Part shown: positions 1 to 64,000 of the stretch, in pieces
How the letters are laid out: each line of letters begins with the position of its first letter
How positions within the stretch are numbered: position 1 is the stretch's first letter
Assembly: GCA_029856045.1 (NCBI GenBank)
Contig: JAHQWG010000025.1
Location: forward strand, 1-64,000
Length of the DNA: 64,000 bases
Origin: Promethearchaeia archaeon
GTDB taxonomy: Archaea > Asgardarchaeota > Lokiarchaeia > Sigyniarchaeales > SOKP01
Reading direction: 5' to 3'
Position numbers and translations under genes: made by a program
Notes under the pieces: generated by a model
What the model saw: the letters and a program-made list of their open reading frames with translations, nothing else
Told to the model about the DNA's origin: nothing
The model's database searches: none

Positions 1-581
1 ATCCTATTCCAATCGGAAGAATCTAAATAAATTCCAAAAATACCATCTGTTATATTATTGTAATATATAGAGTTGTTGGAACAGCCTTTGATAAGATTTA
101 TTCCATAGCCGCCATTATTTGTACAATTATTATCAACAATCGTCCCATTTGCTGTATTATTTAAGAGAATTCCAGCGTTTGGTGTGCTTCCAGAATCACT
201 AATTGTACAATTTTCGATTCTGAAATATTTATTATGAGAGTTATTTATTTTGATTCCGCTACCTCCACTGGCATCTATAATTAAATCTTCTAAAGTATAA
301 GGATCAGTAAAGGTTCCAGATCCATTTACCCAAGGATTAGTACCCCATGCTCCTTCTCCATCAATGAATATTGGAGGGGCTATTAATGCGAGTTTGGGGT
401 TAAAATTCGGTGGATTAGTTAAATCTTCCAAATCTAAATCAGAATTACTATTATTACTTATAATATCATTAGAAACTCCAATTTGACTTATTAGAAAGAA
501 TCCCATTGCTGTAAACGTAAAGATACAAAGTAAATATGTAATATTTCTATTTTTATTTAAATATTTATGCAAATTTCTCAC
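1..581 (-). CDS. Secreted/surface right-handed parallel beta-helix (NosD/CASH-like) protein, 5' part; runs off the window
   Basis: Not in the ORF track. Manual translation from GTG at 581: MRNLHKYLNKNRNITYLLCIFTFTAMGFFLISQ (signal-like)...PIFIDG...NGSGTFTDPYTLEDLIIDASGGSGIKINNS...FRIENCTI...GILLNNTANGTIVDNNCTNNGGYGINL; open to position 1. Confidence 0.8.
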   Translation of the reverse strand, partial: MRNLHKYLNKNRNITYLLCIFTFTAMGFFLISQIGVSNDIISNNSNSDLDLEDLTNPPNFNPKLALIAPPIFIDGEGAWGTNPWVNGSGTFTDPYTLEDLIIDASGGSGIKINNSHNKYFRIENCTISDSGSTPNAGILLNNTANGTIVDNNCTNNGGYGINLIKGCSNNSIYYNNITDGIFGIYLDSSDWNR

Positions 582-820
582 CAAAATCTTGAAATTTCTT
601 TTTTAGATTTTAAAAAATTAAATTTTTTATAATTAATAATATCTTACAATAGCGAACAATATAATAATAACTACGTAATAATTTTTAGATTGATCTAATC
701 CCAAAAGAACGGAAATTAATATAATAAAAATTGAATAATTATGAATTCGTAATATTCTTTTTTTTAATAAAGTTAGATAGAGCCATTGGAGATCTTGGTT
801 TTATTGAAAAAAAAGACAAA

Positions 821-2329
821 TTAATTAAATCTCTTTCGATATTCTGAATATTTTACTAACACACTCATACATTTTGTTGGATAGTCCCAAAAATCGAAAA
901 TAGGAACATCGTGAGAGATAAACTTTTGATACCAAGGATATCTATAAGGATATGGACCAACATAAAACACAGGAATTGAATGTTTTTTCATTAGACGTTT
1001 AATTGGTTTCAGAACACGGAGATCTATTATTTGTGATAAACTTTTCATTGTTTCGTCAATATACATTCCAGATTTACTCATAGTTTCCATAACATCATCA
1101 AAGTCGAAGACTCCATAAATTATTATTGCGTCTATCTCATTTGATTTCATTAAAAGTTTAGGAAATTTGAGAAACATATTCAAAAAGTCAATATCGAAAG
1201 TTACGTCAATAGGATTACATGCACTGGCAGTAGGAGGAATATATTTTCTAATTTCGGATTGTAAATATTCAGAAAACTCAGGAACTTCAAGACCATACAT
1301 TTCGGCGGTCTTAACCATCATTGAACCGGAGCCTCCAGAATCTGTAATTATTCCCAATCTATTTCCGTTTGTAAATATTTTATTATTTTGAGCAAAAGAT
1401 AAAGTTCTAAGATAATACAAAAAATCTGTCATAGAATCAGTGGAGATAATGCCTGTTTCCTTGAAGACTGCATCATATATCTTTTGATTTCCTCCAATTG
1501 CACCTGTATGGCTCATGATTGACCTTGTTGTAGCTTTTGTCCCACCAGCATAAATCGCTACAATTGGTTTTTTAGGAGTTATTTCCTTTGCTAATTTAAT
1601 AAATTCTTTTCCACGCTTAATTTCTTCTATATATAATCCAATTACGCTTGTTTGAGGATCTTCTTTGAAGAATTCTAAGAAATCAACTAAATCAATATTG
1701 TTTTCATTACCCACTGATATTGATTTACCAATTTTAACAGCCCAATCCCTAGCTTGCCAAAATGTGTGACATGCAATAGTTCCAGATTGACTCGCTATGG
1801 AAATATTACCCCTTTCAGGGAAATAATAAATCCACATTGTATTAAAATGAGATTTTATAATATCTGGCTGATACCAACCATTATATACGCCTAAACAATT
1901 TGGTCCAATAAACCTCATATGATATTTCTTCGCAATATCATCTATCTTTTGTGAGAGTTTAATTCCATCAGAACCAACCTCTCTGAAACCACCTGATGTA
2001 ATAATTAAACGTTTTATTCCTTTTTGACCACATTCTTCCATTATTTTAGGGATAATTTTAGGGGGTAAAATAATAAATGCTAAATCAGGGGTCTCGGGTA
2101 AATCTAATACATTCTTATATGCTTTCATTCCTTGAACTTCGTTTAACCTAAGATGAATTGGGTATATTTTCTCTTTGGGAAAACCTCCAGCAATAATATT
2201 CCTCAACTGCATTGACCCCATTGTAGTAAGTAAATTATTATTTGCTCCAAAAATGCAAATACTCTTAGGATTTAATAAAGAATAAAGAAAATGTGCTTTA
2301 TTTAAGTCTTCTTCATGATTTGAAATCAT
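821..2329 (-). CDS. ADP-forming acyl-CoA synthetase (acetate-CoA ligase) alpha-subunit family protein
   Basis: LNPKSI..GA CoA-binding domain, IGPNCLG, SQSG, GNE..D, phospho-His SHTG, NPIDV. Confidence 0.85.
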   Translation of the reverse strand: MISNHEEDLNKAHFLYSLLNPKSICIFGANNNLLTTMGSMQLRNIIAGGFPKEKIYPIHLRLNEVQGMKAYKNVLDLPETPDLAFIILPPKIIPKIMEECGQKGIKRLIITSGGFREVGSDGIKLSQKIDDIAKKYHMRFIGPNCLGVYNGWYQPDIIKSHFNTMWIYYFPERGNISIASQSGTIACHTFWQARDWAVKIGKSISVGNENNIDLVDFLEFFKEDPQTSVIGLYIEEIKRGKEFIKLAKEITPKKPIVAIYAGGTKATTRSIMSHTGAIGGNQKIYDAVFKETGIISTDSMTDFLYYLRTLSFAQNNKIFTNGNRLGIITDSGGSGSMMVKTAEMYGLEVPEFSEYLQSEIRKYIPPTASACNPIDVTFDIDFLNMFLKFPKLLMKSNEIDAIIIYGVFDFDDVMETMSKSGMYIDETMKSLSQIIDLRVLKPIKRLMKKHSIPVFYVGPYPYRYPWYQKFISHDVPIFDFWDYPTKCMSVLVKYSEYRKRFN

Positions 2330-2511
2330 TAATTGTGATAATTAAAATTGATATTTAGATTTTTTTTAATTCGAAATCCAATAATATCACAATTAGAACT
2401 GAAATTATTTATTTCTGAAAACGATATAAATAGTATAAAAAGAGCGTATAAGAAAATAAATTAAATTTTAATACCGATTTATAATAAAAATCTCTAAGAT
2501 GTGCTCCAAAA

Positions 2512-3522
2512 TTGTATTTCATAAATCCTCCAAGCTCATTATTAGCCTTTGGAACGAAATCCGGGGTAGAATTAGGAGGAAATAAATGCGTTTTAAGTAT
2601 GGATGATGTTAGCAACTTAAAATTTGAACAAGAAATATTCACGGAGATTTCATGGGGTGAGTTTTATCGTGAAGAAGGTATTGAGGATCAGATTAAAAGT
2701 TTTACCACACAAGAATATTCATCAATTAGAGAAGATCCTGAAGAACTAACGAAAAGATTGGTAAATGTAATTTATAAAATAATGAATGAAAAGAAACTTT
2801 TTTTTGGGATTTTAGATGTTGAGGTTGATGCCTTTATGAATGAGAACGTTGCAATTAAGGGATTAGAATTAGATTATAAAACAGTAAATAGATTAATGAA
2901 AGCTCATAAACATGGAAGGGACTTAGATCTTTTCCCAGATTTAATTACTTCTTCAATTGAAAAAGAAGATAGAATAAATATAGAATTTCAGGGCAAAGCA
3001 AAAAATTTATTTCATATAATTGGAGAAAAAATTGAAGATTTAGCAGATAAAATTAGAAATGCAAAGGGATTTGGCATTGGATTGGTTGCTACTTCGAGAG
3101 GTGCGGCAAATTTTTACATTTTGACCGAAAATATTGTAATGAAAGAAGGAGAGGTAAAGGAAATGCAAATTGATCAAGATAATATAGATGCAGTTTTTTA
3201 CGCCATCCAGAGAGAAGTAATAGTTCCAATTTGTTGGTTTAGAATCGATATGGGTATAAGCGCGATAGAGACTTTGGAGTTATGGGAAAAAATAAAGGAG
3301 AAACCAGAATTAATTAAAGCAATAAAAAGATATGATGATTATATTCAGGCTTTAATCTATAAAAAATATAAGGGTATGTCTCAGCCTCCGAGGGGTAAAG
3401 ACATTAGGAAAGATTCTAATGATATAACTCCTGAAGAGAGAGAAAAGGCATTGCGAGAGATGAGGAAAACTATGGAAATTTTAACCAACCACCTAAAAGA
3501 AGCGAAAGAAAGAGAAAAATAG
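2512..3522 (+). CDS. Hypothetical protein (true start probably the ATG at 2599)
   Basis: 336-aa ORF, no recognisable motif. Confidence 0.6.
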   Translation: MYFINPPSSLLAFGTKSGVELGGNKCVLSMDDVSNLKFEQEIFTEISWGEFYREEGIEDQIKSFTTQEYSSIREDPEELTKRLVNVIYKIMNEKKLFFGILDVEVDAFMNENVAIKGLELDYKTVNRLMKAHKHGRDLDLFPDLITSSIEKEDRINIEFQGKAKNLFHIIGEKIEDLADKIRNAKGFGIGLVATSRGAANFYILTENIVMKEGEVKEMQIDQDNIDAVFYAIQREVIVPICWFRIDMGISAIETLELWEKIKEKPELIKAIKRYDDYIQALIYKKYKGMSQPPRGKDIRKDSNDITPEEREKALREMRKTMEILTNHLKEAKEREK

Positions 3523-3547
3523 TATCTTAATCTATTTCTATTATTTT

Positions 3548-3859
3548 TTATTCTTTAATTATTCTAGGGGCTTTAAAAAAGCCATCTTGCTTCTCACGAG
3601 CATTCTTTAAGGCTTCTTCTTGAGTGAGGGATTTTCCAGGAATATCTTCTCTAAAAACATTTTTTAAACCATCAATTACATGTCTTGTTGGTTTGATGTT
3701 TGAAGTGTCAAGTTCATTTAGTTTTTGAAAATAATCTAATATATTGTTTAATTGCTTCGAGATATTTACTTTTTCCTCTTCGCTTAAATCAATTAAGGCT
3801 AATCTTGCAAGATGTTCTATTTTTTCTCTTGAGATTATTTCTTTTTTTTCCATTAACAT
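3548..3859 (-). CDS. gatC: Asp-tRNA(Asn)/Glu-tRNA(Gln) amidotransferase subunit C
   Basis: IEHLARLALI.L...ILDYFQKLNELDT..I.PT...NVFRED...AL.NA....GFFKAPRI. Confidence 0.92.
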   Translation of the reverse strand: MLMEKKEIISREKIEHLARLALIDLSEEEKVNISKQLNNILDYFQKLNELDTSNIKPTRHVIDGLKNVFREDIPGKSLTQEEALKNAREKQDGFFKAPRIIKE

Positions 3860-3995
3860 TCAATATTTTTTTTTAATATAGAAATTTTCCTTTTATAAGA
3901 AAAAAGGTTTTAATTATTATAAATATGAATTATTATTTTTATTGAAGGTAATATTGAAATTAAAATTAACTGATTATAAATAAATGAGATAAACA

Positions 3996-4364
3996 ATGAC
4001 TGAAAAGGATTTATGGGATGAAATTCCTTATATGGGGTATATTGCTCTTGGAAGAAGGGGTATGGAAAAAATTGAACTTACTCAATGTTTTATTCCGGGT
4101 TGTGAAAATAAAGATATTGAGAAATTAAAGGCGATTAAAAAAGAAGAAAATGAAAGTGATACCAAATTAATCCAAACTTATTCCATCCATTGTGAGGAGT
4201 GTAATAAAACATTTAAGCTTTCATTTGAAACACTAAAGAAAGTAGCTAGAAAAAAGAAAATATCAATAGATGAAAATAATAAAGACCAAAATGAAATCCT
4301 TTCTATGGGTGTGATTTATGTATTTGATGATAACGGGAAAAAAATGCATTTAGGTTATTTCTAA
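3996..4364 (+). CDS. Small hypothetical protein, probably Zn-binding
   Basis: CFIPGC ... CEEC cysteine pairs. Confidence 0.6.
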   Translation: MTEKDLWDEIPYMGYIALGRRGMEKIELTQCFIPGCENKDIEKLKAIKKEENESDTKLIQTYSIHCEECNKTFKLSFETLKKVARKKKISIDENNKDQNEILSMGVIYVFDDNGKKMHLGYF

Positions 4365-4394
4365 GTTAAATTTCATAATAGGAGAAATTTAAGA

Positions 4395-5105
4395 TTGAAC
4401 TTTAATTACATCTTATTTGATTTGGATAATTGCCTTGTTGAAATTCCTAATATAGGGAATTATTTTGATAAATTACTTATAGAAACATTGAATGAATCTA
4501 ATGTTAAGAGAATTCCCGAATTCAACGAGAGAAAACAGATTTGGTTTGTTGGAAAGCTATATATTAATTTGTTAGAATCTTGGGGCATAGAAAACCATCA
4601 AAAATTCTGGGAAGTGCTTGATTTAAAAGATTTTAGACAACGAAAGAAATTAATTCATGATGGCAAAATTATGCTTTTTGAAGATGTTTTACAAGTTCTT
4701 AAAGAACTTTCAAGATTGAATAAAAAAATGGGCATAATAAGCAATACTCCGGAAAATATTATAGAATATCAATTGAAACATTTTAAAATAAAAAAATATT
4801 TTGATATTGTGGTTGGGTTAGGTGAAGATCAAACCATTTGCAAGCCAGAACCAACTGGAATAAATATTGCATTAAAGTACTTCTTGGAAACCGAGCAGAA
4901 CAAAAGAGAGAAAAGTATTAAAAACATCCAATCAGAAGCGATTATGATTGGAGATTCTATAGTGGATATTATTTCTGCTAATAGAGCGAAAGTCAAATCT
5001 TGCTTAATATTAAGAAAAAAACATTATTATACTGAAGAAATTAAAAGTTGGGAATACCAACCTAATTTTATTATTAATCAATTAGATGAAATTTTAAAAC
5101 TATGA
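4395..5105 (+). CDS. HAD-superfamily hydrolase (phosphoglycolate phosphatase-like)
   Basis: FDLDNCL motif I, ISN, KPEP, IGDS..D motif IV. Confidence 0.88.
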   Translation: MNFNYILFDLDNCLVEIPNIGNYFDKLLIETLNESNVKRIPEFNERKQIWFVGKLYINLLESWGIENHQKFWEVLDLKDFRQRKKLIHDGKIMLFEDVLQVLKELSRLNKKMGIISNTPENIIEYQLKHFKIKKYFDIVVGLGEDQTICKPEPTGINIALKYFLETEQNKREKSIKNIQSEAIMIGDSIVDIISANRAKVKSCLILRKKHYYTEEIKSWEYQPNFIINQLDEILKL

Positions 5106-5204
5106 AAGAAAAAATAAAATTTTAATTAAATTTTTAAACTGAAATTGATTTTTATTTTATGAAAGGACTTAACCGACAATCCGATTTGTATAATTTGAGA
5201 ATGG

Positions 5205-5735
5205 TTATCGGCTATGATAGAGATAGATTGTGCTTAATAAAATTTCAGCTTTAATAATTCCAATAATAATCTCATTGATAACTACGTTCTCGTATCTAAC
5301 TAGGACATTTATTCCTAGAAGGATTAAAGCCACAAATAAAATTAAAAAAAGACCGAACTCCACTAATAAATTAATAATGACAAAAAATATGGATTTTTTA
5401 TGTTCCATTTTGTATAATTTATCCGTCACAAAAAAGCCTATGATGAAATTTAGAATAAATCCTAGAAAAATAGCGAAAAAGTTGAATGCGAGTGAGATTC
5501 GAAAATGATTTTCATATTCTCCTCTTCCAATAAGAGCATAGAAGTCAAAATAAAGAAGAATCCTATTTGAGTACCATATAATATTTAAAATTAATGAATT
5601 TTTCAGAGAATTTGTAAAATTCTTAAAATCCGCATAATATTTAGTAATCAATATATTAAATAAAAGATGAAGGATTAAAACTGCAAAAATTGATTCTGGT
5701 AGGTATTGTTGAATGATATTTATCAAATTCTCCAT
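5205..5735 (-). CDS. Hypothetical multi-pass membrane protein
   Basis: 4-5 hydrophobic segments. Confidence 0.55.
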   Translation of the reverse strand: MENLINIIQQYLPESIFAVLILHLLFNILITKYYADFKNFTNSLKNSLILNIIWYSNRILLYFDFYALIGRGEYENHFRISLAFNFFAIFLGFILNFIIGFFVTDKLYKMEHKKSIFFVIINLLVEFGLFLILFVALILLGINVLVRYENVVINEIIIGIIKAEILLSTIYLYHSR

Positions 5736-5934
5736 ATTTAAATCAACTCTATAAGCTTATAAAATATTGATATGTAGGATATAAACTAAACTCAATAAAA
5801 AATCGAAAGATAATATGATTAGGACTAATAATAAAGAATCTCTGATAATTTGACGATAAATGATTAAAATAAGAAGAAGAGCAATTGGAAAAAAAAATAA
5901 ATATTGAATTAAAAGAAAAAGAGGATGGAAAAAT

Positions 5935-6543
5935 TTAAAAAAAAGAACTAGATTTCTTATTGAATTCTTTTTCTCCCAAATCATCTCGTATAATATTCAT
6001 AGCAGAAGTAATTGACACTCTCCATTTGACTGCAATCTTGCGTATAGGATCTGGATTTTCGGAGCGACCGTCTTTAATTATGCTCTCTCGTTGCTCATCG
6101 GATATACTATCTTCAGACTTTGGAAACCTTTCTTCATAACCTTTCTCTGTTAAAACCTTATGGGAGATCTTTATTAATGTATAGAGGGATACCTTTAAAT
6201 TCATTTCTTCTAGTTTTTCACGAATTTTATTCTGTGAAATCTTTGTATATCTGATATAATATTTAAGGAGATTATTTAGATTTTTATTTTCATTAAATTT
6301 ATCTATTCTTTTTACTAAATTATCTTTCTCTTCTTTAGTTAGTGCATCATTTTCTTTACTTTTAATAAATTTAATAAATTTCTTAGTAAAATGAGTACCC
6401 TTATAGGCAACACCATCATGTTTCTTTATTATTTCTTGCAATTTTATTAATGCAGGGCTCGATGGCAGATATTTATCTTTATCGAAATCCCCATATACCT
6501 TTTCTATTATAAAACCAACCTTAGTAAACAACTGTTTGGTCAT
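5935..6543 (-). pseudogene. Probable chimeric remnant: SAM-methyltransferase C-terminal tail joined to an HTH-containing fragment
   Basis: N-terminus LFTKVGFIIEKVYGDFDKDKYLPSSPALI resembles the last strands of class I methyltransferases; C-terminus has the HTH-like PIRKIAVKWRVSITSAMNII. Confidence 0.45.
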
Positions 6544-6554
6544 TAAAAATAATT

Positions 6555-7436
6555 CTAAACGCTTTGTATTTCTCTTTGAGATATGTTAGTTTCAATATCC
6601 AACAATTTTCTTTCTATATCAATAGAATTATTCCATAATTGTCCAAAAAAATTTTTCAAAACATAAATCAAAGGTTTGCAATTCGTCCAAAATCCAGCTT
6701 TTTCCCGATGGTTTTTATTTTTTGGTGTAATTCCAAAAAAAATTTCCTTATTATCTATAATTATCAAAAAATGTATTAAATTTGGATCAATATTAACATG
6801 ATGAATATTACTTTTATGATGCACACTTAAAATTTCTTTATTTAAAAATCTCATTATTTTAAAATTTTCTTCTGTAATACAAGTTAATAACCTAATTTTT
6901 ATAATATCTTTATTTATAGCATCTTTAATACTGATAACTGAAGGATTTGAACGAGGGCCATTAATTTTCGTTAAAATAGCCAATATCTCTGTGTCAGCAT
7001 TTTCAATCATTTGTAAAAATTTGGAAAAGAGAATATATTCACCTTGGATGATTGTAAACTTTTCTGAATCATATTCATAATTTTTACTCTTAATACTTGA
7101 CCATAAACTGATCGAATCATTTCTTTTATCTTCTAAAAATCTTACTTCTCCTTTCTTTGTTTTAATAAGTAAATCCAAAACTTTTTCAAATGGAATTGCC
7201 GTAAATCGCATTGGGGATTCCATACTTACCTCTATTATTCCGTAATTTTGCAGATTCTTGATAATATGATAAACCTGAGCTTTATGCAAATTCATTTTTC
7301 TAGATATATCAATTGCCTTATGTGTTCCATTCTTAGCAAGAAAAATGTACACTTTTGATTCTAATTCCGTTAAACCTGTGTCTTTAAGAGCCTCTACAAG
7401 CCATATTTTTTCTGAGAGGATTTCATTATCTAGCAT
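6555..7436 (-). CDS. TrmB-family sugar-sensing transcriptional regulator
   Basis: GLTELESKVYIFL...A.DISR....KAQVY.IIKNL...GII......PMRF.A.P wHTH, plus a C-terminal effector domain (IIIDNKE, WTN). Confidence 0.88.
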   Translation of the reverse strand: MLDNEILSEKIWLVEALKDTGLTELESKVYIFLAKNGTHKAIDISRKMNLHKAQVYHIIKNLQNYGIIEVSMESPMRFTAIPFEKVLDLLIKTKKGEVRFLEDKRNDSISLWSSIKSKNYEYDSEKFTIIQGEYILFSKFLQMIENADTEILAILTKINGPRSNPSVISIKDAINKDIIKIRLLTCITEENFKIMRFLNKEILSVHHKSNIHHVNIDPNLIHFLIIIDNKEIFFGITPKNKNHREKAGFWTNCKPLIYVLKNFFGQLWNNSIDIERKLLDIETNISQREIQSV

Positions 7437-7558
7437 TATTATCTGATTAGTTTTGTTATTTCATGTAAAATTGAACATGCATTAATTATAAGTGACCTTG
7501 TGACCATTTAAATATTTTCATTCATAATATTTAAATTACTTTTATTATAATAGTAATT

Positions 7559-8173
7559 ATGCCTAAAGCTTTTTCAGATAGAGAGAAAAAGATTATAAAA
7601 AAGAAATTACTCGAAAAAGGTAAGGAGTATTTTAGAATATTTGGATTAAAAAAAACAAATATAGGAGAACTAACAAAATCTATAGGCATAGCCAAAGGAA
7701 CATTCTATAATTTTTATAAATCGAAAGAAAAACTATTTTTAGATATATTAGAAAAAGTTGAACAAGATCATGTTGATTTCCTGTCTAAAGAAATCACTAA
7801 TATTGATAAATCTCCAAAGGATATATTTAAATTTTTTCTTAAATATCGATATAATGTTATTGAAACTGAACCTATAATAAAGATGCTCCTTACTAGTGAT
7901 GAAATGGATTACCTTTTTAGAATATTACCAGAAACCACACGTATAAACTTTATTCGTAGAAAAATAGATAATGAATATATGATACAATTTAACAAAAAAT
8001 GGCAAGAAGATGGTTTGTTAAAAAAAATTGATCCTGAAATTTTGGCTAACTTATATCGAATATTTGCTGTAATTAGTATAGGTAAAGAACATGTTGGTAA
8101 GTCGAAGATTAATGAAACAATTGATTTACTTATAGATATTTTAGCAGACTACTTAATAATTCCGTCAGAATGA
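7559..8173 (+). CDS. TetR/AcrR-family transcriptional regulator
   Basis: F..FGLKKTNIGELTKSIGIAKGTFYNFYKSKEKLF. Confidence 0.9.
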   Translation: MPKAFSDREKKIIKKKLLEKGKEYFRIFGLKKTNIGELTKSIGIAKGTFYNFYKSKEKLFLDILEKVEQDHVDFLSKEITNIDKSPKDIFKFFLKYRYNVIETEPIIKMLLTSDEMDYLFRILPETTRINFIRRKIDNEYMIQFNKKWQEDGLLKKIDPEILANLYRIFAVISIGKEHVGKSKINETIDLLIDILADYLIIPSE

Positions 8174-8321
8174 TTTTTTAGGCTATTTTAATCCAAACTA
8201 TGCTAGAAGTACTTAATATTTTACGTATTATTGTGAAAATAATCAATCACTTTTCTTCAAGTTTAAAATTCTAAAATTTTTATTGATAGAACTTTTAATA
8301 TTTCTTTAGAATTATGCTATT

Positions 8322-8345
8322 AGTAAGTAACAATTGTGAATGAAT
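8322..8345. promoter_or_regulatory. Operator copy 1 (AGTAAGTAACAATTGTGAATGAAT), then AA and TATA-like TTTTTATTA
   Basis: One of six copies of a 24-bp imperfect palindrome; upstream of 8394. Confidence 0.8.
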
Positions 8346-8393
8346 AATTTTTATTAGTGAAACGATAATAATTTTAAAATAGTTGTTAAAAAA

Positions 8394-9524
8394 ATGCCGA
8401 AAGAATTAGTATTTTTAGGACCTAGAAAAGTTGGATTTAGAGAATACGAGGAGCCTCCTTTAAAGGACACCGAAGTAAGAATTAAGACCCTATATTCTGG
8501 GATTAGTAGTGGTACAGAATTAGCTATTTATAGAGGGCAAGCACCCATGTTTAAAAGAACCATTAAAGATGGTTTGTTTGCTGATGGAGAACCTATATAT
8601 CAATATCCATTGGTTTATGGATATGAAGAATATGGAGAGGTAATTGAAATAGGAAAGAAGGTGGAAGAAGAAAACAAGTATAAAGTTGGATCTTTCGTGG
8701 CAGCATCATATGGACACAGAGAAACAGGTGTTGTTGATGCCTTTGAATCAATTAAAGAATCACTAAATTTCTATGGATTAATCGAAATTCCGCCCCCACG
8801 AAAAATGCCCCCATCTGTTAAAGATAAAAAATTAGCTAAAAGAATGATGGCAGTTTCATTAGGAGGATTATCTTATGATGGGATAGTCATGTCAGGCATC
8901 CAAGCAGGTGAATCCGCAGTAATTTTTGGTCAAGGACAAATTGGACTTTGTTGTACTTTAAGTTGTAAACAAATTGGTGTCAATCCAGTAATAGCAGTTG
9001 ACGTGGTTGATGAGAGGCTTGAACTTGCGAAAGAATTTGGAGCAGATTATGTTTTTAATCCAAATAAGTGCAATGTAGCAGAAGAAGTAAGAAAAAAATT
9101 AAAAACAAGATATGCCCTTCCCGGTGCTGATGTAGTTTTCGACGCCTCAGGATCATATAAAGCGCTTAAAGATGCTATTAGATGTGGAGCTCCTGGATAT
9201 GGAAAAGTTATTGCAATTGGCTTCTATAAAGGACCTGCTACCGAACTTGATTTGGGAGAGGAGTTTCACCACGGTCTTGGTGCAAGTACAATCATATCTG
9301 TTGGACCATATGCTCGTCAACTATATCGAGCAACGGCTCCTGGAAGAAAATGGGATATGAAAAGAGTAGGGATGGCCTATTTCCGTTTAACTTTAGGGAA
9401 AGAAGATTTAATTGATAAATTGGTAAGTCATACTTTTAAATTTGAAGATGCGTTGAAAGCATATGAAATTTTAGACAAACATCCCGAGAATTGTCTTAAA
9501 ATGCTCTTAACTTTTCAAGAATAA
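8394..9524 (+). CDS. MDR-superfamily (zinc-binding alcohol dehydrogenase-like) sugar dehydrogenase
   Basis: SGISSGTE, GYE..GEV.E.G, GQGQIG Rossmann motif, GAD.VFDASG. Confidence 0.85.
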   Translation: MPKELVFLGPRKVGFREYEEPPLKDTEVRIKTLYSGISSGTELAIYRGQAPMFKRTIKDGLFADGEPIYQYPLVYGYEEYGEVIEIGKKVEEENKYKVGSFVAASYGHRETGVVDAFESIKESLNFYGLIEIPPPRKMPPSVKDKKLAKRMMAVSLGGLSYDGIVMSGIQAGESAVIFGQGQIGLCCTLSCKQIGVNPVIAVDVVDERLELAKEFGADYVFNPNKCNVAEEVRKKLKTRYALPGADVVFDASGSYKALKDAIRCGAPGYGKVIAIGFYKGPATELDLGEEFHHGLGASTIISVGPYARQLYRATAPGRKWDMKRVGMAYFRLTLGKEDLIDKLVSHTFKFEDALKAYEILDKHPENCLKMLLTFQE

Positions 9525-9550
9525 TATCATTTTTTATTAATATAATACTA

Positions 9551-9561
9551 TTTTTTTTTTT
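9551..9561 (+). terminator. Archaeal oligo-T terminator candidate
   Basis: T11 run shortly after the stop of 8394..9524. Confidence 0.45.
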
Positions 9562-9619
9562 AATTTATTTAGCTTTTGAGAAATTCAAACAATCATCATT
9601 ATTTAATTCTCTAGTAATA

Positions 9620-9643
9620 AGTCAGTTATAATTGTTACTAACT
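9620..9643. promoter_or_regulatory. Operator copy 2 (AGTCAGTTATAATTGTTACTAACT), then AA and TCTTTAAAT
   Basis: Same palindrome family and TATA spacing; upstream of the MFS gene. Confidence 0.72.
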
Positions 9644-9733
9644 AATCTTTAAATGTAGACTTATTATAATTAAATTGTTTAGAATTTGTATTAATTTAGT
9701 TCTATCTACAAAAAAATATTTAAAGAAGACAGG

Positions 9734-11167
9734 TTGAATATTATGAGTAACGAAGATAAGTCCAAAAAAAATGTAGCTACTCTTGACGTACCATCGCACT
9801 CACTAAAAGTTATGGCTTCTTTTTCGGTTGCTAGTTTAGGATTAGGAATCATTACATCTGCGATTGGAATGCAACTGTTATATTTCTATGAAGTTCTCTT
9901 GCAAATGCCAGCAGCATTATTCATCATAGGTAACGGAATTTATGTGATTTGGGATGCTATCGATGATCCTTTGCTAGGATATATGTCTGATCGCCCAAAG
10001 CGCTTTTGGGGAAAATGGGGTAAGCGATATCCTTGGGTAATGGTATCTTTTGCTCCAGTTTGTATAACCTTTGCCTTGCTTTATGGGCCTCCATTCAGTG
10101 ATGAAATGCTTTTACTTGCTTGGTTAATTGTTAACCTCTTTATATTTGATACTTTTCGATCGTTGTGGAACATTAATTTTAGTGCACTCTTATATGAAAA
10201 ATATATCACTGATGATGAACGGACTAAGATATCTGGATTTAACAACATTTTCCGGCAACTTGGTGGAGTTTTTGCTATGATAGTGCCTGGATTTTTGATT
10301 AATTATATGGATCCTAGCACTTTTTTAAATTATGGAATTTTTGTTTCAATATTATCTGCTATATGTGTGATCATAGCCATACCAGGAATGAAAGAAGATA
10401 AATGGATGAAAGAAAGAGCTGTTTTATTAGCTCAAAGTGGTGTGTATAGAGGATCAACTCTCGTCGATTTCTTTTCAACAATGAAAAGAGGATTTAAAAC
10501 ACGAAACTTCAGTGTGTTTTTAATAGTCGGTACATTATTTTTTCTTATGTCAATAATGCAACAAGCTTCAATACCTTATTATATTTCTTATATTTTAGTA
10601 TTGGGTGCTGAAGCTCAGCTTCTAATCTATATGCCATATCTCATTATTGTAATAGCAGTGACTCCATTCGCAGTAAAAATTGCTAAAAAAATTAATCCAG
10701 TAAAAATGTTTAAGTATTTATTATTTACTTATGGAATAGGGGCATTCCTACTGTTAATTCCAACGGATTTGATTAGTGCTATAATAGTACAATCCATAAT
10801 TGCATTTATATCTGGATTTACAATAATCGTCCTAACCCCTGTAATTGGGATGATGCTTGATGAGGCCACCTTATCCTTTAAAGCACATAAAGAAGGTATT
10901 CTACTCGGAATCTATATTTTTTTCCAGGCTTTAGCTGGATTCGCTAGTACTTTGATTATTTTGTTAGTTCATTCGCTTACAGGGTTTGATCCTACACTAG
11001 GTGCATCACAAACTGCTTTAGCTTTTTTCGGCCTCCGATTACAAATCGCAATTATCCCCGGGATTATAATGATGATAGCAGGGATAATTTTCATGTTTGG
11101 TTGGACACTTACAGATGAAAAAATGGTAGAAATTCGAGCAAAGTTGAAAGAGTTAAAACTTAGGTAG
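9734..11167 (+). CDS. MFS transporter, glycoside-pentoside-hexuronide (MelB/GPH) cation symporter family
   Basis: WDAIDDPLLGYMSDR...WGKRYPW; about 12 TM segments. Confidence 0.9.
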   Translation: MNIMSNEDKSKKNVATLDVPSHSLKVMASFSVASLGLGIITSAIGMQLLYFYEVLLQMPAALFIIGNGIYVIWDAIDDPLLGYMSDRPKRFWGKWGKRYPWVMVSFAPVCITFALLYGPPFSDEMLLLAWLIVNLFIFDTFRSLWNINFSALLYEKYITDDERTKISGFNNIFRQLGGVFAMIVPGFLINYMDPSTFLNYGIFVSILSAICVIIAIPGMKEDKWMKERAVLLAQSGVYRGSTLVDFFSTMKRGFKTRNFSVFLIVGTLFFLMSIMQQASIPYYISYILVLGAEAQLLIYMPYLIIVIAVTPFAVKIAKKINPVKMFKYLLFTYGIGAFLLLIPTDLISAIIVQSIIAFISGFTIIVLTPVIGMMLDEATLSFKAHKEGILLGIYIFFQALAGFASTLIILLVHSLTGFDPTLGASQTALAFFGLRLQIAIIPGIIMMIAGIIFMFGWTLTDEKMVEIRAKLKELKLR

Positions 11168-11195
11168 GTATTAATCTCAATAATTAATTTATTAC

Positions 11196-11208
11196 TTTTT
11201 TTTTTTTT
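11196..11208 (+). terminator. Oligo-T terminator candidate between convergent genes
   Basis: T13 run after the MFS stop codon. Confidence 0.45.
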
Positions 11209-11240
11209 ATTTTAATTCTAAAATATTTTTTTTAATGATT

Positions 11241-12485
11241 CTATAAGTCAAAATGCTTATTAATGTCATTTTCATAGAAGGAGGTTTTCCCTTTCTCAAT
11301 ATCATCAACCAATACCGAACGATCTAAATATGAGGATTCAATAATGGCATAAGCAATAGCTAAATCTTTTAATCCTTCTTTCCCACTGATTTCCATTTCA
11401 TTCCCTTCAAGAATGGCATTTAAAAAATCTAAAGTCTCCAATGCTGCTGCGTCAGTTAGACCGTAAGGAAAAAATTTGTCTTTTATTCCTTGGGATGCAT
11501 TTTCATCAAATAATTGATTAACACTTGTTTTTGTTCCATCATCTAAATTGACAATATTCGATTTTATTGACCCTTTAGTCCCATATATAGTGGGAAACAT
11601 CATTATTGGCGGACCATGTAAAGCCCATGAATATGATATTTGACCTAGAGCTCCACTTTTGAATTTTAAAATAGCCAAGAAGGTATCATCAACTTCACTT
11701 TTAATTCTTTGAATAATTTTTCCTGTCTTATCGCGATTTACCCTAGTATCTTCAAAAATTCTAACAATTCCTTGAACAGATTCAACCTCTCCACAATAAC
11801 TTCTCAGAAGACTGAGGAAATGTACACCCATGTCTAATGTTACTCCACCTCCAGCCTGTAGTTTTAAATGACGCCAAGGGGTTTCTGCAACAATCTTATC
11901 GGGAGACCACCAACCTCCTAATCCGGCTTGAAATACTAACTGAATGTTACCAATACATCCTTGGTCAATTACCCACTTGGTTTTTCTCATTCCGGGTATG
12001 AAATGTATGCCTTCGCCTACACCTAATACTTTTTTAGCCTTTTCTGCCGCTTCTACCATTTTCCGTGCTGCTTTCACAGTAATAGCTATTGGTTTTTCCA
12101 CCATAACATGCTTATCTTCATATAAACTATCAATTGTGATAAAATGATGAGTATCAACGCTAGTATAGATATCCACGGCATCAATATCGGCTTCTTTAAG
12201 CATATTTTTATAATTATCATAAAGTTCAATATCAATGTCACTTTTTTGAAAATCTGAAACATATATGTGAGGTGCATGAAGTGGATCTCCTGGAGGACCA
12301 ACCGGGTCTTTTGGTTGTGACCCCTCACTACGCTTCCTAAATCTTAAAGCATTTTCAATATGCTTATCACATAATGCTCTAATCTCTACTTCAAAGCCCT
12401 TTTCCATTAATGCTTTGTATCCATGTAAATGGATAGGCATGATTCTACCGCACCCTACCAATCCTACTTTAATTTTTTTTGACAT
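11241..12485 (-). CDS. Gfo/Idh/MocA family NAD(P)-dependent oxidoreductase
   Basis: VGLVGCGRI, KHVMVEKP, GGG..LDMGVH. Confidence 0.9.
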   Translation of the reverse strand: MSKKIKVGLVGCGRIMPIHLHGYKALMEKGFEVEIRALCDKHIENALRFRKRSEGSQPKDPVGPPGDPLHAPHIYVSDFQKSDIDIELYDNYKNMLKEADIDAVDIYTSVDTHHFITIDSLYEDKHVMVEKPIAITVKAARKMVEAAEKAKKVLGVGEGIHFIPGMRKTKWVIDQGCIGNIQLVFQAGLGGWWSPDKIVAETPWRHLKLQAGGGVTLDMGVHFLSLLRSYCGEVESVQGIVRIFEDTRVNRDKTGKIIQRIKSEVDDTFLAILKFKSGALGQISYSWALHGPPIMMFPTIYGTKGSIKSNIVNLDDGTKTSVNQLFDENASQGIKDKFFPYGLTDAAALETLDFLNAILEGNEMEISGKEGLKDLAIAYAIIESSYLDRSVLVDDIEKGKTSFYENDINKHFDL

Positions 12486-12538
12486 TTTCTCCTACTTTTG
12501 GATTATTATTATTATGGTCTAATAAATATGCAAGCTTC

Positions 12539-13447
12539 CTACATCATTTTTTCCAAAAATTCATGAGTCCACTTTATGTCATTTATTCTTTGCTCTGTGG
12601 TTGCCATTTCTCTTTCAATTATTAGGGGGCCATTATAACCAATTTCATTTAGTTTTTGAATGAACTGCTTGGCTCCAACTTGACCCTTTCCAAATGGAAC
12701 TTCTTTGACCATGTGAGGTTTTCTTTCCCTTGCTTCAACTTCTGGAAAAAGCCCATCTTTACAATGAACTCCTTCTATGTAATCCTTGAGTAATTCCAAG
12801 GATGCGATAAGATCTATTTCAATGCCATTCATCCAACCATAATATAGAAGATTAGCTGGATCAAAATTAATTTTTAAATTCTTTGCTCCAACATCTTCAA
12901 TAAAACGTACTAAAGTTTCAGGGGTTTCTTGACCTGTTTCACATAACCAAGATTGATTATTTTTATCAAGAAATTCTGTTATTTTTTGCATGGCATCAAC
13001 TAGTCCTTTATATATAATTCTATGATAAAGATCAGATGTGTTTTCAGGTATATAACCAACATGTTGAGCAAGTTTATCAACTCCTAAATCTTTAGCGAAA
13101 TCCGATGTCATAAAGACATGCTTTATTCTCTCTTCACGGTAAATAGGATTAATTAATCCAATTGTTTCTTTTTTTACATAGTTAGTTCCTTTCCAGTGTA
13201 CAAATATAGCAGATATTTTAATTCCAGTTTCTTTTAATTTTTTAATTAATTTCTCCTTTTTTTCATCTATAAAATGTTCAATTGGAGGAGAACCAAGGTG
13301 CATAGTTTTAAATCCTAAAGAATCAACCCATTCAATTGCTTCTAAAGCATCCTTCCCCTCCCAGGTCATAACACCAATATCAAAAGCTCCCATCTTAAGT
13401 GTCGCAACCAAATATGAGAATGTTATGTTATTATTTTCAAATTTCAT
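12539..13447 (-). CDS. Xylose-isomerase-like TIM barrel (sugar phosphate isomerase/epimerase family)
   Basis: ETGQE, NFDPAN, HCKD, G.G.V, LIIERE metal-ligand pattern. Confidence 0.88.
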   Translation of the reverse strand: MKFENNNITFSYLVATLKMGAFDIGVMTWEGKDALEAIEWVDSLGFKTMHLGSPPIEHFIDEKKEKLIKKLKETGIKISAIFVHWKGTNYVKKETIGLINPIYREERIKHVFMTSDFAKDLGVDKLAQHVGYIPENTSDLYHRIIYKGLVDAMQKITEFLDKNNQSWLCETGQETPETLVRFIEDVGAKNLKINFDPANLLYYGWMNGIEIDLIASLELLKDYIEGVHCKDGLFPEVEARERKPHMVKEVPFGKGQVGAKQFIQKLNEIGYNGPLIIEREMATTEQRINDIKWTHEFLEKMM

Positions 13448-13525
13448 TTACCAATTGCTATTGAAATCTTACTATACTTGATACTTATTTGACTATTTTA
13501 CTAAAGATTTGTATTAACATCATAA

Positions 13526-14344
13526 TTAAATTAAACTCCTCACTATAGCTAACAAATTCCTTATACCTTCTCTTTGATCATATTTACCCATAGGTGGAAG
13601 TTCTAAAGAATAAAAACCGTCAAAACCCGTTTTTTTCACAATATCCATGAACGGTTTCAAGAATTTTTCACCTACTTCATTTGGTACTGTTTTTGCATGT
13701 ATAATGCTTGCATATTTACTCATTTTTCTTATACCCTCTTCTCTTATTTCAGCAGGAAATAATATGGCATTTCCTAGATCAGGTAACGTTTTCATAATAT
13801 CTGGACCTACCTCCTCGATAATCTTAATAATATTATCAGGATTTGTGGTCATACCAGGACCGTGATTTTCTATGAGTAGTTTCACACCAATTTCCCTTGC
13901 AATAACTGCGAGTTCTTTATAACCATAAATGGCTCTTTGAAGAGCATCTTCAGTCGAATCAATCTTAGCCCTAGGTAAAGGAGAATCTGGATTTACTCTT
14001 ATGGATGGTGATCCTAAATATTTGGCAATCGAAAACCATCTTTTAATTATTTCAAATTCCTCCTTCCTTTTCTCTGGATTTGGTTCTGAAGTTGTCCCAA
14101 TGTCAACACATATATTAGTAACATTTACATTTGAATCCTTTAAAGATTCTTTCATTTTTTCAATAAAATCCATTTCTACTGATGGAAATTGCATTTGGCA
14201 AAGCTCAATATTGTTTAATCCTATTTCCTCAACACAGATCTTGGGAAACTCAAGGATTGTGATCTTATCACCCCCGTATTGAGGAAAAAGATAATTTGGC
14301 AACTCACGAGAAAGGCTAAAAGAATTTACACATATTTTCTCCAC
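13526..14344 (-). CDS. Xylose-isomerase-like TIM barrel (sugar phosphate isomerase/epimerase family)
   Basis: IENHG, PDLGN, IHAK, GFYSLE. Confidence 0.88.
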   Translation of the reverse strand: MEKICVNSFSLSRELPNYLFPQYGGDKITILEFPKICVEEIGLNNIELCQMQFPSVEMDFIEKMKESLKDSNVNVTNICVDIGTTSEPNPEKRKEEFEIIKRWFSIAKYLGSPSIRVNPDSPLPRAKIDSTEDALQRAIYGYKELAVIAREIGVKLLIENHGPGMTTNPDNIIKIIEEVGPDIMKTLPDLGNAILFPAEIREEGIRKMSKYASIIHAKTVPNEVGEKFLKPFMDIVKKTGFDGFYSLELPPMGKYDQREGIRNLLAIVRSLI

Positions 14345-14486
14345 TTTAAAATCACTCTTAAATTTTTTAATATAATAATTATATTTTTTCTGAAAAAGTT
14401 TTATTAGATGCTTTTTAATGAAAATTATTTTTTATTAGAGATACTCACAGATAGGAAAAATATTACGTGGCAAATTTATAATAATT

Positions 14487-14510
14487 ATTTAGTAACAATT
14501 GTGAATAATC
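14487..14510. promoter_or_regulatory. Operator copy 3 (ATTTAGTAACAATTGTGAATAATC), between divergent units, with TATA-like boxes on both sides
   Basis: Plus side AA+TTTTTATAA; minus side AA+TTATTATAA. Confidence 0.78.
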
Positions 14511-14616
14511 AATTTTTATAAGTAATATTTCTAAATAATTTTTATAAATCAATATCAATTTTATAACCTAAGTTTTAAAACTTATAATAATTATTTAAGA
14601 GGAGGTTGAGAATTAA

Positions 14617-15729
14617 TTGACCAGAATTGTTAAATTAGCACAAGTTGGGTGTGGAAGTATAGCTCAGAGAATGATAATGAATAGGCTAAAAGCTCCCAGT
14701 GTTAAAGAAAAGGTTGAATTGATAGCTACTATGGATGTAGTTTCTGAAAGAGCTAAAGCTTGTATGGAAAAGTTTGGGGCGAAAGAATGGTATGACGATT
14801 ATGATAAGATGTTATTAAATGCAGATATCGATGCTGTAACTATTGCTACACCAATAGGATTGCATTATGAACAAGTGATTAAAGCAATATATGCAGAAAA
14901 GCATGTTCATTGTCATAAAACTATTACTACTAATGCTAGAGAAGCTACTGATATAATTGAAGTTGCTAAACAAAAAAATATTAAAGTTGTCGCTTCTCCT
15001 GGAACAAGCGTTATGAGTCCTATAGTTACCAAGATAAAACAGGTTTTAGAAAAGGGCACCATAGGAAAGGTTTATTGGGCTCAATTGGGAAGGCAATGGG
15101 AAGGGCATGAATATGAACCTTTCAGGAAATTTGGTAATATTTTAACCGATGTAGATCCTTCATGGTATTATAAAAAAGGTGGTGGACCTATGTATGATAT
15201 GGGTGTGTATGAACTTACCGAGCTCACGGCAATTTTTGGTCCTGCTAAAAAAGTATCAGCCATGTCAGGTATAGGCCTTAGAGAAAGGAAAATTAAAGAT
15301 AAAGCGATAGATGTAGAAATGGATGATAATACAATGCTTCTTCTTGATTTTGGTAATTCAATGTTCGCTTATATATTTGCAACTTTTTCAGCACTGGCGG
15401 ATGAGGGTCCTGTACCTCCCTTCAGTATTTCTGGAAGTGAAGGAGGAATGAGACTAGGTAAATTCAAGAGTGAGAGATATAAATCAATATTGGATATATG
15501 GAGTCCTTCTTTACCCGAAAAACATGAACAGGAAATTATTTCAGGTTACAGGGAAGATGCATTCTTCGATGTTATGCATCTTGTTGATTGCGTAAAAAAT
15601 GATGAAAAACCGATTGTAATGGATAATATTGAGAGCATGCAAATTGCCAGACATGTAATAGAGATTATTGAGAAAGGTTACATTGCTGCTAAGACAGGAA
15701 AAACACAAGAATTAGAAACAACTTTCTAG
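14617..15729 (+). CDS. Gfo/Idh/MocA family oxidoreductase
   Basis: VGCGSIA, DAVTIATP..LH, KHV.CHK, GGGPMYDMGVY; GGAGG upstream of the TTG start. Confidence 0.88.
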   Translation: MTRIVKLAQVGCGSIAQRMIMNRLKAPSVKEKVELIATMDVVSERAKACMEKFGAKEWYDDYDKMLLNADIDAVTIATPIGLHYEQVIKAIYAEKHVHCHKTITTNAREATDIIEVAKQKNIKVVASPGTSVMSPIVTKIKQVLEKGTIGKVYWAQLGRQWEGHEYEPFRKFGNILTDVDPSWYYKKGGGPMYDMGVYELTELTAIFGPAKKVSAMSGIGLRERKIKDKAIDVEMDDNTMLLLDFGNSMFAYIFATFSALADEGPVPPFSISGSEGGMRLGKFKSERYKSILDIWSPSLPEKHEQEIISGYREDAFFDVMHLVDCVKNDEKPIVMDNIESMQIARHVIEIIEKGYIAAKTGKTQELETTF

Positions 15730-15772
15730 TAGAAATATTACTGATAATTCTCAAATGGTAAAGTACAAATTA

Positions 15773-15796
15773 AGTCATAAATATTTGTGACTGAAT
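15773..15796. promoter_or_regulatory. Operator copy 4 (AGTCATAAATATTTGTGACTGAAT), then AA and TTTTTATAA
   Basis: Same family and spacing; upstream of 15842. Confidence 0.75.
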
Positions 15797-15841
15797 AATT
15801 TTTATAAATCCAATAGCAATTATATAACATAGGTTTTCGCA

Positions 15842-16654
15842 ATGAAATTAGGATTAAGAGTTAATGCTTTTGATTTAGGAATTTGGTTAGATAAGAATGC
15901 AATGCCACCTAAAGATGTATGGGAACCGTCCGTAAAAAGAGCAGCTGATCTTGGGTTTGATGGTGTTGAATTATGTGTGTGGTTTCCACTTTCAGAATGG
16001 TTAAATGAAGAAGATATAACTAAAATGATAGAAACTGCTAAAAAACATAATATTGAAATTGCTACTATATCTGCTGATTGGTGTCACAGTTATAGTGCTT
16101 ACCACACAAGCTTGAGTGATTGGTTAAGATGTGGCAACGGAATTGAATTATTTAAAGGTGAAATAAAATTAGCAGCGAAACTCGGAGCAAAATCAATGTT
16201 ATGGCATTTGGGTAGAGCTAAGGGTACGATGGAAGAACTTAAAAAGATTTTTTATTATTTTGCAGAAGAGGCAGAAAAACAAAAAGTCAAAATTGGCATA
16301 GAAAGCAGTTTTTGGCCAATTATTGGCCTTGGTGATCAATATATTCTAAAAGAATTATTAGATGAGATTAATAGTGAATATTTTGGAGTATATATTCATG
16401 GTGGTCGAAAAGCTGTTGAAATAATGGAAAAAAGAAGCGTGGGATTTCATTTTTATGTAATGCCTGGATTTCCCACACTTGAAGAGAAATATGATTATAA
16501 AGCATTGTTTGATACGTTTAAAAAATATTATGATTATTATATCGTTTTTGAACCCATTTCTCATTATACAAAACCTTACTCTGAATACTTATCCGATAAA
16601 TCTTTGGAAAAAGCTAAAATAGATTTTGATAGAATATTCACTAAATATCGGTAG
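15842..16654 (+). CDS. Divergent xylose-isomerase-like TIM barrel protein
   Basis: AADLGFDGVEL, AAKLGAK, KIGIE, FE near the C-terminus. Confidence 0.78.
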   Translation: MKLGLRVNAFDLGIWLDKNAMPPKDVWEPSVKRAADLGFDGVELCVWFPLSEWLNEEDITKMIETAKKHNIEIATISADWCHSYSAYHTSLSDWLRCGNGIELFKGEIKLAAKLGAKSMLWHLGRAKGTMEELKKIFYYFAEEAEKQKVKIGIESSFWPIIGLGDQYILKELLDEINSEYFGVYIHGGRKAVEIMEKRSVGFHFYVMPGFPTLEEKYDYKALFDTFKKYYDYYIVFEPISHYTKPYSEYLSDKSLEKAKIDFDRIFTKYR

Positions 16655-16687
16655 AAATATAAATATAAAAAAAAAAAGTAATCTTTT

Positions 16688-16951
16688 ATGAGTGAGATTG
16701 ATAAGATAGTCAAAATATTCGACGAAAGCATTGAAGAGGTGCAACCATTTCACGAAGAAGGTGCTGATTATATAAGAAAATTCCAAGAAGTCATAAAAGA
16801 TTTAGATGCTGAAGGTAATAAGGAAAAAGCTAAAGAATTATTTCATATAATTTTTGATCCCATGGTTGAATATGAAAGTTATGTTCCCACATCTGTAGCA
16901 CATTTTAAAAAGATTAAAGAAATTCTTATAAATAAGGGAATTGAATTATAA
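16688..16951 (+). CDS. Small acidic helical protein of unknown function, paralog A
   Basis: 39/82 ungapped identities with 20062..20310, including EYExYVPTSVAHF. Confidence 0.8.
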   Translation: MSEIDKIVKIFDESIEEVQPFHEEGADYIRKFQEVIKDLDAEGNKEKAKELFHIIFDPMVEYESYVPTSVAHFKKIKEILINKGIEL

Positions 16952-16989
16952 CCTAACTATTTTTTTTCTTTTTTTTAAAAGTATTAAAC

Positions 16990-17520
16990 ATGAAAGTTTT
17001 AAATTCAAATAATAGAACTCATGCAAAATCTACAATCTGGCCGCTTGTTTTTAATTGGATTAATGAATGTTTTGAATCTTCAAGCTTAATTTTAGATTTA
17101 GGTTCTGGAACTCACATCTGGTATATGGATAAATCAAGAATGATCCGAATTGATCATTTCAAACAAAAAATTGAAACTAATCATGAAAGTTTTATCCTTA
17201 ATGACTTAAATCGTGGGATTCCCTTAAATAATAAAACAGTTGATTATGCTGTGGCAGTTGAGGTCATAGAGCATTTAGAGAATCCACTTTTCTTTTTACA
17301 GGAAATTAGACGAGTCGTTAGGAAGAAAGCAATTATAACATGCCCAGATGGAATTGAAAGCGGGTGGTATACTCCTTGGACTTATACTTTCTTTGGTCAT
17401 ATTTCCATTCTTTCAAGTTGGTTATTAGAAAATCATTTTAGACGTGTGAAACTAGAAGTTTTAAAAAAAATGCATGATTCTGAAAAGAAAGAGATTGTCC
17501 TATATATGATAAAGATATAA
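16990..17520 (+). CDS. Class I SAM-dependent methyltransferase
   Basis: ILDLGSG, D....EVIEHLENP...L.EI.RV. Confidence 0.82.
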   Translation: MKVLNSNNRTHAKSTIWPLVFNWINECFESSSLILDLGSGTHIWYMDKSRMIRIDHFKQKIETNHESFILNDLNRGIPLNNKTVDYAVAVEVIEHLENPLFFLQEIRRVVRKKAIITCPDGIESGWYTPWTYTFFGHISILSSWLLENHFRRVKLEVLKKMHDSEKKEIVLYMIKI

Positions 17521-17522
17521 AT

Positions 17523-17546
17523 TATGAGTAACAATTGTGACTGAAT
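17523..17546. promoter_or_regulatory. Operator copy 5 (TATGAGTAACAATTGTGACTGAAT), then AA and TTCTTATAA
   Basis: Same family and spacing; upstream of 17629. Confidence 0.8.
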
Positions 17547-17628
17547 AATTCTTATAAATTAGCACATCTAAGTATATTTTACTAAATAATATCTTTATGG
17601 TTAAAAAATTAAGTGAAGGAAAAAAGAC

Positions 17629-18396
17629 ATGGAAAAAAAAGAAAAGTTACACGTTGTTTTTATCGGGGCTCATCCTGATGATGAAGGATTTTGTTCTGGT
17701 ACTCTTGCTAAGTACGCAAAAAAAGGACACAAAGTAACTATAGTATCTGCAACAAAAGGAGGTAGAGGACATTATGAAATTCCAACTGAAAAATTAAGAG
17801 AAATTAGAATGAATGAATTACAAAACGTTGCAAGAATATTAGGTACTGAAGTGATGTTTTTAGATTATGTTGATGCCGACATCCCTCCTCCAAGTGATAT
17901 GAAAGATGATTTTGTGAATTTATTACGGAAGTTAAGACCCAATATCGTAATTACATGGCATCCCTATACTGATAGAGATGATCATAGAAATATTGGGCAA
18001 GTTGTATATGATGCTTGTTTCAAATCAAGTCTCCCTCTTATAATGACGGATGATTCCTTTATCCCCCTCCCTAGAATTTATTTTATTGGTGAACCTGTGT
18101 ATCCTTCAGAGCCAGACGTTTATGTGGATATTACTAGCGTGATTAATATTAAAATTGAAGCTGTCAAAGAACATAAGAGCCAACTTGAAGAATGGATACC
18201 ATGGTCTTATGAGATGGGAACTGGAGGGAAAATCAAGCCAAACTTAGATCAAATAATAAAATATTTTGTTAAGGAACGAGGACGTAAATTTGGAATTGCT
18301 TCAGGTGTAAAATATGCAGAGGAATTCAGGATAATTGGGGCAGGAATGCCTAAAATAAAAGCTAAACAATTGCTACCTTATACAATTACTTTCTGA
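17629..18396 (+). CDS. PIG-L/LmbE family N-acetylated sugar deacetylase
   Basis: GAHPDDE, G.LAKY...G..V, T.G, R..E, DH, YVDIT, K.EA...HKSQ, YAEEF. Confidence 0.9.
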   Translation: MEKKEKLHVVFIGAHPDDEGFCSGTLAKYAKKGHKVTIVSATKGGRGHYEIPTEKLREIRMNELQNVARILGTEVMFLDYVDADIPPPSDMKDDFVNLLRKLRPNIVITWHPYTDRDDHRNIGQVVYDACFKSSLPLIMTDDSFIPLPRIYFIGEPVYPSEPDVYVDITSVINIKIEAVKEHKSQLEEWIPWSYEMGTGGKIKPNLDQIIKYFVKERGRKFGIASGVKYAEEFRIIGAGMPKIKAKQLLPYTITF

Positions 18397-18600
18397 ATTT
18401 ACTTCAATTCATTATTTTTTTATTTGAATAATTTATTTATCTTTTTGGAAAAGGTTTTATCATGGGAGGGGATTAAACATTCATTAATTATTAAACCTTA
18501 TACAAATAAAAAAATTTTATAAATTCATGAATATTTCAATAGAATTTCTTATTATTTTTAAACAAATTTCCTTAAATTAATTGTCAACTTAGAAGAGAAG

Positions 18601-19863
18601 ATGAAGAATTATAAAATACGAGACGATTTATGGGAAAGAATTCGTAGTAAGATGGATGAGATAAAAATTGTAGACACTCACGAACATTTAGGTCGTGCAT
18701 TTCCAATATTTACTATAAGCAAAAAATACAACATGAATTTGATAACATTTTTAGCACATTCTTATCTTTATGGCGATTTAATTTCTTCAGGAATGAAAAT
18801 GATTCCTCCAGAAAAAATGAGTTGGCAACAACTCAAGCCATTTCTAGAAAACGTGAAAAATTCAATCTATTTCAGATATTTACTGAGAGCATTAAAGGAT
18901 TTTTATGGACTTAAGGAAGATAATATAAATGATAATAATTGGAAAGCAATATCTTATCTAATCAGTAAAAAAACTGAAAACCATATTCAATGGTCCTTGG
19001 AAGTGCTTGATTTAATGAATATTCACCGCATGATTCTTGATATAAGTAAGGGATGTATAGTGAATACTGAAATGATTAATGACGACCGACTAGTTCAAGT
19101 TGTAAAAATGGATGATTTTATCATGGGGGGGTTAAATATTGTTAAAAAATTTACTAATAACTCGGTAGATAAGCTTGACGATTATTTGGAAGTACTTGAT
19201 ATGGCTTTCGAAATAGCAAAAATGAATAAAGTAATAGGAGTTAAATGTGCAATAGGATATAATAGAATCATCAGCTTTGATTCTATAGAGAAATCTGAAG
19301 CTCAAAAAATCTTTAGTAATGGTATTAGAAATGTAAGTTTAGCAGATAGAAAAAAATTCCAAGATTATATGATGCATATTGTTTGTGAAAGATCCATTAA
19401 ACATGATCTTCCTATCCAAGTTCATACAGGATTGCAAGCAGGAAATTTTAATGATATAACAAATGCTAAACCTACACATCTAACTAATTTATTTAAAAAG
19501 TATAAAAAAGCACGTTTTGTTTTATTCCATGGAAGTTATCCTTACATACAAGAAGCTGGAGTTTTAGCAAAATACTTTCCCAATGTATATCTTGATGCGT
19601 GCTGGTTATCTCATATCTCTCCATCATCATATAGACGTGGATTGGATGAATGGCTCGACATTGTACCATCTAATAAAATTTTTGCCTGGGGTGGTGATCA
19701 TGAAATAATAGAACATAGCTACGCTTCATTGATGCTTGCGAAAGATCTTATTACTGATGTCCTAGTTAATAAAATAATATCGGGAGATTCCAGTGAAAAA
19801 ATCGCGATTTCGCTAATGGAGAAAATTCTTCATGGAAATTCCATTAACTTTTATGGTCTATAA
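18601..19863 (+). CDS. Amidohydrolase-fold metalloenzyme (glucuronate isomerase-like)
   Basis: IVDTHEH, K (carbamate position), QVHTG, LFHG.YP, PNVYLD, WGGD. Confidence 0.82.
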   Translation: MKNYKIRDDLWERIRSKMDEIKIVDTHEHLGRAFPIFTISKKYNMNLITFLAHSYLYGDLISSGMKMIPPEKMSWQQLKPFLENVKNSIYFRYLLRALKDFYGLKEDNINDNNWKAISYLISKKTENHIQWSLEVLDLMNIHRMILDISKGCIVNTEMINDDRLVQVVKMDDFIMGGLNIVKKFTNNSVDKLDDYLEVLDMAFEIAKMNKVIGVKCAIGYNRIISFDSIEKSEAQKIFSNGIRNVSLADRKKFQDYMMHIVCERSIKHDLPIQVHTGLQAGNFNDITNAKPTHLTNLFKKYKKARFVLFHGSYPYIQEAGVLAKYFPNVYLDACWLSHISPSSYRRGLDEWLDIVPSNKIFAWGGDHEIIEHSYASLMLAKDLITDVLVNKIISGDSSEKIAISLMEKILHGNSINFYGL

Positions 19864-19992
19864 ATCTCTATTTTTACAAATTATCAATTATACTTAAAAA
19901 AATTAAATTTTAGATTATATAATTTAAGTGTTAATTGATGATCCCAAGGGACTAAATTCAATTGTTCTTAAGTAATAAGAAATGCGTTTTGT

Positions 19993-20016
19993 AGTCAGTA
20001 ACATTTGTGAATGAAT
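19993..20016. promoter_or_regulatory. Operator copy 6 (AGTCAGTAACATTTGTGAATGAAT), then AG and CTTTTTTAAA
   Basis: Same family and spacing; upstream of 20062. Confidence 0.8.
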
Positions 20017-20061
20017 AGCTTTTTTAAATGTAGAGATAATTATTTAAATTGAGTTATAATT

Positions 20062-20310
20062 ATGAGTGAAATAGAAGAATATATAAAAAAACTTAATGAA
20101 AGTGCAGAAGAAGTAGAACCATTAAGCCCTGAAGGAGGAGATCGAATAAGAGACATTATAGAACTGGTTAAAAATATAAATGAAGGAGATAATAAGAAAA
20201 AAGCTTTAGATTTAGTAATGGAGATACTTGAAAGGATGGAGGAATATGAAACTTATGTTCCCACCTCTGTCGCACACTTTAGATTTCTTAAGGAGGAATT
20301 CTCTAAATAA
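20062..20310 (+). CDS. Small acidic helical protein of unknown function, paralog B
   Basis: Paralog of 16688..16951; has its own operator/promoter and downstream T-runs. Confidence 0.8.
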   Translation: MSEIEEYIKKLNESAEEVEPLSPEGGDRIRDIIELVKNINEGDNKKKALDLVMEILERMEEYETYVPTSVAHFRFLKEEFSK

Positions 20311-20405
20311 AATTTTTAAATCTTCTTTTTTTTAATGCTCCCTTTTTTTTATTGTTTAGAATAGGATTATCTCAGTGAACAAAAAATTTAAGGAAATATT
20401 TGTAT

Positions 20406-20528
20406 CTATAGATTTTCTCGAATAAAATTCCAAATTACATTGTTAACTTTTTCCGGAGCTTCAATTGTTAATCCATGACTTAATCCTGGAAGAATTTCTA
20501 CTTTTGAATTTGGGATTCTTTCATCACT
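20406..20528 (-). pseudogene. C-terminal fragment of an alpha/beta hydrolase
   Basis: Manual translation SDERIPNSKVEILPGLSHGLTIEAPEKVNNVIWNFIRENL* (catalytic His region only). Confidence 0.7.
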
Positions 20529-20875
20529 TGACTTTGAAATAAAGGTATTGGTAGTTCCATGAGTGCTCTCTATAGCATTCAACTTAGTAGGTTTAATCCA
20601 AGCGACAATTGCGAACTCATTATTAAAGGGGCTATTATACGATCCAAAAACATCATTAAGAATATCTCCGAAATAGTTACTCGAATTGAAAGATAAGGTT
20701 TCTTCTTTATATTTTAGGGAGTCATATGTCTTTATACAAAATTCTCATCAAGATACGCTTTAAATACTAATGCTGGAGGGAGCGAAGGATACCCGATAAT
20801 TAATTCTTCTATATATCCTTCAAAGGAAGAGGTTAACACGAAACTCAGGAAACATTCATTAACATGAATATGGTA
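20529..20875 (-). pseudogene. Frameshifted LamG/concanavalin-A-like domain fragment
   Basis: FEGYIEELII..LVFKAYLDEN / frameshift / KTYDS...LSFN..NYFGDILNDVFG...EFAIVAWIKP; no intact start. Confidence 0.5.
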
Positions 20876-21932
20876 CCTTGAGATGAATTATTTGTTTTTT
20901 TGCCTAATTTAACACACTTTATTTCTTTTATCAAGACTTTTAACCACCCCGATTTTAAGCGATAAAAAAGTATAGTGTAGGGCAAAGGCGTTAGAGATTA
21001 CATAGTAATAAACAGGAGGAAGGACTTCTTTTAACCTTAGATTTCGCAGTCCTTTATTTCATATGTCGGTATTTTGAATTACAACAGAGTAAAATATGAG
21101 AGTTGGATATTTTAATATTTACTAAAGTATTTGATTATTTTAAGCTAAAATTAACAAGTGTGAATTCTTTAATCCTTTTTTCACTTGGAATTGGTTTTGT
21201 TTTAACTATTCATATACGATATATGGGTTGATAATCAGTATAATTAATTGATATTTATTTTATGTAGAATGCTTTAACTTTTTTTATTCTTAGATTCATT
21301 GATTGGACTTGAATTTGCTAATGATTTTTTAATTGTTGGAGCATATGCTGTAAAGAAAATTTATAAGACTATTAAATCTCTCTAAATTTTTTAAAAATAT
21401 ATTATATAGTTAAATAAATCTTGTCTAAAATTTATTTCCAAAGAATTACTTGAATGAAATAACAAATCTCTCTTCCCTCATATCGAGAAGGTTTTTAATA
21501 TTACTGAAGATTGAATCTACAGCTGGTTCATTTTTACCGTTAACATTAAGTAAAATTAATGTTAATTATGTTCCTTTACCTTAATGTTTAATCGTCGATT
21601 GTTTACTAAGAGTTGTAACATCCAAAATAACGAGGTTGGAAAATTATTTTCAAAATTTTATATATTTTAGAAGGTCTTATGACGAAATATGCACATAATT
21701 TTATAAATTCATGAAAATATAATAGGATGAACCGTGTTAAAAAATGCAATCCATGAAGAATAACAATGTTTCAATCCATTTCACAAATTCAAATAACAAT
21801 TTTCATCTTAAATGAAATTTTAATATCTTTAAGATTACTAACTATAAGTTTAGCCAGTTTTTTTATTATTCTATACTACACAAAAAGTAAGAAATGGAAT
21901 TATTTATTTAAGTATGCATTAACTGTTGCTCT

Positions 21933-22568
21933 ATGTCTTTATGGTGTACATTTAATATTCTTCTTATTTTTAATAAGAAATTTCATAAAAATATATTAAA
22001 ATTAATAGGTTTTGAGAATCATAAATTAATTGAAAAAATCGCCCCACAAGATTTTGATGAAAAAAGGAAAAAATCTCCAGATGTTCCAATACTCATTTCA
22101 GAGCCCAAAATTTATACTACTAGTAAAAAACGCTGTAATAATGCATTTAAAAATGATAAAAAATATCTACAAATACTTCTAAAAGACAAAATCGCTAAAG
22201 AGTTAAAAATTGATCCTAAAAAATTAGACCACATAAAAGTTGTGCTTTTTGATTATACCAGTTGGTTACAGAAAGTTAACATCATGGATAAGATTGAGAA
22301 ATATCAACATTCCAAAATTATGTTATTTATTGTCGGGACATATTGGTTTCAAAATTGGATAAGTCGAGTTAAGAAACTCCCTAAAGATAAAAGAATTAAA
22401 TATCCCGAAAATATTCGAATTATTAAATGGGATCTTTTTGCCAATTTGTTAAATCTGAGTGATGATAACCAGAAGCGACTTAAGGTAATCATTAAATTAA
22501 GTAGATCAAAAGATTTAGAAACCTTGAGAAAACTTAACGAACAAAATAATTATAAATTGCATCGTTAA
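21933..22568 (+). CDS. Hypothetical protein, probably a 5'-truncated remnant
   Basis: 211-aa ORF whose start overlaps a short hydrophobic ORF (21766..21999); PD...FDYT..KIEKYQ..LFIVGT.W. Confidence 0.4.
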   Translation: MSLWCTFNILLIFNKKFHKNILKLIGFENHKLIEKIAPQDFDEKRKKSPDVPILISEPKIYTTSKKRCNNAFKNDKKYLQILLKDKIAKELKIDPKKLDHIKVVLFDYTSWLQKVNIMDKIEKYQHSKIMLFIVGTYWFQNWISRVKKLPKDKRIKYPENIRIIKWDLFANLLNLSDDNQKRLKVIIKLSRSKDLETLRKLNEQNNYKLHR

Positions 22569-22816
22569 AAAAAATCAAAAACTAGAAAAAAAGGGTTTAA
22601 TTACAATTTAGATGCATTTTTGTCGAAAATTTAAATAAAGAAACAGAAGAAGAGGTAAAATTTGAAGAAAAAGATTTAAAAGATTTGGAAAAATCTAAGA
22701 CTTCCCAATTAGGGTAATGCATCAAACATTTCGATAATAAATTCTTTATTTTCTACTTTTTTTATCGTTCCAGTTACGACAATATTCTCAGCCTTCTTTT
22801 CTGATAATAGAATTCC

Positions 22817-22951
22817 ATGCAAATAAACATGATGGATGCTGAAATGTTAAGAGATGGTCAAAAACATCCTTAGAATTATAAAAACTTGCTTGTAAGAGTC
22901 ACAGGGTACAATGCTTACTTCCACACCATCGGTAGAGAGCGATCAAAATAA
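22817..22951 (+). pseudogene. Glycyl-radical enzyme C-terminal fragment with an in-frame stop
   Basis: MQINMMDAEMLRDGQKHP*NYKNLLVRVTGYNAYF; RV(T)GY radical motif; TAG at 22871. Confidence 0.85.
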
Positions 22952-23034
22952 TAGCAAAAAATATCAGCAAGGAATATATTGGATGGAATTTCTGCCATCA
23001 CATAAACTTTTAAATCATTTTTACCTCTTACAAG
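22942..23034 (-). pseudogene. ppsA: Internal 31-codon fragment of phosphoenolpyruvate synthase
   Basis: LVRGKNDLKVYVMAEIPSNIFLADIFCYYFD matches the PEP-synthase segment preceding GFSIGSNDL. Confidence 0.8.
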
Positions 23035-23035
23035 T

Positions 23036-23452
23036 ATGATTGATCAACTGAAACAGAAACTTCAAGAACTCGAAATAAAAAAGAGTGAAATCCAACCAAA
23101 AGTTGAAGAGTTGGAAGAAAAAAAAAAGGAAGAAATCGAAGCTGTAAATCAAAAATATTTCCATTTAATTCAAGAAATTACAATGGACGTTGAAAGATTT
23201 GAAAAAGAGATAAATAATGGTTTTATAAATTCTTATGTAGATATCGTAATGGAGGAGATTGATACAAAGAGAAGTACAGATGAATATACAGTTACAGACA
23301 GAATTAAACAATATCGAGAAGAAATTTCAACGGTAGAAATATTTCCTAAGAAATTAATTGAAAAATTAGATAGAGTAATTAGTGCGGAAGACCAGATAGA
23401 AGAGATCGCGTATTATATTGATGATATTAAAAAAGAATACATAAAATCCTAG
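23036..23452 (+). CDS. Hypothetical coiled-coil protein
   Basis: E/K-rich heptads; 138 aa. Confidence 0.65.
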   Translation: MIDQLKQKLQELEIKKSEIQPKVEELEEKKKEEIEAVNQKYFHLIQEITMDVERFEKEINNGFINSYVDIVMEEIDTKRSTDEYTVTDRIKQYREEISTVEIFPKKLIEKLDRVISAEDQIEEIAYYIDDIKKEYIKS

Positions 23453-23483
23453 ATTTTTCAAGTTATTTGTTTTTTATCGAGTT

Positions 23484-24059
23484 TTAAGTTATTGTAGCAT
23501 TAGCTTTTTGTATTGCTAAAATTTTATAGTTTATTATAATTGTTCTATTATATAATAATAATCCATCTCCTGGAAATCCATAGCCTAATGCATCTTTATT
23601 AGTTACATCATCAATACCATCTTCATCAAGATCGACAGTTGCACTAATATTAAATGTACGGCCATACCCAACAGATTTTCCTAAGAGTTCATTATAAAAT
23701 CCTAGTATAAAACCTTCCTCTGCATCCTCATCATACCGTGAAGAAACATTTAATGTAGCATTATACATTTTAATAACAGGATTTGAGTAATTATAATCAT
23801 GATTTTCCTCAGCCCAAATAGTATAATCTAGTAATACTAGATCGTATTTCTCAATTATTTCTGTTTCTCTCGGAGTAAATGTAATAAAAATCGCAATGAT
23901 TAAAATTCCAGATATGACTAAAAAGATAAGAACCATCCAAATGCTTGTTCGGGATTTGCGATATACGTACTTTTTGGGAGGTGATGGTTCTTCTTTATTA
24001 TTATAAGTTTCTTCTTTTGATCTTTTCGGATTGCGTTTTAAATTACCCAACGTGATCAA
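23484..24059 (-). CDS. Membrane-anchored FKBP-type peptidyl-prolyl isomerase-like protein
   Basis: One TM helix, then D.VLLDY...GFILGF...LLG..VG...ALGYG...L.N.TI....KI..I. Confidence 0.6.
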   Translation of the reverse strand: MITLGNLKRNPKRSKEETYNNKEEPSPPKKYVYRKSRTSIWMVLIFLVISGILIIAIFITFTPRETEIIEKYDLVLLDYTIWAEENHDYNYSNPVIKMYNATLNVSSRYDEDAEEGFILGFYNELLGKSVGYGRTFNISATVDLDEDGIDDVTNKDALGYGFPGDGLLLYNRTIIINYKILAIQKANATIT

Positions 24060-24284
24060 TCATTAATTTAATTATCTATATTTAGAATAGAAATAAGAAT
24101 TTTAAAAACTTATTTTAGAAAAATATTTTCAATTATCCTTGTTTAATTAAAAAATATTACAGAGAGATCAATTTTTTGATCTTAATATTACACAATTGTC
24201 CCATTAAAAACATATTTTTATAAATAGAATTTCTTAATAAGTATAAAACTGAATTTATTCATCAAACCTAATATTTGAAAGAAT

Positions 24285-26030
24285 TTGCCGACAAAAAAGA
24301 GCTTAGTTCAGAATAAGGAGTTAAATAGTAATTTACTGCGCAAGAAAATTTGGAAGATTATAAATTTGCTTGAAGCAAATCAATTATTTGTTCATTCACG
24401 TAATATTGAAGTATCTTTCACTCCAGAGGGAAAGAAAAAAGTTGAAAAAAAAAGCCTTCCGGAAATTTTAACAATCTGTATGCTTAATGCAATAGCTCCC
24501 AATTCTGCAATGTTATTAATTGGGGGACACGGAGGCGGTAAAACCTCAATTTGTAAACTATTAGGCAGAATGATTACAGGGAAATCACTCAAAGAAATAG
24601 AATCTTCAATAATTCGAGGACATCCACAATTAACGGAGGAAAAATTAATAGGAACTTTAAAATTAGGGGAATTGATGCAAGGAAAGGAAATAGTCAGTTG
24701 GAGAAAATTTGTAATAGATTTTTGGAAAATAATAGATGAAGTGAATCGTTTGTCTCCATATGCTCAGGATATATTACTATCATTATTGGCTGAGGGGCAA
24801 GTTAAGTATTTTGATGAGGTTCAAAATATTTCAAAATTTTCCTTATATGCAACAATAAATCCGCAAGATGTGGGAACTTTTGAATTATCGGAACCTTTTT
24901 TAGATAGATTTGGTATATCAGTTCCAATTTCCATGCCAACAAGTCATGATCTTCAAATTATATTAAAAGGCAAAGATGAAAAATATAGTGGTTACGATGA
25001 GCTTGTTCAAGTGCCCCAGGTATTAACTCTTGACGATCTTATGGAGATCTGGTATCAAGTCGATAAGATAGATTGCACCACAGATGCTAATAATATCATT
25101 CATGCAATAATTCGTGAATTTACTTTATGTATGCGAGTTGATAAAGGAAATATTGAGCAATTAAAACCAGGTGAAGGGTTGTGTTCCGGTTGCCATTTTA
25201 ACACGAAGGCAAATATTTGCAATAAGGTTTCTTCAATATTAAGTGTTAGAGTAGCAAAAGACCTTCTGAGATATTCAAAAGCATTGGCATGGTTAATGAA
25301 TTTAAATAAGGTAGAGCTCCCTTTAGTAGTAAATGTTGCACCATATGTGATTTCTCATAGAGTTGGTTTTACTGATAGAGAATTGAACGCTAGTCCATAT
25401 TATGGAAATAAATTGAATTATACAAAAGATTTAATTGATAATGTTAGAAAGAGATATTTAAACCGAAAAGAGGCTTATGATGTTTTAGATAAATTTAGAT
25501 TAGGTGAAGGTTCAGAAACTGATTTGCAGACATTGAATAAATATGTTAATAATGATTTAATAGTTAAAATGGATTTAGACCCATTAATAAAGACATTAAA
25601 TAATAAAAAATATGCAGAAGTCGCCAAGGAAATTACGGCTGCTTCAAAGAGAAATGACATTGAGATACTTTCTAAAATTAAAAATGAACTATTAGAGAAC
25701 ATTGAATTTCCGAATCGGGGGGATCTAATAAATCGTTGCAATGAAGAGTTATATAAACAAACCATAAGGGTTTTTAATTTCAAATATAAATATTGGCAAG
25801 ATATATGGGCTTCAATAGCCGTTGAATTTCCTGAGTTGGATGAATTGATTAAACAATCTTTTGAGAAACGGCAAACGAAACAAATCAGGACTAAAGATTT
25901 ATTAATTGAGATAAATGTCTCTGGTACAAGTGAGAATTCAACGGTAAATTTTGGAATTTCTGGTGGATCAGATGCTTTAAAATTGAAAAAACTAATTGAA
26001 AAAGAACCTTTTATCGAGGAGAATGAATAA
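24285..26030 (+). CDS. MoxR-like AAA+ ATPase with a Cys-rich insert
   Basis: GGHGGGKTS Walker A, IIDEVNR Walker B, ATINP, PFLDRF, C..LCSGCHF..C insert, SVR sensor II. Confidence 0.85.
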   Translation: MPTKKSLVQNKELNSNLLRKKIWKIINLLEANQLFVHSRNIEVSFTPEGKKKVEKKSLPEILTICMLNAIAPNSAMLLIGGHGGGKTSICKLLGRMITGKSLKEIESSIIRGHPQLTEEKLIGTLKLGELMQGKEIVSWRKFVIDFWKIIDEVNRLSPYAQDILLSLLAEGQVKYFDEVQNISKFSLYATINPQDVGTFELSEPFLDRFGISVPISMPTSHDLQIILKGKDEKYSGYDELVQVPQVLTLDDLMEIWYQVDKIDCTTDANNIIHAIIREFTLCMRVDKGNIEQLKPGEGLCSGCHFNTKANICNKVSSILSVRVAKDLLRYSKALAWLMNLNKVELPLVVNVAPYVISHRVGFTDRELNASPYYGNKLNYTKDLIDNVRKRYLNRKEAYDVLDKFRLGEGSETDLQTLNKYVNNDLIVKMDLDPLIKTLNNKKYAEVAKEITAASKRNDIEILSKIKNELLENIEFPNRGDLINRCNEELYKQTIRVFNFKYKYWQDIWASIAVEFPELDELIKQSFEKRQTKQIRTKDLLIEINVSGTSENSTVNFGISGGSDALKLKKLIEKEPFIEENE

Positions 26031-26051
26031 CTGCCACCTGAATCAAAAAAA

Positions 26052-27785
26052 GTGAAATTCAAGAGTCGAAAAGAAGTCTCTAAAAAGCAATTGCTGCAAA
26101 ACGAAGAAAAACTAAGAAATCTTGCTGGAATTGCATGGTCTAAGGCTTTGGAAGAATATTTTTTCCCACCTTTATCAATTCCAAACTTTAAATTTGATTA
26201 CACTCGTATTGAAGGTTTTTATATAGATATATCTGAACAATGGCAAATCACCATGAATTTAGCTCAAGCACCATTGTTTATAGAAAATGATGATTACGTA
26301 AGGTATTTTTTTGTTAATGCTATGCACGAAATTGGACATTATGATCTTATTCCTTATGATGGGTTAATAAATGCACGTTTATTAAGTGCGGCAATGAAAT
26401 CAGTAGCGAATATATTTGCCCCGATCGTTGTAAATTTTTTTGCTGATTTAATTATAGATACAAAACTACATCAGAAATATCCAGAGGATATGTTATGGGA
26501 AGCACAACACACCTTTAATGGAATAATAAGTAAGAAAAAGAAACTTGCACATTTTGCCGAATTGATCTTTAGATGTTATGAACTTTTATGGAATCAAAAA
26601 ATTGATGAAAAATATGATTTCAAGGAAGTTAATGATACTGCAAAGAGAATTACCAAAATTATTAATAAGAATTTTGAAGATGATTCAAAATGGGAGGAAA
26701 AAACGAGAAAAATTGCCGCAATATTAAAACCTATTGTTAATGATACATTTACACTTATCGGAATTGGGGCAAATCCCTGTACTGAAGGAAGTACTCGTAG
26801 ATTTTCTGATGATGGTAAAGGAAATATTATAGAAATGCCTGAAGAAATTGTTCAGATAATGGGAAATCCATTAGAAAATCGGAATTCTGATAAGATTAAA
26901 AGTAATAATAAGGATGCGAAAAATAAGAAAGCCGAAGATTTCGCAAAAGAAAAGAGTTTGAATGAATTTGGATCACCGGCAGTACAAGCAGGAATTTTAA
27001 AAGACGGTGAGGTATTAAATACATGGTATAGAGGTTTAGCTAAAGACTTAATTTCAATTAAATTATATGAGAAAAAACCAAGTGGATTAATGCCGGCATA
27101 TCCAGAAACTTGGAGGATTGGAGACTCTCTAGAAGAACTTGATGTTGTTCAAAGTTTATTGAATTACCCCAAACTTATTCCTAATATTACTACAAAAAAG
27201 TGGGTTTCTATAGAAGGTCCTGGAATTATGCAAGAAAAACAACTTCCGGATTTAATGATTGTTTTAGATTCATCTGGTTCGATGAATTGGTCCTATTCTA
27301 AAAGAATAAGTAAGAACTCAAAATCTCCATATCATATTGCCTTAGTAGCAGCATTCGCGGTATTACATTATGTTGCTAAAAAAGGTTGTAAATTCAGTAT
27401 CATCAATTTTTCAGGTAGAGCCGATATTTGTGATTGGACATTTGATTATATTAAGGCGGAAAAAAGATTATTAAAATATCAAGGAAGTGGGACAGTTTTA
27501 CCGATAAAATCTATGAAAATATTAGCAGAGAAGGCTGAAAAAAACATTTTAATTATCTTAATCACTGATTTTGGGTTATATAATTGGAAACCTGCAAGAA
27601 AAGGAATGTTGGAATTATTAAATAAAGGACATAAGATTGTTGGTTTTTTTATCAGTCCATCTATTAGACAAGATGAGGATAAACGATTTAAAGAATTATA
27701 CGATAAGGGAGCAATCTTTTATCAAATTTCAAATATTAGTGATTTGATTAATTTAGTCATTAAAGAAGTAAAAAAAAATTATTAA
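26052..27785 (+). CDS. VWA-domain protein with an N-terminal HEXXH metallopeptidase-like region
   Basis: MHEIGH; MIDAS DSSGSM, GT, ITD. Confidence 0.82.
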   Translation: MKFKSRKEVSKKQLLQNEEKLRNLAGIAWSKALEEYFFPPLSIPNFKFDYTRIEGFYIDISEQWQITMNLAQAPLFIENDDYVRYFFVNAMHEIGHYDLIPYDGLINARLLSAAMKSVANIFAPIVVNFFADLIIDTKLHQKYPEDMLWEAQHTFNGIISKKKKLAHFAELIFRCYELLWNQKIDEKYDFKEVNDTAKRITKIINKNFEDDSKWEEKTRKIAAILKPIVNDTFTLIGIGANPCTEGSTRRFSDDGKGNIIEMPEEIVQIMGNPLENRNSDKIKSNNKDAKNKKAEDFAKEKSLNEFGSPAVQAGILKDGEVLNTWYRGLAKDLISIKLYEKKPSGLMPAYPETWRIGDSLEELDVVQSLLNYPKLIPNITTKKWVSIEGPGIMQEKQLPDLMIVLDSSGSMNWSYSKRISKNSKSPYHIALVAAFAVLHYVAKKGCKFSIINFSGRADICDWTFDYIKAEKRLLKYQGSGTVLPIKSMKILAEKAEKNILIILITDFGLYNWKPARKGMLELLNKGHKIVGFFISPSIRQDEDKRFKELYDKGAIFYQISNISDLINLVIKEVKKNY

Positions 27786-27841
27786 AAATGCATTCTTTAT
27801 ATAATAAGACTTAGGATGAATTTTTGCCAAAATGATTAATT

Positions 27842-28441
27842 ATGAAGTCAGTTATGTATCTTTCTCCAAAAATTTACAATTTTTTTCTAAGAATAATTCA
27901 CAGAAAATATTTTTTATTTAGATATAAAGAAATTGCAAGAATTATTGGAAAAAATAAAAAAGTTTTGGATTTAGGATGTGGAACTGGGTTATTATATAAA
28001 TTCTTAGATAAATCGTGTGAATATGAAGGATGGGATTTAAATAAAAGATTTTTAAAAAATATGGATGGAATTAATACCAAATGTAAAAATGTTTTTGATT
28101 TTGATGACTATCCAGCTTCAGATGTGATTGTTATCTGTGATCTACTTCATCATGTAATGCCCAGACATAAAGAATTATTAATAAAAGCAAAAGAAAAAAC
28201 AAAAAGACTTATTGTTTTAGAGTCAAAAGCAGCTATAGTTAAAATAAAAAATAGAATTATATATTTTATATATAAAGCATTTGATACACTCCTAGGAGAT
28301 AGTGATGGAATTAATAGTTATGATGAAAGAATGAAATATTTTGATAATAAAGAAGATACTTTTAAATTCTTTTCGGATTTTAATCCATTATATATTAAAG
28401 AGATTGGCTCAGATTATTTAATAATTTTTAGTAACGCTTAA
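27842..28441 (+). CDS. Class I SAM-dependent methyltransferase
   Basis: KVLDLGCGTG, DVIV..DLLHHV. Confidence 0.85.
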   Translation: MKSVMYLSPKIYNFFLRIIHRKYFLFRYKEIARIIGKNKKVLDLGCGTGLLYKFLDKSCEYEGWDLNKRFLKNMDGINTKCKNVFDFDDYPASDVIVICDLLHHVMPRHKELLIKAKEKTKRLIVLESKAAIVKIKNRIIYFIYKAFDTLLGDSDGINSYDERMKYFDNKEDTFKFFSDFNPLYIKEIGSDYLIIFSNA

Positions 28442-28449
28442 TGATAAAT

Positions 28450-28575
28450 TTATCAAATAAAGGACATAAAAATTTTGTTTTTTTTTATCGCTCTATATTA
28501 TAGATAAGATGAGGATGATAAATTTAAAGACTTATATGAAGAAGAAGTAATCTTTTATCAAATTGAAATTATTAG
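28450..28575 (+). repeat. Degenerate duplicate of the 3' end of the VWA gene (about 27615-27739)
   Basis: Shared blocks aaataaaggacataa, tttttttatc, aagatgaggat, atttaaaga.ttata, aatcttttatcaaatt, in the same order. Confidence 0.85.
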
Positions 28576-28599
28576 GTTCTATTTTGCATTTGAAAATTT

Positions 28600-29193
28600 C
28601 TACAGAAATTCTTTAAGGTTTATTGGTGAATTATCCTTTAATTCGAAATAATCATAAAAATGAGTAGTTAGAGTAATCTTTTTATTGTTTTCTTCAATAA
28701 GTCTTTTCTTTTTTAGTGTTTTTATATAATTATATGCTGAACTTCCAAATTTGGAAGCGATATCTCTCTTACTTGCCTTGGAGTGCTTAAATATTACATA
28801 TGCTAATATTTTAATCTCAATTTGATTGATTAAGTCACCGAGTGTAAATTTTTCAATTGTATTTATTATCTCTTTTTTTACAATTAATTCAAATCGTTGA
28901 TCGGAAGATTCTACGATTTTTAATACGGTATCAAATAATTTGTATTCTTTTTGGATGTCATGAATTGCATTTATTATTCTTTCTTTTGAGGTTTTTTTTA
29001 AAACCTTTAAAAATTCTCGAATTTTAACAGGCCGCCGTGCTTGAAATAATATAGATTCAATAGTTCTCTTAAACTCATCATATTCTAAAATTCGCCTTAA
29101 ATGTATTTCCGCTTTATCAATAAATGCTGAATCCTCACAAGCGAAATTAATATCATGATTATTGAATCCATTTTCAATTTTATTACTCAGCAA
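28600..29193 (-). CDS. scpB: ScpB-like SMC accessory (kite) subunit, divergent
   Basis: IESILF....PV, tandem wHTH pattern, LTT.F.DYF.L; overlaps the smc stop by 11 nt. Confidence 0.75.
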   Translation of the reverse strand: MLSNKIENGFNNHDINFACEDSAFIDKAEIHLRRILEYDEFKRTIESILFQARRPVKIREFLKVLKKTSKERIINAIHDIQKEYKLFDTVLKIVESSDQRFELIVKKEIINTIEKFTLGDLINQIEIKILAYVIFKHSKASKRDIASKFGSSAYNYIKTLKKKRLIEENNKKITLTTHFYDYFELKDNSPINLKEFL

Positions 29194-32100
29194 TTTGATT
29201 TAAAGCCTCCTCAATATTGATATTTAATACGGAACTAATACCATCGGTGATTGAAATTCCTAATAATTGATCGGTTTTTTCCATAGTTGGTTCTCTATGA
29301 GTAATTAGAATAAATTGGGATTTAAGAGATAATTCTTTAATCATATCTGCAACAAGTATTGTATTAGCCTCATCTAAAGATGCATCAATCTCGTCTAGAA
29401 TATAATATGGTGAAGGAACATATTGTTGAATTCCCAATATCAGGGCAATAATTGTGAGTGTTTTTTCTCCACCGGACATTGACCGAGTTAGGCACCACTT
29501 TTTCCCGCCCGGTCGCGCCATTATTCTTAGACCACCCTCAAAAGGATCATCAAGGTTTTCTAATTCTAGCTTGGCTTCTCCATTTGGACTTAATTTTGAA
29601 AAAATCATACCGAAATTTTCGTTTATTTGATTAAAAGTTGCCATAAAAACATTTTTTTTCTCTGTTTCAATTTGTTCAATGAAATCAAGAATTGATTGTC
29701 GTTCTTTTGCAACTTGATCATGTTTTTCAATTAAATCATCATATCGGTTCTTAATTTTATCATATTTCTCAATTGCTCTCATATTAACAGGTTCAAGAAA
29801 CGCTTTTTTCTCTATACAATCTTTAATAATTGCATCTAATTTTTGCTGAGAAATCGATATTCTTTGTTTGATTTCTTGAGGGATGTTATTTTCTTCCTTC
29901 TCAAAAAAAAGCTCGAAATTTTCTCCGAATTCGGTTTTATATTCGTTCAATTGTTCAATTAGATTTTCCATTTTATTCTCTAATGTATTAACTTGAAGTG
30001 ACTTAGGATGAATTGATGATTTCATCTCTTCAATTTTTATCCTTAGATCTGTAATTTTTTTTAATAATTGATTTTTATCATCGATATATTGCCCAAGAAT
30101 CTGATTTTCTTCCAATATCTTCTCATTAATTGTTTGCATTTCTGAATTTATTGATTTAAGAGATCCATCAATGGATGCAATTTCAGATAAATTATTTTTG
30201 ATTGTTTCTTCATTTTTAGAAATCGTTTGTTCAATTTCTTTAATGCGATTTTCAAGGAAATCCTCTAATTTTGCTTTGATTTTTGTTATTTTTAATTCAA
30301 GTTCTGAAATTTTACTCGAGATGTTGCCTGTTTCTTCCTCTAAAATTTGAATTTCTTTTTTTAGTTTAATATTTTTACTGTTTTGAATCCCTTCCTGTAA
30401 TTTTTTTTCTTGATCTTTTAAATCAGATATTTGATTAGCAATTCCATCTAATATATTCTGTTTCTCAGTAAAAATTACTTTTACTTGATTATTTTCATCG
30501 TCTATTTTTTGAATCTCGCTCTCTAAGGAATTTAACTCATTTTCTTTTTCATTTATTCTTTCTTCAAAAAGGTTTAATTGTTGTGTTATTTCGTTTAGAG
30601 AATTATTTCCTTGAATTCTTGTATGATAATATTCAGTTATTTTAATGTCAATCTGCTTAAGTTCAGTATGTAACATATTCTCTTTATTTCTTAGTTTATT
30701 TAGGTCTTCTTCAAGTACTGGAATTTCAGATTCTTCAATAGTTTTAAATGATAACCCTATTCTTTTTTTGTGTGAACCTCCATGCATTAGATGCGAAACT
30801 TCCACGATATCTCCTTTTAATGTAACTTTTCTCGCACTTATTGGCAATTTTATTGCTGTTTCCAAATCTTTAACGATTACTGTTTTACCAAAAACAAACT
30901 CAAACGCTTTTACAAATTGAGAGTTAAATTGGATTAAATCAACAGCTCTACCGATTACATCTTCATTATTATTAATTGTAAAATTTGGGTAATTTACCTT
31001 AATTTTATCCAATGGAATAAATGAAGCACGACCAATTTTATTTTCCTTCAAATATTGAATACATTCTTTAGCAGTTTTTTGAGAATCTACTATAATATAA
31101 TTTAATTTTGCACCACCAGCTACTTCAAGAGCGATATTATATTTCGAATCAATTTTTCCCAACTGTGATATGGTCCCAAAAATTTCTCCATTTATTACAT
31201 CTGTACCCTTAATTTTTAAAATTGCCTCTACTGCTCGATTTTGACTAAAATTTTTAATTGTCTTTATTTTAGATTTGAGAGAAATAAGTTGAATATGTCT
31301 ATCTTCGATGATTTCTTGTAATCTTTTGAGCTCGTTATCTATTTTGATTTTTTCACTTTCTAAATTTTTAATATTATGAGTAATAGTTCCTGTTTTTTCA
31401 TGCTCTTTTCTTTTTTCATTTAATTGGATTAGGTTTTCTTTAAAATTCTGGAGTTCTCTTTTTAATTTAGTTATTTTATCTTGTGCATTGAGTTTAATAT
31501 TTTCGGAATTTTGCTGCTTATTTTCCAGGACTTTTATTTCGGAATATAGTTGATTTTTTATCTCTTGGTCTTTTGAAATTTTTTCTCTTAAAATTGATAA
31601 TTGCTGTTGAATTTCCATATAGTTGGAATCGATTTTTTGTAATTCTTTTTTCAAAACATCCAATTCTTGATTTTTAATTGTTAAACCATTTTGATGTATC
31701 TCTTTTTCTTTCTCGAATTGAATTAATTCCTGTTTTAAATTCTGCTTTTCTTTTTGAATATTTCCTTTTTTATTTACTGATTCGATTATTTCTTGCGATA
31801 ACTTGTCTATTTCTTTATTTAAATGTTCTTTTGAAGTTTCATATTTCACTTTTTCTGTTTTTAAATCATTAATTTTTTTTGTTAATTCTAATAATTCATC
31901 AGATTCTAGATTCTTTATCTTTTTATTAATAATTTCGAGATTTTCATTTATATCACTTAAGAGATTTCTATTGTCTATAATATTTTCTTCTATTTCATTA
32001 ATTTCTTGATTAATTGCTAATTTTTTCTCTTCAATTTCCCTTATATCAGTGCGAATAGAATTAATTTTTACAATCAATAAAGCTTTTTCCGTATTTTTTT

Positions 32101-32770
32101 GTTCCTTATCTAAACGTTGATAATCTAGTGCATCATTTTTTTCAGACTCAAGATTGGTCAATTGAATAGAAACTTCGTTTAAAAGAATAGTAATACGAGA
32201 TATGTTTTCTTCAACTTTTTCCAGCTGTTTTACTGCGCTTTCCTTTTTTTCATTATAAGATGCAATCCCAGAAATTTCATCAATTAAAATGCGTCTTTCC
32301 AAATTGGTCATATTTATTATTCGAAATAACTCTCCCTGTAATATCAGATTCGTAGAATTTGGAATAAGATTACATAAATCCATTAAATCTTGTAAATCCC
32401 TTCTGGTTGTTCGTTTTCTATTAATATAATAATTACCATTGCCTTTAATATCAATTTTTCTTGAAATAATTACATCTTTACTATCAATAGGAATTTTTCC
32501 ATCAGAATTATCGAAAATAATATCAACTTGTGCAAAATTAGAGGGATTCTTCTCAACAGAACCCCCATTACATATTAAATCCCTCACGTTTTTTACTCTC
32601 ATTTTGTTTCCTGATAATTCGCCAAGAGCAAAAACGAAAGCATCTAATATATTAGATTTTCCTGATCCATTAATCCCTACAATTGCGGAAAATCCCTTAT
32701 CAAAGTATATTATAGTTCTATTTCGAAAACTTTTAAAACCTTGACATATCATTGATTTAATATATGCCAT
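29183..32770 (-). CDS. smc: Chromosome segregation protein SMC
   Basis: GFKSF, GINGSGKSN, LILQG, central hinge, VNMRAI, MSGGEK, YILDEID, ITH; long coiled coils. Confidence 0.96.
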   Translation of the reverse strand: MAYIKSMICQGFKSFRNRTIIYFDKGFSAIVGINGSGKSNILDAFVFALGELSGNKMRVKNVRDLICNGGSVEKNPSNFAQVDIIFDNSDGKIPIDSKDVIISRKIDIKGNGNYYINRKRTTRRDLQDLMDLCNLIPNSTNLILQGELFRIINMTNLERRILIDEISGIASYNEKKESAVKQLEKVEENISRITILLNEVSIQLTNLESEKNDALDYQRLDKEQKNTEKALLIVKINSIRTDIREIEEKKLAINQEINEIEENIIDNRNLLSDINENLEIINKKIKNLESDELLELTKKINDLKTEKVKYETSKEHLNKEIDKLSQEIIESVNKKGNIQKEKQNLKQELIQFEKEKEIHQNGLTIKNQELDVLKKELQKIDSNYMEIQQQLSILREKISKDQEIKNQLYSEIKVLENKQQNSENIKLNAQDKITKLKRELQNFKENLIQLNEKRKEHEKTGTITHNIKNLESEKIKIDNELKRLQEIIEDRHIQLISLKSKIKTIKNFSQNRAVEAILKIKGTDVINGEIFGTISQLGKIDSKYNIALEVAGGAKLNYIIVDSQKTAKECIQYLKENKIGRASFIPLDKIKVNYPNFTINNNEDVIGRAVDLIQFNSQFVKAFEFVFGKTVIVKDLETAIKLPISARKVTLKGDIVEVSHLMHGGSHKKRIGLSFKTIEESEIPVLEEDLNKLRNKENMLHTELKQIDIKITEYYHTRIQGNNSLNEITQQLNLFEERINEKENELNSLESEIQKIDDENNQVKVIFTEKQNILDGIANQISDLKDQEKKLQEGIQNSKNIKLKKEIQILEEETGNISSKISELELKITKIKAKLEDFLENRIKEIEQTISKNEETIKNNLSEIASIDGSLKSINSEMQTINEKILEENQILGQYIDDKNQLLKKITDLRIKIEEMKSSIHPKSLQVNTLENKMENLIEQLNEYKTEFGENFELFFEKEENNIPQEIKQRISISQQKLDAIIKDCIEKKAFLEPVNMRAIEKYDKIKNRYDDLIEKHDQVAKERQSILDFIEQIETEKKNVFMATFNQINENFGMIFSKLSPNGEAKLELENLDDPFEGGLRIMARPGGKKWCLTRSMSGGEKTLTIIALILGIQQYVPSPYYILDEIDASLDEANTILVADMIKELSLKSQFILITHREPTMEKTDQLLGISITDGISSVLNINIEEALNQIAE

Positions 32771-33007
32771 TTTTTAACCCATAGATGAAAGATGTTGATA
32801 TTAAAACTGATTTTTTCAAAAAAATATCTAGATATATTTCTAAATAATACAGAAAATTATCAAATAGAATAACATCCACGTAATATGAATGAATAGCTAA
32901 CTTTAATTGACTTTATTTATAACTAATCTATTGAAAATAGGATATATCATTAATATAAGGAAAATAAGTAATTATTTTTAAGTGATTAAATTTTAAGTTA
33001 GTGAATT

Positions 33008-35302
33008 CTACACTTCTCTTCGTATTTCTTCTATCACAATAGCATATTTTTCAAGTAGTTTTATTAATTTCTTATTATCAGGAACGCTCTTTAATTTTTT
33101 TTCGTATTCTGGATAATATTTAATTAATTTATTATATAAAGAATTTAGAGATTCTTGTAAATCATTTTCTTTTTTGAAATTTTTAGAAATTGATTTTAAT
33201 GCATCTAAATGTTTTGGTTGTTCTAGGCAAGAAATTAATTTTTTATAATAGAGAATTATAATTTTTGAGTATTCTTCGGGATGGAAATTAACTAAATAAT
33301 CATCAATATCAAAATCCCAATGTGGTATAAAACTTATATATTTATCAACAGGATTTTCTTTATTATCTAAAAGATTTAATTCAAGATTTGATTTATTTAA
33401 CTTTTCCAATAAAGGATATAAAATACCGGGACTAACTTTTGTTTCTTGTTCAATTATTGGTGCAATGTCAGAGATTAATAGTCTATATTCTGGGTATTGT
33501 TCAGGGTTTTCAATCCGATATATATATTCGTTTTTAATTAAATTAATAATTTCATCTTCAAGAATCATATCACGTTCTTTTACAAATGAGACAGTTCTAT
33601 CCTTTATGGATTCAGTATGTTCTTGTTCCGATATAAGTTTTTTTGAAAAATCAGTTGAGAGAGATTGAATGAATTTATCTGAAGCTTTTTCTTTATCAAT
33701 TTTTTTTTGAAGTTGCATTGTATCACCAGGTTGCTTCTGAAGGGATTCTACTAGTTGTTCTGATAAATAATGTCTTGCTTTTTTAGCAGCTTTTCCTTTC
33801 TTTTGAAATTTTTCGGTAATTGAAGTGAATTCAGCATATTTTCTTTCTGTACCTTCTTTTTCTTGTCGGATTATTACTCTAAAATCAACTTTTTTATCAT
33901 CAATTTTGCGAATAATTGAATAAACAATTCCCTTAGATAATTGGGATGCCTTTATTAATTCAATTTCAATTAGATCAATTGGAAAGGCTTCACCCCTTCG
34001 AATAAATTCATTCCTCAAAATTTTTAATATTGTTTCTATACTTTTTTCTTCTTCTTTAACAATCTCTTTTTGAATTCGCATAAACATTGAAGTTTCATGA
34101 GGTTTTAAGTAATAAACTAAAATAGTTAATCCTAATAAGAAAATCATAATAATTGAAATTAGATAACGATCATGCGCTAATAATTCTGAAAATCCACCAA
34201 TTTCTTGGTTTGGAGCGCTAGTAGCTACAGCGAATCGTGATATGGTTTGTCCTAAAACACAAGCTAGAAAAAACATTATTAAACCATCTTTTTTAAAGAA
34301 TAAAATTCGCCATCCCAGAGTAGTACCAATTTTTCGTATTATTCTTACTAAAAATATCATTGAAATAATAAATTCAAAGAAAAATAGGTATCCGATTACA
34401 TTTGAAGCTCCACCAAAAGCTCCTTTTAACGCATCTGATGTTTCTGGTAGAAGAATTGTATATAATGTCACTTGGTAAATTTGATAAAAAAATATGAAAA
34501 AAACAATTATAGCAAATGTAAAATTATCAAATAATCCCGCTCTTCTGGTTTCTGCCCGCTTTCTAGTAAGAACGAATTCAATAATTATGAATACAATAGT
34601 TGTAATCAGTGAAATATATATTAATGGCATTACTCTTTTCATTTCAATCAGATAAACTTCAATTGATCCTATTGGATTTATAGTTCCCAAGAAATCTAGA
34701 GTGAGAAAAACAATAAAAGCTCTAAAAGACCAAGATATAATCACTAAAATTCCTAAAATTAGAAATGGAATTAAAAAGATTGCAAAATTTCTTATAACTG
34801 AATATTTTGCAACTACTTTTGCCTCAATTTTAGTAGAAAATTTTCTTGAATATGTATAAAATCTTGAACTTTGTAAAAATAGCCAGATCATCGCTAACAT
34901 TAAAAGAAAGCTCATATAATTTAATTGAAATATGGTGTCTATTAAGAAAAATAGAAAATAACATCCTGTAATTAATCCGAAAAAAATACCTATCTGCTTA
35001 ATAACAGTATTTTTTTCAAATATAAATTGCCTTATTTTATCCACGCTAAATAATATAGAGAGTGAAAAAAAAAATAAAATTAATGCATTTCCAAAAATAA
35101 AAGGGTTTCCAAACATCATAATTTGGAAAAAAAGATTATCTGGATTATTGATATTAAAAAAAATCATAAAAGAAAAATATAAAAAAATTCCAAATAATCC
35201 CCAAAATTTTTTTCCATAATAAGATTTTGGAGGTTCTTTCCCTTTTACATAAATCTCTTTATTAAAAATGACTTTTTTAAGATTTAAATAAATATTTTTC
35301 AT
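33008..35302 (-). CDS. Polytopic membrane protein (about 10 TM) with a cytoplasmic tandem repeat
   Basis: Hydrophobic first ~400 aa, then two related ~75-aa units. Confidence 0.7.
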   Translation of the reverse strand: MKNIYLNLKKVIFNKEIYVKGKEPPKSYYGKKFWGLFGIFLYFSFMIFFNINNPDNLFFQIMMFGNPFIFGNALILFFFSLSILFSVDKIRQFIFEKNTVIKQIGIFFGLITGCYFLFFLIDTIFQLNYMSFLLMLAMIWLFLQSSRFYTYSRKFSTKIEAKVVAKYSVIRNFAIFLIPFLILGILVIISWSFRAFIVFLTLDFLGTINPIGSIEVYLIEMKRVMPLIYISLITTIVFIIIEFVLTRKRAETRRAGLFDNFTFAIIVFFIFFYQIYQVTLYTILLPETSDALKGAFGGASNVIGYLFFFEFIISMIFLVRIIRKIGTTLGWRILFFKKDGLIMFFLACVLGQTISRFAVATSAPNQEIGGFSELLAHDRYLISIIMIFLLGLTILVYYLKPHETSMFMRIQKEIVKEEEKSIETILKILRNEFIRRGEAFPIDLIEIELIKASQLSKGIVYSIIRKIDDKKVDFRVIIRQEKEGTERKYAEFTSITEKFQKKGKAAKKARHYLSEQLVESLQKQPGDTMQLQKKIDKEKASDKFIQSLSTDFSKKLISEQEHTESIKDRTVSFVKERDMILEDEIINLIKNEYIYRIENPEQYPEYRLLISDIAPIIEQETKVSPGILYPLLEKLNKSNLELNLLDNKENPVDKYISFIPHWDFDIDDYLVNFHPEEYSKIIILYYKKLISCLEQPKHLDALKSISKNFKKENDLQESLNSLYNKLIKYYPEYEKKLKSVPDNKKLIKLLEKYAIVIEEIRREV

Positions 35303-35414
35303 TTTTATTTAGAGTTCTTTATTATTTAATCCCTTAACTAAATAAATTCACATATATTGATAATACAATCTAAATTTAATAATATAATATTTAATTTCTG
35401 GTTTAATTAAAATA

Positions 35415-35626
35415 TTTTATAACTAAAAAATTTAATAGCCTTTTAAATTTAAATAAGATTGGAAATGAAGATAGCAGTCTCTGGAAAAGGTGGAACAGGT
35501 AAAACACTTATTGCAGGAACACTAGCTAGATTATTTGCTCAAGATGGTTATAAGGTTCTAGCGATTGATAATGACTCATCAATCTTAACTTACATTTTGT
35601 ATGTATACATACTAATTATTCACTAA
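35415..35626 (+). pseudogene. Duplicated cooC promoter and truncated 5' end
   Basis: 35415-35456 matches 36144-36185 at 39/42 nt; ORF 35465..35626 MKIAVSGKGGTGKTLIAGTLARLFAQDGYKVLAIDNDSS then unrelated sequence; 35492-35562 is identical to 36268-36338. Confidence 0.9.
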
Positions 35627-35675
35627 TAAACTTCTTAATTCTTTAGGAACATTTTATCAATTATTATTATCTTTT

Positions 35676-36089
35676 TTATCTATTATCATTGAAAGGATGA
35701 TTCTTTAATATTTCTCTAATTTCTTCTTCTAGTTTTTTCGAAAAATCAGAATTTATGTTCTTCATAAACTCTAATTGTTTCCTAAAAAGCTCTCTCCTAA
35801 AATCTTGATTATTTACTCTATTCTTTACTTCATAATCACATGCCATCTGAAATGTAACATCATTAAATATCCAGTAAAGAAGTTCATTCAAATTTTGAGT
35901 TGTACTTCTTTCCCACTCTATTCCTCGTTCTACGACAACATAATGGTAATTTTTTTTATCTACTTCTATATGAGGATTACCAAAATCTCTGGTGCTACCA
36001 AATGTAGGAAGTAGATCTCTAGGAGCATTAATAATTCTAGCTATATCTGTTGTCTTTTTTCTTATGGTTGCTAAAGATAATATCTTCAT
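35676..36089 (-). CDS. Immunity protein 63 (Imm63)-like, orphan
   Basis: LPTFG..RDFG.PHIEV....YHYVVVERG.E..R..T....ELLYWIF..VTF.MA..YE..NR...QD.RR..F.KQ.E. Confidence 0.8.
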   Translation of the reverse strand: MKILSLATIRKKTTDIARIINAPRDLLPTFGSTRDFGNPHIEVDKKNYHYVVVERGIEWERSTTQNLNELLYWIFNDVTFQMACDYEVKNRVNNQDFRRELFRKQLEFMKNINSDFSKKLEEEIREILKNHPFNDNR

Positions 36090-36240
36090 AATTTGATTAT
36101 TTTATAAATTAATACTCTTTAATTAGAATATTCAATTATAAAATTTTATAATTAAAAAATTTAATATCCTTTTATATTTAAATAAACTTTCTGCTTTCTG
36201 AAAATAGGTAGTAGAATCATAATTAACAGCGGCATTAGAA

Positions 36241-37038
36241 ATGAAAATTGCAGTGGCTGGTAAGGGAGGAACAGGTAAAACACTTATTGCAGGAACACTA
36301 GCTAGATTATTTGCTCAAGATGGTTATAAGGTTCTAGCTATTGATAATGATTCATCTATGAATTTAAGTTATTCTTTAGGGATTGATGAATATATCCGTC
36401 AAAAGATAGTCCCAATAAAAGAAATGCTTGATCTTATAGAACAAAGAACGGGACAAAGACCTGGTGCAGCAAGTGGGGGGATATATAATATAAACCCTAA
36501 AGTTTCCGATATTCCTGATAAATATAAAATCTATGGACCTGATGGAGTTCAATTGCTTGTTGTTGGTTCAATTGAGGAACCAGCCACGGGATGTCTTTGC
36601 CCGGAAAATGTATTAATTAGAACTCTTCTTTATAATCTTTTTGTGCAAAGAAATGAAGCAATAATTGTGGATTTTGAAGCTGGATTAGAACATTTGGGAA
36701 GAGGTACTGGTAAGGGAATAGAGATCATGCTTATTGCAACAGAACCGTCAATAAAGTCAATAGAATTAACTCAACATATACTAAAATTGTCAAAAGGATT
36801 AGGAGTAAAAAACAATTTAATTGTATTGAATAAAATTATAGACAAAGCAGAATTAGAGATTATTACTAAAAAATTGAAAGAAATTGGATTAAATTCATTT
36901 CATGTTATTCCTTTTGACCCAGAAATTGGAAAAGCTGATTTAGAGGGGATTGCATCACTTGATTTTAATCCAAACTCAAAAGCCATTCTATCTATTCGAG
37001 ATTTATTTGGAAAATTAAAAGAATTCAAAAAAAATTAA
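36241..37038 (+). CDS. cooC: CooC-family nickel-insertion ATPase (CO dehydrogenase maturation)
   Basis: GKGGTGKT, GCLCP, DFEAGLEHLGRGT. Confidence 0.9.
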   Translation: MKIAVAGKGGTGKTLIAGTLARLFAQDGYKVLAIDNDSSMNLSYSLGIDEYIRQKIVPIKEMLDLIEQRTGQRPGAASGGIYNINPKVSDIPDKYKIYGPDGVQLLVVGSIEEPATGCLCPENVLIRTLLYNLFVQRNEAIIVDFEAGLEHLGRGTGKGIEIMLIATEPSIKSIELTQHILKLSKGLGVKNNLIVLNKIIDKAELEIITKKLKEIGLNSFHVIPFDPEIGKADLEGIASLDFNPNSKAILSIRDLFGKLKEFKKN

Positions 37039-37063
37039 TAGTAAAAAATTTATATATGAAAAT

Positions 37064-37357
37064 TTGATTTTACAATATAGGGAAAATTTTTTTATGAGCG
37101 AAGATAATTTAAAAATCCAAGAATATGTCAGAAAAGCGATAGAACTCTTATGTCAAAAGAACTTTTCAGATGTAGTTATATTAAGCTCTTATAAAATCAA
37201 TTCCGTTTTAAGAGAGTATTTTGGTGTAGATATTAAAGTGGATAGAATTGGTCGAATGCTTGCGAATATTGCCAAGCAAAATCAGTTAAAAAGACTTAAA
37301 ACAAATATTCCCAAATATTCCCTAAAGATCTCTCGTTTATCAAAACTTAAATTCTAG
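37064..37357 (+). CDS. Small basic hypothetical protein (start probably the ATG at 37094)
   Basis: ORF; possible winged-helix pattern. Confidence 0.55.
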   Translation: MILQYRENFFMSEDNLKIQEYVRKAIELLCQKNFSDVVILSSYKINSVLREYFGVDIKVDRIGRMLANIAKQNQLKRLKTNIPKYSLKISRLSKLKF

Positions 37358-37379
37358 ATCTACCGAATTAAAAAAGAAG

Positions 37380-38795
37380 TTATATTTTTTTTACTTTCTT
37401 AATAGATTTTTGTAATGTTTCTAATTGAGAGGCCAATTTTTCAGTTTGTTCATTAATTACAGATAATCCATCCGAGATATTATTAATTTCCTCATTTAAG
37501 ATCTCGTTGAATTTGGTTGATATTGTATTAACTTTCTGATTTATTCCCGATATTGTTTTTTCCGTATTTTCATTTGAATTATTAACAATTTCAGTTTGTT
37601 TATTTACATCTTGAGTGATTTTTTCTTGAATTTTTTCCAAATCCTTAAAAATTTTTGAATTTTGTTTTATTTTTTCTCCAATTTCATTAATTTTTTGAGT
37701 AATATTCTCATTGATAATCTTGACAATGTCTTCAACGATAAGATCGATGTTCTCATTAATTTCTTTTGTAAGTTCAATTTCAGAATCTAATCTTTCTTGT
37801 ACTTGGTTTTTAATTTCCAACTTAAATTCTTCCATTTGAGTTGATAAGGTCTTTTCAAACCATTCTTCTACTTTTTTAATACCTAAATTTATTGAATTCT
37901 GCATAGTAGAAATAGTATTAGCTATAAAAGCTGAACTTTTTGAAGTACCAACTGTAATATCATGCGTCCATTTATTTATTTTGTCTTGAAATGTTGGTAA
38001 AAAATTGTCTTTAAGTTCTTGGGTGCCCTTCATATAACCATCTATAGTAGGCTTTAAGGGAGATTTCTCTTTTATTTCAACAATCTCTCCTTCAGTAGGT
38101 TTAGGAATTTCTTGAAGGTCTCCAATTTCATCATACTCTTTTATTATAATGGGACTTTCTTTTTGGGATTCTTCAACTAGATTTTTAATAATTTTGAAAA
38201 AATCTAAGGATTTTGAAGGCTCGAGTTCAACAACGATTTCATGATAATCACTTTTTTCACCTAATTGATAATTATCTAATCTGAAAGACTTAAACCCAAA
38301 AGAATCTTTTTTTCCCATTAGTGAATGATCAAATACAACTGCAAAGGCATCGGGTGTTCCTTCCTTTTGCCAAAATAAATGGTTTTTAATATCCATATTT
38401 GTAAAAATTAACCCTAATCTCGGGTGGCTATGATACCAACCAATTATAGACATTTTCTTTTCATTGGCCTCTTTATCAATAGAAGTAAATTTCTTGTAAT
38501 CTAGCTCATTAAATTCGACATCCATACCTGATCCATGATTTACCGGAACAGCTTCATAACAAATTAGATCTTTTCCTTTTTCTGCCTTTTTTCCGATACA
38601 AACACCTAGAGCTTCTACGCTTTTCTCAAGACCTTCGTTACCGAAGCGTAAAACATGAGAAATCATAGCAATATAAGCATCTGATTTTATTATTACTTTT
38701 CCTTCATGTGAAAAATCTTTATCAACTACTTTATCTTGAGAAAATCTTTTGCCAGGTGGCTTAAGTCCATTACTCGGAGGTGGTTCTGGAGACAT
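37380..38795 (-). CDS. JAMM/MPN-domain metalloprotease with a long C-terminal coiled coil
   Basis: EALGVCIG; GWYHSHPRLGLIFTNMD (Thr at the usual Ser position). Confidence 0.85.
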   Translation of the reverse strand: MSPEPPPSNGLKPPGKRFSQDKVVDKDFSHEGKVIIKSDAYIAMISHVLRFGNEGLEKSVEALGVCIGKKAEKGKDLICYEAVPVNHGSGMDVEFNELDYKKFTSIDKEANEKKMSIIGWYHSHPRLGLIFTNMDIKNHLFWQKEGTPDAFAVVFDHSLMGKKDSFGFKSFRLDNYQLGEKSDYHEIVVELEPSKSLDFFKIIKNLVEESQKESPIIIKEYDEIGDLQEIPKPTEGEIVEIKEKSPLKPTIDGYMKGTQELKDNFLPTFQDKINKWTHDITVGTSKSSAFIANTISTMQNSINLGIKKVEEWFEKTLSTQMEEFKLEIKNQVQERLDSEIELTKEINENIDLIVEDIVKIINENITQKINEIGEKIKQNSKIFKDLEKIQEKITQDVNKQTEIVNNSNENTEKTISGINQKVNTISTKFNEILNEEINNISDGLSVINEQTEKLASQLETLQKSIKKVKKI

Positions 38796-38798
38796 TTT

Positions 38799-40214
38799 TT
38801 AAGAACCTCCTTGATTTTTATCATTGATATCTTTTAATTTTTGAATATTATTAGACACTGTATCTAAGATTGAAATAGTAGAATCTAAAGAACTAATAGA
38901 ATCTTCTTGCTTCTTTTTAATTTCATTAATCTCCTTTATTAAAGGCTTTAGAGTTTTTTCTAATTGTTTTTTAATCTTTTCCGTGTTTGAATCTATTTCT
39001 TGCACCGTTTCATTACTTAGTTGATTAATTTTCCTGGAAACCTCATCAATTAATTTAGTATTTTGAATTATATGATTAGAGTTATTCTCATAACTAGATT
39101 TTAATGAAGTAAATTTTTGTTTACTGTTATTGATTAATGAATTTGTTTCATTAATTATTGCATTTATTTGTTCTGTGAATATTTTAGATGTATTCGATTC
39201 AATAGTATCTTTTAGTTGGTGGATTGAATTTTTTAATGCGGTTTTATTAATATCTAATGTATCTAATTTATCATCAATATATGTTTCCATATCTCTAAAT
39301 ATATCCATAATTGCAAATTTAGTCCAAGTGTGTAATTCCCTCAGACCAATTGATAGGTTATTCTTTAAGGTTATTAGATTTTCTCTAGTTTTTAGATTGA
39401 TATCAGTTGTTAATTTAGTCGTTTTTTGACCCCATTGGTTTAGATATCTAAATAATGGTTCAAAGAACGAATAAATAAATTTTGAAATACCATCATTCAA
39501 TGATTGCAATAATACCATTAAATTTAAATCAGGTTGTTTTGCCATAATTTGACTTTGACTGGGAATAGAAATTTCTCCAAAGATATCTGGAGTTTCATTA
39601 ATTTCTAAAATGACAGGTTCTTTTTTATGAATGTTATCTATTAAATTTTTAATTTCATGATAAAATCCAATATTATCAGGAGGTTCCACAACAAATTTTA
39701 CCTCATGATAACTAGTTGGTATTTCCGTAAAAGAAGGTTTATCTAATCGAAAAATTTTAAAACCCATATTTCCTTGCTTCTCTAATAGTTCATGATCGAA
39801 GACAATTCCAATTGCACTGGGATTTGGATTTTGAAATCCTAATTGATTTATGAGGTCAACTGCTGAAAAAAAGACGCCTAGACCAGGATGAGAGTGGTAC
39901 CAACCAACGGAAAACCACCCCTTATCAGCAACCTCTTGATCTACACTTGCAAAAGCTATATAATCGGCTTCTGCAAATTGTACTTCAATTTGACCTCCAT
40001 GATTTATTGGAATCGCATCTCTAACTATAACATCTTTAATTTCTCCAGAACCTTCTAATTCTCCTAATAACACACCCATACATTCACGGTAATTATCAGG
40101 ATCCTTAATTTTTGAACCAAACCGTAAAACATGAATAAGCATTTTATAATAAGCTAATGGTTTAATGATTACCTTCGAGTTATCAATGAAATTTTGCTTT
40201 TGTGTGTGTGCCAT
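38799..40214 (-). CDS. Rpn11/CSN5-like JAMM metalloprotease with a long C-terminal coiled coil
   Basis: LAYYKMLIH...ECMGVLLGE; GWYHSHPGLGVFFSAVD canonical JAMM motif. Confidence 0.9.
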   Translation of the reverse strand: MAHTQKQNFIDNSKVIIKPLAYYKMLIHVLRFGSKIKDPDNYRECMGVLLGELEGSGEIKDVIVRDAIPINHGGQIEVQFAEADYIAFASVDQEVADKGWFSVGWYHSHPGLGVFFSAVDLINQLGFQNPNPSAIGIVFDHELLEKQGNMGFKIFRLDKPSFTEIPTSYHEVKFVVEPPDNIGFYHEIKNLIDNIHKKEPVILEINETPDIFGEISIPSQSQIMAKQPDLNLMVLLQSLNDGISKFIYSFFEPLFRYLNQWGQKTTKLTTDINLKTRENLITLKNNLSIGLRELHTWTKFAIMDIFRDMETYIDDKLDTLDINKTALKNSIHQLKDTIESNTSKIFTEQINAIINETNSLINNSKQKFTSLKSSYENNSNHIIQNTKLIDEVSRKINQLSNETVQEIDSNTEKIKKQLEKTLKPLIKEINEIKKKQEDSISSLDSTISILDTVSNNIQKLKDINDKNQGGS

Positions 40215-40411
40215 ATTTAAAACTTCTTAATTAATTAATCTCATTTTAATTTTCCTATACCAATATTATTTTTTGAGTTTTTATAATATTATCCAAATTC
40301 AATTATTATTCCAATTAGCTGTGTTTAATAAAAATTTAATATTAATTTTAAGGATATTATTTAGATTTATAACACCGAAAGTTAATATTAAAAAAAACTT
40401 TAAAAAGAGTA

Positions 40412-41089
40412 TTAATTGTAGTCCTTGAATTCCTTTCCACAACTTGGGCAATGCTTTATCTGAAATCCACAGAAAGGACAAAAAATCTTTCCCAAAGTTT
40501 GTTTTTTTAAATCTTCTGTTTCAGCAGTATCTTTAGATGGAATCTTGGGAAGTTCTTTCTCAGTTGAAATTATTTTAGGAGCTTCTTCTTGAATAATTGA
40601 TTCTTTTTCAACATTAAGTTTTTTAGAAATTGCTTTAGCTTTTGTTCTTTGGAGAAAGTGTTCACGTTCCGATAATTCCGGAATATGTTCTTTAACCCAC
40701 CCTTGAGCTTTAACCCTTTTTAATTCTGATTCTGGAACTTTCTCTAACTGTACTTCCTTTATTTCTTGAATTGGAGCTATAACTTTCTTCTTATCTTTAT
40801 TCTCCTTTGCCTGTCTCAATAAAAATTGAGTTGTTTTCATGATTTGATGAGGATTGATATTTGGGATTGCAACTGTTTTGAGGACCCAACTAACGATATG
40901 ATTTCCATTAGGTATATCTTGGTCTACATTGTCGTAAATATAAGAATCTATAATTGTATCTTTTCCTTTCATTAATCTAGATGCCCATTTTTCATTAATC
41001 ATTCCTAATTGTAATCTGTAGGAAGTCCCAGCAATTCCAAGCTGAGAAGTGAGTGGTTCAAAATCTTTTTCTGACATGATTTTACCCAA
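40412..41089 (-). CDS. Hypothetical protein with a C-terminal zinc ribbon
   Basis: CPFC...CPSC. Confidence 0.7.
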   Translation of the reverse strand: MGKIMSEKDFEPLTSQLGIAGTSYRLQLGMINEKWASRLMKGKDTIIDSYIYDNVDQDIPNGNHIVSWVLKTVAIPNINPHQIMKTTQFLLRQAKENKDKKKVIAPIQEIKEVQLEKVPESELKRVKAQGWVKEHIPELSEREHFLQRTKAKAISKKLNVEKESIIQEEAPKIISTEKELPKIPSKDTAETEDLKKQTLGKIFCPFCGFQIKHCPSCGKEFKDYN

Positions 41090-41405
41090 AATGAATTTTA
41101 TTAATGATATAAATTATTTTTCTATTTTTATAATTTATTCAAAATTATTATATCTTTATAATTTTTGACTGAAATTTTGTTTATGTTTAAATATAAAATT
41201 GATGAAATTTTTTAATATTAAAATTCTCTATAGTTGTTGATATTTTACAGAAATGATATTTTTTATATTATGTCGATTCTCTCCTTATATTTAAAAAGAA
41301 TATTCCCCTAAATGTTAATGCTACAATAAATATTCTTAAATATTGTGGAACTTCTAAAATCAATGGAATTAAAAAGAATAATTTGTATTTTTATTAAGGG
41401 AGAGT

Positions 41406-44400
41406 ATGAAAAAATTGGAAGATTTTAATGAAAATGATGAGGATTTCAGTTTAATCGATTTATACCCAAAATATGTAATCAATTCTAAAGGAATACTTAA
41501 GGATTTTGATATAGCATATGTAGCAAGATCAATTAATAGAGAAACCGGATTGGAATTAGAAACTTGCGAAGTAATTGCTCAGGAGGTTCTACGAAAAATA
41601 ATCGGGCAAGGGTTAAAAAGAGTTTCTACCAATTATATTAGGGAGATAGTATGCCTTGAATTAACTGCAAGAGGATTAGAAAAATTTAGAAACATTTATG
41701 CTCGTTATATTAACATTAGTATGACCAAATTCTCTTTAGATGTGGATTTCATTGAAAAATTTAAAGAAATTCATCCAAAATGGGGTCCCTTAGGTTATAT
41801 TACTTATAAGAGAACTTATGCAAGATATATCGAAAAAGAAAATCGAAAAGAAGAATTCTGGGAAACACTGAAAAGGGTTGTTGAAGGATGTTTCTCAATT
41901 CAAAAAGAGCATTGTGTAAAATTAGGATTACCTTGGAATGAAGATAAAGCTCAAAAATCTGCTCAAATAATGTTTCAAAAAATGTGGAATTTTAAATTTA
42001 TTGCTCCAGGTCGTGGATTATGGATAATGGGAACCCCATTTATTGACCGACACGGAAGTATGGCCCTTAATAATTGCGGTTTTGCCTCAACTGAGGATAT
42101 TGATATTAAAGGGACGATTCCATTTGAATGGACAATGGATGCATTAATGCTGGGTGTTGGTGTTGGATTTGACACAAAAGGGGCAGGAAAAATAATTATT
42201 AAGAAACCTAAAAAAGATGATTTTCTATTTCGCATTCCAGATAGCAGAGAAGGATGGGTTGAAGCACTAAAATATACTTTAGAGGCATATTTTTTTGAAA
42301 AAACCATACCAAAATTGGATTATTCCTTAATAAGACCGGCGGGGGAATTAATTAGAGGATTTGGAGGAATCGCCTCTGGACCAGAACCGCTTGAAAAAAT
42401 GATTGAAAACATTAAAGATCTTTTAAACCAACGTATTGGAGATAAACTTCGTTCAACAGATATAGTCGATATCATGAATTTTATTGGCAAATGCGTAGTT
42501 GCCGGGAATGTCCGCCGGAGTGCTGAAATAGCCCTTGGAGATATAAATGATACGGAATTTATAACTATGAAGCAAGATAAGGAGAAATTAACGTCCCACC
42601 GCTGGGCGAGTAATAATTCAATATTTGCAAAAATAGGTATGGACTATTCATTTGTGGCTGAACAAATTGCAAAAAATGGTGAGCCAGGTGTATTATGGTT
42701 AGAAAATTCAAGAGCTTATTCAAGAATGGCTGAACCCCCCGATTATAAAGACAAAAAAGTGGCTGGTGTAAATCCTTGTATTACAGGAGATACTTTAATA
42801 GCGGTTGCAGATGGTCGGAACGCTGTATCAATTAAGCAGTTAGCTGAAAAAGGATTGGATGTACCTGTTTATTGCAGGGACAATAATGGCAGAATTGTTA
42901 TAAGAATAATGCGGAATCCAAGAATTACAAGGATAAATGAAGAAATATATGAAGTCAAATTAGATGATGGAAGTCAAATAAAATGTACGGGTGATCATAA
43001 ATTCATTTTAAAAGATATGAGCGAAAAGGAAGCTAAAGATTTACGAAAAGGTGACTCCCTTATGATTATGGCAAAATGGCAAACATCTTGGGATGAAATG
43101 ATGGGAAGTGAGCGTAAGGAGAAAAAAACAATTTATTGGATGATAAATGACGGGAGAAAAAATATTTTTGAACATACATTTATTTTTGAGTCGTATTATA
43201 ATAAAAAGGTACCTAAGAACCATGTAATACACCATAAGGATAACATTGGAACTAATAATGATATAAAAAACCTGGAGATGATGTCGAAGGAAGAACATGA
43301 TTTATTACATGATATATCTGGCGATAAAAACCCAATGCGACGATGGTGGAGCAAGGCTTCGAAAGAGGAGAAAAGGAGATATAGAGAGAGTATGTCGAGA
43401 GCGGTTTCTGGGGAAAAAAACCCACGATATTCGGGATATTCAGATGATTTGATATATAATGAAATGGTTAATTTAATTAAACGGAATGGAGCACCATTAT
43501 CTAGCGGAATATGGAGAAAGCATGCAAAAAAGATTGGAATGCCATTTACATCCCCAAGATGGGGTCATACTCAAACTCCTACTAATTTAATGAAACGTGC
43601 TAATATTGAGTGTGGGTATGAATATCAAAAAGATCCTGTTTCTAGAAGGGAATACAATAGATTTATTAAGCTATTAAAAAGTTCTGACTTAAAACTATCT
43701 TTTGAAAAAGGTATAATTTATGTAGAAAAAAAATGTGAGGGATGTGGAAATTCATTTAAGATAAAATATTCTAATAGAGAACAAGCTTATTGTTCAAGAC
43801 CTTGCTTATTACGATCAATACATGATAAAGGACAAGAAGCTCTTAAGAAGAAATATAAAAAAATTCGAAAAAAAAAGCAAGAGTTGATTTTTAAATTATT
43901 AATTAAGGAAATTTCTTTAAAGAAAAAAATTCCTTCAAAACACGATTTCCTGAAAATTTTAAGAGAGAATGGAATTGCTGACTTTCGAAGTGCTGGTATG
44001 TCTGATAGTTATGCGTACATCCTCGATCAAATTACTGAGAACTTTAAAACAATTAAAGTAGATTCTAAAAAATTATCGCGTGATGAAGGCTATGCAAAAT
44101 TAGTTGCTAGTAGATGGATTGAAAATGGAGTAAATTATAACCATAAAATCGTATCTGTCAAGAAGATTGGAATAGGAAATGTCTTTAATGGAACGGTGGA
44201 TGAATTTCATAATTTTGGAATTGTTTTAGATGAGAAAAAGACTAAATCTGAAAGAATTAAATTGGAAATAATATTTACAGCGAATTGTGGAGAACAGAGC
44301 CTTGAATCATATGAGCTATGCTGCTTGGTGGAGTCCTTTCCTTCAAATCATGAATCCTACGAGGAGTTTCAAGATACGCTAAAATATGCATATCTTTATG

Positions 44401-45176
44401 CAAAATCAGTTACTTTATTAAATACACATTGGAAGCAAACAAATGCAATTATGGGCAAAAACAGAAGAATTGGCACTTCCCAATCGGGAATAATTAATGC
44501 CTTTATTAAACATGGGCGTAGGGAAATATTTAAATGGTGTGAAAAAGGTTACAAATACTTAAAGGAGTTGGATTCAAAATATTCAGATTGGCTAACTACC
44601 CCTAAGTCAATTAAGATGACTTCAATAAAGCCCAGTGGCAGTGTAAGTTTACTTCCGGGAGTAACTCCAGGAATACATTATCCGCATTCTGAATATTACA
44701 TACGTAGGATTCGCTTTAATGAAAATTCAGATTTGCTTCCATTTCTTAGAGAAGCCGGATATGAAATTCACACAGATAAATACTCTCCCAACACAAGCGT
44801 TGTAGAATTCCCTATTCATGAGGAATATTTTGAAAGGGCAAAGAAAGACGTATCGATGTGGGAACAGTTAGAAAATGCTGCTGCATACCAGAAATATTGG
44901 GCTGATAATCAAGTGTCCATCACAGTTACTTTTAAAGAAAAAGAAGCAAAAGAGATTAAAGTTGCTTTAGAAATATTCGAAGATAAGTTGAAAGGAGTTA
45001 CATTCCTTCCCTTGAATGAACACGGTTATGAACAAGCTCCTTATGAAGAAATTACACAAGAACAGTATCATGAAATGAAATCGAAATTAAAACCACTCAA
45101 CCTGAGTACAGTTAAAAGTGAAGCACTGGGTGAAAGATTTTGTGATGCAGATTTCTGTGAGATTAAATTCAAATGA
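41406..45176 (+). CDS. nrdJ: Class II (B12-dependent) ribonucleotide reductase, RTPR-like, with an N-terminal ATP cone and an intein
   Basis: TYKRTYAR, PGRGLW, LNNC, VVAGNVRRSA, RWASNNS, GEPG, NP/CGEQ, KPSGSVS, C-terminal CDADFC. Confidence 0.93.
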   Translation: MKKLEDFNENDEDFSLIDLYPKYVINSKGILKDFDIAYVARSINRETGLELETCEVIAQEVLRKIIGQGLKRVSTNYIREIVCLELTARGLEKFRNIYARYINISMTKFSLDVDFIEKFKEIHPKWGPLGYITYKRTYARYIEKENRKEEFWETLKRVVEGCFSIQKEHCVKLGLPWNEDKAQKSAQIMFQKMWNFKFIAPGRGLWIMGTPFIDRHGSMALNNCGFASTEDIDIKGTIPFEWTMDALMLGVGVGFDTKGAGKIIIKKPKKDDFLFRIPDSREGWVEALKYTLEAYFFEKTIPKLDYSLIRPAGELIRGFGGIASGPEPLEKMIENIKDLLNQRIGDKLRSTDIVDIMNFIGKCVVAGNVRRSAEIALGDINDTEFITMKQDKEKLTSHRWASNNSIFAKIGMDYSFVAEQIAKNGEPGVLWLENSRAYSRMAEPPDYKDKKVAGVNPCITGDTLIAVADGRNAVSIKQLAEKGLDVPVYCRDNNGRIVIRIMRNPRITRINEEIYEVKLDDGSQIKCTGDHKFILKDMSEKEAKDLRKGDSLMIMAKWQTSWDEMMGSERKEKKTIYWMINDGRKNIFEHTFIFESYYNKKVPKNHVIHHKDNIGTNNDIKNLEMMSKEEHDLLHDISGDKNPMRRWWSKASKEEKRRYRESMSRAVSGEKNPRYSGYSDDLIYNEMVNLIKRNGAPLSSGIWRKHAKKIGMPFTSPRWGHTQTPTNLMKRANIECGYEYQKDPVSRREYNRFIKLLKSSDLKLSFEKGIIYVEKKCEGCGNSFKIKYSNREQAYCSRPCLLRSIHDKGQEALKKKYKKIRKKKQELIFKLLIKEISLKKKIPSKHDFLKILRENGIADFRSAGMSDSYAYILDQITENFKTIKVDSKKLSRDEGYAKLVASRWIENGVNYNHKIVSVKKIGIGNVFNGTVDEFHNFGIVLDEKKTKSERIKLEIIFTANCGEQSLESYELCCLVESFPSNHESYEEFQDTLKYAYLYAKSVTLLNTHWKQTNAIMGKNRRIGTSQSGIINAFIKHGRREIFKWCEKGYKYLKELDSKYSDWLTTPKSIKMTSIKPSGSVSLLPGVTPGIHYPHSEYYIRRIRFNENSDLLPFLREAGYEIHTDKYSPNTSVVEFPIHEEYFERAKKDVSMWEQLENAAAYQKYWADNQVSITVTFKEKEAKEIKVALEIFEDKLKGVTFLPLNEHGYEQAPYEEITQEQYHEMKSKLKPLNLSTVKSEALGERFCDADFCEIKFK
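42777..44285 (+). mobile_element. 503-aa intein with an HNH homing endonuclease
   Basis: Interrupts NP|CGEQ; starts CITGDTLI, block B CTGDHKF, HHKD....NN...NL......EH, ends HNF...IIFTAN|C. Confidence 0.92.
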
Positions 45177-45317
45177 ATTAACATGAAATATCATTCAATT
45201 ATTAAAAAGTCAAGAGATTTTAGACAAATATTATTAAGTTTATTAAGTAAATAATCTTAATAATTGTGAAATACCAATACTTATTATATTACAATATAAA
45301 GAAAAGGTTGAAAGATA

Positions 45318-46592
45318 ATGGTAAAAATTATTCATCTTGCAGATACTCATCTTGGTTTTCGATTAAGAAAGAACTTTAAAAATGACTGGTTTAAATTTGG
45401 TGAAATTCGATGGTATGAAAATGATTTTTATAAGAGATGGGATGATTTTTTTAATTATTGTATTGATAATAAGGATAATATCGATTTTATAGTTCATTCG
45501 GGAGATATTTTCCATACTCCATTCGGAGAAAATCCATTTCCACCACCAGAACCGGCAAGAGAAGTTGTCGTTAAAAGCTTAAAAATTTTTTTTAAAGAAA
45601 CTGAAAATAAAATTCCCATTATCTTAATTGATGGTAATCATGGTATTTATCAAGGATATAGATATTCAATTATGGACAGCATTACTTCCATCTTTCCAAA
45701 ACTCCATTATTTTTCCGTCTGGGACTTAAAACATGCAATAACTAATACTCAACAATTAACTTTAGAATTTCCAGATAAAAGCACTCGATTTTATTTGTTT
45801 CCTTATTTTGAATTTACTCTAAACAATGATATTAAAGTTGAATATGATAAATGGATTGAAAAACAAAGACCTAAAGAGGATATAGTCGAGATTGCTGTAG
45901 TTCATGGATCTGATGTCGATAAAACACTTCACGAGAAATTAAAATCATTCAATTACTCATACATTGCATTAGGCCATGAACATAACCAAAGAAAAATTTC
46001 CGGTAATGCTTATTATTCAGGATCATTTGTACCACTTAATTTTGATGAGGTAAATATTTCAAACGGGTATTTAGAAGTTATAATTGAAAAAAATAAGAAA
46101 CCCGTGGTCAAGAATCATATTTTCGAGAAAAATCGTGCTTTTGAAGAAATTGATATAGAAGTAGACCCATCAACTACAAGTAATTCAATATTTTCTACCA
46201 TAGAAGAAAAAATTGAACCATTTAAGACCCAAAAATGGGAAGGGGTTTCTGCCGCTCGATTAAAAATTAATTTTAGAGGTAATATTTCTCTTACAAGTTT
46301 TTGGAATTTAAGCGAAGAATTAAGATCATTTCAGTCTAAAGTTATTAATGAAGGGAATTATAATATTTTACAACTTATTATCGACTGGCATGAAGTTTCG
46401 AAAGATTTGGGTGATGAGTTAGCTCCTGAAATCATAGAAGAATACGTATTAAGTAATCCTAAAGAGGAATTTCTGGAATATATTCACGGAAAAATTAAGC
46501 CAGCTGAAGGGTATAATGTAGATTTATTAGCAGAAATCGCAATAGAAGCAATTGAAACATCTTTAAAAAAATTTGGCGGAGAAACTGATTGA
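45318..46592 (+). CDS. mre11: Mre11/SbcD nuclease
   Basis: ADTHLG, HSGDIFH, DGNH, VHG, YIALGHEH, YSGS. Confidence 0.9.
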   Translation: MVKIIHLADTHLGFRLRKNFKNDWFKFGEIRWYENDFYKRWDDFFNYCIDNKDNIDFIVHSGDIFHTPFGENPFPPPEPAREVVVKSLKIFFKETENKIPIILIDGNHGIYQGYRYSIMDSITSIFPKLHYFSVWDLKHAITNTQQLTLEFPDKSTRFYLFPYFEFTLNNDIKVEYDKWIEKQRPKEDIVEIAVVHGSDVDKTLHEKLKSFNYSYIALGHEHNQRKISGNAYYSGSFVPLNFDEVNISNGYLEVIIEKNKKPVVKNHIFEKNRAFEEIDIEVDPSTTSNSIFSTIEEKIEPFKTQKWEGVSAARLKINFRGNISLTSFWNLSEELRSFQSKVINEGNYNILQLIIDWHEVSKDLGDELAPEIIEEYVLSNPKEEFLEYIHGKIKPAEGYNVDLLAEIAIEAIETSLKKFGGETD

Positions 46593-48694
46593 GAATCAAA
46601 AAAGTGGAATTTAAAAATTTCAAATGTTTTCCAGATTTAATACTTCCTGAAAGAGAAGACGAGAATTTCTCTGAAGGTTTATTTTTAATACAAGGGACAA
46701 CTCCTGAGAGGTCAAATAGTTTCGGGAAAACAAGTTTTGTTGAAGGAATTCTTTTTGGCTTGTTTGGACCGAAAAGCACAATTTTATCAATCAATAATTT
46801 AATTACTTTTGGACAAGAAAAAGGAGAGATAAAGATAATATTTGAGCTCGACGGTATCGATTATATGATACAAAGATTATTGAATAGAACGAGTTCAAGT
46901 GGTTCCCAAAAATTAAGAACTTATATAAGAGTTAATAATAATTGGAAATCCGACAACACGATTAATATTGAGGAATTAATAGAGATAAAGAGAGAACAAG
47001 CATTACAAACAGCTTTTGTAAAACAAGGTCAAATAGAGAGTTTGGCATCAGCTAGTCCAGCGAAATTACGGGATTTAATAATAGATTTATTTCGTTTAAA
47101 TATTGTTGATTATGCTTCAGATTATCTTAAGAATATGAATAAAGTTGCAATAAATCGGATAAAAGCTATAAATAAAAATTATATTTCTCCTTCAGAAATT
47201 GATAAAAATATTAATAAAAAAGAACAGCAATTAGCAGAAAATAGCATAGACCTTAAAAATAATTTCACAAAAATCGATACGTTAAAAACTCAGTTAAAGA
47301 ACTTGCCTGATAAGGGAAAATTAATTGAACTTAATGAAATTAAGGAAAAAATTAAACAAGGTATTGGCAAAATTGAGGTATTCTTAGAACAATTAGCCAA
47401 TAAATTAAAAACTTTAAGCTCAGATGATAATATCCAAGAGTCCAATATTGATCATTTTATAAAAACAAAAGAAAATGAAATCACTAAATTAGAAAGTAAT
47501 AAAGATACACTGTCAGAAGCATTAAAAAAAGTTCTTTCAGAAATGAATAAGAAAAAGGGAATTATTTCACAGATTGAAAAAAACAAAAGTAAAATAAGTA
47601 AAAATTTTAATTTTAAAGGAGGAAAGCAAATAGCTAAGTGTCCAACTTGTACAAGAGAGATAAGTTTTCATGATGCTCAAGAGATTATAAATCACTATGA
47701 CAGTGAGATTAATAATTTAAAAAATGATATAAATAAATTAAAACCAAATTTGGGAGAATTAGAAAATAAAAAAGGAGATATCGAAAATAGGTTGGATTAC
47801 TTAAAATCAACTCATAGAAACCTGCAAGAGATTAAAGATATTTACATAAAAAAGAAGAAATATGAAGTAGAGATAGAAAATAATAGATTAGAGAACTTAA
47901 AATTATTAAAAAAATTTAATACATCAACAGAGAAGGAATTTTTAGAAAAATTTAATGTTAAAAATATCGATCAATTAAGAGAAAAAATAATCAAAATCGA
48001 TGGTGAAATAAATTCCCTAATACAAGTAAATAAGAGAATCGAAAGTGAAAATAATTATTTAAAGAATGAAATCCAGGAGCTCAAATTAAAAAAGGAGAAT
48101 ATGATCAAACTTCGAGATGAAAGAGAACAGCTAGAGACGAAAATTAAGCATATTGATAAAAATAAAGAATTAGTAAAAGGATTCATAACAGAATATATGG
48201 TTGAAAAGAGACTAATCCATAATATCCAATATGAAACTAAAAGATTTCTAAAATATTTTTCAGGTGGTCAATACTCCAATCTAAATTTAACAAGCATTGA
48301 TAAAGGACGTGGAATAAAAATTGATGTATTTGATGAATTTAGCCAAACTATTAAAGATATTGATTTTCTTAGTGGAGGAGATAAAGTTGCTCTTGGATTT
48401 GCTTTAAGAATGGGGATCTCAGAGTTAATGACAAAAATCAGACCAACCAAAAATTCTCCAAAGAAAAATCCTAAAATTGATTTTATGATTTTAGATGAAC
48501 CATTAGCAGCATTAGATAAAGATCGTAGAACACAAGTATTAACAACTCTTGAAAGTCAAAAAGATTTTAATCAAATATTTTTAATTACACACACAAATAT
48601 ACCAGAAGAAATTAAGCCAAATTTTATAAAAATCGCTAAAAATTTTGAAAATGGGCTAAGTTCGGCCATTTATATAGATAAAGAAAAAAATTAA
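46589..48694 (+). CDS. rad50: Rad50/SbcC ATPase
   Basis: NFK, GKTS, KQGQI, CPTC zinc hook, LSGG, ILDEP..LD, ITH. Confidence 0.9.
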   Translation: MRIKKVEFKNFKCFPDLILPEREDENFSEGLFLIQGTTPERSNSFGKTSFVEGILFGLFGPKSTILSINNLITFGQEKGEIKIIFELDGIDYMIQRLLNRTSSSGSQKLRTYIRVNNNWKSDNTINIEELIEIKREQALQTAFVKQGQIESLASASPAKLRDLIIDLFRLNIVDYASDYLKNMNKVAINRIKAINKNYISPSEIDKNINKKEQQLAENSIDLKNNFTKIDTLKTQLKNLPDKGKLIELNEIKEKIKQGIGKIEVFLEQLANKLKTLSSDDNIQESNIDHFIKTKENEITKLESNKDTLSEALKKVLSEMNKKKGIISQIEKNKSKISKNFNFKGGKQIAKCPTCTREISFHDAQEIINHYDSEINNLKNDINKLKPNLGELENKKGDIENRLDYLKSTHRNLQEIKDIYIKKKKYEVEIENNRLENLKLLKKFNTSTEKEFLEKFNVKNIDQLREKIIKIDGEINSLIQVNKRIESENNYLKNEIQELKLKKENMIKLRDEREQLETKIKHIDKNKELVKGFITEYMVEKRLIHNIQYETKRFLKYFSGGQYSNLNLTSIDKGRGIKIDVFDEFSQTIKDIDFLSGGDKVALGFALRMGISELMTKIRPTKNSPKKNPKIDFMILDEPLAALDKDRRTQVLTTLESQKDFNQIFLITHTNIPEEIKPNFIKIAKNFENGLSSAIYIDKEKN

Positions 48695-48721
48695 TTATAT
48701 AAAAATATTGAGTGAAAAAAA

Positions 48722-50479
48722 ATGATAATTAATATAAATGCATTAGAGAGAGTTATTGAACTTAATATTGAACAATATTATCCTGTTCATAGTTATATAA
48801 AATTAGATTGCCCGAAAGATAAACCCAAATATACTATTTTATGTATGAACCAGCAAGTTATGACTGTCGAAGAATATATTGAATTAAGACGTCAAACTGC
48901 AAATATTGAAATCAACGAATATTTAATAAAATTGCTTCAGACGGGATTAAAATATGTCTTATTCGCAGCACCTATCCTTTTAATAGATCATGAAAAAGAA
49001 ATGAAAGAGTTGAAAAAAACTAAACCTGATAAGAATAATTATGTGATGAAACGAAATGTACTCATTGAAATTGAAAAGCTTATGCAAGGTGGTGTGTTAT
49101 CTCCCCATACTTCAGAAATTTCTGAAGATCAAAGTGATATACCAGTTCTATTGGAAAATATTTTTCCTCAATCAAATGGGGTCTTTATTGGGCGTTTATT
49201 GTATGATAAAACAAATGTATATATTCCAATCAAGTCATTACCGGTTCATTTAGGAATTATTGGAACGACAGGAGCAGGGAAATCTAATTTAATGCAAGTT
49301 ATGATTAATGGAGCAGTTGATCATAATTTAGAAGTAAAAACTAAGAATTTAACTAATATTCCATTAGTTTCTTCACTTGCAATAGACCCACATGATGAAT
49401 ATGCTTTGGGACCAGAAGGGAGGGGATTATATCACCTTGTTAATTTATTAGATTTAAAAATTAGAAATGATATTTTTGGTTCTTTTTTCTATTTATATCC
49501 AAGGGGGACAAGAATTCAAAGCATATTATCTCCTTTTTCTTTAGAATGTGTTATAAATTACGAGGAAATAACTCCTTTGGATGTATTAAATGTTCAAAGT
49601 TTTACTGGGGTACAATCTGAAGTTATGGAAGCAGAGTATTTTGTTGCTCATGATGATTGGATTGAAGATATATTAACCGGTACTTTAACCTCATCTGGAC
49701 ATCATGATGCTTCTATAGCTGCTGTACGAAGAAGATTACGTCCTATTGAAAGATCTAATATTTTTCAGCCCCAATCAGCGAATAGTTCAACCTTGCCTGA
49801 AATTATTTACGCTTTGGAAAGTGGTAAAACTTTAGATTTTAATTGTTCCTTGTTAAGTGATTTTGAAATGTTTCTTTTTAATACAGTTGTGGCAAGAACA
49901 ATTTTCAATATTAGGAAAGCGCTAAAAGCATCAGCTACTATGACTGATTTTAAGGCTCAATTATTCTCTCGTTTGCCCAACTCGTTCGTTAAAAGTTATG
50001 AAAATAAATTGAACATATATATTACCAAAGGAAACGAAGTTAAAGATCCAACAGATATGCCAATTGTAGTTTTTACAATCGAAGAAGCTCCCTCTATACT
50101 CAACCCAGATTTGATGAGGGGCCCAAATATCTTCAAAGATATAGCAAGACAAGGAAGAAAATTTCATATTTCATTGGCTGTGATTAGTCAACAGATTTCT
50201 ACATTAGATAATGCAATAATTTCAAATCTTAACACATATATTGATTTACCTGTTGGTAGTGATAAAGAGAGAAGAGGGCTTATTGATAATGCTTCAAGCT
50301 CAATCCAGATAAATGATCTTAAATCTTTGGAGGGGACATTAGGCGTTTCAATAATAAACGGAAATTGGCTTACAAAATTTCAAAAGATCATTATTCCAAG
50401 ATATAAAGATCATTTTGAAGAAAATAAAGCAAAATATAGTAGATATAAATCAATAGGTACGAAGACTCCCTTGATTTAA
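48722..50479 (+). CDS. herA: HerA helicase/translocase
   Basis: HLGIIGTTGAGKS, IDPHDEY, IEEA, IARQGRKF...L..ISQ. Confidence 0.88.
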   Translation: MIININALERVIELNIEQYYPVHSYIKLDCPKDKPKYTILCMNQQVMTVEEYIELRRQTANIEINEYLIKLLQTGLKYVLFAAPILLIDHEKEMKELKKTKPDKNNYVMKRNVLIEIEKLMQGGVLSPHTSEISEDQSDIPVLLENIFPQSNGVFIGRLLYDKTNVYIPIKSLPVHLGIIGTTGAGKSNLMQVMINGAVDHNLEVKTKNLTNIPLVSSLAIDPHDEYALGPEGRGLYHLVNLLDLKIRNDIFGSFFYLYPRGTRIQSILSPFSLECVINYEEITPLDVLNVQSFTGVQSEVMEAEYFVAHDDWIEDILTGTLTSSGHHDASIAAVRRRLRPIERSNIFQPQSANSSTLPEIIYALESGKTLDFNCSLLSDFEMFLFNTVVARTIFNIRKALKASATMTDFKAQLFSRLPNSFVKSYENKLNIYITKGNEVKDPTDMPIVVFTIEEAPSILNPDLMRGPNIFKDIARQGRKFHISLAVISQQISTLDNAIISNLNTYIDLPVGSDKERRGLIDNASSSIQINDLKSLEGTLGVSIINGNWLTKFQKIIIPRYKDHFEENKAKYSRYKSIGTKTPLI

Positions 50480-50505
50480 ATAGTTAAACAAAAAGTGGAT
50501 TATTT

Positions 50506-51669
50506 GTGGGATTAAAAAAATATAAATTAATAGAATTAGAAGAATCACTGAAAAAGGCAGAATTACCCGCTCAAATAGAAGAATTAAAAAAAGAACACGT
50601 TCAGTGGACCAAGGAAAAAAAAGAATTAAGAGATAAATATAAAGAAGAACTTGAAAAAGAAAAAACAGATATTATTATTAAACAAATGAAGCATAAGCCT
50701 ATTAAAGGCGTAGATGAAACATTTTTTAAGCAAGGAGGGTTATTAATTGGATTTGATGAAAGTCAAAATTCAAAGATTGGCACTTATGCAAGAGTTTCAT
50801 GCTTTAAATTCGGAGAAAGTCAGGTAAGTTATGAAGATAGTAGATATAAATATAGAGATTATATGTATGAGCCATTATTTGGATATTTAGAAGATAGCTA
50901 TCAAAAAATTAAAATTTATACTGATGCAATAGAATATTTTGTGAAAAATTTAGAAGATGAATTCAAAGGAACCTTTTTGAAACATTCAGTTACCGAAATA
51001 AGAAAATGGTATGAAAAAGTATTTCCCGTGGAAACAGGATTAGAATGGAAACATAATTTACCTTCTGTAGGTCATGTTGCTGATCGTATTAGAACAGCAG
51101 ATGAATTATTATGTACCGTTATAAGAATGAAACAAATTAAGACTGAATTTCCAGATCGAGATATTATATTTTTAGGAGATGGTATTAGTGCTTTTAGACC
51201 TCATATTTTTCCCCCAATTCATTTTGTTCAATTTTTTCTTAAATTTCTCAAGGAATATAAATTAAAATATTATACTTTTTCAAAAACTTGTAGATTACGT
51301 GAAAAAGATACTGGTGTTTTTATTTTACCCGTGTTTTCTAAAATTATTGAAAAAGATCCATTTATAGTAGAGATACCACAAAAACATTCAGTAAGCAACT
51401 CTCACCTTGTAAGATTGATAAAAAGAGATATGCCTGCCTTGAGATTTGACGTCCCAAGAGAGATTGATTTAAGTGGAGCAATTGCAATTGTTAAAAAGAT
51501 TATTCCACTTTCTCCACTTGGCTATCCATTATGTCTAGAGCACGCTCATAATGCAGGTAGATTGACGAATTTGGAATGGAGAATATTAGATATTAAATTT
51601 AGAGGTGCTCAAGAAGATCCTAGAACTAAAAATTTAGTTTCAAATTTAAGAAAATATGTTCTACCTTAA
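50506..51669 (+). CDS. nurA: NurA nuclease
   Basis: GFDES, E, LGDG, SKT, GYP.CL..AH; directly after herA. Confidence 0.8.
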   Translation: MGLKKYKLIELEESLKKAELPAQIEELKKEHVQWTKEKKELRDKYKEELEKEKTDIIIKQMKHKPIKGVDETFFKQGGLLIGFDESQNSKIGTYARVSCFKFGESQVSYEDSRYKYRDYMYEPLFGYLEDSYQKIKIYTDAIEYFVKNLEDEFKGTFLKHSVTEIRKWYEKVFPVETGLEWKHNLPSVGHVADRIRTADELLCTVIRMKQIKTEFPDRDIIFLGDGISAFRPHIFPPIHFVQFFLKFLKEYKLKYYTFSKTCRLREKDTGVFILPVFSKIIEKDPFIVEIPQKHSVSNSHLVRLIKRDMPALRFDVPREIDLSGAIAIVKKIIPLSPLGYPLCLEHAHNAGRLTNLEWRILDIKFRGAQEDPRTKNLVSNLRKYVLP

Positions 51670-51850
51670 AAAAGAAGTCTTTCTTTCTCAAAAGTATTGA
51701 ATAACCTTAAGATAGAATAAAAATTAAAAATTTGATTCATAAATCATTTTTAAATAATGAGATAAATATCGTTTGGTTTATAAGGAATTACAAAAAATAA
51801 AAAATGAAATTTTCAAGAATTCATAATTTACAACTTAAAAGGTATTAGAA

Positions 51851-53008
51851 ATGGGGAAAAAACCAATTACCGCAAAAAAATCTACCCCTCCGAAAAAAGA
51901 TTCCACTCAGACTAATAAAGAACAAGTAAATAACACCAAAACTCCCGAAAAAAGGAAAATTACTACTAAAGGCTCCATAAACAAAAAGAAATCAACTTCT
52001 ACAAAAAAAAAGGAACCCAAGGAAAAATTAAATTCCTTAAAAATTCTTAAAAAATCTCCATATTTAAAACACTCAACCTCCGTTCAAAAAAATAAAAAAG
52101 TACTTACTTTGAAAGAACTTTTTGAAAATAATCTCGTTGATAAAAAGGAAAATAAAATGGAGATTATTTTAACTGGGCAATATCAAAAAGTAATTGAATT
52201 GATAATGGAAACAGATGCAGCTAATTTAACTCCAATATTGGTTGGGCCACCTGGTGTTGGTAAAACAACATTATGCAGATATTATGCTCAAATAAGGGCT
52301 GAGATAACTGGAAATGATTCTTTTGAATGGTTAACATTTGATGAATCAACTAAACCATCTCATTTAGTAGGTTCTTTTAATCCAGCGATAACAATTCAAA
52401 AGGGATTCTTGTTTGATGCTTTCAATCCCGGTCCACTTACAAAAGCGATGTTGATGGGTGGAGTGTTTCTTGCAAATGAAATTAATAGAGCAACGGAATA
52501 CACTCAAAATTCTTTATTAGAACCATTGGAAGAAAGAATGATTTCTATTCCTCATATTGGACGAATAAAAGCATCACCTGGTTTTTTCTTTATTGGGGCA
52601 ATGAATCCATCGGAATTGGTAGGTACACATCGACTTGGAGAAGCGCTAAAGGATCGTTTTAATGTTTGGATAGAACTTGATTATCCCAAGAAACAGACGG
52701 AGATAAAAATAATCGAGCATAATAACCCATACTTTAAAATTGAAGAGGGTTTATTGGAAAAAATATATTTACTTGTTAATCGAACGCGAACTCACCATCA
52801 GATTCAGATTCCAGCAAGCCTAAGGAGTGGTATTACAATGGCTCGGCTTACTGGTATCAATATCTCAAAAAATCAAAAATTGAATTCAAATAAAATTTTG
52901 GGAGAAGTGGCAAATTATGTTTTAGCTGGATCTATTCAACCTAAACCTGGTATTAAAGCAAAAGATATCGTCAGAAGTATTATTACTCAAGTTATTGGAA
53001 CTTCTTAA
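51851..53008 (+). CDS. MoxR/CoxD-like AAA+ ATPase with a K/T-rich N-terminal tail
   Basis: GPPGVGKT, GPL..AM..G, FLANEINR, AMNP, ALKDRF, SLR. Confidence 0.88.
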   Translation: MGKKPITAKKSTPPKKDSTQTNKEQVNNTKTPEKRKITTKGSINKKKSTSTKKKEPKEKLNSLKILKKSPYLKHSTSVQKNKKVLTLKELFENNLVDKKENKMEIILTGQYQKVIELIMETDAANLTPILVGPPGVGKTTLCRYYAQIRAEITGNDSFEWLTFDESTKPSHLVGSFNPAITIQKGFLFDAFNPGPLTKAMLMGGVFLANEINRATEYTQNSLLEPLEERMISIPHIGRIKASPGFFFIGAMNPSELVGTHRLGEALKDRFNVWIELDYPKKQTEIKIIEHNNPYFKIEEGLLEKIYLLVNRTRTHHQIQIPASLRSGITMARLTGINISKNQKLNSNKILGEVANYVLAGSIQPKPGIKAKDIVRSIITQVIGTS

Positions 53009-53042
53009 TTAAAAAATTGCAATGATCAAAAAAGGATAAAAA

Positions 53043-55607
53043 ATGGTATTATTTCCTGAAAATCCAGTGACGTTTTCAATTAAATTAATTCGAACGTTAA
53101 GAGATTCCCCGAAATGTTCGAATAAACCTTCACTTCGTCAAGCTATCGCGATTTGTAGACTTATTTTATCGAGATTTATGTATAGAGGTCGTTGTGATAT
53201 TGAAGATTTCGTAGAAATCGCAGTTATAACTAGCCCATTAGAAAATCAGGAATTGGTTAGAAAAATTGCAATAGAACTTTTTACATATAGAGATGATTCA
53301 AAGAAAAACACCATGAAAGATTTATTAGACAATTCTGAATTATTAAGTGATAAAAAAGCTAGCTCACTTATTGACGATGAAATGGATGAATTAAGCGATT
53401 TGGAAAAAGTGTTCGATGATTTAGAATATTTAAAAAATAATTTAGAAGCACTTGAGGATTTAAAATTAGATCAAAAGGAAGATTCAACATTTGATGACCT
53501 ATTTAATAATTACGAGAAATTTTTAGAGGAACAACCGTATAAAACTGCTTTAAATGTTGTAGAAAATAAAGAAACTTTTAACTCTAAAAATTTAAATGAT
53601 TTAAACTCACTCCTTGAACGCGCAAAAGAAATTATAAATGAGAAAATAAATAATTTGGAACCAGAGGATATTGGCGCCGCTAAAAATTTAGAGATGCTAG
53701 ACGAGATAGTTGATAAAGTGAAAAAACCTCAAGAAAAATTAGTTTCAGAATATGCAAAAGATAATGACCTTGAAAAATTTTGTGAATCTTTGGAAGATAT
53801 TTTTCAAAATAATTTTGAAGAGGGATTAAATGCATTAGATTTTGCGTTAAAATCTGAATTATTAGATACCAATTCACAAAAAGATGCTAAGAATGTATTA
53901 GAAAGAAAAATGTCTGAGATGGGTAGAAATGTAAATGATTTATTTAATGCGTCAAAAACTTTGGGGACTAAAATAGATTTAGATGAAAATGAGCTAGGTG
54001 AGATTTTAAAAAATAGTTCTGATTTACCCTTTGAAGAAACTTATCAAAATATTAAGAATTTTGACCAATATTTTGGAGGAAATCTATGCGATCAATATTT
54101 AGACAATTTATCTAATAATATAGCTCAAATTGATAATGATGAAAATATTCGAGATGAATTAATTAAAAACCCAAGTAAAATTCCTGGATGGAGAAAGATG
54201 GTAGATAAACTTATTGATAAAGAGACCGAACAAATTTATAATGATTACCAAAATTCTCCAAGCTTACCTATTCAACTCAAAAATTATGCAGATAATTTAA
54301 TTAAATCACAATTAGATTGTACTGAAATGCATTGTAGAACCCAACTAGGTAATAAAATTTCTGATTTGGTTAACAAAACTGTAGAGTCTTCACCAGATAA
54401 AGAATATTTAAAAAATATTGTAAAAAGTTTTGAAAATATGGGTTATATCCCAGATATTGATGCTATTAAAGAGACTGGGAAAAAATTAAATATGACTGAG
54501 GAAGAAATATTAAACCTAATACAGCCAAATTTTCGATATCTTAAAAAAGAAGTGGAAAGAAACGAAGGTTCTTATGAGGAATATAAAAATCTTATTAATC
54601 ATATAGACCTTAGTCCCTCTCAAGTTAATCAACTAGTTAATTCCGCTGTAGGAGGAGATTCGCCGAATTTGGAAGTACTGACAGCTTTATGTGAAAATCA
54701 TCTTGGAAATGTAATAAATGCTGCAGAAAAACTAGGAGAACAAGCTCTTGAAAATGTTTTATCAGCTATAGGTGCTGGAGGTGGGCTAGATCTCTTAGAA
54801 CAATGGTATTTATCTAGACATAATATTTCACCTAGAGTTAGGAATAAAATAAAGGAATTGATAAGAGAGATAATGATTGATTTGGGTATTAAATGCGCTA
54901 ATTCATTTATTGGAAGTGCAAATGCGGGACCTTTGGTTGAAAATGTTGTCATTCCATATACAATTGGAGATGATTTCGAACTAATTGATTTAGAAGATAC
55001 TATAAATAACTTAATGGAATCGGGAAAAAATGTAGAAATGATTTCTAATGATGATTTTTTAGTTCATAAAACTTCTCAAGGCCTTAGAAATTTGGTACTT
55101 GAATTAGATATTAGTGGAAGTATGTCAGGAGATAAATTAGCTTATATGGCATTATGTGTAGTTATGTTAGTATATGCATTCAAACCTGAAGAAATCGCGT
55201 TAACATTTTTTGAATCTAATACACATAAGCTTAAGGATCTCGACGAAGAAGTAGATATAGAAGAGGTTGTTGATGAATTATTGGAGATTCGTGCACGAGG
55301 TGGAACTTGTATTCATTCTGCGTTAAATTGGGCAAATCTTCAATTTGAAAAGAAAGCTAGATCTAAAGTAAATATCAATATTCTTTTTACAGATGCTGAT
55401 GTTTTCGATTTTTCCAACTCAATGGAAGAGCTCGAAAAATTAAAGGAAAAGGATGTAAGGTTTGTAATGGTAGTTCCTAAATTTGGATATTCTCCAGTTA
55501 TGGCAAAAAAAATGGTTGATGCTGCAGATGGCGTTTTATTGACATTAAATCAGTGGAGAGATTTTCCGAAATTAATCTCTCAAATTATAACAAACCAGAT
55601 GTTGTAA
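53043..55607 (+). CDS. Large acidic VWA (CoxE-like) protein
   Basis: C-terminal MIDAS DISGSM, GGT, FTD. Confidence 0.85.
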   Translation: MVLFPENPVTFSIKLIRTLRDSPKCSNKPSLRQAIAICRLILSRFMYRGRCDIEDFVEIAVITSPLENQELVRKIAIELFTYRDDSKKNTMKDLLDNSELLSDKKASSLIDDEMDELSDLEKVFDDLEYLKNNLEALEDLKLDQKEDSTFDDLFNNYEKFLEEQPYKTALNVVENKETFNSKNLNDLNSLLERAKEIINEKINNLEPEDIGAAKNLEMLDEIVDKVKKPQEKLVSEYAKDNDLEKFCESLEDIFQNNFEEGLNALDFALKSELLDTNSQKDAKNVLERKMSEMGRNVNDLFNASKTLGTKIDLDENELGEILKNSSDLPFEETYQNIKNFDQYFGGNLCDQYLDNLSNNIAQIDNDENIRDELIKNPSKIPGWRKMVDKLIDKETEQIYNDYQNSPSLPIQLKNYADNLIKSQLDCTEMHCRTQLGNKISDLVNKTVESSPDKEYLKNIVKSFENMGYIPDIDAIKETGKKLNMTEEEILNLIQPNFRYLKKEVERNEGSYEEYKNLINHIDLSPSQVNQLVNSAVGGDSPNLEVLTALCENHLGNVINAAEKLGEQALENVLSAIGAGGGLDLLEQWYLSRHNISPRVRNKIKELIREIMIDLGIKCANSFIGSANAGPLVENVVIPYTIGDDFELIDLEDTINNLMESGKNVEMISNDDFLVHKTSQGLRNLVLELDISGSMSGDKLAYMALCVVMLVYAFKPEEIALTFFESNTHKLKDLDEEVDIEEVVDELLEIRARGGTCIHSALNWANLQFEKKARSKVNINILFTDADVFDFSNSMEELEKLKEKDVRFVMVVPKFGYSPVMAKKMVDAADGVLLTLNQWRDFPKLISQIITNQML

Positions 55608-55622
55608 GAATAAGTTCATAAG

Positions 55623-57995
55623 GTGATATTTATTAATCTTAAAAATAATTTGGAAAATATATCCTTGTTTAGAAGTCGAGTAATCGGTGCTCGATTAAGT
55701 AGAGGAAAAAACATTCCCAATAAAAATATTTTAAATTTTAATATTATCACGGAACCACTCATTAACATATTAGCTAATATTCAAGGTTCGGGGGATAATA
55801 TATATGTAATAAATATTTTTGAAGAAGAAGATAAAAATTTTAATATTATTCACGATTGTCCTGATTTTAAGAAAGGAAATAATTATTGCAAGCATATTGT
55901 TAAATTATTTCTTGTTCTAGATAATGAAACTTGTAAAAATATTTGCTCTAATTTTATTCATTTTACATCAGATTTTAACTCAATAAAGAAAAGTAAAGCA
56001 AATAGTTATATAATTAAATCAGAAAATTTAATTAAAGAGTCTAAATACCTTGAAGCAATTAATTATTTAAAGAGTGCTTATGAAGAATCAAAAAATTTTG
56101 AATATATTGAAAAAATTTTAGAAATAGCGAAGAAATTTGATCTGCCAGATCAATTTATTAAATACGTTAAAAAAAAGGATGAGACTGTTCAAAAACATAA
56201 AGAAGTATTTCCAAAATTTATTAATTTAATTTTTAAGAAAATAAATGAATATACATACCAAAATTTTATAGATATATTAATTAGCATACGAGAAATCTTA
56301 ATTAAATTACCAGAAAATGATGCAATTAATATATTAAAAGAAATTAAACTGGATTTATTGAAAGATCCGCTATTTAAATTTATGTTATTATACCAAATTA
56401 GTCCAAGAATTGAAATTAATAAATATTATCCCGAATTATTGAAAGAATTTCAAATTAAAGAAAAAAATGTAGAAAAAATAAACATAAAAACTATTTTGGA
56501 AGGATATTTTTCAAATTTACTTAATGAAGCAATATTAAATATGGAATCCGAAGAAGTAATTGATTCCTTTTTGAAAATTGCTGATATTTTTAGATTTACC
56601 AGTTATACAAGTATTTTAAGAAAAATAAACGATTATAAAAAGAAATTGGAAAAAATCTATTTAGAAGGCTTAAAATTAAAGCATGCATTTATAAGATCTC
56701 TTGTTATTACTAATACTAATACAGACAAACTTAGACAGATAAAGTTTAATTATAGATATAAATATCCTTCATTGATATGGGCGGGTGTTAGGAAGAAACA
56801 AGAAAAACCTTTATTTTTTTTCATATTAGAAAAGTGTGGATTCGATAAACACCATTTACAATATACCCATATCGACAATTTTATTGAAAATTTTCCGGTT
56901 TTTTCGGAAATATTTGATGGTAATAATCCCATTCCTAATAAAATTAGAACTTTTTGGGAGACTGATAAACCAAAAATAACAAATATTATTCATGAGTCCT
57001 TTTTAACTGAATTGGATTTTGAAGTAAATTATGATAACTTAGATAATTACATTTTGATTGAATGGGATTTGGCGCAGAAACCGATTTTGGGAAGTTATAT
57101 TTGTCAATTTTTTGAGGGATATTTAATTCCCGATCAAAACCATCCTTTAACTTACGAGATTAAACCCTTTGATTTAATTCTTTGTGAACATAACCCAATA
57201 ACAATTAAAGGAAATAATGTAAAGGTTTATCAACCAATAAAAAGAGTTAATGTAAAAACAGCAATTGAATTAGTCTATGCAGGTATTAGATTTATTGTTA
57301 ATTATTTGCCATTTAACGTGATACAAGATCTAAAAGATATGAAATTAGATGAAATTGATGCTTATAATCAAGTAAGTAATCAGCTTGCAAATATTTTTAG
57401 TCCAAAAAAAGAACAATTCAAAAATGCATTTAATAATTTTGTTCATAATAAAATTAGCATGGATCTCAATAAGATATATTTGAAAACTATCAAGAAATCC
57501 AATTATAAAGAAAAAGTTCTGAAAATGGTAGGATTTTATCGTTATTCTAAAATCTTTAATGAAAAAGCAGCTTTACAACCGTTTGGATTTAGTAATTTAA
57601 AGAGAAATTCTTTACAAGAGTTAAAAATGGACTTGAAAAAGTTAATCTCAAAAAAACTTACAGACGTAATAAAATTTAAAAAATTTGATCAAATTAATAT
57701 TGAAACTTTAAAAAAATTTTCAGAATTTAAAAAATGGACTGTTGGATTAATATATGAACTCAAACAACAACTTGATGAGTGTAAAATATACCAAATAACT
57801 AAAGAAGAATATGAAATACATGAATTATTCGAAACTTATTATGGGAAAGCGATTATTGGAGGGGATATTATTCTAAATCTTAAAAAAAAAGATGTAGATG
57901 GAAAAAAAAGATATTCAATTTCAAAAAAAGAGCTCTTTAAAATAATTGAAAATTTTAAATTCTTAAAAATCCAACCTCCAGAAATTATTAGCTAA
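55623..57995 (+). CDS. SWIM zinc-finger protein with a helical (TPR-like) region
   Basis: HDCPDF....YCKH. Confidence 0.7.
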   Translation: MIFINLKNNLENISLFRSRVIGARLSRGKNIPNKNILNFNIITEPLINILANIQGSGDNIYVINIFEEEDKNFNIIHDCPDFKKGNNYCKHIVKLFLVLDNETCKNICSNFIHFTSDFNSIKKSKANSYIIKSENLIKESKYLEAINYLKSAYEESKNFEYIEKILEIAKKFDLPDQFIKYVKKKDETVQKHKEVFPKFINLIFKKINEYTYQNFIDILISIREILIKLPENDAINILKEIKLDLLKDPLFKFMLLYQISPRIEINKYYPELLKEFQIKEKNVEKINIKTILEGYFSNLLNEAILNMESEEVIDSFLKIADIFRFTSYTSILRKINDYKKKLEKIYLEGLKLKHAFIRSLVITNTNTDKLRQIKFNYRYKYPSLIWAGVRKKQEKPLFFFILEKCGFDKHHLQYTHIDNFIENFPVFSEIFDGNNPIPNKIRTFWETDKPKITNIIHESFLTELDFEVNYDNLDNYILIEWDLAQKPILGSYICQFFEGYLIPDQNHPLTYEIKPFDLILCEHNPITIKGNNVKVYQPIKRVNVKTAIELVYAGIRFIVNYLPFNVIQDLKDMKLDEIDAYNQVSNQLANIFSPKKEQFKNAFNNFVHNKISMDLNKIYLKTIKKSNYKEKVLKMVGFYRYSKIFNEKAALQPFGFSNLKRNSLQELKMDLKKLISKKLTDVIKFKKFDQINIETLKKFSEFKKWTVGLIYELKQQLDECKIYQITKEEYEIHELFETYYGKAIIGGDIILNLKKKDVDGKKRYSISKKELFKIIENFKFLKIQPPEIIS

Positions 57996-58144
57996 AATTA
58001 TAGAAGACTTTTGATCATTTTTGAACAAAATAATTTGGTTAAATTAAATTTATTTAGAAAAGTTTTTTATCTGAATTTTTAATACTCCAAATTTTAATAA
58101 GCAACAAAAAATTCTACGAACTATCCAATATTCTGATCTATTAA

Positions 58145-58942
58145 ATGAAAAGAAAAATGTCTGAAACCAAAATATTAATTCCCCGAAGTTCAGGAGGTTC
58201 TTTAAGTGCAATTCATTTTATTACCTCGAACAATTTATTTAAGGATTCAAATAAAAAAGCTCCATTTGTAATAATATGTCATGGATTCACTGGTGATAAA
58301 TATGAGTGGGGTCGCTTTACGAAAACGGCGAATATTTTGAATGATGAAGGATTTGATGCGTTGATTTTTGATTTTTCAGGTTCTGGTGAGAATCAACGAG
58401 AACTCAAATTACTTTCTAAACAAGTGAAAGACCTTGAAGATGTTTACGCATGGGTAAAACAACATGATTATTCTTGGATTGCTATTATTGGTCTTTCCTT
58501 TGGTGCTCTTACTGTATTAAATGCTAATCTTTCTGGAATAAAGACAACTATTTTTTGGGCTCCTGGCTTTAATATTAAGAGAATATTTAAAAATGGAAAT
58601 ATTGAGTTAATTGAAATCTTAAAAAATCTTAGGAAACCTCCACTTAAAATACCTTCCTCAGGTGATAATGAACCTATTTGGTTAGATTACAGTTTTATCG
58701 AAGAGATTTTAAAAATCGATATAAATACACAACTTCGAACATTTACAACTCCAGCATTGATTGTACAAGGAAAGGCTGATACTACTGTTAAGCCCATTTA
58801 TACAAGAGAATCATTTGGATATTTTCCTCGAGATGAACACCATAAAATGATTGAAATTGATAATGCAGGCCATGATTTTAAAGATGAGCATCTTATAGAA
58901 TTTATTAATGCGACCATCGATTGGCTAAAAAAATACTTATAA
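58145..58942 (+). CDS. Alpha/beta hydrolase
   Basis: CHGFTG, FDFSGSG, GLSFG nucleophile elbow, QG..D..V, GHDF. Confidence 0.9.
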   Translation: MKRKMSETKILIPRSSGGSLSAIHFITSNNLFKDSNKKAPFVIICHGFTGDKYEWGRFTKTANILNDEGFDALIFDFSGSGENQRELKLLSKQVKDLEDVYAWVKQHDYSWIAIIGLSFGALTVLNANLSGIKTTIFWAPGFNIKRIFKNGNIELIEILKNLRKPPLKIPSSGDNEPIWLDYSFIEEILKIDINTQLRTFTTPALIVQGKADTTVKPIYTRESFGYFPRDEHHKMIEIDNAGHDFKDEHLIEFINATIDWLKKYL

Positions 58943-59227
58943 CTAAAAAAAATAACGTGATTGAGAATAATTAAAAAAACCCATAAAAACATATAGAATT
59001 AATTTATATTTATTTTGAATCATTCTATCTTTTAAAAGTAAAAACTTCTTTGTGATATTTGCAACAAACTAATTGTTTATAGATTTAATTATAGTATGGT
59101 TCTTTATTTGATTTCTATTCCTTAAAAGATTAATTATATCTTTGATTATTGCTGAATCAAGATTTCATATTGGTTTATCGGCTTAAATTTTTAATGAATC
59201 ATTTGCAAGAGCTCTTGCATAAAATAA

Positions 59228-59818
59228 TTAAGATCTTAATTTAACGAAGATAAATAAACCTATCCCAACAATTGCAACAATTATCCCAATAAGCGGGACT
59301 AATATAAATGTGCGAAAAAAATAAGAATCATACTGAGATGGATCTTGATGCCAATAGAAATATACTTCCATATCTTTTCCTTCAAACCACATTGTACAGT
59401 AGTCTGGGTAATAATCTCCATTATAGAGCATAATTTCATACTCTCTACCTCCCCCTAGCTCATATGTCATAAAACCAATTACACCGTTTCTCTCCTTATG
59501 ACAATAACAGATATTTAAAACATCGCCATCCCCAGGATATTCTAGAAGAAAAACAGAAAAGATTGATTCATTGCCATAATTCGAAAGCCATATATTTACA
59601 GAATCATTTTGATGGTGTTTTATAATTTTGTAATAATTAAATTCCCAATCTTCAGTCCACCAAGTATGATAACAGGTATTATTAGTATCGTCTGAGATCT
59701 TAAAAGGGGGGTATAATAATGCATTATAATCTTGAAAAGTAAAGGCTTCAACATAAACAATAAATGATGTGAGTAGAGGAAAAAATAATAGTGAAATTAA
59801 ACAGATATTTCGTTTCAT
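59228..59818 (-). CDS. Hypothetical secreted protein with a C-terminal membrane anchor
   Basis: N-terminal signal peptide and C-terminal TM helix. Confidence 0.65.
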   Translation of the reverse strand: MKRNICLISLLFFPLLTSFIVYVEAFTFQDYNALLYPPFKISDDTNNTCYHTWWTEDWEFNYYKIIKHHQNDSVNIWLSNYGNESIFSVFLLEYPGDGDVLNICYCHKERNGVIGFMTYELGGGREYEIMLYNGDYYPDYCTMWFEGKDMEVYFYWHQDPSQYDSYFFRTFILVPLIGIIVAIVGIGLFIFVKLRS

Positions 59819-59890
59819 TAAATTATTTTTGTTTTTCAGATTTATAATTTATACCATATTTTTTAGGCTGAATTTTTCTTTATATAATTA

Positions 59891-60838
59891 ATGACAGTTA
59901 TTATTCCAAAAAAAGCATATTTAACAATTGTTGCATCAGCAGTTAGATTTGCTAATGCACGAATACCAAAAGATGATTGGTTGGAAGTTAGTGGTGTAGT
60001 AATTGGTAAGAATGTTGGTGATGATGTGTTAATCTCAGCCGTATATCCAATCATGCATCAAGAATTAGATAAGGATGCAGTGATTGATCAATATAAATGG
60101 AAAGATGAAGATTATGAAGCACTGTCTATAATTGATGATGAGGCATTTTCGAGAGAAGAATTCACCGTTGGATGGTTTCATAGTCACCCCGGTTTTAAAG
60201 TAATGATGTCACATATCGATATCAGAACAACATTAAGCTATCAAACAAATAATCCTTTAGCGATTTCATTAGTATTTAACCATATGAGATTAATAAAACA
60301 AATCGAATTGCCTGATAAAAAAGGAGACCCTGATATCCCTTTAGAAAACGATCCGGGTTTTAAAATTTTTCGATTAGATGAAGTAAGAGGAATTGAAGCA
60401 AGTTATCATCCTATCGATTTTAAAATAGAAGGATATGAGAGTATACAACAATTAATTCAAACAACCCAAGCTTTTGTTGTCGATGTAACAAATATACTCC
60501 CTAAAGAAGGCTTAATCGAGTCATATCAGAATCAAGTGAATAAATCAATAGAGGAATTAAATTCTCAATTAATTGGAACAGAGGAATATCTCAAAACACT
60601 TGCAAGAGAGGGAGCAACTTCGAGGATTCCAGAAGTTCTTTTGAACCAAACTAGGGATATAAATAAATTTGTTGAAAGAGTAAATAAAAAAATTGAGAAA
60701 ATGAAAGAATTCTTAGATTACTTAGAGTATAAAGAAAGAGAATTAATTTTACATCAAGTTTTAGACGTAATTAATCAATGGGAACAAAAAGTAGAAAATT
60801 TAGAAACTGATTTACGTGTATTATCTCAGAAATTTTAA
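59891..60838 (+). CDS. JAMM/MPN metalloprotease with a helical C-terminus
   Basis: EVSGVVIG; GWFHSHPGFKVMMSHID. Confidence 0.87.
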   Translation: MTVIIPKKAYLTIVASAVRFANARIPKDDWLEVSGVVIGKNVGDDVLISAVYPIMHQELDKDAVIDQYKWKDEDYEALSIIDDEAFSREEFTVGWFHSHPGFKVMMSHIDIRTTLSYQTNNPLAISLVFNHMRLIKQIELPDKKGDPDIPLENDPGFKIFRLDEVRGIEASYHPIDFKIEGYESIQQLIQTTQAFVVDVTNILPKEGLIESYQNQVNKSIEELNSQLIGTEEYLKTLAREGATSRIPEVLLNQTRDINKFVERVNKKIEKMKEFLDYLEYKERELILHQVLDVINQWEQKVENLETDLRVLSQKF

Positions 60839-60971
60839 TAAATAAAATGTATATTCGCGTTCTATCTCAACTCTTTCAATGATTATTTGTATGAAAAGTT
60901 ATATAAATTATATGGGTTTTATTTTCTTAATTTAGAAGTTTTTGGACAATTATATAGCTGATTTTAACTAG

Positions 60972-63173
60972 ATGAAAAAAATCAATTTTCCTTTTACGGC
61001 GATAATAGGGCATGAAAAAATGAGAATTGCATTAATTCTCAACGTTATTGATCCTTTTATTGGAGGTGTTCTTTTATCAGGTCATCGTGGTACAGGAAAA
61101 TCTACAGCAGTCCGTTCTCTTATAGATATAATGCCCGAAATCAAAGTTATAAAAGAATGCTCTTTTAATTGTGATCCTGATTCTAATCTTGAAGATTTAT
61201 GTGAGATTTGTCTTGAAAAAGTCAAAAGTAGCAACTTTGAAGTAGAAATAAGACAGATGAAACTTGTTAATCTTCCATTAGGGGCTACAGAGGATATGGT
61301 TTGTGGAAGCTTGGACATAGAACGAGTCTTAGCGGAAGGAATAAGAAGCCTTCATGCTGGTTTATTAGCAAAAGCACATAGAGGGATTTTATATATAGAT
61401 GAGGTAAATCTTTTACAAGATCATATAGTAGATACGCTATTGGATGCTTCTGCATCAGGGGTAAACATCATTGAGAGAGAAGGAATTTCAGTAATGCATC
61501 CTTCAAGATTTATTTTAGTTGGTTCAATGAATCCAGACGAGGGAGATTTACGACCCCAGATTGCAGATCGTTTTGGTTTAGAAGTAAAAATTGTAGCACC
61601 TTCAGATCCAAAAGTAAGAGCTGAAATTACTAAAAGAGTCATAGATTTTTATGATAATCCGAAAGAATTCATTATACAATATCAAAATAACCAAAAACAA
61701 TTAAAACAGAGAATAATTCAAGCCCGAATGATATTGAAAGATGTAAAAGTTTCTGACCGAATTTTCCAATTTGTATCAGAAGTTGTAAGTGAATTAGGTA
61801 TTTTTTCACAGAGAGCTGATATTTCATTTATTCGGTGTGCTCGAGCAAATGCAGCTTTTAATAATAGAACTTATATTCTAAATGAGGATTTAGAAATTGC
61901 TTTAGATCTTGTTTTTGAGCATAGGATGGAATCAATTGATGCAACAATGACAGCAAAAGAGATAAAAGGCAAAATTATCGATGCTTATGGAAAAATTCAA
62001 GAAGCCTATGAGAACTTAGACGTTTACAAACCAAATGAAGAGACTGAAGGTCCTTTAAAATCCACTGATGAACCACAAGAGCAGTTTAAAAGAAATCCAA
62101 TAGATAAAGATAAAATTAATTTACCAGAAACTAAAGAACAAAAACTTCCTCCTCCAAAAGAAGAGGATAAAAACCATAAATATGATCCTGCAGGTGGTTG
62201 GAAAGTTAAGAGATTGCCATCTAAGGAATTTTATAATAATAGAGAAGATAAACCTATTAATTTGCAAAAATTTGCATATAAATTGGAGGATAAGATAATT
62301 TCAATTTTGAACAACATCAGAAATACTAAGAGAATATCAAATTTTGGTGGTCGAGGCGTAGGAAACAGAACAAGATTTACTTCAAGCAAAAAGGGGCATT
62401 ATAGTTCTTTCCGAAGACCACTAGAATATCCTAGAAATATAGCATTAGATGCTTCTATTAGAAGCTATTTAAAAAATTTGACCTATAATCCTACTAAAAT
62501 TGAATTTCCATTAAAATTAGATAAAACTGATATAATGGAAAAGGTTTTTGAATTTAAAGCACCTTTAGCTTTATTCTTTATTTTAGATGCTTCCGCATCT
62601 ATGTATAGTGTTTTAAAGCAAATGACAAATGTAATCGAGGCACTCCAGAGAGAAGGTTATAAGAAAAAGGATAAAATATGTATTATTATGTTCCGTGGTA
62701 AAGATGCGATTGTACTTCAAAAACCAACTGTCGCATTAAGAAATGCACTTAGTAAAATCAAAAATATTGAAGGTAAATCATATACACCCATGGCTTTTGC
62801 ACTAAATAAATGTTTGGAGATGATAAACATTGAGAAAATGAGAAACCGAAACATTTTTCCTGTCATATTTATTTGTAGCGACTGTGGTGCAAATATCTCT
62901 TATACTCATCCTGATCTAGTTGCTCAAATTGAATCAGACTATAATTTGATTACTAAGGAATTAAAAGATATTGCAAAAATTATAGCAAAAAGAAAAATAA
63001 AAGTGGTAATATTAGAACCCAGAAAATCTTGGGCTACAAAAAATTTGGGAATTCATCCATTTTCCGCAGAAGAAATAAAAAAGAATTTTAGACAATACTG
63101 TAAAGCAGATATTTTTAAATTCAATGAGATTGACCCAACCCAAACAATCCTTAAATTAAAGAGAGTTCTTTGA
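60972..63173 (+). CDS. Magnesium-chelatase ChlI/ChlD-like AAA+ ATPase fused to a VWA domain
   Basis: FPFTAIIG, GHRGTGKST, LPLGATED, ILYIDEVNLL, NIIEREG, DRFG; MIDAS DASASM. Confidence 0.88.
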   Translation: MKKINFPFTAIIGHEKMRIALILNVIDPFIGGVLLSGHRGTGKSTAVRSLIDIMPEIKVIKECSFNCDPDSNLEDLCEICLEKVKSSNFEVEIRQMKLVNLPLGATEDMVCGSLDIERVLAEGIRSLHAGLLAKAHRGILYIDEVNLLQDHIVDTLLDASASGVNIIEREGISVMHPSRFILVGSMNPDEGDLRPQIADRFGLEVKIVAPSDPKVRAEITKRVIDFYDNPKEFIIQYQNNQKQLKQRIIQARMILKDVKVSDRIFQFVSEVVSELGIFSQRADISFIRCARANAAFNNRTYILNEDLEIALDLVFEHRMESIDATMTAKEIKGKIIDAYGKIQEAYENLDVYKPNEETEGPLKSTDEPQEQFKRNPIDKDKINLPETKEQKLPPPKEEDKNHKYDPAGGWKVKRLPSKEFYNNREDKPINLQKFAYKLEDKIISILNNIRNTKRISNFGGRGVGNRTRFTSSKKGHYSSFRRPLEYPRNIALDASIRSYLKNLTYNPTKIEFPLKLDKTDIMEKVFEFKAPLALFFILDASASMYSVLKQMTNVIEALQREGYKKKDKICIIMFRGKDAIVLQKPTVALRNALSKIKNIEGKSYTPMAFALNKCLEMINIEKMRNRNIFPVIFICSDCGANISYTHPDLVAQIESDYNLITKELKDIAKIIAKRKIKVVILEPRKSWATKNLGIHPFSAEEIKKNFRQYCKADIFKFNEIDPTQTILKLKRVL

Positions 63174-63200
63174 TCAATAATGATTTAAATTTATTTGAAG

Positions 63201-64000
63201 ATGATTAATAAAAAAAAGAAAGTTCTTATCTCAGGTTTTAATGCTCGACCTTTATCTAAATCGTTATATAATTCAAATTATGAAGTATATGCTGTAGATT
63301 TTTTTGGAGATTCAGACTTATTTCCTTATATTAAGGATGCTTTAATTATTACTAAAGAATTGAAAACCAATTTTCAAAAATTAAAATTCATTTACAGTAA
63401 TGTTTTAACGGATTTAACCCTTCAAATGATTGAGAAATATCCCTATTTAGATTATTTAATAATAGCAAGTGGTTTAGACGATAATATTATTGGGCGAGAA
63501 AAAATTTTTAAGAAAATTAAGAAATTAAATCATCCAATTCGATATTTAGGTAATAATATAAACCAAATTATAAAGGCAAGAGATATCTTAAGTATTAATT
63601 TAATTTTAGAACAAATGGGATACAAAGTTCCTAAGACTTTAACTTTTAATTGTGATTTAATTGATAATAATCTAATAAATTATCCAATTATTTTGAAAAA
63701 AAAACAAAGCTCTGGCGGTTTAAATATTTTTAAAATTAATTCTAAAGCTCATTTATTAAGTATTGTTAAAAATAATGAAGAATTTGATGAAAATTCTGAA
63801 AATTGGTTATTTCAAGAGTACATAGATGGAATTGATGTTAGTTGCACGACGATCAGCAATGAAGTTGATGCAAAAATTATTTCAATAAATGAGCAGTTAA
63901 TTGGAAAAGAATTTTTAAATGCACCAAGTGAATTTATATATTGTGGTAACATTGTTCCTGCAGATCTTAATTTTTCTCTTCAGAATAAAATTTCAGAAAT
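63201..64000 (+). CDS. ATP-grasp family protein, 5' part; runs off the window
   Basis: Not in the ORF track. MINKKKKVLISGFNARPL...VYAVDFFGD.DL...LGN...P.ILK....SGG...QEYIDG...S...YCGN. Confidence 0.8.
   Translation, partial: MINKKKKVLISGFNARPLSKSLYNSNYEVYAVDFFGDSDLFPYIKDALIITKELKTNFQKLKFIYSNVLTDLTLQMIEKYPYLDYLIIASGLDDNIIGREKIFKKIKKLNHPIRYLGNNINQIIKARDILSINLILEQMGYKVPKTLTFNCDLIDNNLINYPIILKKKQSSGGLNIFKINSKAHLLSIVKNNEEFDENSENWLFQEYIDGIDVSCTTISNEVDAKIISINEQLIGKEFLNAPSEFIYCGNIVPADLNFSLQNKISE

Follow-up and report, generated by a model that had tools for sequence, protein, structure and literature searches.

The levoglucosan pathway LgdA-LgdB1-LgdB2-LgdC has been described in Bacillus smithii and Paenarthrobacter (PMC7676230, PMC10066097). 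Alternative glycoside cleavage in gut bacteria is encoded by the clusters AL1-5/BT2156-2160 and P2B11, the latter having two oxidoreductases between two isomerase-annotated genes and acting on glucuronides (bioRxiv 10.1101/2024.03.25.586180). An inositol pathway consisting of IolG-IolM-IolN-IolO, with the function of IolO, is attributed to Thermotoga maritima by Rodionova 2013, to the extent that this work is cited in PMC12632266, and Escherichia coli YcjQ-YcjR-YcjS converts guloside to glucoside via 3-keto intermediates. Analysis of a 64,000-nucleotide stretch (the window) from a Promethearchaeota (Asgard) MAG confirmed, at the sequence level, a real, co-regulated and acquired sugar-conversion island that resembles these systems in different respects (Table 1). 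Like the levoglucosan clusters, the island combines two Gfo/Idh/MocA enzymes with 'sugar phosphate isomerase' TIM barrels that are dissimilar to one another, has an adjoining transporter and regulator, lacks a GH or kinase and is strain-specific, the levoglucosan cluster being missing from the B. smithii type strain. It differs in using a GPH symporter rather than an ABC transporter, in its archaeal host, and in the additional MDR, third TIM barrel, PIG-L deacetylase and uronate-isomerase-like protein (AH). The gut clusters likewise pair two oxidoreductases with a TIM-barrel lyase/hydratase; however, the BT/AL enzymes work in the periplasm with a DUF1080 protein that the island lacks, and sequence similarity was marginal (Gfo1 matched 8tdi with 43 bits, and the TIM1 profile reached about 15 bits with 8tcs and 8tcd). 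The AH gene fits P2B11 because that cluster acts on glucuronides. The core layout, with TIM2-TIM1-Gfo1 facing Gfo2-TIM3, matches the oxidise-eliminate-hydrate-reduce four-enzyme modules for levoglucosan and gut glycosides.

In three congeners the island flanks were 91–93% identical and only about 60 bp apart, so the tabulated interval is specific to the source genome. The stretch is a discrete insertion relative to these congeners, replacing their spacer of ~62 bp between a HAD hydrolase gene (stop 5105) and a 138-aa gene (start 23036); the junction sequences read contained no direct repeat. TIM1 was absent from the 4 same-genus and 20 same-family genomes searched, and the island-bearing genome has 9 AP_endonuc_2 genes versus 5–6 in the congeners. 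The right-edge fragment was 86–87% identical in nucleotides to the congeners' 1286-aa ORF in the aligned loci, and other copies reached 90%. A sequence-only reading had proposed an archaeal, probably horizontally acquired pathway. The archaeal host and the insertion missing in congeners bear this out, but there is no support for a bacterial donor: the nearest homologues of the island proteins are metagenomic or archaeal and the GC3 and composition are those of the host. Homologues at 80–83% identity were found in other samples, only one other contig seems to share both TIM1 and the AH gene, and synteny of the full set was kept in none of about 160 loci from species-representative genomes.

Pfam and NCBIfam scans recovered every gene listed in the earlier reading, which had overlooked the 176-aa methyltransferase (16990–17520, +) and had called the uronate-isomerase-like protein an amidohydrolase. 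Its claim that glycosidases and kinases are lacking held, with no match to a glycoside hydrolase or kinase family among ORFs of at least 80 aa at 5108–23031. The island also has no glycosyltransferase, aminotransferase, nucleotidyltransferase or exporter. Outside it, the host encodes PfkB kinases and a PfkB-Eda (kinase–KDPG-aldolase) operon on contig C50, and UxuA is absent from the host genome.

Table 1. Features of the island, in window positions.
Feature	Position	Strand	Remarks
Genome-specific island, 17.9 kb	5108..23031	.	flank comparison with G001, G002, G004
Island-edge fragment	5935..6543	-	homologous to internal repeat of a 1286-aa ORF located elsewhere in congeners
TrmB-family transcriptional regulator	6555..7436	-	PF01978, 57 bits
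TetR-family regulator	7559..8173	+	PF00440, 29 bits
Candidate operator copy 1	8326..8341	.	AGTAACAATTGTGAAT, 6 nt upstream of TTTTTATTA; MDR gene promoter
MDR dehydrogenase	8394..9524	+	PF00107; Zn-ligand-less, YcjQ/BchC-like
Candidate operator copy 2	9624..9639	.	AGTTATAATTGTTACT; GPH symporter gene promoter
GPH (glycoside-pentoside-hexuronide)-type cation symporter, MFS_2	9734..11167	+	PF13347, 154 bits
Gfo1, Gfo/Idh/MocA dehydrogenase	11241..12485	-	last gene of TIM2-TIM1-Gfo1 unit
TIM1, metal-dependent xylose-isomerase-like TIM barrel	12539..13393	-	PF01261; uncharacterised 3tva family
TIM2, xylose-isomerase-like TIM barrel	13526..14344	-	4ovx-like
Candidate operator copy 3	14491..14506	.	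between divergent units, TATA-like box on each side
Gfo2, Gfo/Idh/MocA	14617..15729	+	HKT replaces EKP
Candidate operator copy 4	15777..15792	.	left half degenerate; TIM3 promoter
TIM3, xylose-isomerase-like TIM barrel	15842..16654	+	very rare subfamily, near-orphan
sm87, 87-aa orphan	16688..16951	+	C-terminal motif YESYVPTSVAHF
Small class-I SAM methyltransferase, 176 aa	16990..17520	+	PF08241/PF13489
Candidate operator copy 5	17527..17542	.	perfect, AGTAACAATTGTGACT; PIG-L gene promoter
PIG-L/LmbE deacetylase	17629..18396	+	PF02585, 98 bits; AHPDD motif
AH, uronate-isomerase-like amidohydrolase-superfamily protein	18601..19863	+	Amidohydro_2
Candidate operator copy 6	19997..20012	.	sm82 promoter
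sm82, sm87 paralog (50% identity)	20062..20310	+	own operator-bearing promoter
Island-edge fragment	21933..22568	+	homologous to C-terminal end of congeners' 1286-aa ORF

The two Gfo/Idh/MocA proteins differ in their catalytic motifs. Gfo1 has the canonical EKP and GGGxxxDxxxH motifs and a Rossmann domain with an insertion of ~35 aa, whereas in Gfo2 the DxxxH is replaced by DxxxY, which it shares with the sugar 3-ketoreductase KijD10. The best NCBIfam matches of Gfo1 were LevoglcsnDh (LgdA), at 115 bits yet with a cut-off of 650, and IolG (109/355); its PDB matches were 3ezy (76 bits), presumably the T. maritima IolG dehydrogenase, followed by LGDH 6a3f (72 bits) and DgpA (65 bits). On sequence comparison, the three TIM barrels sit in uncharacterised subfamilies, namely 3tva, 4ovx and a near-orphan group. 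TIM1, whose ORF (12539-13447, -) probably starts at Met19, at about position 13393, matched 3tva with 121 bits, or 296 bits with the family profile. The same profile scored 15–27 bits against the solved 3-keto-glycoside lyases/hydratases 8tcs, 8tcd and 8ro4, which is not above its scores for ketose epimerases. Of 80 loci with a TIM1 homologue, 37 had a Gfo/Idh/MocA gene inside the 5-kb flank, and in one locus (L085) the TIM1-Gfo1 order was kept with a 60% identical Gfo1. An E-D-H-E metal tetrad is discernible from the TIM2 sequence. Out of 1.84 billion representatives, only 23 matched TIM3 (E<=1e-3), with E43, E154, H186, H203, D218 and E237 invariant in the family alignment. Its AF2 model (pLDDT 87) gave generic fold matches to UlaE, YcjR, DgpBC and TM0416, a ketose 3-epimerase that we take to be IolO. 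The symporter scored 101 bits against TIGR00792 (cut-off 231).

The PIG-L protein is nearest to archaeal diacetylchitobiose deacetylases and BshB. It shares the AHPDD zinc motif with BshB and the Thermococcales chitin deacetylase Dac, and diacetylchitobiose deacetylases are its best PDB matches (8bgn, 88 bits), while BshB1 gave 104 bits (cut-off 182). In contrast to the Dac pathway, a GlmA-type glucosaminidase, a glucosamine kinase and a deaminase are absent near the gene. The AF2 model of AH (pLDDT 95) predicts a uronate-isomerase (UxaC) fold. Foldseek returned the uncharacterised structures 4i6v and 2qpx and then uronate isomerases at TM 0.72–0.80, as compared with 0.33–0.4 for other Amidohydro_2 proteins; overall, whole-chain matches to UxaC/BH0493, 4i6v and 2qpx spanned TM 0.72–0.83. 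AH has an HxH motif aligned with that of E. coli UxaC, a conserved Tyr/Arg and a conserved Asp366, and many of its homologues carry PF02614, but sequence similarity to UxaC was marginal, at 21 bits and with hhalign giving a probability of 13%. The two paralogs that had been noted without a function are sm87 and sm82, both about 85 aa long and near-orphans. Among 5.8 billion proteins sm87 had just two other relatives, 82–83% identical, and it had no Pfam match and no usable Atlas match by features. The island methyltransferase is unrelated to the one at 27842.

A 16-bp palindrome, AGTNACAATTGTNACT, is a candidate operator found at six promoters, 6–7 nt 5′ of a TATA-like box. In the whole genome there were five sites with at most one mismatch, four of them inside 12.1 kb of the island (0.0036 expected) and the fifth within a coding region. 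This clustering far beyond chance supports the earlier proposal of co-regulation and suggests that the island genes form a self-contained regulon. The palindrome lies directly next to the BRE/TATA of the six promoters, and we infer that it is bound by one of the island regulators, of either the TrmB or the TetR family. The TrmB-family match covers the N-terminal wHTH, with the C-terminal 200 aa outside it.

We weighed these findings against other explanations. One is a conversion of the Ycj type that involves no cleavage: the MDR would oxidise a rare glycoside or sugar that a TIM barrel and a Gfo would then epimerise and reduce again, and the product would go to host glycosidases or phosphorylases encoded elsewhere. 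Both systems have the same superfamily trio, and the MDR aligned full-length with YcjQ, a D-guloside 3-dehydrogenase (28% identity, 100 bits), the Cys/His zinc ligands missing in both; Gfo2 matched YcjS (24%, 73 bits; product names per RefSeq), and YcjR was among the TIM3 structural neighbours. However, epimerisation needs fewer than three TIM barrels and three dehydrogenases, sequence similarity of TIM1, TIM2 and TIM3 to YcjR was undetectable, and the island has no phosphorylase or GH, whereas phosphorylases, beta-PGM and an ABC transporter are encoded alongside the trio in the ycj locus; we consider this conversion unlikely. A Thermotoga-type route seems quite unlikely. An IolG-like Gfo and IolM-like MDR would oxidise a cyclitol or aldonate, an IolO-like TIM barrel would epimerise the keto-acid to a ketouronate, and AH with a reductase/dehydratase would lead to KDG, split by the host PfkB-Eda operon. 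The T. maritima pathway, which feeds uronate/KDG metabolism, likewise has a Gfo, an MDR and a TIM epimerase, and its enzymes were the best NCBIfam matches of the MDR (IolM, 90 bits, cut-off 450), TIM3 (IolO, 22 bits) and Gfo2 (IolG, 80 bits); 3ezy as best PDB match of Gfo1, TM0416 as structural neighbour of TIM3, the predicted AH fold and the host operon point the same way. Yet every score was far under its cut-off, the NCBIfam scans run gave no IolN match, UxuA is absent, the transporter type differs, GPH symporters carry glycosides rather than cyclitols, and the route leaves the PIG-L deacetylase without a function. The inositol-type catabolism mentioned in the sequence-only reading is not supported in its classical form, with IolD/B/C/J lacking and no score reaching an Iol-enzyme threshold.

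That the island is decaying or silent cargo, a recombination junkyard with a non-functional cluster, is very unlikely. Fragments of unrelated genes lie at its edges, no close relatives are known and a methyltransferase gene sits between operons, but none of the 12 cluster ORFs is disrupted and their catalytic motifs are in place, the six operators are conserved, and both the homologues in other samples and the host-like GC3 speak against decay. That the cluster instead serves to build or modify an amino-sugar or aminocyclitol is highly improbable, even though aminoglycoside and thiol biosynthesis use PIG-L deacetylases, MDR/Gfo dehydrogenases and a methyltransferase, and in Dehalococcoidia a bacillithiol-like set of PIG-L/GT4/GNAT genes is found close to the AH homologue. 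The importer, the sugar-type regulators such as TrmB, and the missing glycosyltransferase, aminotransferase, nucleotidyltransferase and exporter agree instead with the catabolic or conversion character proposed earlier, and bacterial AH-family genes neighbour GH2, GH106 and sulfatases, which indicates a catabolic context.

We tentatively favour, at somewhat below even odds, processing of a glycoside via 3-keto-type redox/TIM-barrel chemistry without a glycosidase or kinase. The non-hydrolytic cleavage envisaged by the sequence-only reading is partly supported, by the architecture of two Gfo and three TIM proteins, the YcjQ-like MDR and the DxxxY of Gfo2, but not by the curated thresholds, since no island protein reached an equivalog cut-off in the NCBIfam scans (LgdA, BT2158/9, IolG/E/M/O, UxaC, BshB); scores such as LgdA 115/650, IolG 109/355, BT_2158 43/750 and BT_2159 31/650 count against it. 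So do the low TIM1 profile scores for solved 3-keto-glycoside lyases/hydratases, the lack of conserved synteny in the loci retrieved, and the facts that inositol, anhydrofructose and other sugars are likewise handled by Gfo and TIM pairs, and that the methyltransferase and two orphan small proteins fall outside the scheme. In the chemistry and step order that we infer, the GPH symporter would bring the glycoside into the cytoplasm, where NAD-dependent redox and metal-dependent TIM-barrel enzymes would process it without hydrolysis or phosphorylation. Gfo1 and/or the YcjQ-like MDR would oxidise a ring hydroxyl, most likely at C3; TIM1, TIM2 and TIM3 would release the aglycone or the adjacent sugar by beta-elimination, or hydrate or epimerise the keto-intermediate; and the Tyr-type Gfo2 would restore an ordinary sugar by reducing the keto-sugar. 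The presence of the Dac/BshB-like deacetylase and AH suggests a substrate with an N-acetylhexosamine, a uronate-type moiety or both. The products would feed the central metabolism of the archaeal host, which encodes PfkB kinases and the kinase–KDPG-aldolase operon elsewhere.

When the window was aligned with three same-genus genomes, we found that positions 818-5107 and 23032 onward were conserved at 91-93% nucleotide identity and lay ~60 bp apart there, so the 17.9-kb island at 5108-23031 belongs to this genome only. Island DNA has wholly replaced the congeners' 62-bp spacer (compare window 23001-23036). As that spacer holds a TATA-like box ahead of the 138-aa gene, this gene must here rely on a promoter at the island edge. 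TIM1, one of the island proteins, was not found in the 4 same-genus and 20 same-family genomes searched, and AP_endonuc_2 genes number nine in the host genome versus five to six in the congeners. Each end of the island holds a gene that is a fragment of one repeat-containing 1286-aa ORF, the two in opposite orientation; one corresponds to an internal repeat of the congener ORF and the other to its C-terminal end. Matching segments occur at several congener loci, and both fragments are single-copy in the host. Because the edge genes are such fragments and the junction sequences contain no direct repeats, a bounding pair of mobile-element genes was rejected. By composition the island does not stand out as foreign, its genes having GC and GC3 values within the host range; the gain is therefore old enough for amelioration, or the donor was similarly AT-rich. 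A conserved flanking protein was 94-95% identical to Promethearchaeota MAG proteins, and the window also encodes Mre11-Rad50-HerA-type genes, SMC/ScpB, JAMM proteins and a class II (B12-dependent) ribonucleotide reductase split by an intein that contains an HNH endonuclease domain.

The gene content of the cluster at 6555-20310 was inventoried by ORF listing and Pfam/NCBIfam scans. These bore out the genes listed in the sequence-only reading, namely TrmB and TetR regulators, an MDR dehydrogenase, a GPH/MFS_2 symporter, two Gfo/Idh/MocA oxidoreductases (Gfo1 and Gfo2), three xylose-isomerase-like TIM barrels (TIM1-TIM3), a PIG-L deacetylase, an Amidohydro_2 protein (AH) and two small paralogs (sm87 and sm82; 87 and 82 aa, 50% identity), as well as its statement that glycoside hydrolases and kinases are missing: neither family was matched in any ORF of the cluster or its edges. 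The earlier inventory had omitted a SAM methyltransferase gene, located after the Gfo2-TIM3-sm87 unit and ahead of the PIG-L promoter, which showed no relationship to the second methyltransferase of the window. The TIM1 start is most likely Met19. The symporter matched PF13347 above cut-off (154.5 bits) and TIGR00792 below it (100.7 bits, cut-off 231), with 57 bits to MelB. Only two relatives of sm87 (82-83%) were found among 5.8 billion proteins, and the small proteins had no usable match in the ESM Atlas.

Coordinates of the features discussed (G000, host genome; G004, a congener; C-numbers, contigs; L-numbers, retrieved loci)
Feature	Location	Strand	Remark
Edge fragment of 1286-aa ORF	window 5935-6543	-	
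TrmB-family regulator	window 6555-7436	-	
TetR-family regulator	window 7559-8173	+	
MDR dehydrogenase	window 8394-9524	+	
GPH symporter	window 9734-11167	+	
Gfo1	window 11241-12485	-	
TIM1	window 12539-13393	-	
TIM2	window 13526-14344	-	
Gfo2	window 14617-15729	+	
TIM3	window 15842-16654	+	
sm87	window 16688-16951	+	
SAM methyltransferase	window 16990-17520	+	176 aa
PIG-L deacetylase	window 17629-18396	+	
AH	window 18601-19863	+	
sm82	window 20062-20310	+	
Edge fragment of 1286-aa ORF	window 21933-22568	+	
Second methyltransferase	window 27842-28441		
Class II ribonucleotide reductase	window 41406-45176	+	
Congener spacer	L087 5522-5583		62 bp
Congener junction	G004:C10 783521/783582		flanks ~60 bp apart
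Intact 1286-aa repeat ORF	L086 (G004:C2) 7189-11049		congener
PfkB kinase-KDPG/KHG aldolase-BKACE-SDR operon	G000 contig C50 (L169) 3249-6578	-	operator-less
Truncated Gfo/Idh/MocA gene	G000 contig C50 55-402		contig start
URO-D-like gene near AH family	L096 5628-6719	+	
URO-D-like gene near TIM1-Gfo1	L085 2206-3216	-	metagenome contig

Six copies of a ~31-bp module, AGTAACAATTGTGAAT-GAATAA-TTTTTATAA, were found in the cluster, made up of the palindrome AGTNACAATTGTNACT and a TATA-like box 6-7 nt downstream. They lie upstream of MDR, GPH, the divergent TIM2-TIM1-Gfo1 and Gfo2 units, TIM3, PIG-L and sm82, and one perfect copy starts 7 nt past the methyltransferase stop codon. Sites with at most one mismatch number five in the 3.34-Mb genome, four of them inside a 12.1-kb stretch at the island versus 0.0036 expected; the fifth (C27:205208) lies inside a coding region and was discarded. 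The co-regulation proposed earlier is thus supported by one palindrome shared by six promoters and by the clustering of the near-perfect sites, and the operator set is a private regulon. Both a TrmB winged-helix regulator and a palindromic operator are present, and the TetR-family regulator is equally placed as candidate binder. Collectively, we regard it as very probable that this is a co-regulated, acquired island for sugar or glycoside conversion.

Both Gfo proteins matched PF01408/PF22725 above the Pfam cut-offs and retain the catalytic positions of the family. Gfo1 has canonical EKP and GGGxxxDxxxH motifs, and its best matches, all remote, were the LgdA (115.5 bits) and IolG (109 bits) models, PDB 3ezy (76 bits), LGDH (72 bits) and DgpA (65 bits). 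In Gfo2, HKT replaces EKP and DxxxY replaces DxxxH; in the alignments DgpA has DxxxH and the sugar 3-ketoreductase KijD10 has DxxxY, which hints from sequence that one Gfo enzyme oxidises and the other reduces. Scored with curated HMMs for comparison with characterised enzymes, Gfo1 and Gfo2 stayed below the cut-offs of LgdA (NF052479; 115.5 and 64.4 of 650 bits), BT_2158 (NF058561; 42.8 and 49.9 of 750) and BT_2159 (NF058563; 30.7 and 21.4 of 650).

The TIM proteins showed no mutual similarity detectable by BLASTP. TIM1 is a member of the uncharacterised 3tva family, and its profile scored 15-27 bits against solved 3-keto-glycoside lyases/hydratases, no better than against ketose epimerases. 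Its nearest homologues are metagenomic proteins (80% and 64%), all others being at or below 46%, and a single-protein scan of species genomes gave nothing close. A Gfo/Idh/MocA gene lay within the 5-kb flank at 37 of 80 TIM1-homologous loci, and the TIM1-Gfo1 order is kept on one metagenome contig (L085), whose Gfo1 is 60% identical; two metagenome scans yielded solely a 4.8-kb contig with a TIM1-Gfo1 pair. L085 also carries a URO-D-like gene next to the pair and an SBP_bac_5 binding protein. TIM2 is 4ovx-like. TIM3 is a near-orphan (23 representatives among 1.84 billion proteins) with conserved Glu/His/Asp residues in the alignment and a confident, generic TIM-barrel model.

The predicted AH model (pLDDT 95) matched, over the whole chain, two uncharacterised structures and then uronate isomerases (1j5s, 2q6e, 2pnk, 2q01 and 3iac, TMq 0.72-0.80), versus 0.33-0.42 for LigJ, ACMSD and other Amidohydro_2 proteins; at the level of the predicted fold, AH is of the UxaC type and distinct from other Amidohydro_2 proteins. 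By sequence AH reached 20.7 of the 387 bits set for UxaC (NF002794/PF02614), and similarity to E. coli UxaC was marginal (hhalign probability 13%); many AH homologues carry PF02614. The nearest AH homologues are from a Promethearchaeia MAG (59%), then Bathyarchaeia and Brockarchaeota (45-54%). MtaA/UroD-family (URO-D-like) genes adjoin AH-family genes at 9 of 80 loci. PIG-L matched PF02585 (98 bits) and has the AHPDD zinc motif; it scored 104.5 bits for BshB1 (TIGR04001; equivalog cut-off 182.5), and its best PDB match was an archaeal diacetylchitobiose deacetylase (88 bits). Deacetylase and uronate-isomerase-like AH together point to a substrate with an N-acetylhexosamine and/or uronate moiety.

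Synteny of the full cluster was not conserved in species-representative genomes (80 TIM1-family and 80 AH-family loci), where the only partial sets were pairs: TIM1 with Gfo, AH with PIG-L and, at a few loci, AH with MDR. The AH+PIG-L pairs, found in bacillithiol-like contexts, were judged coincidental. Homologues of TIM1 (64%) and AH (60%) appear to share one 22,057-nt metagenome contig, which may have the cluster in common with the island. The nearest TIM1 and AH homologues being metagenomic or archaeal in sequence comparisons, a bacterial donor is not indicated.

The levoglucosan pathway proceeds by oxidation, beta-elimination, hydration and reduction from a cluster without glycoside hydrolase or kinase (PMC7676230), and in the P2B11 glucuronide-cleaving cluster two sugar-phosphate isomerases flank two oxidoreductase genes (bioRxiv 10.1101/2024.03.25.586180). 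We took as a four-enzyme module of this Lgd/P2B11 type any cluster that combines two Gfo/Idh/MocA genes with two or more xylose-isomerase-like TIM-barrel genes dissimilar to each other. The island has the same core layout, with TIM2-TIM1-Gfo1 facing Gfo2-TIM3 across one common operator. The proposal of an oxidation-elimination gene set therefore holds for the architecture, and no protein reached an equivalog cut-off. Given that this layout is accompanied by a glycoside-type importer, a YcjQ-like MDR and a Gfo2 of ketoreductase type, the reading we favour by analogy is that an imported glycoside would be processed non-hydrolytically and NAD-dependently via keto-intermediates. The specific mechanism, in which import would be followed in the cytoplasm by C3 oxidation, beta-elimination, hydration and re-reduction, is a tentative proposal, rated somewhat below an even chance. 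It is doubtful that every part of the fullest version holds jointly: an acquired, glycosidase-free cleavage by that route of a glycoside that contains N-acetylhexosamine or uronate (such as a disaccharide of the chitin or glycosaminoglycan type), using the 3tva-like, 4ovx-like and TIM3 subfamilies that lack a characterised member, joined by a uronate-isomerase-like enzyme and by two orphan 85-aa proteins in a new accessory or regulatory role, with a private operator under a TrmB-type sensor. The host, which has nine PfkB kinases, could finish catabolism of the products. UxuA was not found in its genome, and the PfkB-aldolase operon on contig C50 may act as a sink for keto-deoxy sugar acids; a truncated Gfo/Idh/MocA gene stands at the start of that contig.

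Other readings were weighed on the same proteins. The MDR aligned over its whole length with E. coli YcjQ (annotated D-guloside 3-dehydrogenase; 28% identity, 100 bits), and both lack the Cys/His zinc ligands; a Ycj-type epimerisation in place of cleavage is unlikely. The inositol-type catabolism also suggested earlier was not supported by family scores: Gfo1 and Gfo2 scored 109 and 80 bits for IolG (TIGR04380; cut-off 355), no protein exceeded 19 bits for IolE (TIGR04379; 290), TIM3 reached 22 bits for IolO (NF041099; 300) and MDR 89.8 bits for IolM (NF041097; 450) in a partial match over residues 159-286. No other Iol family, IolD/B/C/J of the classical inositol route included, was matched in the island by Pfam/NCBIfam, and a Thermotoga-type cyclitol/keto-aldonate route is quite unlikely. 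A decayed cluster is very unlikely, with ten enzyme genes intact, and so is a biosynthetic one, in an island that includes an importer.

To our knowledge, cleavage of glycosides without hydrolysis by sets of oxidoreductases and TIM-barrel proteins has been demonstrated only in bacteria, where the cases comprise levoglucosan, C/O-glycosides, gut Bacteroides and a Gram-positive fosmid. Gfo/Idh/MocA and xylose-isomerase-like genes reach 20-31 copies each in four genomes of one family of the same order (G027, G029, G031 and G033; family f4), with 1-15 copies in the other families searched; this expansion is lineage-specific within Promethearchaeota. Since they are common in the order, their presence in an Asgard archaeon is not surprising in itself, and we know of none in Promethearchaeota with a known function. 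The architecture was already known. New are the archaeal host and the combination of a YcjQ-like MDR, a uronate-isomerase-like AH, a Dac-like deacetylase, the near-orphan TIM3, orphan small proteins and a private operator. Missing in three congeners, the island is a clean insertion by which an Asgard lineage recently gained a metabolic module. It is compact and directly testable: its operator is defined, it has a single transporter and two candidate sensors, and its ten intact enzyme genes lend themselves to co-expression. A result on it would give function to three protein families, since these have no characterised member, and would reveal sugars scavenged by Asgard archaea.

Follow-up and report, generated by a model that had tools for sequence, protein, structure and literature searches.

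Six copies of a 24-bp near-palindrome precede the genes of a recently inserted oxidative sugar/glycoside utilisation island in the genome of an uncultured Promethearchaeia archaeon. This near-palindrome is probably bound as an operator by a regulator whose gene lies on that island, most likely the TrmB-like protein, which would act as a repressor. The six copies would control seven promoters, one of the sites being bidirectional. The sequence-only reading had taken the motif for an operator that defines an island regulon, and this was borne out: the motif is unique in the genome, sharply bounded, at a fixed distance from a TATA box and preserved as a footprint in a related metagenome contig. 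A switch of this sort is a well documented and ordinary kind of gene switch. Positions are those of the window, the whole stretch of 64,000 nucleotides that was analysed.

Proposed operator copies and promoter context

Re-checking of the positions located the 24-mers at 8322, 9620, 14487, 15773, 17523 and 19993, as had been reported (Table 1). The core proposed for them, ACAATTGT, was exact in three of the six copies and deviated by one or two bases in the other three; the "ideal form" proposed with it had to be replaced, no copy lying within three mismatches of it. The actual 24-bp consensus is AGTCAGTAACAATTGTGAMTGAAT, which is self-complementary at 10 of 12 positions and has the inner part AGTMAC-N4-GTKACT. 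Copies 1 to 6 are self-complementary at 8, 9, 8, 6, 8 and 8 of 12 positions, respectively; the background over the whole genome has a mean of 3.4, with P(≥8) = 0.009. The centres of the inner hexamers, AGTNAC and GTNACT, are 10 bp apart, a spacing that suits a dimer in contact with two consecutive major grooves. The outer four or five bases would widen the contact to 24 bp.

Each copy is followed by the claimed 2-nt spacer (AA in five cases, AG in one) and then by a TATA-like box, reading TTTTTATT, TCTTTAAA, TTTTTATA, TTTTTATA, TTCTTATA or CTTTTTTAAA. Conservation among the copies includes the TATA-like octamer and the AA spacer, and the TATA boxes are near consensus. The likeness among the copies has sharp limits, the left edge of the 24-mer on one side and a point about 12 nt past its right edge on the other, so that the conserved block comprises 24 + 2 + about 10 nt. 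The AA between operator and TATA probably represents the BRE adenines, and the TATA-proximal arm would therefore overlap the place of TFB.

Copy 3 is common to two divergent units, which start at 14344 (minus strand) and 14617 (plus strand). The promoter with the decayed operator (14517-14585) is paralogous to that of copy 4, and the likeness extends about 40 nt further downstream. Duplication links at least two of the promoter modules, so the six copies do not represent six independent events.

The host genome is archaeal by its SSU rRNA and has 29% G+C. Upstream regions of tRNA genes and ORFs of the same genome showed no sharp TATA position and no general promoter consensus. Scanning for sigma-70 promoters and terminators gave matches at chance level only, and Rfam had no match in 5000-23000. 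A role as RNA hairpin or terminator was rejected, since no gene lies upstream of copy 3, only 6-9 of 12 stem positions are paired, and the conservation continues into the TATA box.

Table 1. Coordinates of the regulators, operators and related features in the window
Feature	Position	Strand	Remark
Inserted segment holding the whole system	5108..23031 (17.9 kb)	.	from comparison with congeneric genomes
TrmB-family regulator gene, 293 aa	6555..7436	-	wHTH, long coiled-coil helix, PLD-like domain
Divergent promoter region of both regulator genes	7437..7558	.	
TetR-family regulator gene, 204 aa	7559..8173	+	rival binder or second control tier
Operator copy 1 + AA + TATA-like box	8322..8355	+	5' of the Zn-dependent dehydrogenase gene
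Genes behind the seven operator-bearing promoters	8394..20310	.	genes named in this table and in the text
Operator copy 2 + AA + TATA-like box	9620..9653	+	5' of the GPH/MFS_2 sugar symporter gene
Operator copy 3 (14487-14510), AA + TATA-like box on both sides	14475..14520	.	
Decayed second operator, right arm with 4-nt deletion, + AA + intact TATA	14517..14548	+	
Operator copy 4 + AA + TATA	15773..15806	+	5' of the TIM-barrel / 87-aa / methyltransferase unit
Operator copy 5 + AA + TATA	17523..17556	+	5' of the PIG-L deacetylase gene
Operator copy 6 + AG + T-rich TATA-like box	19993..20028	+	5' of the 82-aa gene

The island and its predicted target genes

Comparative genome analysis showed that the island is missing from three congeneric genomes, in which no more than about 60 nt separate its flanks. 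It brought in the two regulators together with the oxidative sugar/glycoside genes. The island is bracketed by two genes (5935-6543 and 21933-22568) that are multi-copy and mutually adjacent in congeneric genomes.

Besides the targets listed in Table 1, copy 3 serves a minus-strand unit (11241-14344) of two TIM-barrel genes and a GFO oxidoreductase gene, and on the plus strand a further GFO oxidoreductase gene. The amidohydrolase gene at 18601, beyond the copy-5 target, has no operator of its own. The set, with GFO dehydrogenase and TIM-barrel genes, includes no glycoside hydrolase or kinase.

Occurrence of the motif in other DNA

The whole 3.34-Mb assembly was scanned with a symmetrised PWM. 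The six sites scored 23.9-30.8 bits; the next-best match in the genome (19.4 bits, contig C34) was inside an ORF. In leave-one-out scans every site ranked first genome-wide, save 14487, which was outscored by that single ORF match. These scans extend to the whole assembly the earlier claim that no full copy lies outside the island, and the genome-wide search that had been proposed with it found no other promoter of the genome with the motif. The phylum was searched as well: 399 further genomes, at up to three mismatches, yielded seven single matches, none of comparable score, and the reversed control yielded six. Seven of the eight exact matches in metagenomes were coding or isolated chance matches.

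Metagenome contig L025 carries a homologous piece of the island, with coding DNA about 82% identical. At copy 5, the operator, the AA and the start of the TATA box are identical at 29 of 29 nt, while the intergenic flanks of this invariant stretch have diverged and a 37-nt indel adjoins it.

The operator was also searched in 27 loci (468 kb) around homologues of the TrmB-like protein. Only one locus matched (L043, from the Bathyarchaeia genome G400), with 26.7 and 20.1 bits, both sites being intergenic; the maximum in 2000 shuffles was 18.7 bits. The homologue in this locus shares the recognition helix LHKAQVY.I.KNL with the TrmB-like protein. Genome G400 has three copies of the palindrome, two beside the homologue and a third, near-perfect one on another contig. 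Within the order of G400, the orthologue and the palindrome are both present in G400 only. The G400 target genes are unrelated to sugars, and the sites do not obviously adjoin TATA boxes. In five other Bathyarchaeia genomes with the same or nearly the same recognition helix, the palindrome was not enriched.

Further searches in relatives added little. An 18-mer search of 400 Bathyarchaeia genomes with up to one mismatch gave mostly ORF matches, and matches in G407 and G409 were repeats or coding. An intergenic site conserved between G731 and G702 was uninformative, because the surrounding DNA is about 90% identical throughout. No TTGT[CG]AC palindromes were found 5' of TrmB paralogues in relatives, where start-codon calls are unreliable.

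The TrmB-like protein

Residues 17-84 of the TrmB-like protein match PF01978 (E 1.3e-15, above the curated cut-off), as do all 12 of 12 close homologues; the match to PF11495 is weak (E 0.03) and is found in 9 of the 12 homologues. The structure model (pLDDT 86) has a helix at 83-115 followed by an alpha/beta domain, and thus both the coiled-coil dimerisation helix and the PLD-like effector subdomain. Foldseek analysis of the model gave TrmBL2 over its full length (E 1e-15), TrmB 3qph (1e-9) and PLD-fold nucleases (1e-8). The C-terminal sugar-binding beta-barrel is absent from the model: only two helices follow the PLD-like domain, and the protein ends at 293. The best match, TrmBL2 with 260 aa, likewise has no such barrel. 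In TrmB proper, this barrel subdomain holds six of the seven sugar-contacting residues (PMC4158304). The earlier argument for a sugar-sensing TrmB is weakened, because the protein has the TrmBL2 architecture without the TrmB barrel (PMC4158304). Residue Y56 is invariant or nearly so in the family alignments and lies at domain position 40, where Y50 of Pfu TrmB, a conserved recognition-helix tyrosine (PMC4158304), would fall; the two are matched by domain position only, as sequence search gave no match to TrmB.

The TrmB-like protein is the favoured binder, a prediction held with slightly better than even confidence. It would bind as a coiled-coil dimer of TrmBL2-like architecture. The sequence-only reading had also put this protein foremost. 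That choice gained from the G400 homologue, which has the same helix beside the same palindrome, albeit in one lineage, while the reasons originally given for it turned out weaker. Proteins of the TrmB family bind palindromes at or beside BRE/TATA (PMC4158304). The TrmB-like gene has no full operator in its own promoter.

The most likely action would be repression, in which TFB/TBP are kept off otherwise strong promoters until a substrate-derived signal arrives and lifts it. Repression by blocking of the BRE is slightly more likely than activation. It is not secure, because TrmBL1/Tgr activate from this very position, just 5' of BRE/TATA (PMC4158304), and the sequence-only reading was correct in stating that activation and TFB blocking cannot be told apart from the sequence.

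The TetR protein and other readings of the motif

The TetR-family regulator is a serious alternative, as had been proposed, because the promoters of its orthologues in relatives hold operator-like half-sites; as the binder of the same operator and regulon it is possible, though we doubt it. Residues 17-62 match PF00440 (E 7e-7, above the cut-off), and sequence matches to TetR-family structures reach residue 167. The protein might sit as two dimers on the 24-bp site, as QacR-type regulators do, and its ligand-binding domain, of which the TrmB-like architecture has no counterpart, would be the direct sensor of the substrate, leaving the TrmB-like protein as a bystander or a target. Its gene lies 149 bp 5' of copy 1, and the protein is weakly similar in sequence to QacR and Sulfolobus FadR, both of which use long operators. 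Among the 154 genomes of the order, 16 encode a TetR orthologue (identity 39-43% over the whole protein, about 70% within the DNA-binding domain), and in every case the gene is divergent to an SDR gene. The control regions of these orthologues contain conserved tandem (A/G)GTCA(C/T) units, together with a 12-mer to which the half-operator PWM assigns 12.0 bits and which abuts the TATA box via the same AA spacer. At the equivalent place, the window's own TetR promoter has a half-operator-like 12-mer of 9.2 bits (7516-7527), abutting a TATA box. In a more distant orthologue (L114), the promoter 12-mer is identical to the core of the G400 sites. A 90%-identical TetR (P0167) is encoded elsewhere on a 26-kb contig, so TetR also travels with the island. 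However, the full palindrome was found in 0 of the 16 genomes with TetR orthologues, and the significance of the half-sites is marginal, because their likeness is largely one common 5-6-mer in an AT-rich context. Genome G400 has three full palindromes and no TetR_N gene was found in it, which is weak evidence since this assembly is partial (1.4 Mb). TetR regulators usually have their operator within their own divergent intergenic region; here that region (7437-7558) has no full operator (best full-PWM score below 0), although it carries GTGACC twice (7492 and 7500) and an 11-bp perfect inverted repeat (7506-7516 / 7526-7536). A joint reading, a two-tier switch or a composite operator on a mobile catabolic island, is unlikely. 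In the two-tier form, a ligand-sensing TetR would control the regulator-gene pair via the GTGACC and half-site elements, and the protein of TrmBL2 architecture would execute sequence-specifically on the six BRE-overlapping operators; in the composite form, the two proteins would jointly use the inner hexamers and the outer 4-mers. Other candidate binders were set aside. The 202-aa protein encoded next to the TrmB-like gene gave weak HTH-like leads only and was rejected because its gene is a multi-copy element gene in relatives that have no operator; the two proteins of about 85 aa are unlikely to bind DNA because they are very acidic and helical.

Two readings without a specific regulator are far less probable. 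The repeats could be local duplicates of one strong promoter module with an upstream element, which is very improbable. The paralogous copy-4 and 14517-14585 promoters fit this account, and the TATA-proximal arm with its AA could partly be BRE. Elsewhere, however, the likeness ends precisely where the 24 + 12 nt block does, the dyad symmetry far exceeds background, the distal arm is conserved equally with the proximal one although it lies too far 5' for a BRE, the block in L025 is invariant amid rearranged DNA, and no other promoter of the genome carries the motif. It is hardly credible that the palindromes serve recombination or a mobile element, for instance as cassette junctions, and are tied to the island insertion rather than to transcription. 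The island is indeed an insertion between multi-copy genes, but no integrase or recombinase was recognised in it, its borders have no copies, all copies lie 5' of a gene start in fixed register to the TATA box, and one serves a divergent gene pair.

Significance and comparison with known systems

To our knowledge, Asgard-type archaea have yielded hardly any cis-regulatory sites to which a regulator can be assigned, and none is yet genetically testable. Here the whole circuit, with six operators, two candidate regulators and defined targets, is on one 18-kb insertion and can be rebuilt from synthetic DNA and recombinant proteins. The rebuilt circuit would reveal how a TrmBL2-like or TetR protein meets TFB/TBP in an Asgard-type lineage and would help to identify the substrate of the oxidative sugar/glycoside pathway. 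The result would extend the known biology of TrmB and TetR and would not overturn it. The two-tier or composite reading, if true, would mean that an Asgard-type archaeon offers a portable regulatory cassette that is self-contained and can be tested in vitro.

QacR-type TetR regulators have long operators bound by two dimers. The present system resembles them in the TetR gene adjoining the regulated genes, in the long 24-bp operator with four sub-sites and in weak sequence similarity. It differs in that TetR's own intergenic region lacks the operator, the genomes of the orthologues lack the palindrome, the host is an archaeon, and the promoters are of the BRE/TATA type.

Like TrmB of Pyrococcus/Thermococcus, whose operator TACT-N3-AGTA lies at the trehalose/maltose promoter, the system has a PF01978 wHTH protein whose gene is at the margin of a horizontally mobile cluster for sugar utilisation, and a palindrome at BRE/TATA, where TrmB represses by blocking assembly of the transcription machinery (PMC4158304). 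Unlike TrmB, it has a 24-bp operator with the core AGTNAC-N4-GTNACT, a predicted binder of 293 aa without the C-terminal sugar-binding barrel, and six operators that serve seven promoters, against one or two for TrmB. The reuse of one palindrome at many sugar-metabolism promoters is shared with TrmBL1/Tgr and its TGM, for which the position relative to BRE/TATA decides the sign of regulation (PMC4158304, PMC4706686). One arm has the CAC/GTG element of the TGM; the likeness to TATCAC-N5-GTGATA that had been pointed out is superficial, and the site is not a TGM, because the spacing is N4 instead of N5 and the outer bases differ. Unlike the genome-wide TGM regulon, this one does not extend beyond a single island. 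TrmBL2 (PDB 5bpd, 5box) is the best full-length structural match, with wHTH, long helix, PLD-like domain and no sugar-binding subdomain. An abundant protein of chromatin, it binds coding as well as intergenic DNA and shows little specificity (PMC4158304), whereas a highly specific six-site operator is proposed here, and sequence identity is only about 17%. The activators TFB-RF1 (PF1088) and Ptr2 also bind directly 5' of the BRE or touching it; they act at promoters with a weak BRE or TATA and belong to other protein families, whereas the TATA boxes here are near consensus (PMC5937170, PMC4158304).

Operator sequence and promoter anatomy

All six 24-bp near-palindromes reported in the sequence-only reading were present (see table). 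The core ACAATTGT was exact in three of the six copies, and the other three were off by one or two bases. The left arm was consistently AGTMAGTAAC and the right arm GTGAMTGAAT; the idealised palindrome drawn in the same reading had no copy within three mismatches. The consensus was self-complementary at 10 of 12 positions and the single sites at 6–9; the genome background averaged 3.4 (P(≥8) = 0.009). As had also been claimed, every copy was followed by 2 nt (AA, or AG in copy 6) and then by a TATA-like box, a T/A-rich octamer near the archaeal TATA consensus. Information content dropped to background directly outside the left edge of the 24-mer and, on the right, some 12 nt past it; the conserved unit is therefore the operator, 2 nt and the TATA box, with nothing beyond.

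In archaeal promoters, the TATA centre lies near -26/-27 and the BRE adenines at -34/-33 (PMC4158304). By this geometry, the BRE core probably corresponds to the conserved AA spacer, with the rest of the BRE covered by the proximal arm, and the operator centre falls near -44. Seven promoters were served by the six sites; copy 3 lay between divergent units and was flanked by AA and a TATA box on both sides. In a second module after copy 3, the TATA box and the following 40 nt had paralogous counterparts at the copy-4 promoter. Gene duplication thus carried promoter modules with it, and the copies cannot all be counted as independent. The amidohydrolase gene at 18601 lacked an operator copy of its own. 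A weak operator-like match (13.5 bits), located 31 nt 3' of copy 6, overlapped the start codon of the 82-aa gene behind that copy.

Coordinates of the operators, regulators and other features in the window
Feature	Position (strand)	Remark
Island	5108-23031	holds operators, both regulators and oxidative sugar/glycoside genes
Operator copies 1-6	start at 8322, 9620, 14487, 15773, 17523, 19993	24 bp each
TrmB-like protein	6555-7436 (-)	293 aa
TetR	7559-8173 (+)	204 aa
Common intergenic region of the regulators	7437-7558
Inverted repeat	7506-7516 / 7526-7536	11 bp, perfect
Second tandem promoter module	14517-14548 (to 14585 with paralogous downstream part)	after copy 3; operator with 4-nt deletion
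Weak operator-like match	20048-20071
Acidic helical proteins, ~85 aa	16688-16951 and 20062-20310	paralogues, both within regulon
Multi-copy genes of unknown function	5935-6543 (-) and 21933-22568 (+)	opposite island ends, inverted orientation

Specificity and conservation of the operator

The whole assembly (3.34 Mb, 55 contigs, 29% G+C, archaeal SSU rRNA) was scanned with a symmetrised PWM built from the window sites. The six sites scored 23.9–30.8 bits; the best non-operator match scored 19.4 bits and lay within an ORF, and all remaining matches reached at most 15 bits, which bore out the statement that no full copy exists beyond the island. In leave-one-out scans, each omitted site ranked first genome-wide, with the 19.4-bit ORF match as the sole exception. 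When up to three mismatches were allowed, the degenerate 24-mer had seven single matches in 399 further genomes of the phylum, compared with six for the reversed control.

An exact-pattern scan of metagenome contigs matched eight loci, seven of which were chance or coding matches. The other, L025 (1.6 kb), was a homologous piece of the island carrying the 87-aa gene, the methyltransferase, the site and PIG-L, with coding DNA ~82% identical to the island. Its intergenic region matched copy 5 without a difference over a block of 29 nt, beside a 37-nt indel and unalignable sequence. The block took in the greater part of the operator, the AA and the beginning of the TATA box, and identity fell off beyond it. 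This is the strongest single piece of evidence for selection on the operator block.

Candidate binders

The TrmB-like protein is modestly favoured as the putative binder of the operators. It contained a PF01978 wHTH, and its model (pLDDT 86, built on a 42-sequence alignment) matched TrmBL2 over the full length (E 1e-15), then TrmB (1e-9) and then PLD-fold proteins. The sugar-contacting residues of TrmB sit in its C-terminal barrel (PMC4158304); unlike TrmB, the window protein had no such barrel, and it had no recognisable sugar pocket. Its TrmBL2-architecture family had 449 representatives at E<1e-30, many of them ~680 aa long and matched along a further stretch as well, so that fused or duplicated forms are common in this family.

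No close orthologue was found among 40 related genomes searched, and relatives came mostly from Bathyarchaeia, with identities of 30–38% for those in the fetched genome loci and of at most 44% for database proteins. A scan of 27 loci flanking these relatives (468 kb) with the window PWM found matches at one locus (L043, Bathyarchaeia genome G400); they scored 26.7 and 20.1 bits and both lay in intergenic DNA, against a maximum of 18.7 bits in 2000 shuffles. The other 26 gave none. A third near-perfect palindrome lay on another G400 contig. The G400 homologue had the same recognition helix as the window protein, no TetR_N domain was found in the 1.4 Mb of G400 searched, and within its order both the TrmB-like orthologue and the palindrome occurred only in G400. 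The earlier choice of this protein as best binder thus gains from a same-helix homologue accompanied by palindromes, but five further genomes whose homologues had an identical or almost identical helix showed no palindrome enrichment, and the G400 targets, which were not sugar genes, also count against it. Two closely related Bathyarchaeia genomes, G731 and G702 (loci L160/L161), shared a conserved, long ORF-free stretch containing a 24-mer of which 20 bases fitted the operator consensus; a TetR_N gene was found in neither.

TetR is a less likely but serious alternative binder, and other readings take the remaining probability. Of 154 genomes of the order, 16 carried a TetR orthologue, in every case divergently oriented to a short-chain dehydrogenase (SDR) gene; these orthologues were 39–43% identical overall and ~70% in the DNA-binding domain. 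Their TetR-SDR intergenic regions held conserved tandem (A/G)GTCA(C/T) units. They also held a 12-mer, scored at 12.0 bits by the half-operator PWM, set against the TATA box via an AA spacer; the window TetR promoter had a half-site of 9.2 bits at the homologous position, and the G400 core recurred as an identical 12-mer in the promoter of a distant orthologue. However, the full palindrome was present in none of the genomes with TetR orthologues, and the promoter resemblance rests largely on one common pentamer in an AT-rich context. Both regulators had close homologues elsewhere, a TrmB-like protein 85% identical (P0002, from a 2-kb contig) and a TetR 90% identical (P0167, from a 26-kb contig), so their co-travel does not discriminate between the binders.

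The TetR-SDR regions of L142-L155, L113 and L114 shared a conserved array of four (A/G)GTCA units with an 8-bp period, located between two TATA boxes. This array is likely a TetR operator, and to our knowledge it has been described by no one so far. In the common intergenic region of the window regulators, GTGACC occurred twice, 2 nt apart; GTGACC/GGTCAC had only three occurrences in the whole 64 kb. The inverted repeat in the same region bracketed a half-operator-like sequence.

Mode of regulation and known systems

A dimer on a site ending at the BRE would either exclude or recruit TFB/TBP. Repression is considered somewhat more probable, because the copies have identical TATA boxes close to the consensus, as is typical of strong promoters under a repressor. 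It has its closest precedent in TrmB at the trehalose/maltose promoter; a point for activation is that TrmBL1/Tgr activate from sites located upstream of BRE/TATA (PMC4158304). Ligand sensing may be supplied by TetR in a cascade. The operation resembles TrmB/TrmBL1 regulons and the candidate TrmB-like binder shares the architecture of TrmBL2, whereas the operator motif differs from the TACT-N3-AGTA of TrmB; nor is it the Thermococcales glycolytic motif TATCAC-N5-GTGATA, to which it had been likened. The operator system is a well-supported further case of a known kind of gene control, with binder and sign predicted from sequence.

The island and its genes

The genes behind the operators encoded a Zn-dehydrogenase, a GPH-type symporter, two GFO/IDH/MocA oxidoreductases, three xylose-isomerase-like TIM barrels, a methyltransferase, a PIG-L deacetylase and two very acidic paralogues. 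In NCBIfam, the Zn-dehydrogenase was similar to scyllo-inosose 3-dehydrogenase and the GFO oxidoreductases to levoglucosan, inositol and glycoside 3-dehydrogenases, all below equivalog cut-offs. The two acidic proteins had no family match; one of them was also conserved in L025.

Positions 5107 and 23032 lay only ~60 nt apart in three congeneric genomes, with flanks 92–93% identical. Since the flanks are joined there, the ~17.9-kb island is read as an insertion carrying both regulators; it would be a recent insertion specific to the source genome, or else a deletion in the three others. The genes of unknown function at the island ends probably represent pieces of a mobile element with a role in the island's arrival; their homologues were multi-copy in the congeneric genomes and mutually adjacent there, with 75–90% nt identity.

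Follow-up and report, generated by a model that had tools for sequence, protein, structure and literature searches.

Two adjacent genes in the 64-kb stretch of archaeal DNA that we analysed (the window) encode sister paralogs, A and B, each combining an MPN domain with a long helical tail. The interpretation that we favour, with modest confidence, is that the two sister proteins are expressed together as subunits of a single heteromeric JAMM/MPN complex specific to a Loki-type Asgard family. MPN enzyme/pseudo-enzyme pairs are central to the proteasome lid, the COP9 signalosome, and the BRCC36 complexes. A study of archaeal Rpn11 published in 2018 described this organisation as unknown in archaea (PMC6043591), and our literature search found no description of the A-B pair. 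The two genes and their junction are located as follows:

38799..40214, minus strand: gene A (P0002), 471 aa, an MPN+ protein with an Rpn11/CSN5-type JAMM domain
37380..38795, minus strand: gene B (P0001), 471 aa, the sister paralog of A, with an MPN domain and a helical tail
38796..38815, minus strand: the A-B junction, comprising GGAGG within the 3' end of A, the A stop codon, 3 nt, and the ATG of B

The two proteins align by BLASTP over 457 columns with 31% identity (E 6e-60), an alignment that spans the MPN domains and the tails, and they have in common the motifs KVIIK..AY..M..HVLRFG, P(I/V)NHG, and GWYHSHP. Both score well above the cut-off of 22.5 bits for Pfam JAB (PF01398), with 52.7 bits for A and 46.8 bits for B. 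The JAMM motif of A, HSHPGLGVFFSAVD, is the canonical H-x-H-x7-S-x2-D, while in that of B, HSHPRLGLIFTNMD, a threonine replaces the serine. The catalytic set consists of E44, H107, H109, S117, and D120 in A, whose JAMM domain covers approximately residues 12-196, and of E61, H122, H124, T132, and D135 in B, where T132 is the substituted residue. The linker of A carries the conserved motif ILEINETPDIFGEI; the linker of B carries the motif ..LQEIP and leads into a helical tail of approximately 240 aa. In the AlphaFold2 model of A, the MPN domain (residues 14-196) is followed by a disordered linker (199-230) and helices at 232-296 and 302-466, such that the tail accounts for roughly half of the protein and residues 302-466 form a single helix. 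The tails of A and B are long helices with an identical hydrophobic period of 3.62-3.64 residues. Profile searches returned weak matches of the tails to apolipoprotein, phasin, and ZorA-type helical families, and a protein atlas search with the tail of A gave no usable match. The initial annotation of this DNA, made from the sequence alone, had described two 471-aa paralogs 3 nt apart with shared motifs, one canonical Rpn11-like JAMM motif beside one with Thr for Ser, and a helical tail of about 250 aa on each protein; the open reading frames exist exactly so, A is the canonical copy, B carries the threonine, and the tail measures about 240 aa.

At the junction, GGAGG lies 9 nt ahead of the ATG of B, which itself lies 3 nt beyond the stop codon of A, a layout consistent with translational coupling. 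No fused A-B protein (826-2355 aa) was found in our search, an absence that is weak evidence. Thin evidence of RNA comes from one salt-marsh metatranscriptome, in which two 151-nt contigs of depth 2 fall within A (39718-39868 and 39912-40062); for these, DNA carry-over is possible.

The MPN domains of A and B are of the eukaryote-like Rpn11/CSN5 type and not of the prokaryotic desampylase type. The best PDB sequence match of A was Caldiarchaeum Rpn11 (CsRpn11, 47.7 bits), followed by Rpn11/CSN5 (38.8 bits) and BRCC36 (26.6 bits), and B matched CsRpn11 with 32.8 bits. Structural comparison of residues 12-190 of the A model returned Rpn8 (Z 15.7, rmsd 3.1, 157 aligned), Rpn11 (Z 15.4), CsRpn11 and CSN5 (both Z 15.3), and EMC8/9 (Z 15.1-15.2). 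With Foldseek the nominal top match of A was BRCC36 (E 1.6e-11), effectively tied with Rpn11 (1.8e-11). The desampylase profile (HvJAMM1 type, NCBIfam NF041370) gave 20.6 and 16.6 bits for the pair against a cut-off of 130, and Prok-JAB (PF14464) scored below JAB for each protein.

In an MPN phylogeny constructed without the eukaryotic families, A is monophyletic (100/98), B is monophyletic (99/95), and the two are sisters (93/78), with the branches of B longer than those of A. Their placement as sister clades within one Asgard family argues for a lineage-specific duplication that, judging by this tree, would be separate from the eukaryotic pairs. A, B, and a third MPN paralog belong to a long-tailed clade that stands apart from the operon-type short MPN genes (97/90 support). 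The members of this clade other than A and B (315, 383, and 528 aa) are encoded singly at other places in the genome.

Of the genomes sampled from one Asgard (Loki-type) family, all 25 have the A-B pair, whereas sampling of 26 further families did not find it. Labels given by submitters to relatives (Thor-, Hermod-, Hod-, and Odinarchaeota) were not taken as evidence of a wide distribution, since several such contigs belong to the single GTDB family of the source genome. A is followed directly by B, at a spacing of -8 to +12 nt, in 20 of the 21 genomes compared, which represent six genera; the exception is G141, where 6 kb lie between the two genes. Because all of the compared genomes come from one family, part of this conserved order was possibly inherited rather than selected.

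Judged from the aligned sequences, selection on A and B is asymmetric. The catalytic set of A (E/HxH/S/D, EHHSD) is invariant in 21/21 genomes and in 117 of 118 database homologs, which points to selection for catalysis. B has at least one changed catalytic residue in 15 of the 21 genomes and has lost a zinc-binding histidine in 13. The patterns of decay differ among genomes, with S, I, L, or V in place of the first histidine, R in place of the second, and Q in place of the glutamate; among database homologs of B, the catalytic Glu is replaced by Gln in 48 of 74. The degenerate copies are nevertheless still full-length and retain the non-catalytic motifs. B retains the complete set of five catalytic positions, with Thr for Ser, in the source genome and its congeners. 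B is therefore not a pseudoenzyme in the source genome, and the active/inactive logic of the pair depends on its relatives.

Complex prediction was carried out for the A-B heteromer and three controls. The heteromer reached an ipSAE of 0.48 (runs of 0.48, 0.48, and 0.52) against 0.00 for the best of the controls, with at least 58% of contacts in agreement between runs and a partner pLDDT of at least 64; the verdict of the tool was 'weak support'. In calibration, 58 of 80 solved complexes passed, as did 2 of 110 mismatched pairs, and the range up to 0.60 held only 7 of the 80 solved complexes together with both of the passing mismatches. Since MPN pairs have already been solved, the pass of A with B may also reflect likeness to them. 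The lengths of the A and B tails do not co-vary (r = -0.33) and so lend no support to in-register pairing. The paired JAMM complex proposed in the initial annotation thus gains from the tandem order (20/21), the invariance of A, the degeneracy of B (15/21), and the sister relationship of the paralogs, while the physical pairing itself is only weakly indicated (ipSAE 0.48).

We propose a working model in which A would be the zinc isopeptidase of the complex and B a partner valued for its fold and tail rather than for catalysis. B could position or activate A via an MPN-MPN contact and the bundling of both long helical tails, a role modelled on the MPN- partners of Rpn11, CSN5, and BRCC36. In the source genus both heads may cut, as the catalytic set of B is complete there (Thr for Ser). 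The likely class of substrate is a ubiquitin-like protein in conjugated or precursor form, since one ending in Gly-Gly-Ile is encoded in the genome together with E1-like and E2-like enzymes. The ubiquitin-family gene, whose product ends in QAGGI with one extra residue after Gly-Gly, lies on contig C34, and the E1-like gene and a UQ_con E2 lie on contig C47. No ubiquitin or E1 gene occurs within the 64-kb window, as had been noted in the initial annotation, and the A-B pair lacks linked genes for ubiquitin-like, E1, or E2 proteins in every genome examined. Other Asgard families carry a short MPN gene directly after E1 and E2, and this gene belongs to a different clade from A and B. ThiS/MoaD-like matches were found in the genome, none of them near the pair on the contig of the window. 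Matches to the PCI domain (PF01399) on contigs C36 and C47, likewise not near the pair, are not specific, given that control genomes match this profile too.

The surroundings of the pair combine a conserved gene cluster with a block of DNA that interrupts it:

40412..41089, minus strand: conserved zinc-ribbon gene, approximately 221 aa, likely start ATG at 41077, directly upstream of A
41090..59890, no strand assigned: genus-specific 18.8-kb block that splits an ancestral three-MPN cluster
59891..60838, plus strand: third MPN paralog of the long-tailed clade, 315 aa; JAMM motif intact, helical tail approximately 130 aa
60972..63173, plus strand: ChlI/ChlD-like fused AAA+-VWA protein, 733 aa (TIGR02442, 565 bits, under the cut-off of 779)
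63195..64000, plus strand: ATP-grasp ligase-like gene, full length 415 aa, running past the end of the window

The zinc-ribbon gene is co-oriented with A and directly upstream of it in 20 of 20 loci. Its product, as modelled by AlphaFold2, has a strongly conserved β+α N-domain of approximately 100 aa and a C-terminal CPxCG..CPxCG zinc ribbon, joined by a disordered, charged linker with conserved short motifs. A fold search with the N-domain gave no clear match (best Z 6.4; EVH1/PH-like Z 3.7-4.8; all within the noise range), and the protein atlas search recovered nothing beyond the cluster of the protein itself. Of 10 longer metagenomic matches scanned, 3 have this N-domain fused to Ras-family GTPases. 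In other genera the third MPN gene is divergently transcribed and adjoins the zinc-ribbon gene and the A-B pair; its catalytic residues are kept in all 18 orthologs that span both motifs, with Thr for Ser in one. The AAA-VWA gene always lies directly downstream of it, and the ATP-grasp gene is the last of this MPN3/AAA-VWA/ATP-grasp unit.

The 18.8-kb block contains an intein-bearing class II RNR gene (nrdJ), mre11, rad50, herA, and a nurA-like gene (the NurA match is weak). Its other genes encode MoxR, VWA, SWIM, and hydrolase proteins, and there is also a 196-aa ORF. Within the genus the block measures 10-19 kb (10.4 kb in G144). It is absent from between the zinc-ribbon gene and the third MPN gene in 17 genomes of five other genera, which identifies it as a genus-specific insertion, and the neighbours of A-B in those genomes are the zinc-ribbon, third MPN, ChlI/D-like AAA-VWA, and ATP-grasp genes. 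Similarly, smc-scpB is found beside the pair only in the source genus (the source genome and two sampled congeners). The DNA-repair genes near the pair are recent arrivals and not partners.

These observations bear most directly on the possibility that A and B form a BRCC36-Abraxas-like deubiquitinase acting with Mre11-Rad50-HerA-NurA or SMC at DNA breaks, which we regard as very improbable. The initial annotation had placed the pair between smc-scpB and nrdJ-mre11-rad50-herA-nurA and had drawn from this a possible link to genome maintenance. The flanking genes are there, in the source genome and in both congeners, and BRCC36 is nominally the first Foldseek match of A, if effectively level with Rpn11. 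The link itself fell away, however, when synteny with mre11-rad50 was followed beyond the source genus: in the 17 genomes of five other genera, the third MPN, AAA-VWA, and ATP-grasp genes take the place of the repair and SMC genes. By sequence, moreover, BRCC36 (26.6 bits) ranks below Rpn11/CSN5 (38.8) and CsRpn11 (47.7). The neighbouring repair genes are consequently a poor guide for functional tests of A-B.

It is less improbable, but in our judgment still unlikely, that A and B are independent enzymes with different substrates, each forming its own homo-oligomer via its tail, and that the tandem is a trace of duplication. In its favour, both copies are catalytically complete in the source genome, the 315-, 383-, and 528-aa members of the long-tailed clade occur singly, a 6-kb gap separates A from B in G141, and the archaeal protein CsRpn11 behaves as a monomer in solution (PMC6043591). 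In 15 of 21 genomes, however, B has lost the catalytic Glu or zinc ligands and yet persists at full length beside A, which would not be expected of an independent enzyme; the spacing of -8 to +12 nt kept across six genera and the weak pass of the predicted A-B complex (0.48 against 0.00 for controls) also speak against it. Slightly more doubtful again is a mainly structural role, in which A and B would be helical tethers or scaffolds, perhaps membrane- or GTPase-linked and not engaged in deconjugation, with the MPN heads as binding modules (cf. eIF3f/h, EMC8/9, and Prp8). The very long helix that makes up about half of each protein (302-466 in the A model), the weak tail matches to apolipoprotein, phasin, and ZorA-type families, the presence of non-catalytic EMC8/9 among the structural matches (Z 15.1-15.2), and the GTPase fusions of the zinc-ribbon N-domain (3/10) would all suit such a role. 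It is at odds with the invariance of the five catalytic residues of A (21/21 genomes, 117/118 homologs) and with their retention in the third MPN paralog (18/18 orthologs).

Among known systems, BRCC36-KIAA0157 (ABRO1) and BRCC36-Abraxas form the core of the eukaryotic BRISC and BRCA1-A complexes. In BRCC36-KIAA0157 an MPN+ enzyme is joined to an MPN- pseudo-enzyme, the helices C-terminal to the MPN domains bundle, and the inactive partner activates and scaffolds the enzyme (PMC4579573). A-B resembles these pairs in having an invariant active copy, an often-decaying sister, and helical tails on both, and BRCC36 is among the top structural matches of A. In contrast, the tails of A and B (approximately 240 residues) greatly exceed the two-helix bundle of BRCC36-KIAA0157 in length, no UEV (BRCC45), MERIT40, or RAP80-like partners were identified for A-B, linkage to DNA repair genes is not conserved, and the domains are nearer by sequence to CsRpn11, Rpn11, and CSN5. 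A and B are also each other's closest relatives within one archaeal family, which suggests that their pairing arose separately, and B is catalytically complete here. As the product of a lineage-specific duplication, A-B is regarded here as an apparent parallel to BRCC36-Abraxas.

The likeness to Rpn11-Rpn8 of the 26S proteasome lid and to CSN5-CSN6 of the COP9 signalosome lies in the MPN fold of A (Rpn8 Z 15.7, Rpn11 Z 15.4, CSN5 Z 15.3), in the active/inactive paralog logic as seen in relatives of the source genus, and in the C-terminal helices; among eukaryotic proteins, Rpn11 and CSN5 match the sequence of A best (38.8 bits). Unlike these pairs, A and B have much longer tails and no PCI-domain partners nearby (the PF01399 matches are on other contigs), and no Rpt-type AAA+ unfoldase is linked to them. 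CsRpn11 (PDB 6fju/6fnn), the best PDB sequence match of the pair (34% identity over 146 aligned residues in the structural match to A), is a eukaryote-like JAMM from an archaeon and processes a ubiquitin precursor that carries an extension at its C-terminus; the ubiquitin-like protein of the source genome similarly has one extra residue after Gly-Gly. CsRpn11, of approximately 200 aa, behaves as a monomer in solution, and its gene lies in a ubiquitin operon (PMC6043591). A and B, on the other hand, are 471 aa long and paired, have no linked ubiquitin, E1, or E2 genes, and fall in a clade separate from the operon-type MPN genes (97/90).

We envisage that the pair arose by tandem duplication inside the Loki-type archaeal lineage, which would make it a parallel of the eukaryotic pairs and not their ancestor. 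An MPN pair of separate origin in the archaea most closely related to eukaryotes would be a useful evolutionary case. The loss of the B active site by differing routes across genera, with the site intact here, offers a natural series on why such pairs evolve and on what a dead partner contributes. The Asgard ubiquitin-like system would likewise gain unexplored parts in the long-stalked MPN proteins and their conserved zinc-ribbon partner. A bolder reading, which we offer tentatively and consider somewhat unlikely, is that Loki-type Asgards independently built the 'isopeptidase plus dead twin' design of eukaryotes, with helical stalks that measure tens of nanometres and with the source genus representing a stage before the decay of the twin. 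The pair, the zinc-ribbon protein, and the third MPN protein might then constitute an undescribed deconjugation machine of the Asgard ubiquitin-like system, outside DNA repair and possibly GTPase- or membrane-linked.

Two further conserved genes lie on the other side of B:

37064..37357, plus strand: conserved protein of approximately 95 aa, convergent with B, no Pfam family
33008..35302, minus strand: conserved protein of approximately 770 aa, no known family

The ~95-aa protein is 93-95% identical within the genus and 59-78% identical across other genera, and its gene is the best conserved of the cluster in cross-genus comparisons. We considered it as a modifier or tag for the ATP-grasp and MPN genes and rejected this, since it has no Gly-Gly or conserved acidic end, is encoded on the opposite strand, and has no Pfam match. 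The ~770-aa gene adjoins the ~95-aa gene in other genera; here, cooC-like and Imm63 genes intervene.

Two paralogous 471-aa open reading frames lying 3 nt apart, one with Thr in place of Ser in its JAMM motif, had been described in the initial annotation, and both features were borne out. The two genes, A and B, and their conserved neighbors occupy the following positions.

Gene pair A-B and its conserved neighbors (coordinates in the window)
33008-35302: conserved protein of ~770 aa, family unassigned
37064-37357: protein of ~95 aa, strand opposite to B
37380-38795, minus strand: gene B, 471 aa
38799-40214, minus strand: gene A, 471 aa
40412-41089, minus strand: zinc-ribbon gene, ~215 aa in other genera
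59891-60838: third MPN gene, 316 aa in other genera
60972-63173: ChlI/D-like AAA-VWA gene, 734 aa in other genera
63195 onward: ATP-grasp gene, ~415 aa

The stop codon of A is followed by 3 nt and the ATG of B, and a GGAGG sequence lies within the last codons of A, 9 nt ahead of that ATG. The proteins share 31% identity (E 6e-60) across an alignment of 457 columns that spans MPN domains and tails alike. Both exceed the Pfam JAB cut-off of 22.5 bits (A 52.7, B 46.8) and score lower against Prok-JAB. A carries the canonical E...HSH-x7-S-x2-D motif; the Thr is in B. As modelled by AlphaFold2 (mean pLDDT 72), A contains an MPN domain (residues 14-196), a disordered linker (199-230) holding a conserved ILEINE..D.FG motif, and helices spanning residues 232-296 and 302-466. 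Hydrophobicity in the tails of A and B recurs every 3.62-3.64 residues, with a mixture of 7- and 11-residue lags; the tails are thus coiled-coil-like and not a pure heptad coil. A search for a fused A-B protein found none.

By sequence, the solved protein nearest to A is the Caldiarchaeum Rpn11 homolog (47.7 bits), followed by Rpn11 and CSN5 (38.8), BRCC36 (26.6), and AMSH (about 20); B returns the same order with lower scores. The structural matches to A are nearly tied (Z-scores: Rpn8 15.7, Rpn11 15.4, CsRpn11 15.3, CSN5 15.3, EMC8/9 15.1-15.2, BRCC36 13.8), and Foldseek places BRCC36, Rpn11, and CSN5 level at about 1e-11. The halophile desampylase model scored far under its cut-off for the pair. 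Together, these results identify the heads of A and B as eukaryote-like MPN domains for which no single closest eukaryotic family can be named.

Decay of the active site is asymmetric. A has the E/H/H/S/D set in 21 of 21 genomes and in 117 of 118 database homologs. In B a zinc-binding His is lost in 13 of the 21 genomes and at least one catalytic residue is replaced in 15, with replacements spread across five of six genera. These vary: the first His becomes Ser, Ile, Leu or Val, the second Arg, and the Glu becomes Gln, the last also seen in 48 of 74 database homologs of B. B is full-length throughout and keeps its non-catalytic invariants, namely the HVLRFG helix, P..HG, the LQEIP linker motif, and the Trp and Gly positions of the proximal tail. 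The B of this genus has a complete active site with Thr for Ser, which is peculiar to this window; because one otherwise conserved third-MPN ortholog shows the same substitution, the change need not abolish activity. In the relative G141 (L037, C10, 5494-14356), 6 kb with about six ORFs that have no match in the window lie between A and B, and B has lost both the first His and the Asp.

A phylogeny of 56 MPN domains (maximum likelihood, 181 columns, LG+C20) was built without eukaryotic sequences, so that placement relative to Rpn11, Rpn8, and BRCC36 is beyond its reach. A (branch supports 100/98) and B (99/95) are sisters (93/78), and the terminal branches of B are about twice the length of those of A. 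The five long-tailed types (A, B, and those of 316, ~383, and ~528 aa) constitute one clade (97/90), apart from the short MPN genes, including the ~275-aa type of the window's own family; the short genes of other Asgard families lie directly 3' of E1 and E2. Since A and B are sisters inside one family, the tree points to convergence with the eukaryotic pairs and not to their ancestry. The ~528-aa paralog, P0124 (C25:136066-137652; L002:6067-7653), keeps its JAMM motif intact and carries a C-terminal region of ~200 aa that resembles TPR-type helical repeats, to which Pfam assigns no family; each of the six other genomes checked has an ortholog of 520-541 aa.

Among 151 sampled genomes of the phylum, all 25 from the window's GTDB family have full-length relatives; the 26 other sampled families yielded none, having only short MPN genes (230-330 aa). 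When species-representative genomes were scanned, 123 loci with a relative were obtained. Submitter labels on relatives (Thor-, Hermod-, Hod- or Odinarchaeota; loci L060-L130) conflict with GTDB, which groups contigs so labelled in the same single family as the window's genome, a Loki-type 'Promethearchaeota' (Asgard) MAG of 3.34 Mb in 55 contigs.

We compared every ORF in about 20 kb around the pair from 20 genomes with the window. One order is shared by 17 genomes from five other genera: the ~770-aa protein, the oppositely oriented ~95-aa protein, B, A, and the zinc-ribbon gene, followed by the divergent third MPN, AAA-VWA, and ATP-grasp genes. Only in this genus are the zinc-ribbon and third MPN genes parted, by a block (18.8 kb in the window, 10.4 kb in the congener G144) containing nrdJ, mre11, rad50, herA, and a nurA-like gene, plus MoxR-VWA-SWIM in the window's genome; the ancestral three-MPN cluster split by repair genes is peculiar to this window. 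SMC-ScpB, the cooC-like gene, and Imm63 likewise do not neighbor the pair in the 17 genomes. The proposed link to genome maintenance, drawn from these repair and SMC neighbors, is therefore an accident of local gene order. The class II ribonucleotide reductase of the block (41406-45176, plus strand; 1256 aa) contains an intein with an HNH endonuclease; the ORF at this place has 753 aa in G144 (L036:7400-9661) and 1101 aa in a second congener, G125 (L035:3508-6813), which suggests intein presence/absence or size variation within the genus. Imm63 lies between the cooC-like and ~770-aa genes only in the window's genome (35676-37038); G144 has no gene there (L036:2234-3031) and G125 an unrelated 253-aa ORF (L035:11181-12837).

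In the zinc-ribbon protein, a highly conserved beta+alpha N-domain of ~100 aa is joined to a CPxCG..CPxCG ribbon by a disordered linker in which short motifs are conserved. No match stood out in a fold search with the N-domain, whose family comprises 110 clusters at E <= 1e-10 by profile search; a Ras-family small GTPase domain precedes it in three of ten longer hits scanned by Pfam (P0221, P0240, P0299). The AAA-VWA protein scores 565 bits against TIGR02442 (putative cobaltochelatase, fused ChlI/ChlD), under the cut-off of 779, and the ATP-grasp protein is akin to Ddl/RimK-type ligases. The combination of an amide-forming ligase fold and an amidase fold may point to a tagging/untagging unit, for which no tag candidate turned up. 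The third MPN, AAA-VWA, and ATP-grasp genes are linked and co-oriented in most genomes examined, even if split from A-B (59891-64000 here; L135:892-5443), and a few genomes have one or two extra ORFs between the first two.

The window's genome encodes one ubiquitin-family protein (P0123, 84 aa; C34:6003-6257, L004). It ends in QAGG-I, so C-terminal processing would be needed, and its neighbors are a 407-aa ORF without a Pfam match on one side and PUA-domain and SepF genes, with no ubiquitin operon. Genes for an E1-like protein of 530 aa and a UQ_con E2 lie on opposite strands with a HAD hydrolase between them (C47:31150-35499, L162), and an IS605/TnpB-type gene comes next. The E1, E2, and MPN genes of other Asgard families, by contrast, are contiguous, and the ubiquitin operon thus seems broken up in this lineage. 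The genome has five ThiS-like and, in all, five JAB genes. No ubiquitin-family, E1-like, E2 or ThiS-like gene in it is linked to the A-B pair.

The suggestion that A and B form a heterodimer was examined by complex prediction with full-length proteins, custom alignments of 46 and 47 rows, and three controls. The A+B runs gave ipSAE values of 0.48, 0.48, and 0.52 against 0.00 for the controls, with contact agreement of at least 58% between runs and partner pLDDT of at least 64; the tool's verdict was 'weak support'. Of 80 solved complexes, 58 reach the mark applied, as do 2 of 110 mismatched pairs; scores of 0.60 or lower include only 7 of the 80 solved complexes but both false passes. As solved MPN pairs exist, likeness to them may lie behind the A+B pass. 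The most economical reading of the data is a lineage-specific heteromeric JAMM complex, in which A would be the enzyme and B a partner retained for structure or regulation, the two joined through MPN contacts and the tails; ubiquitin-like conjugates or precursors are the likely candidate substrates. Eukaryotic MPN+/MPN- pairs combine an enzyme with a structural or regulatory partner, the same working scheme as proposed here (PMC4579573), and this organization has been stated as not known in archaea (PMC6043591). Literature searches turned up no description of the A-B pair.

Metagenomes of marine sediment and salt marsh from 14 studies contain DNA of this organism or of close strains. Within gene A (39718-40062), two 151-nt contigs of a salt-marsh metatranscriptome align at 99-100% identity.
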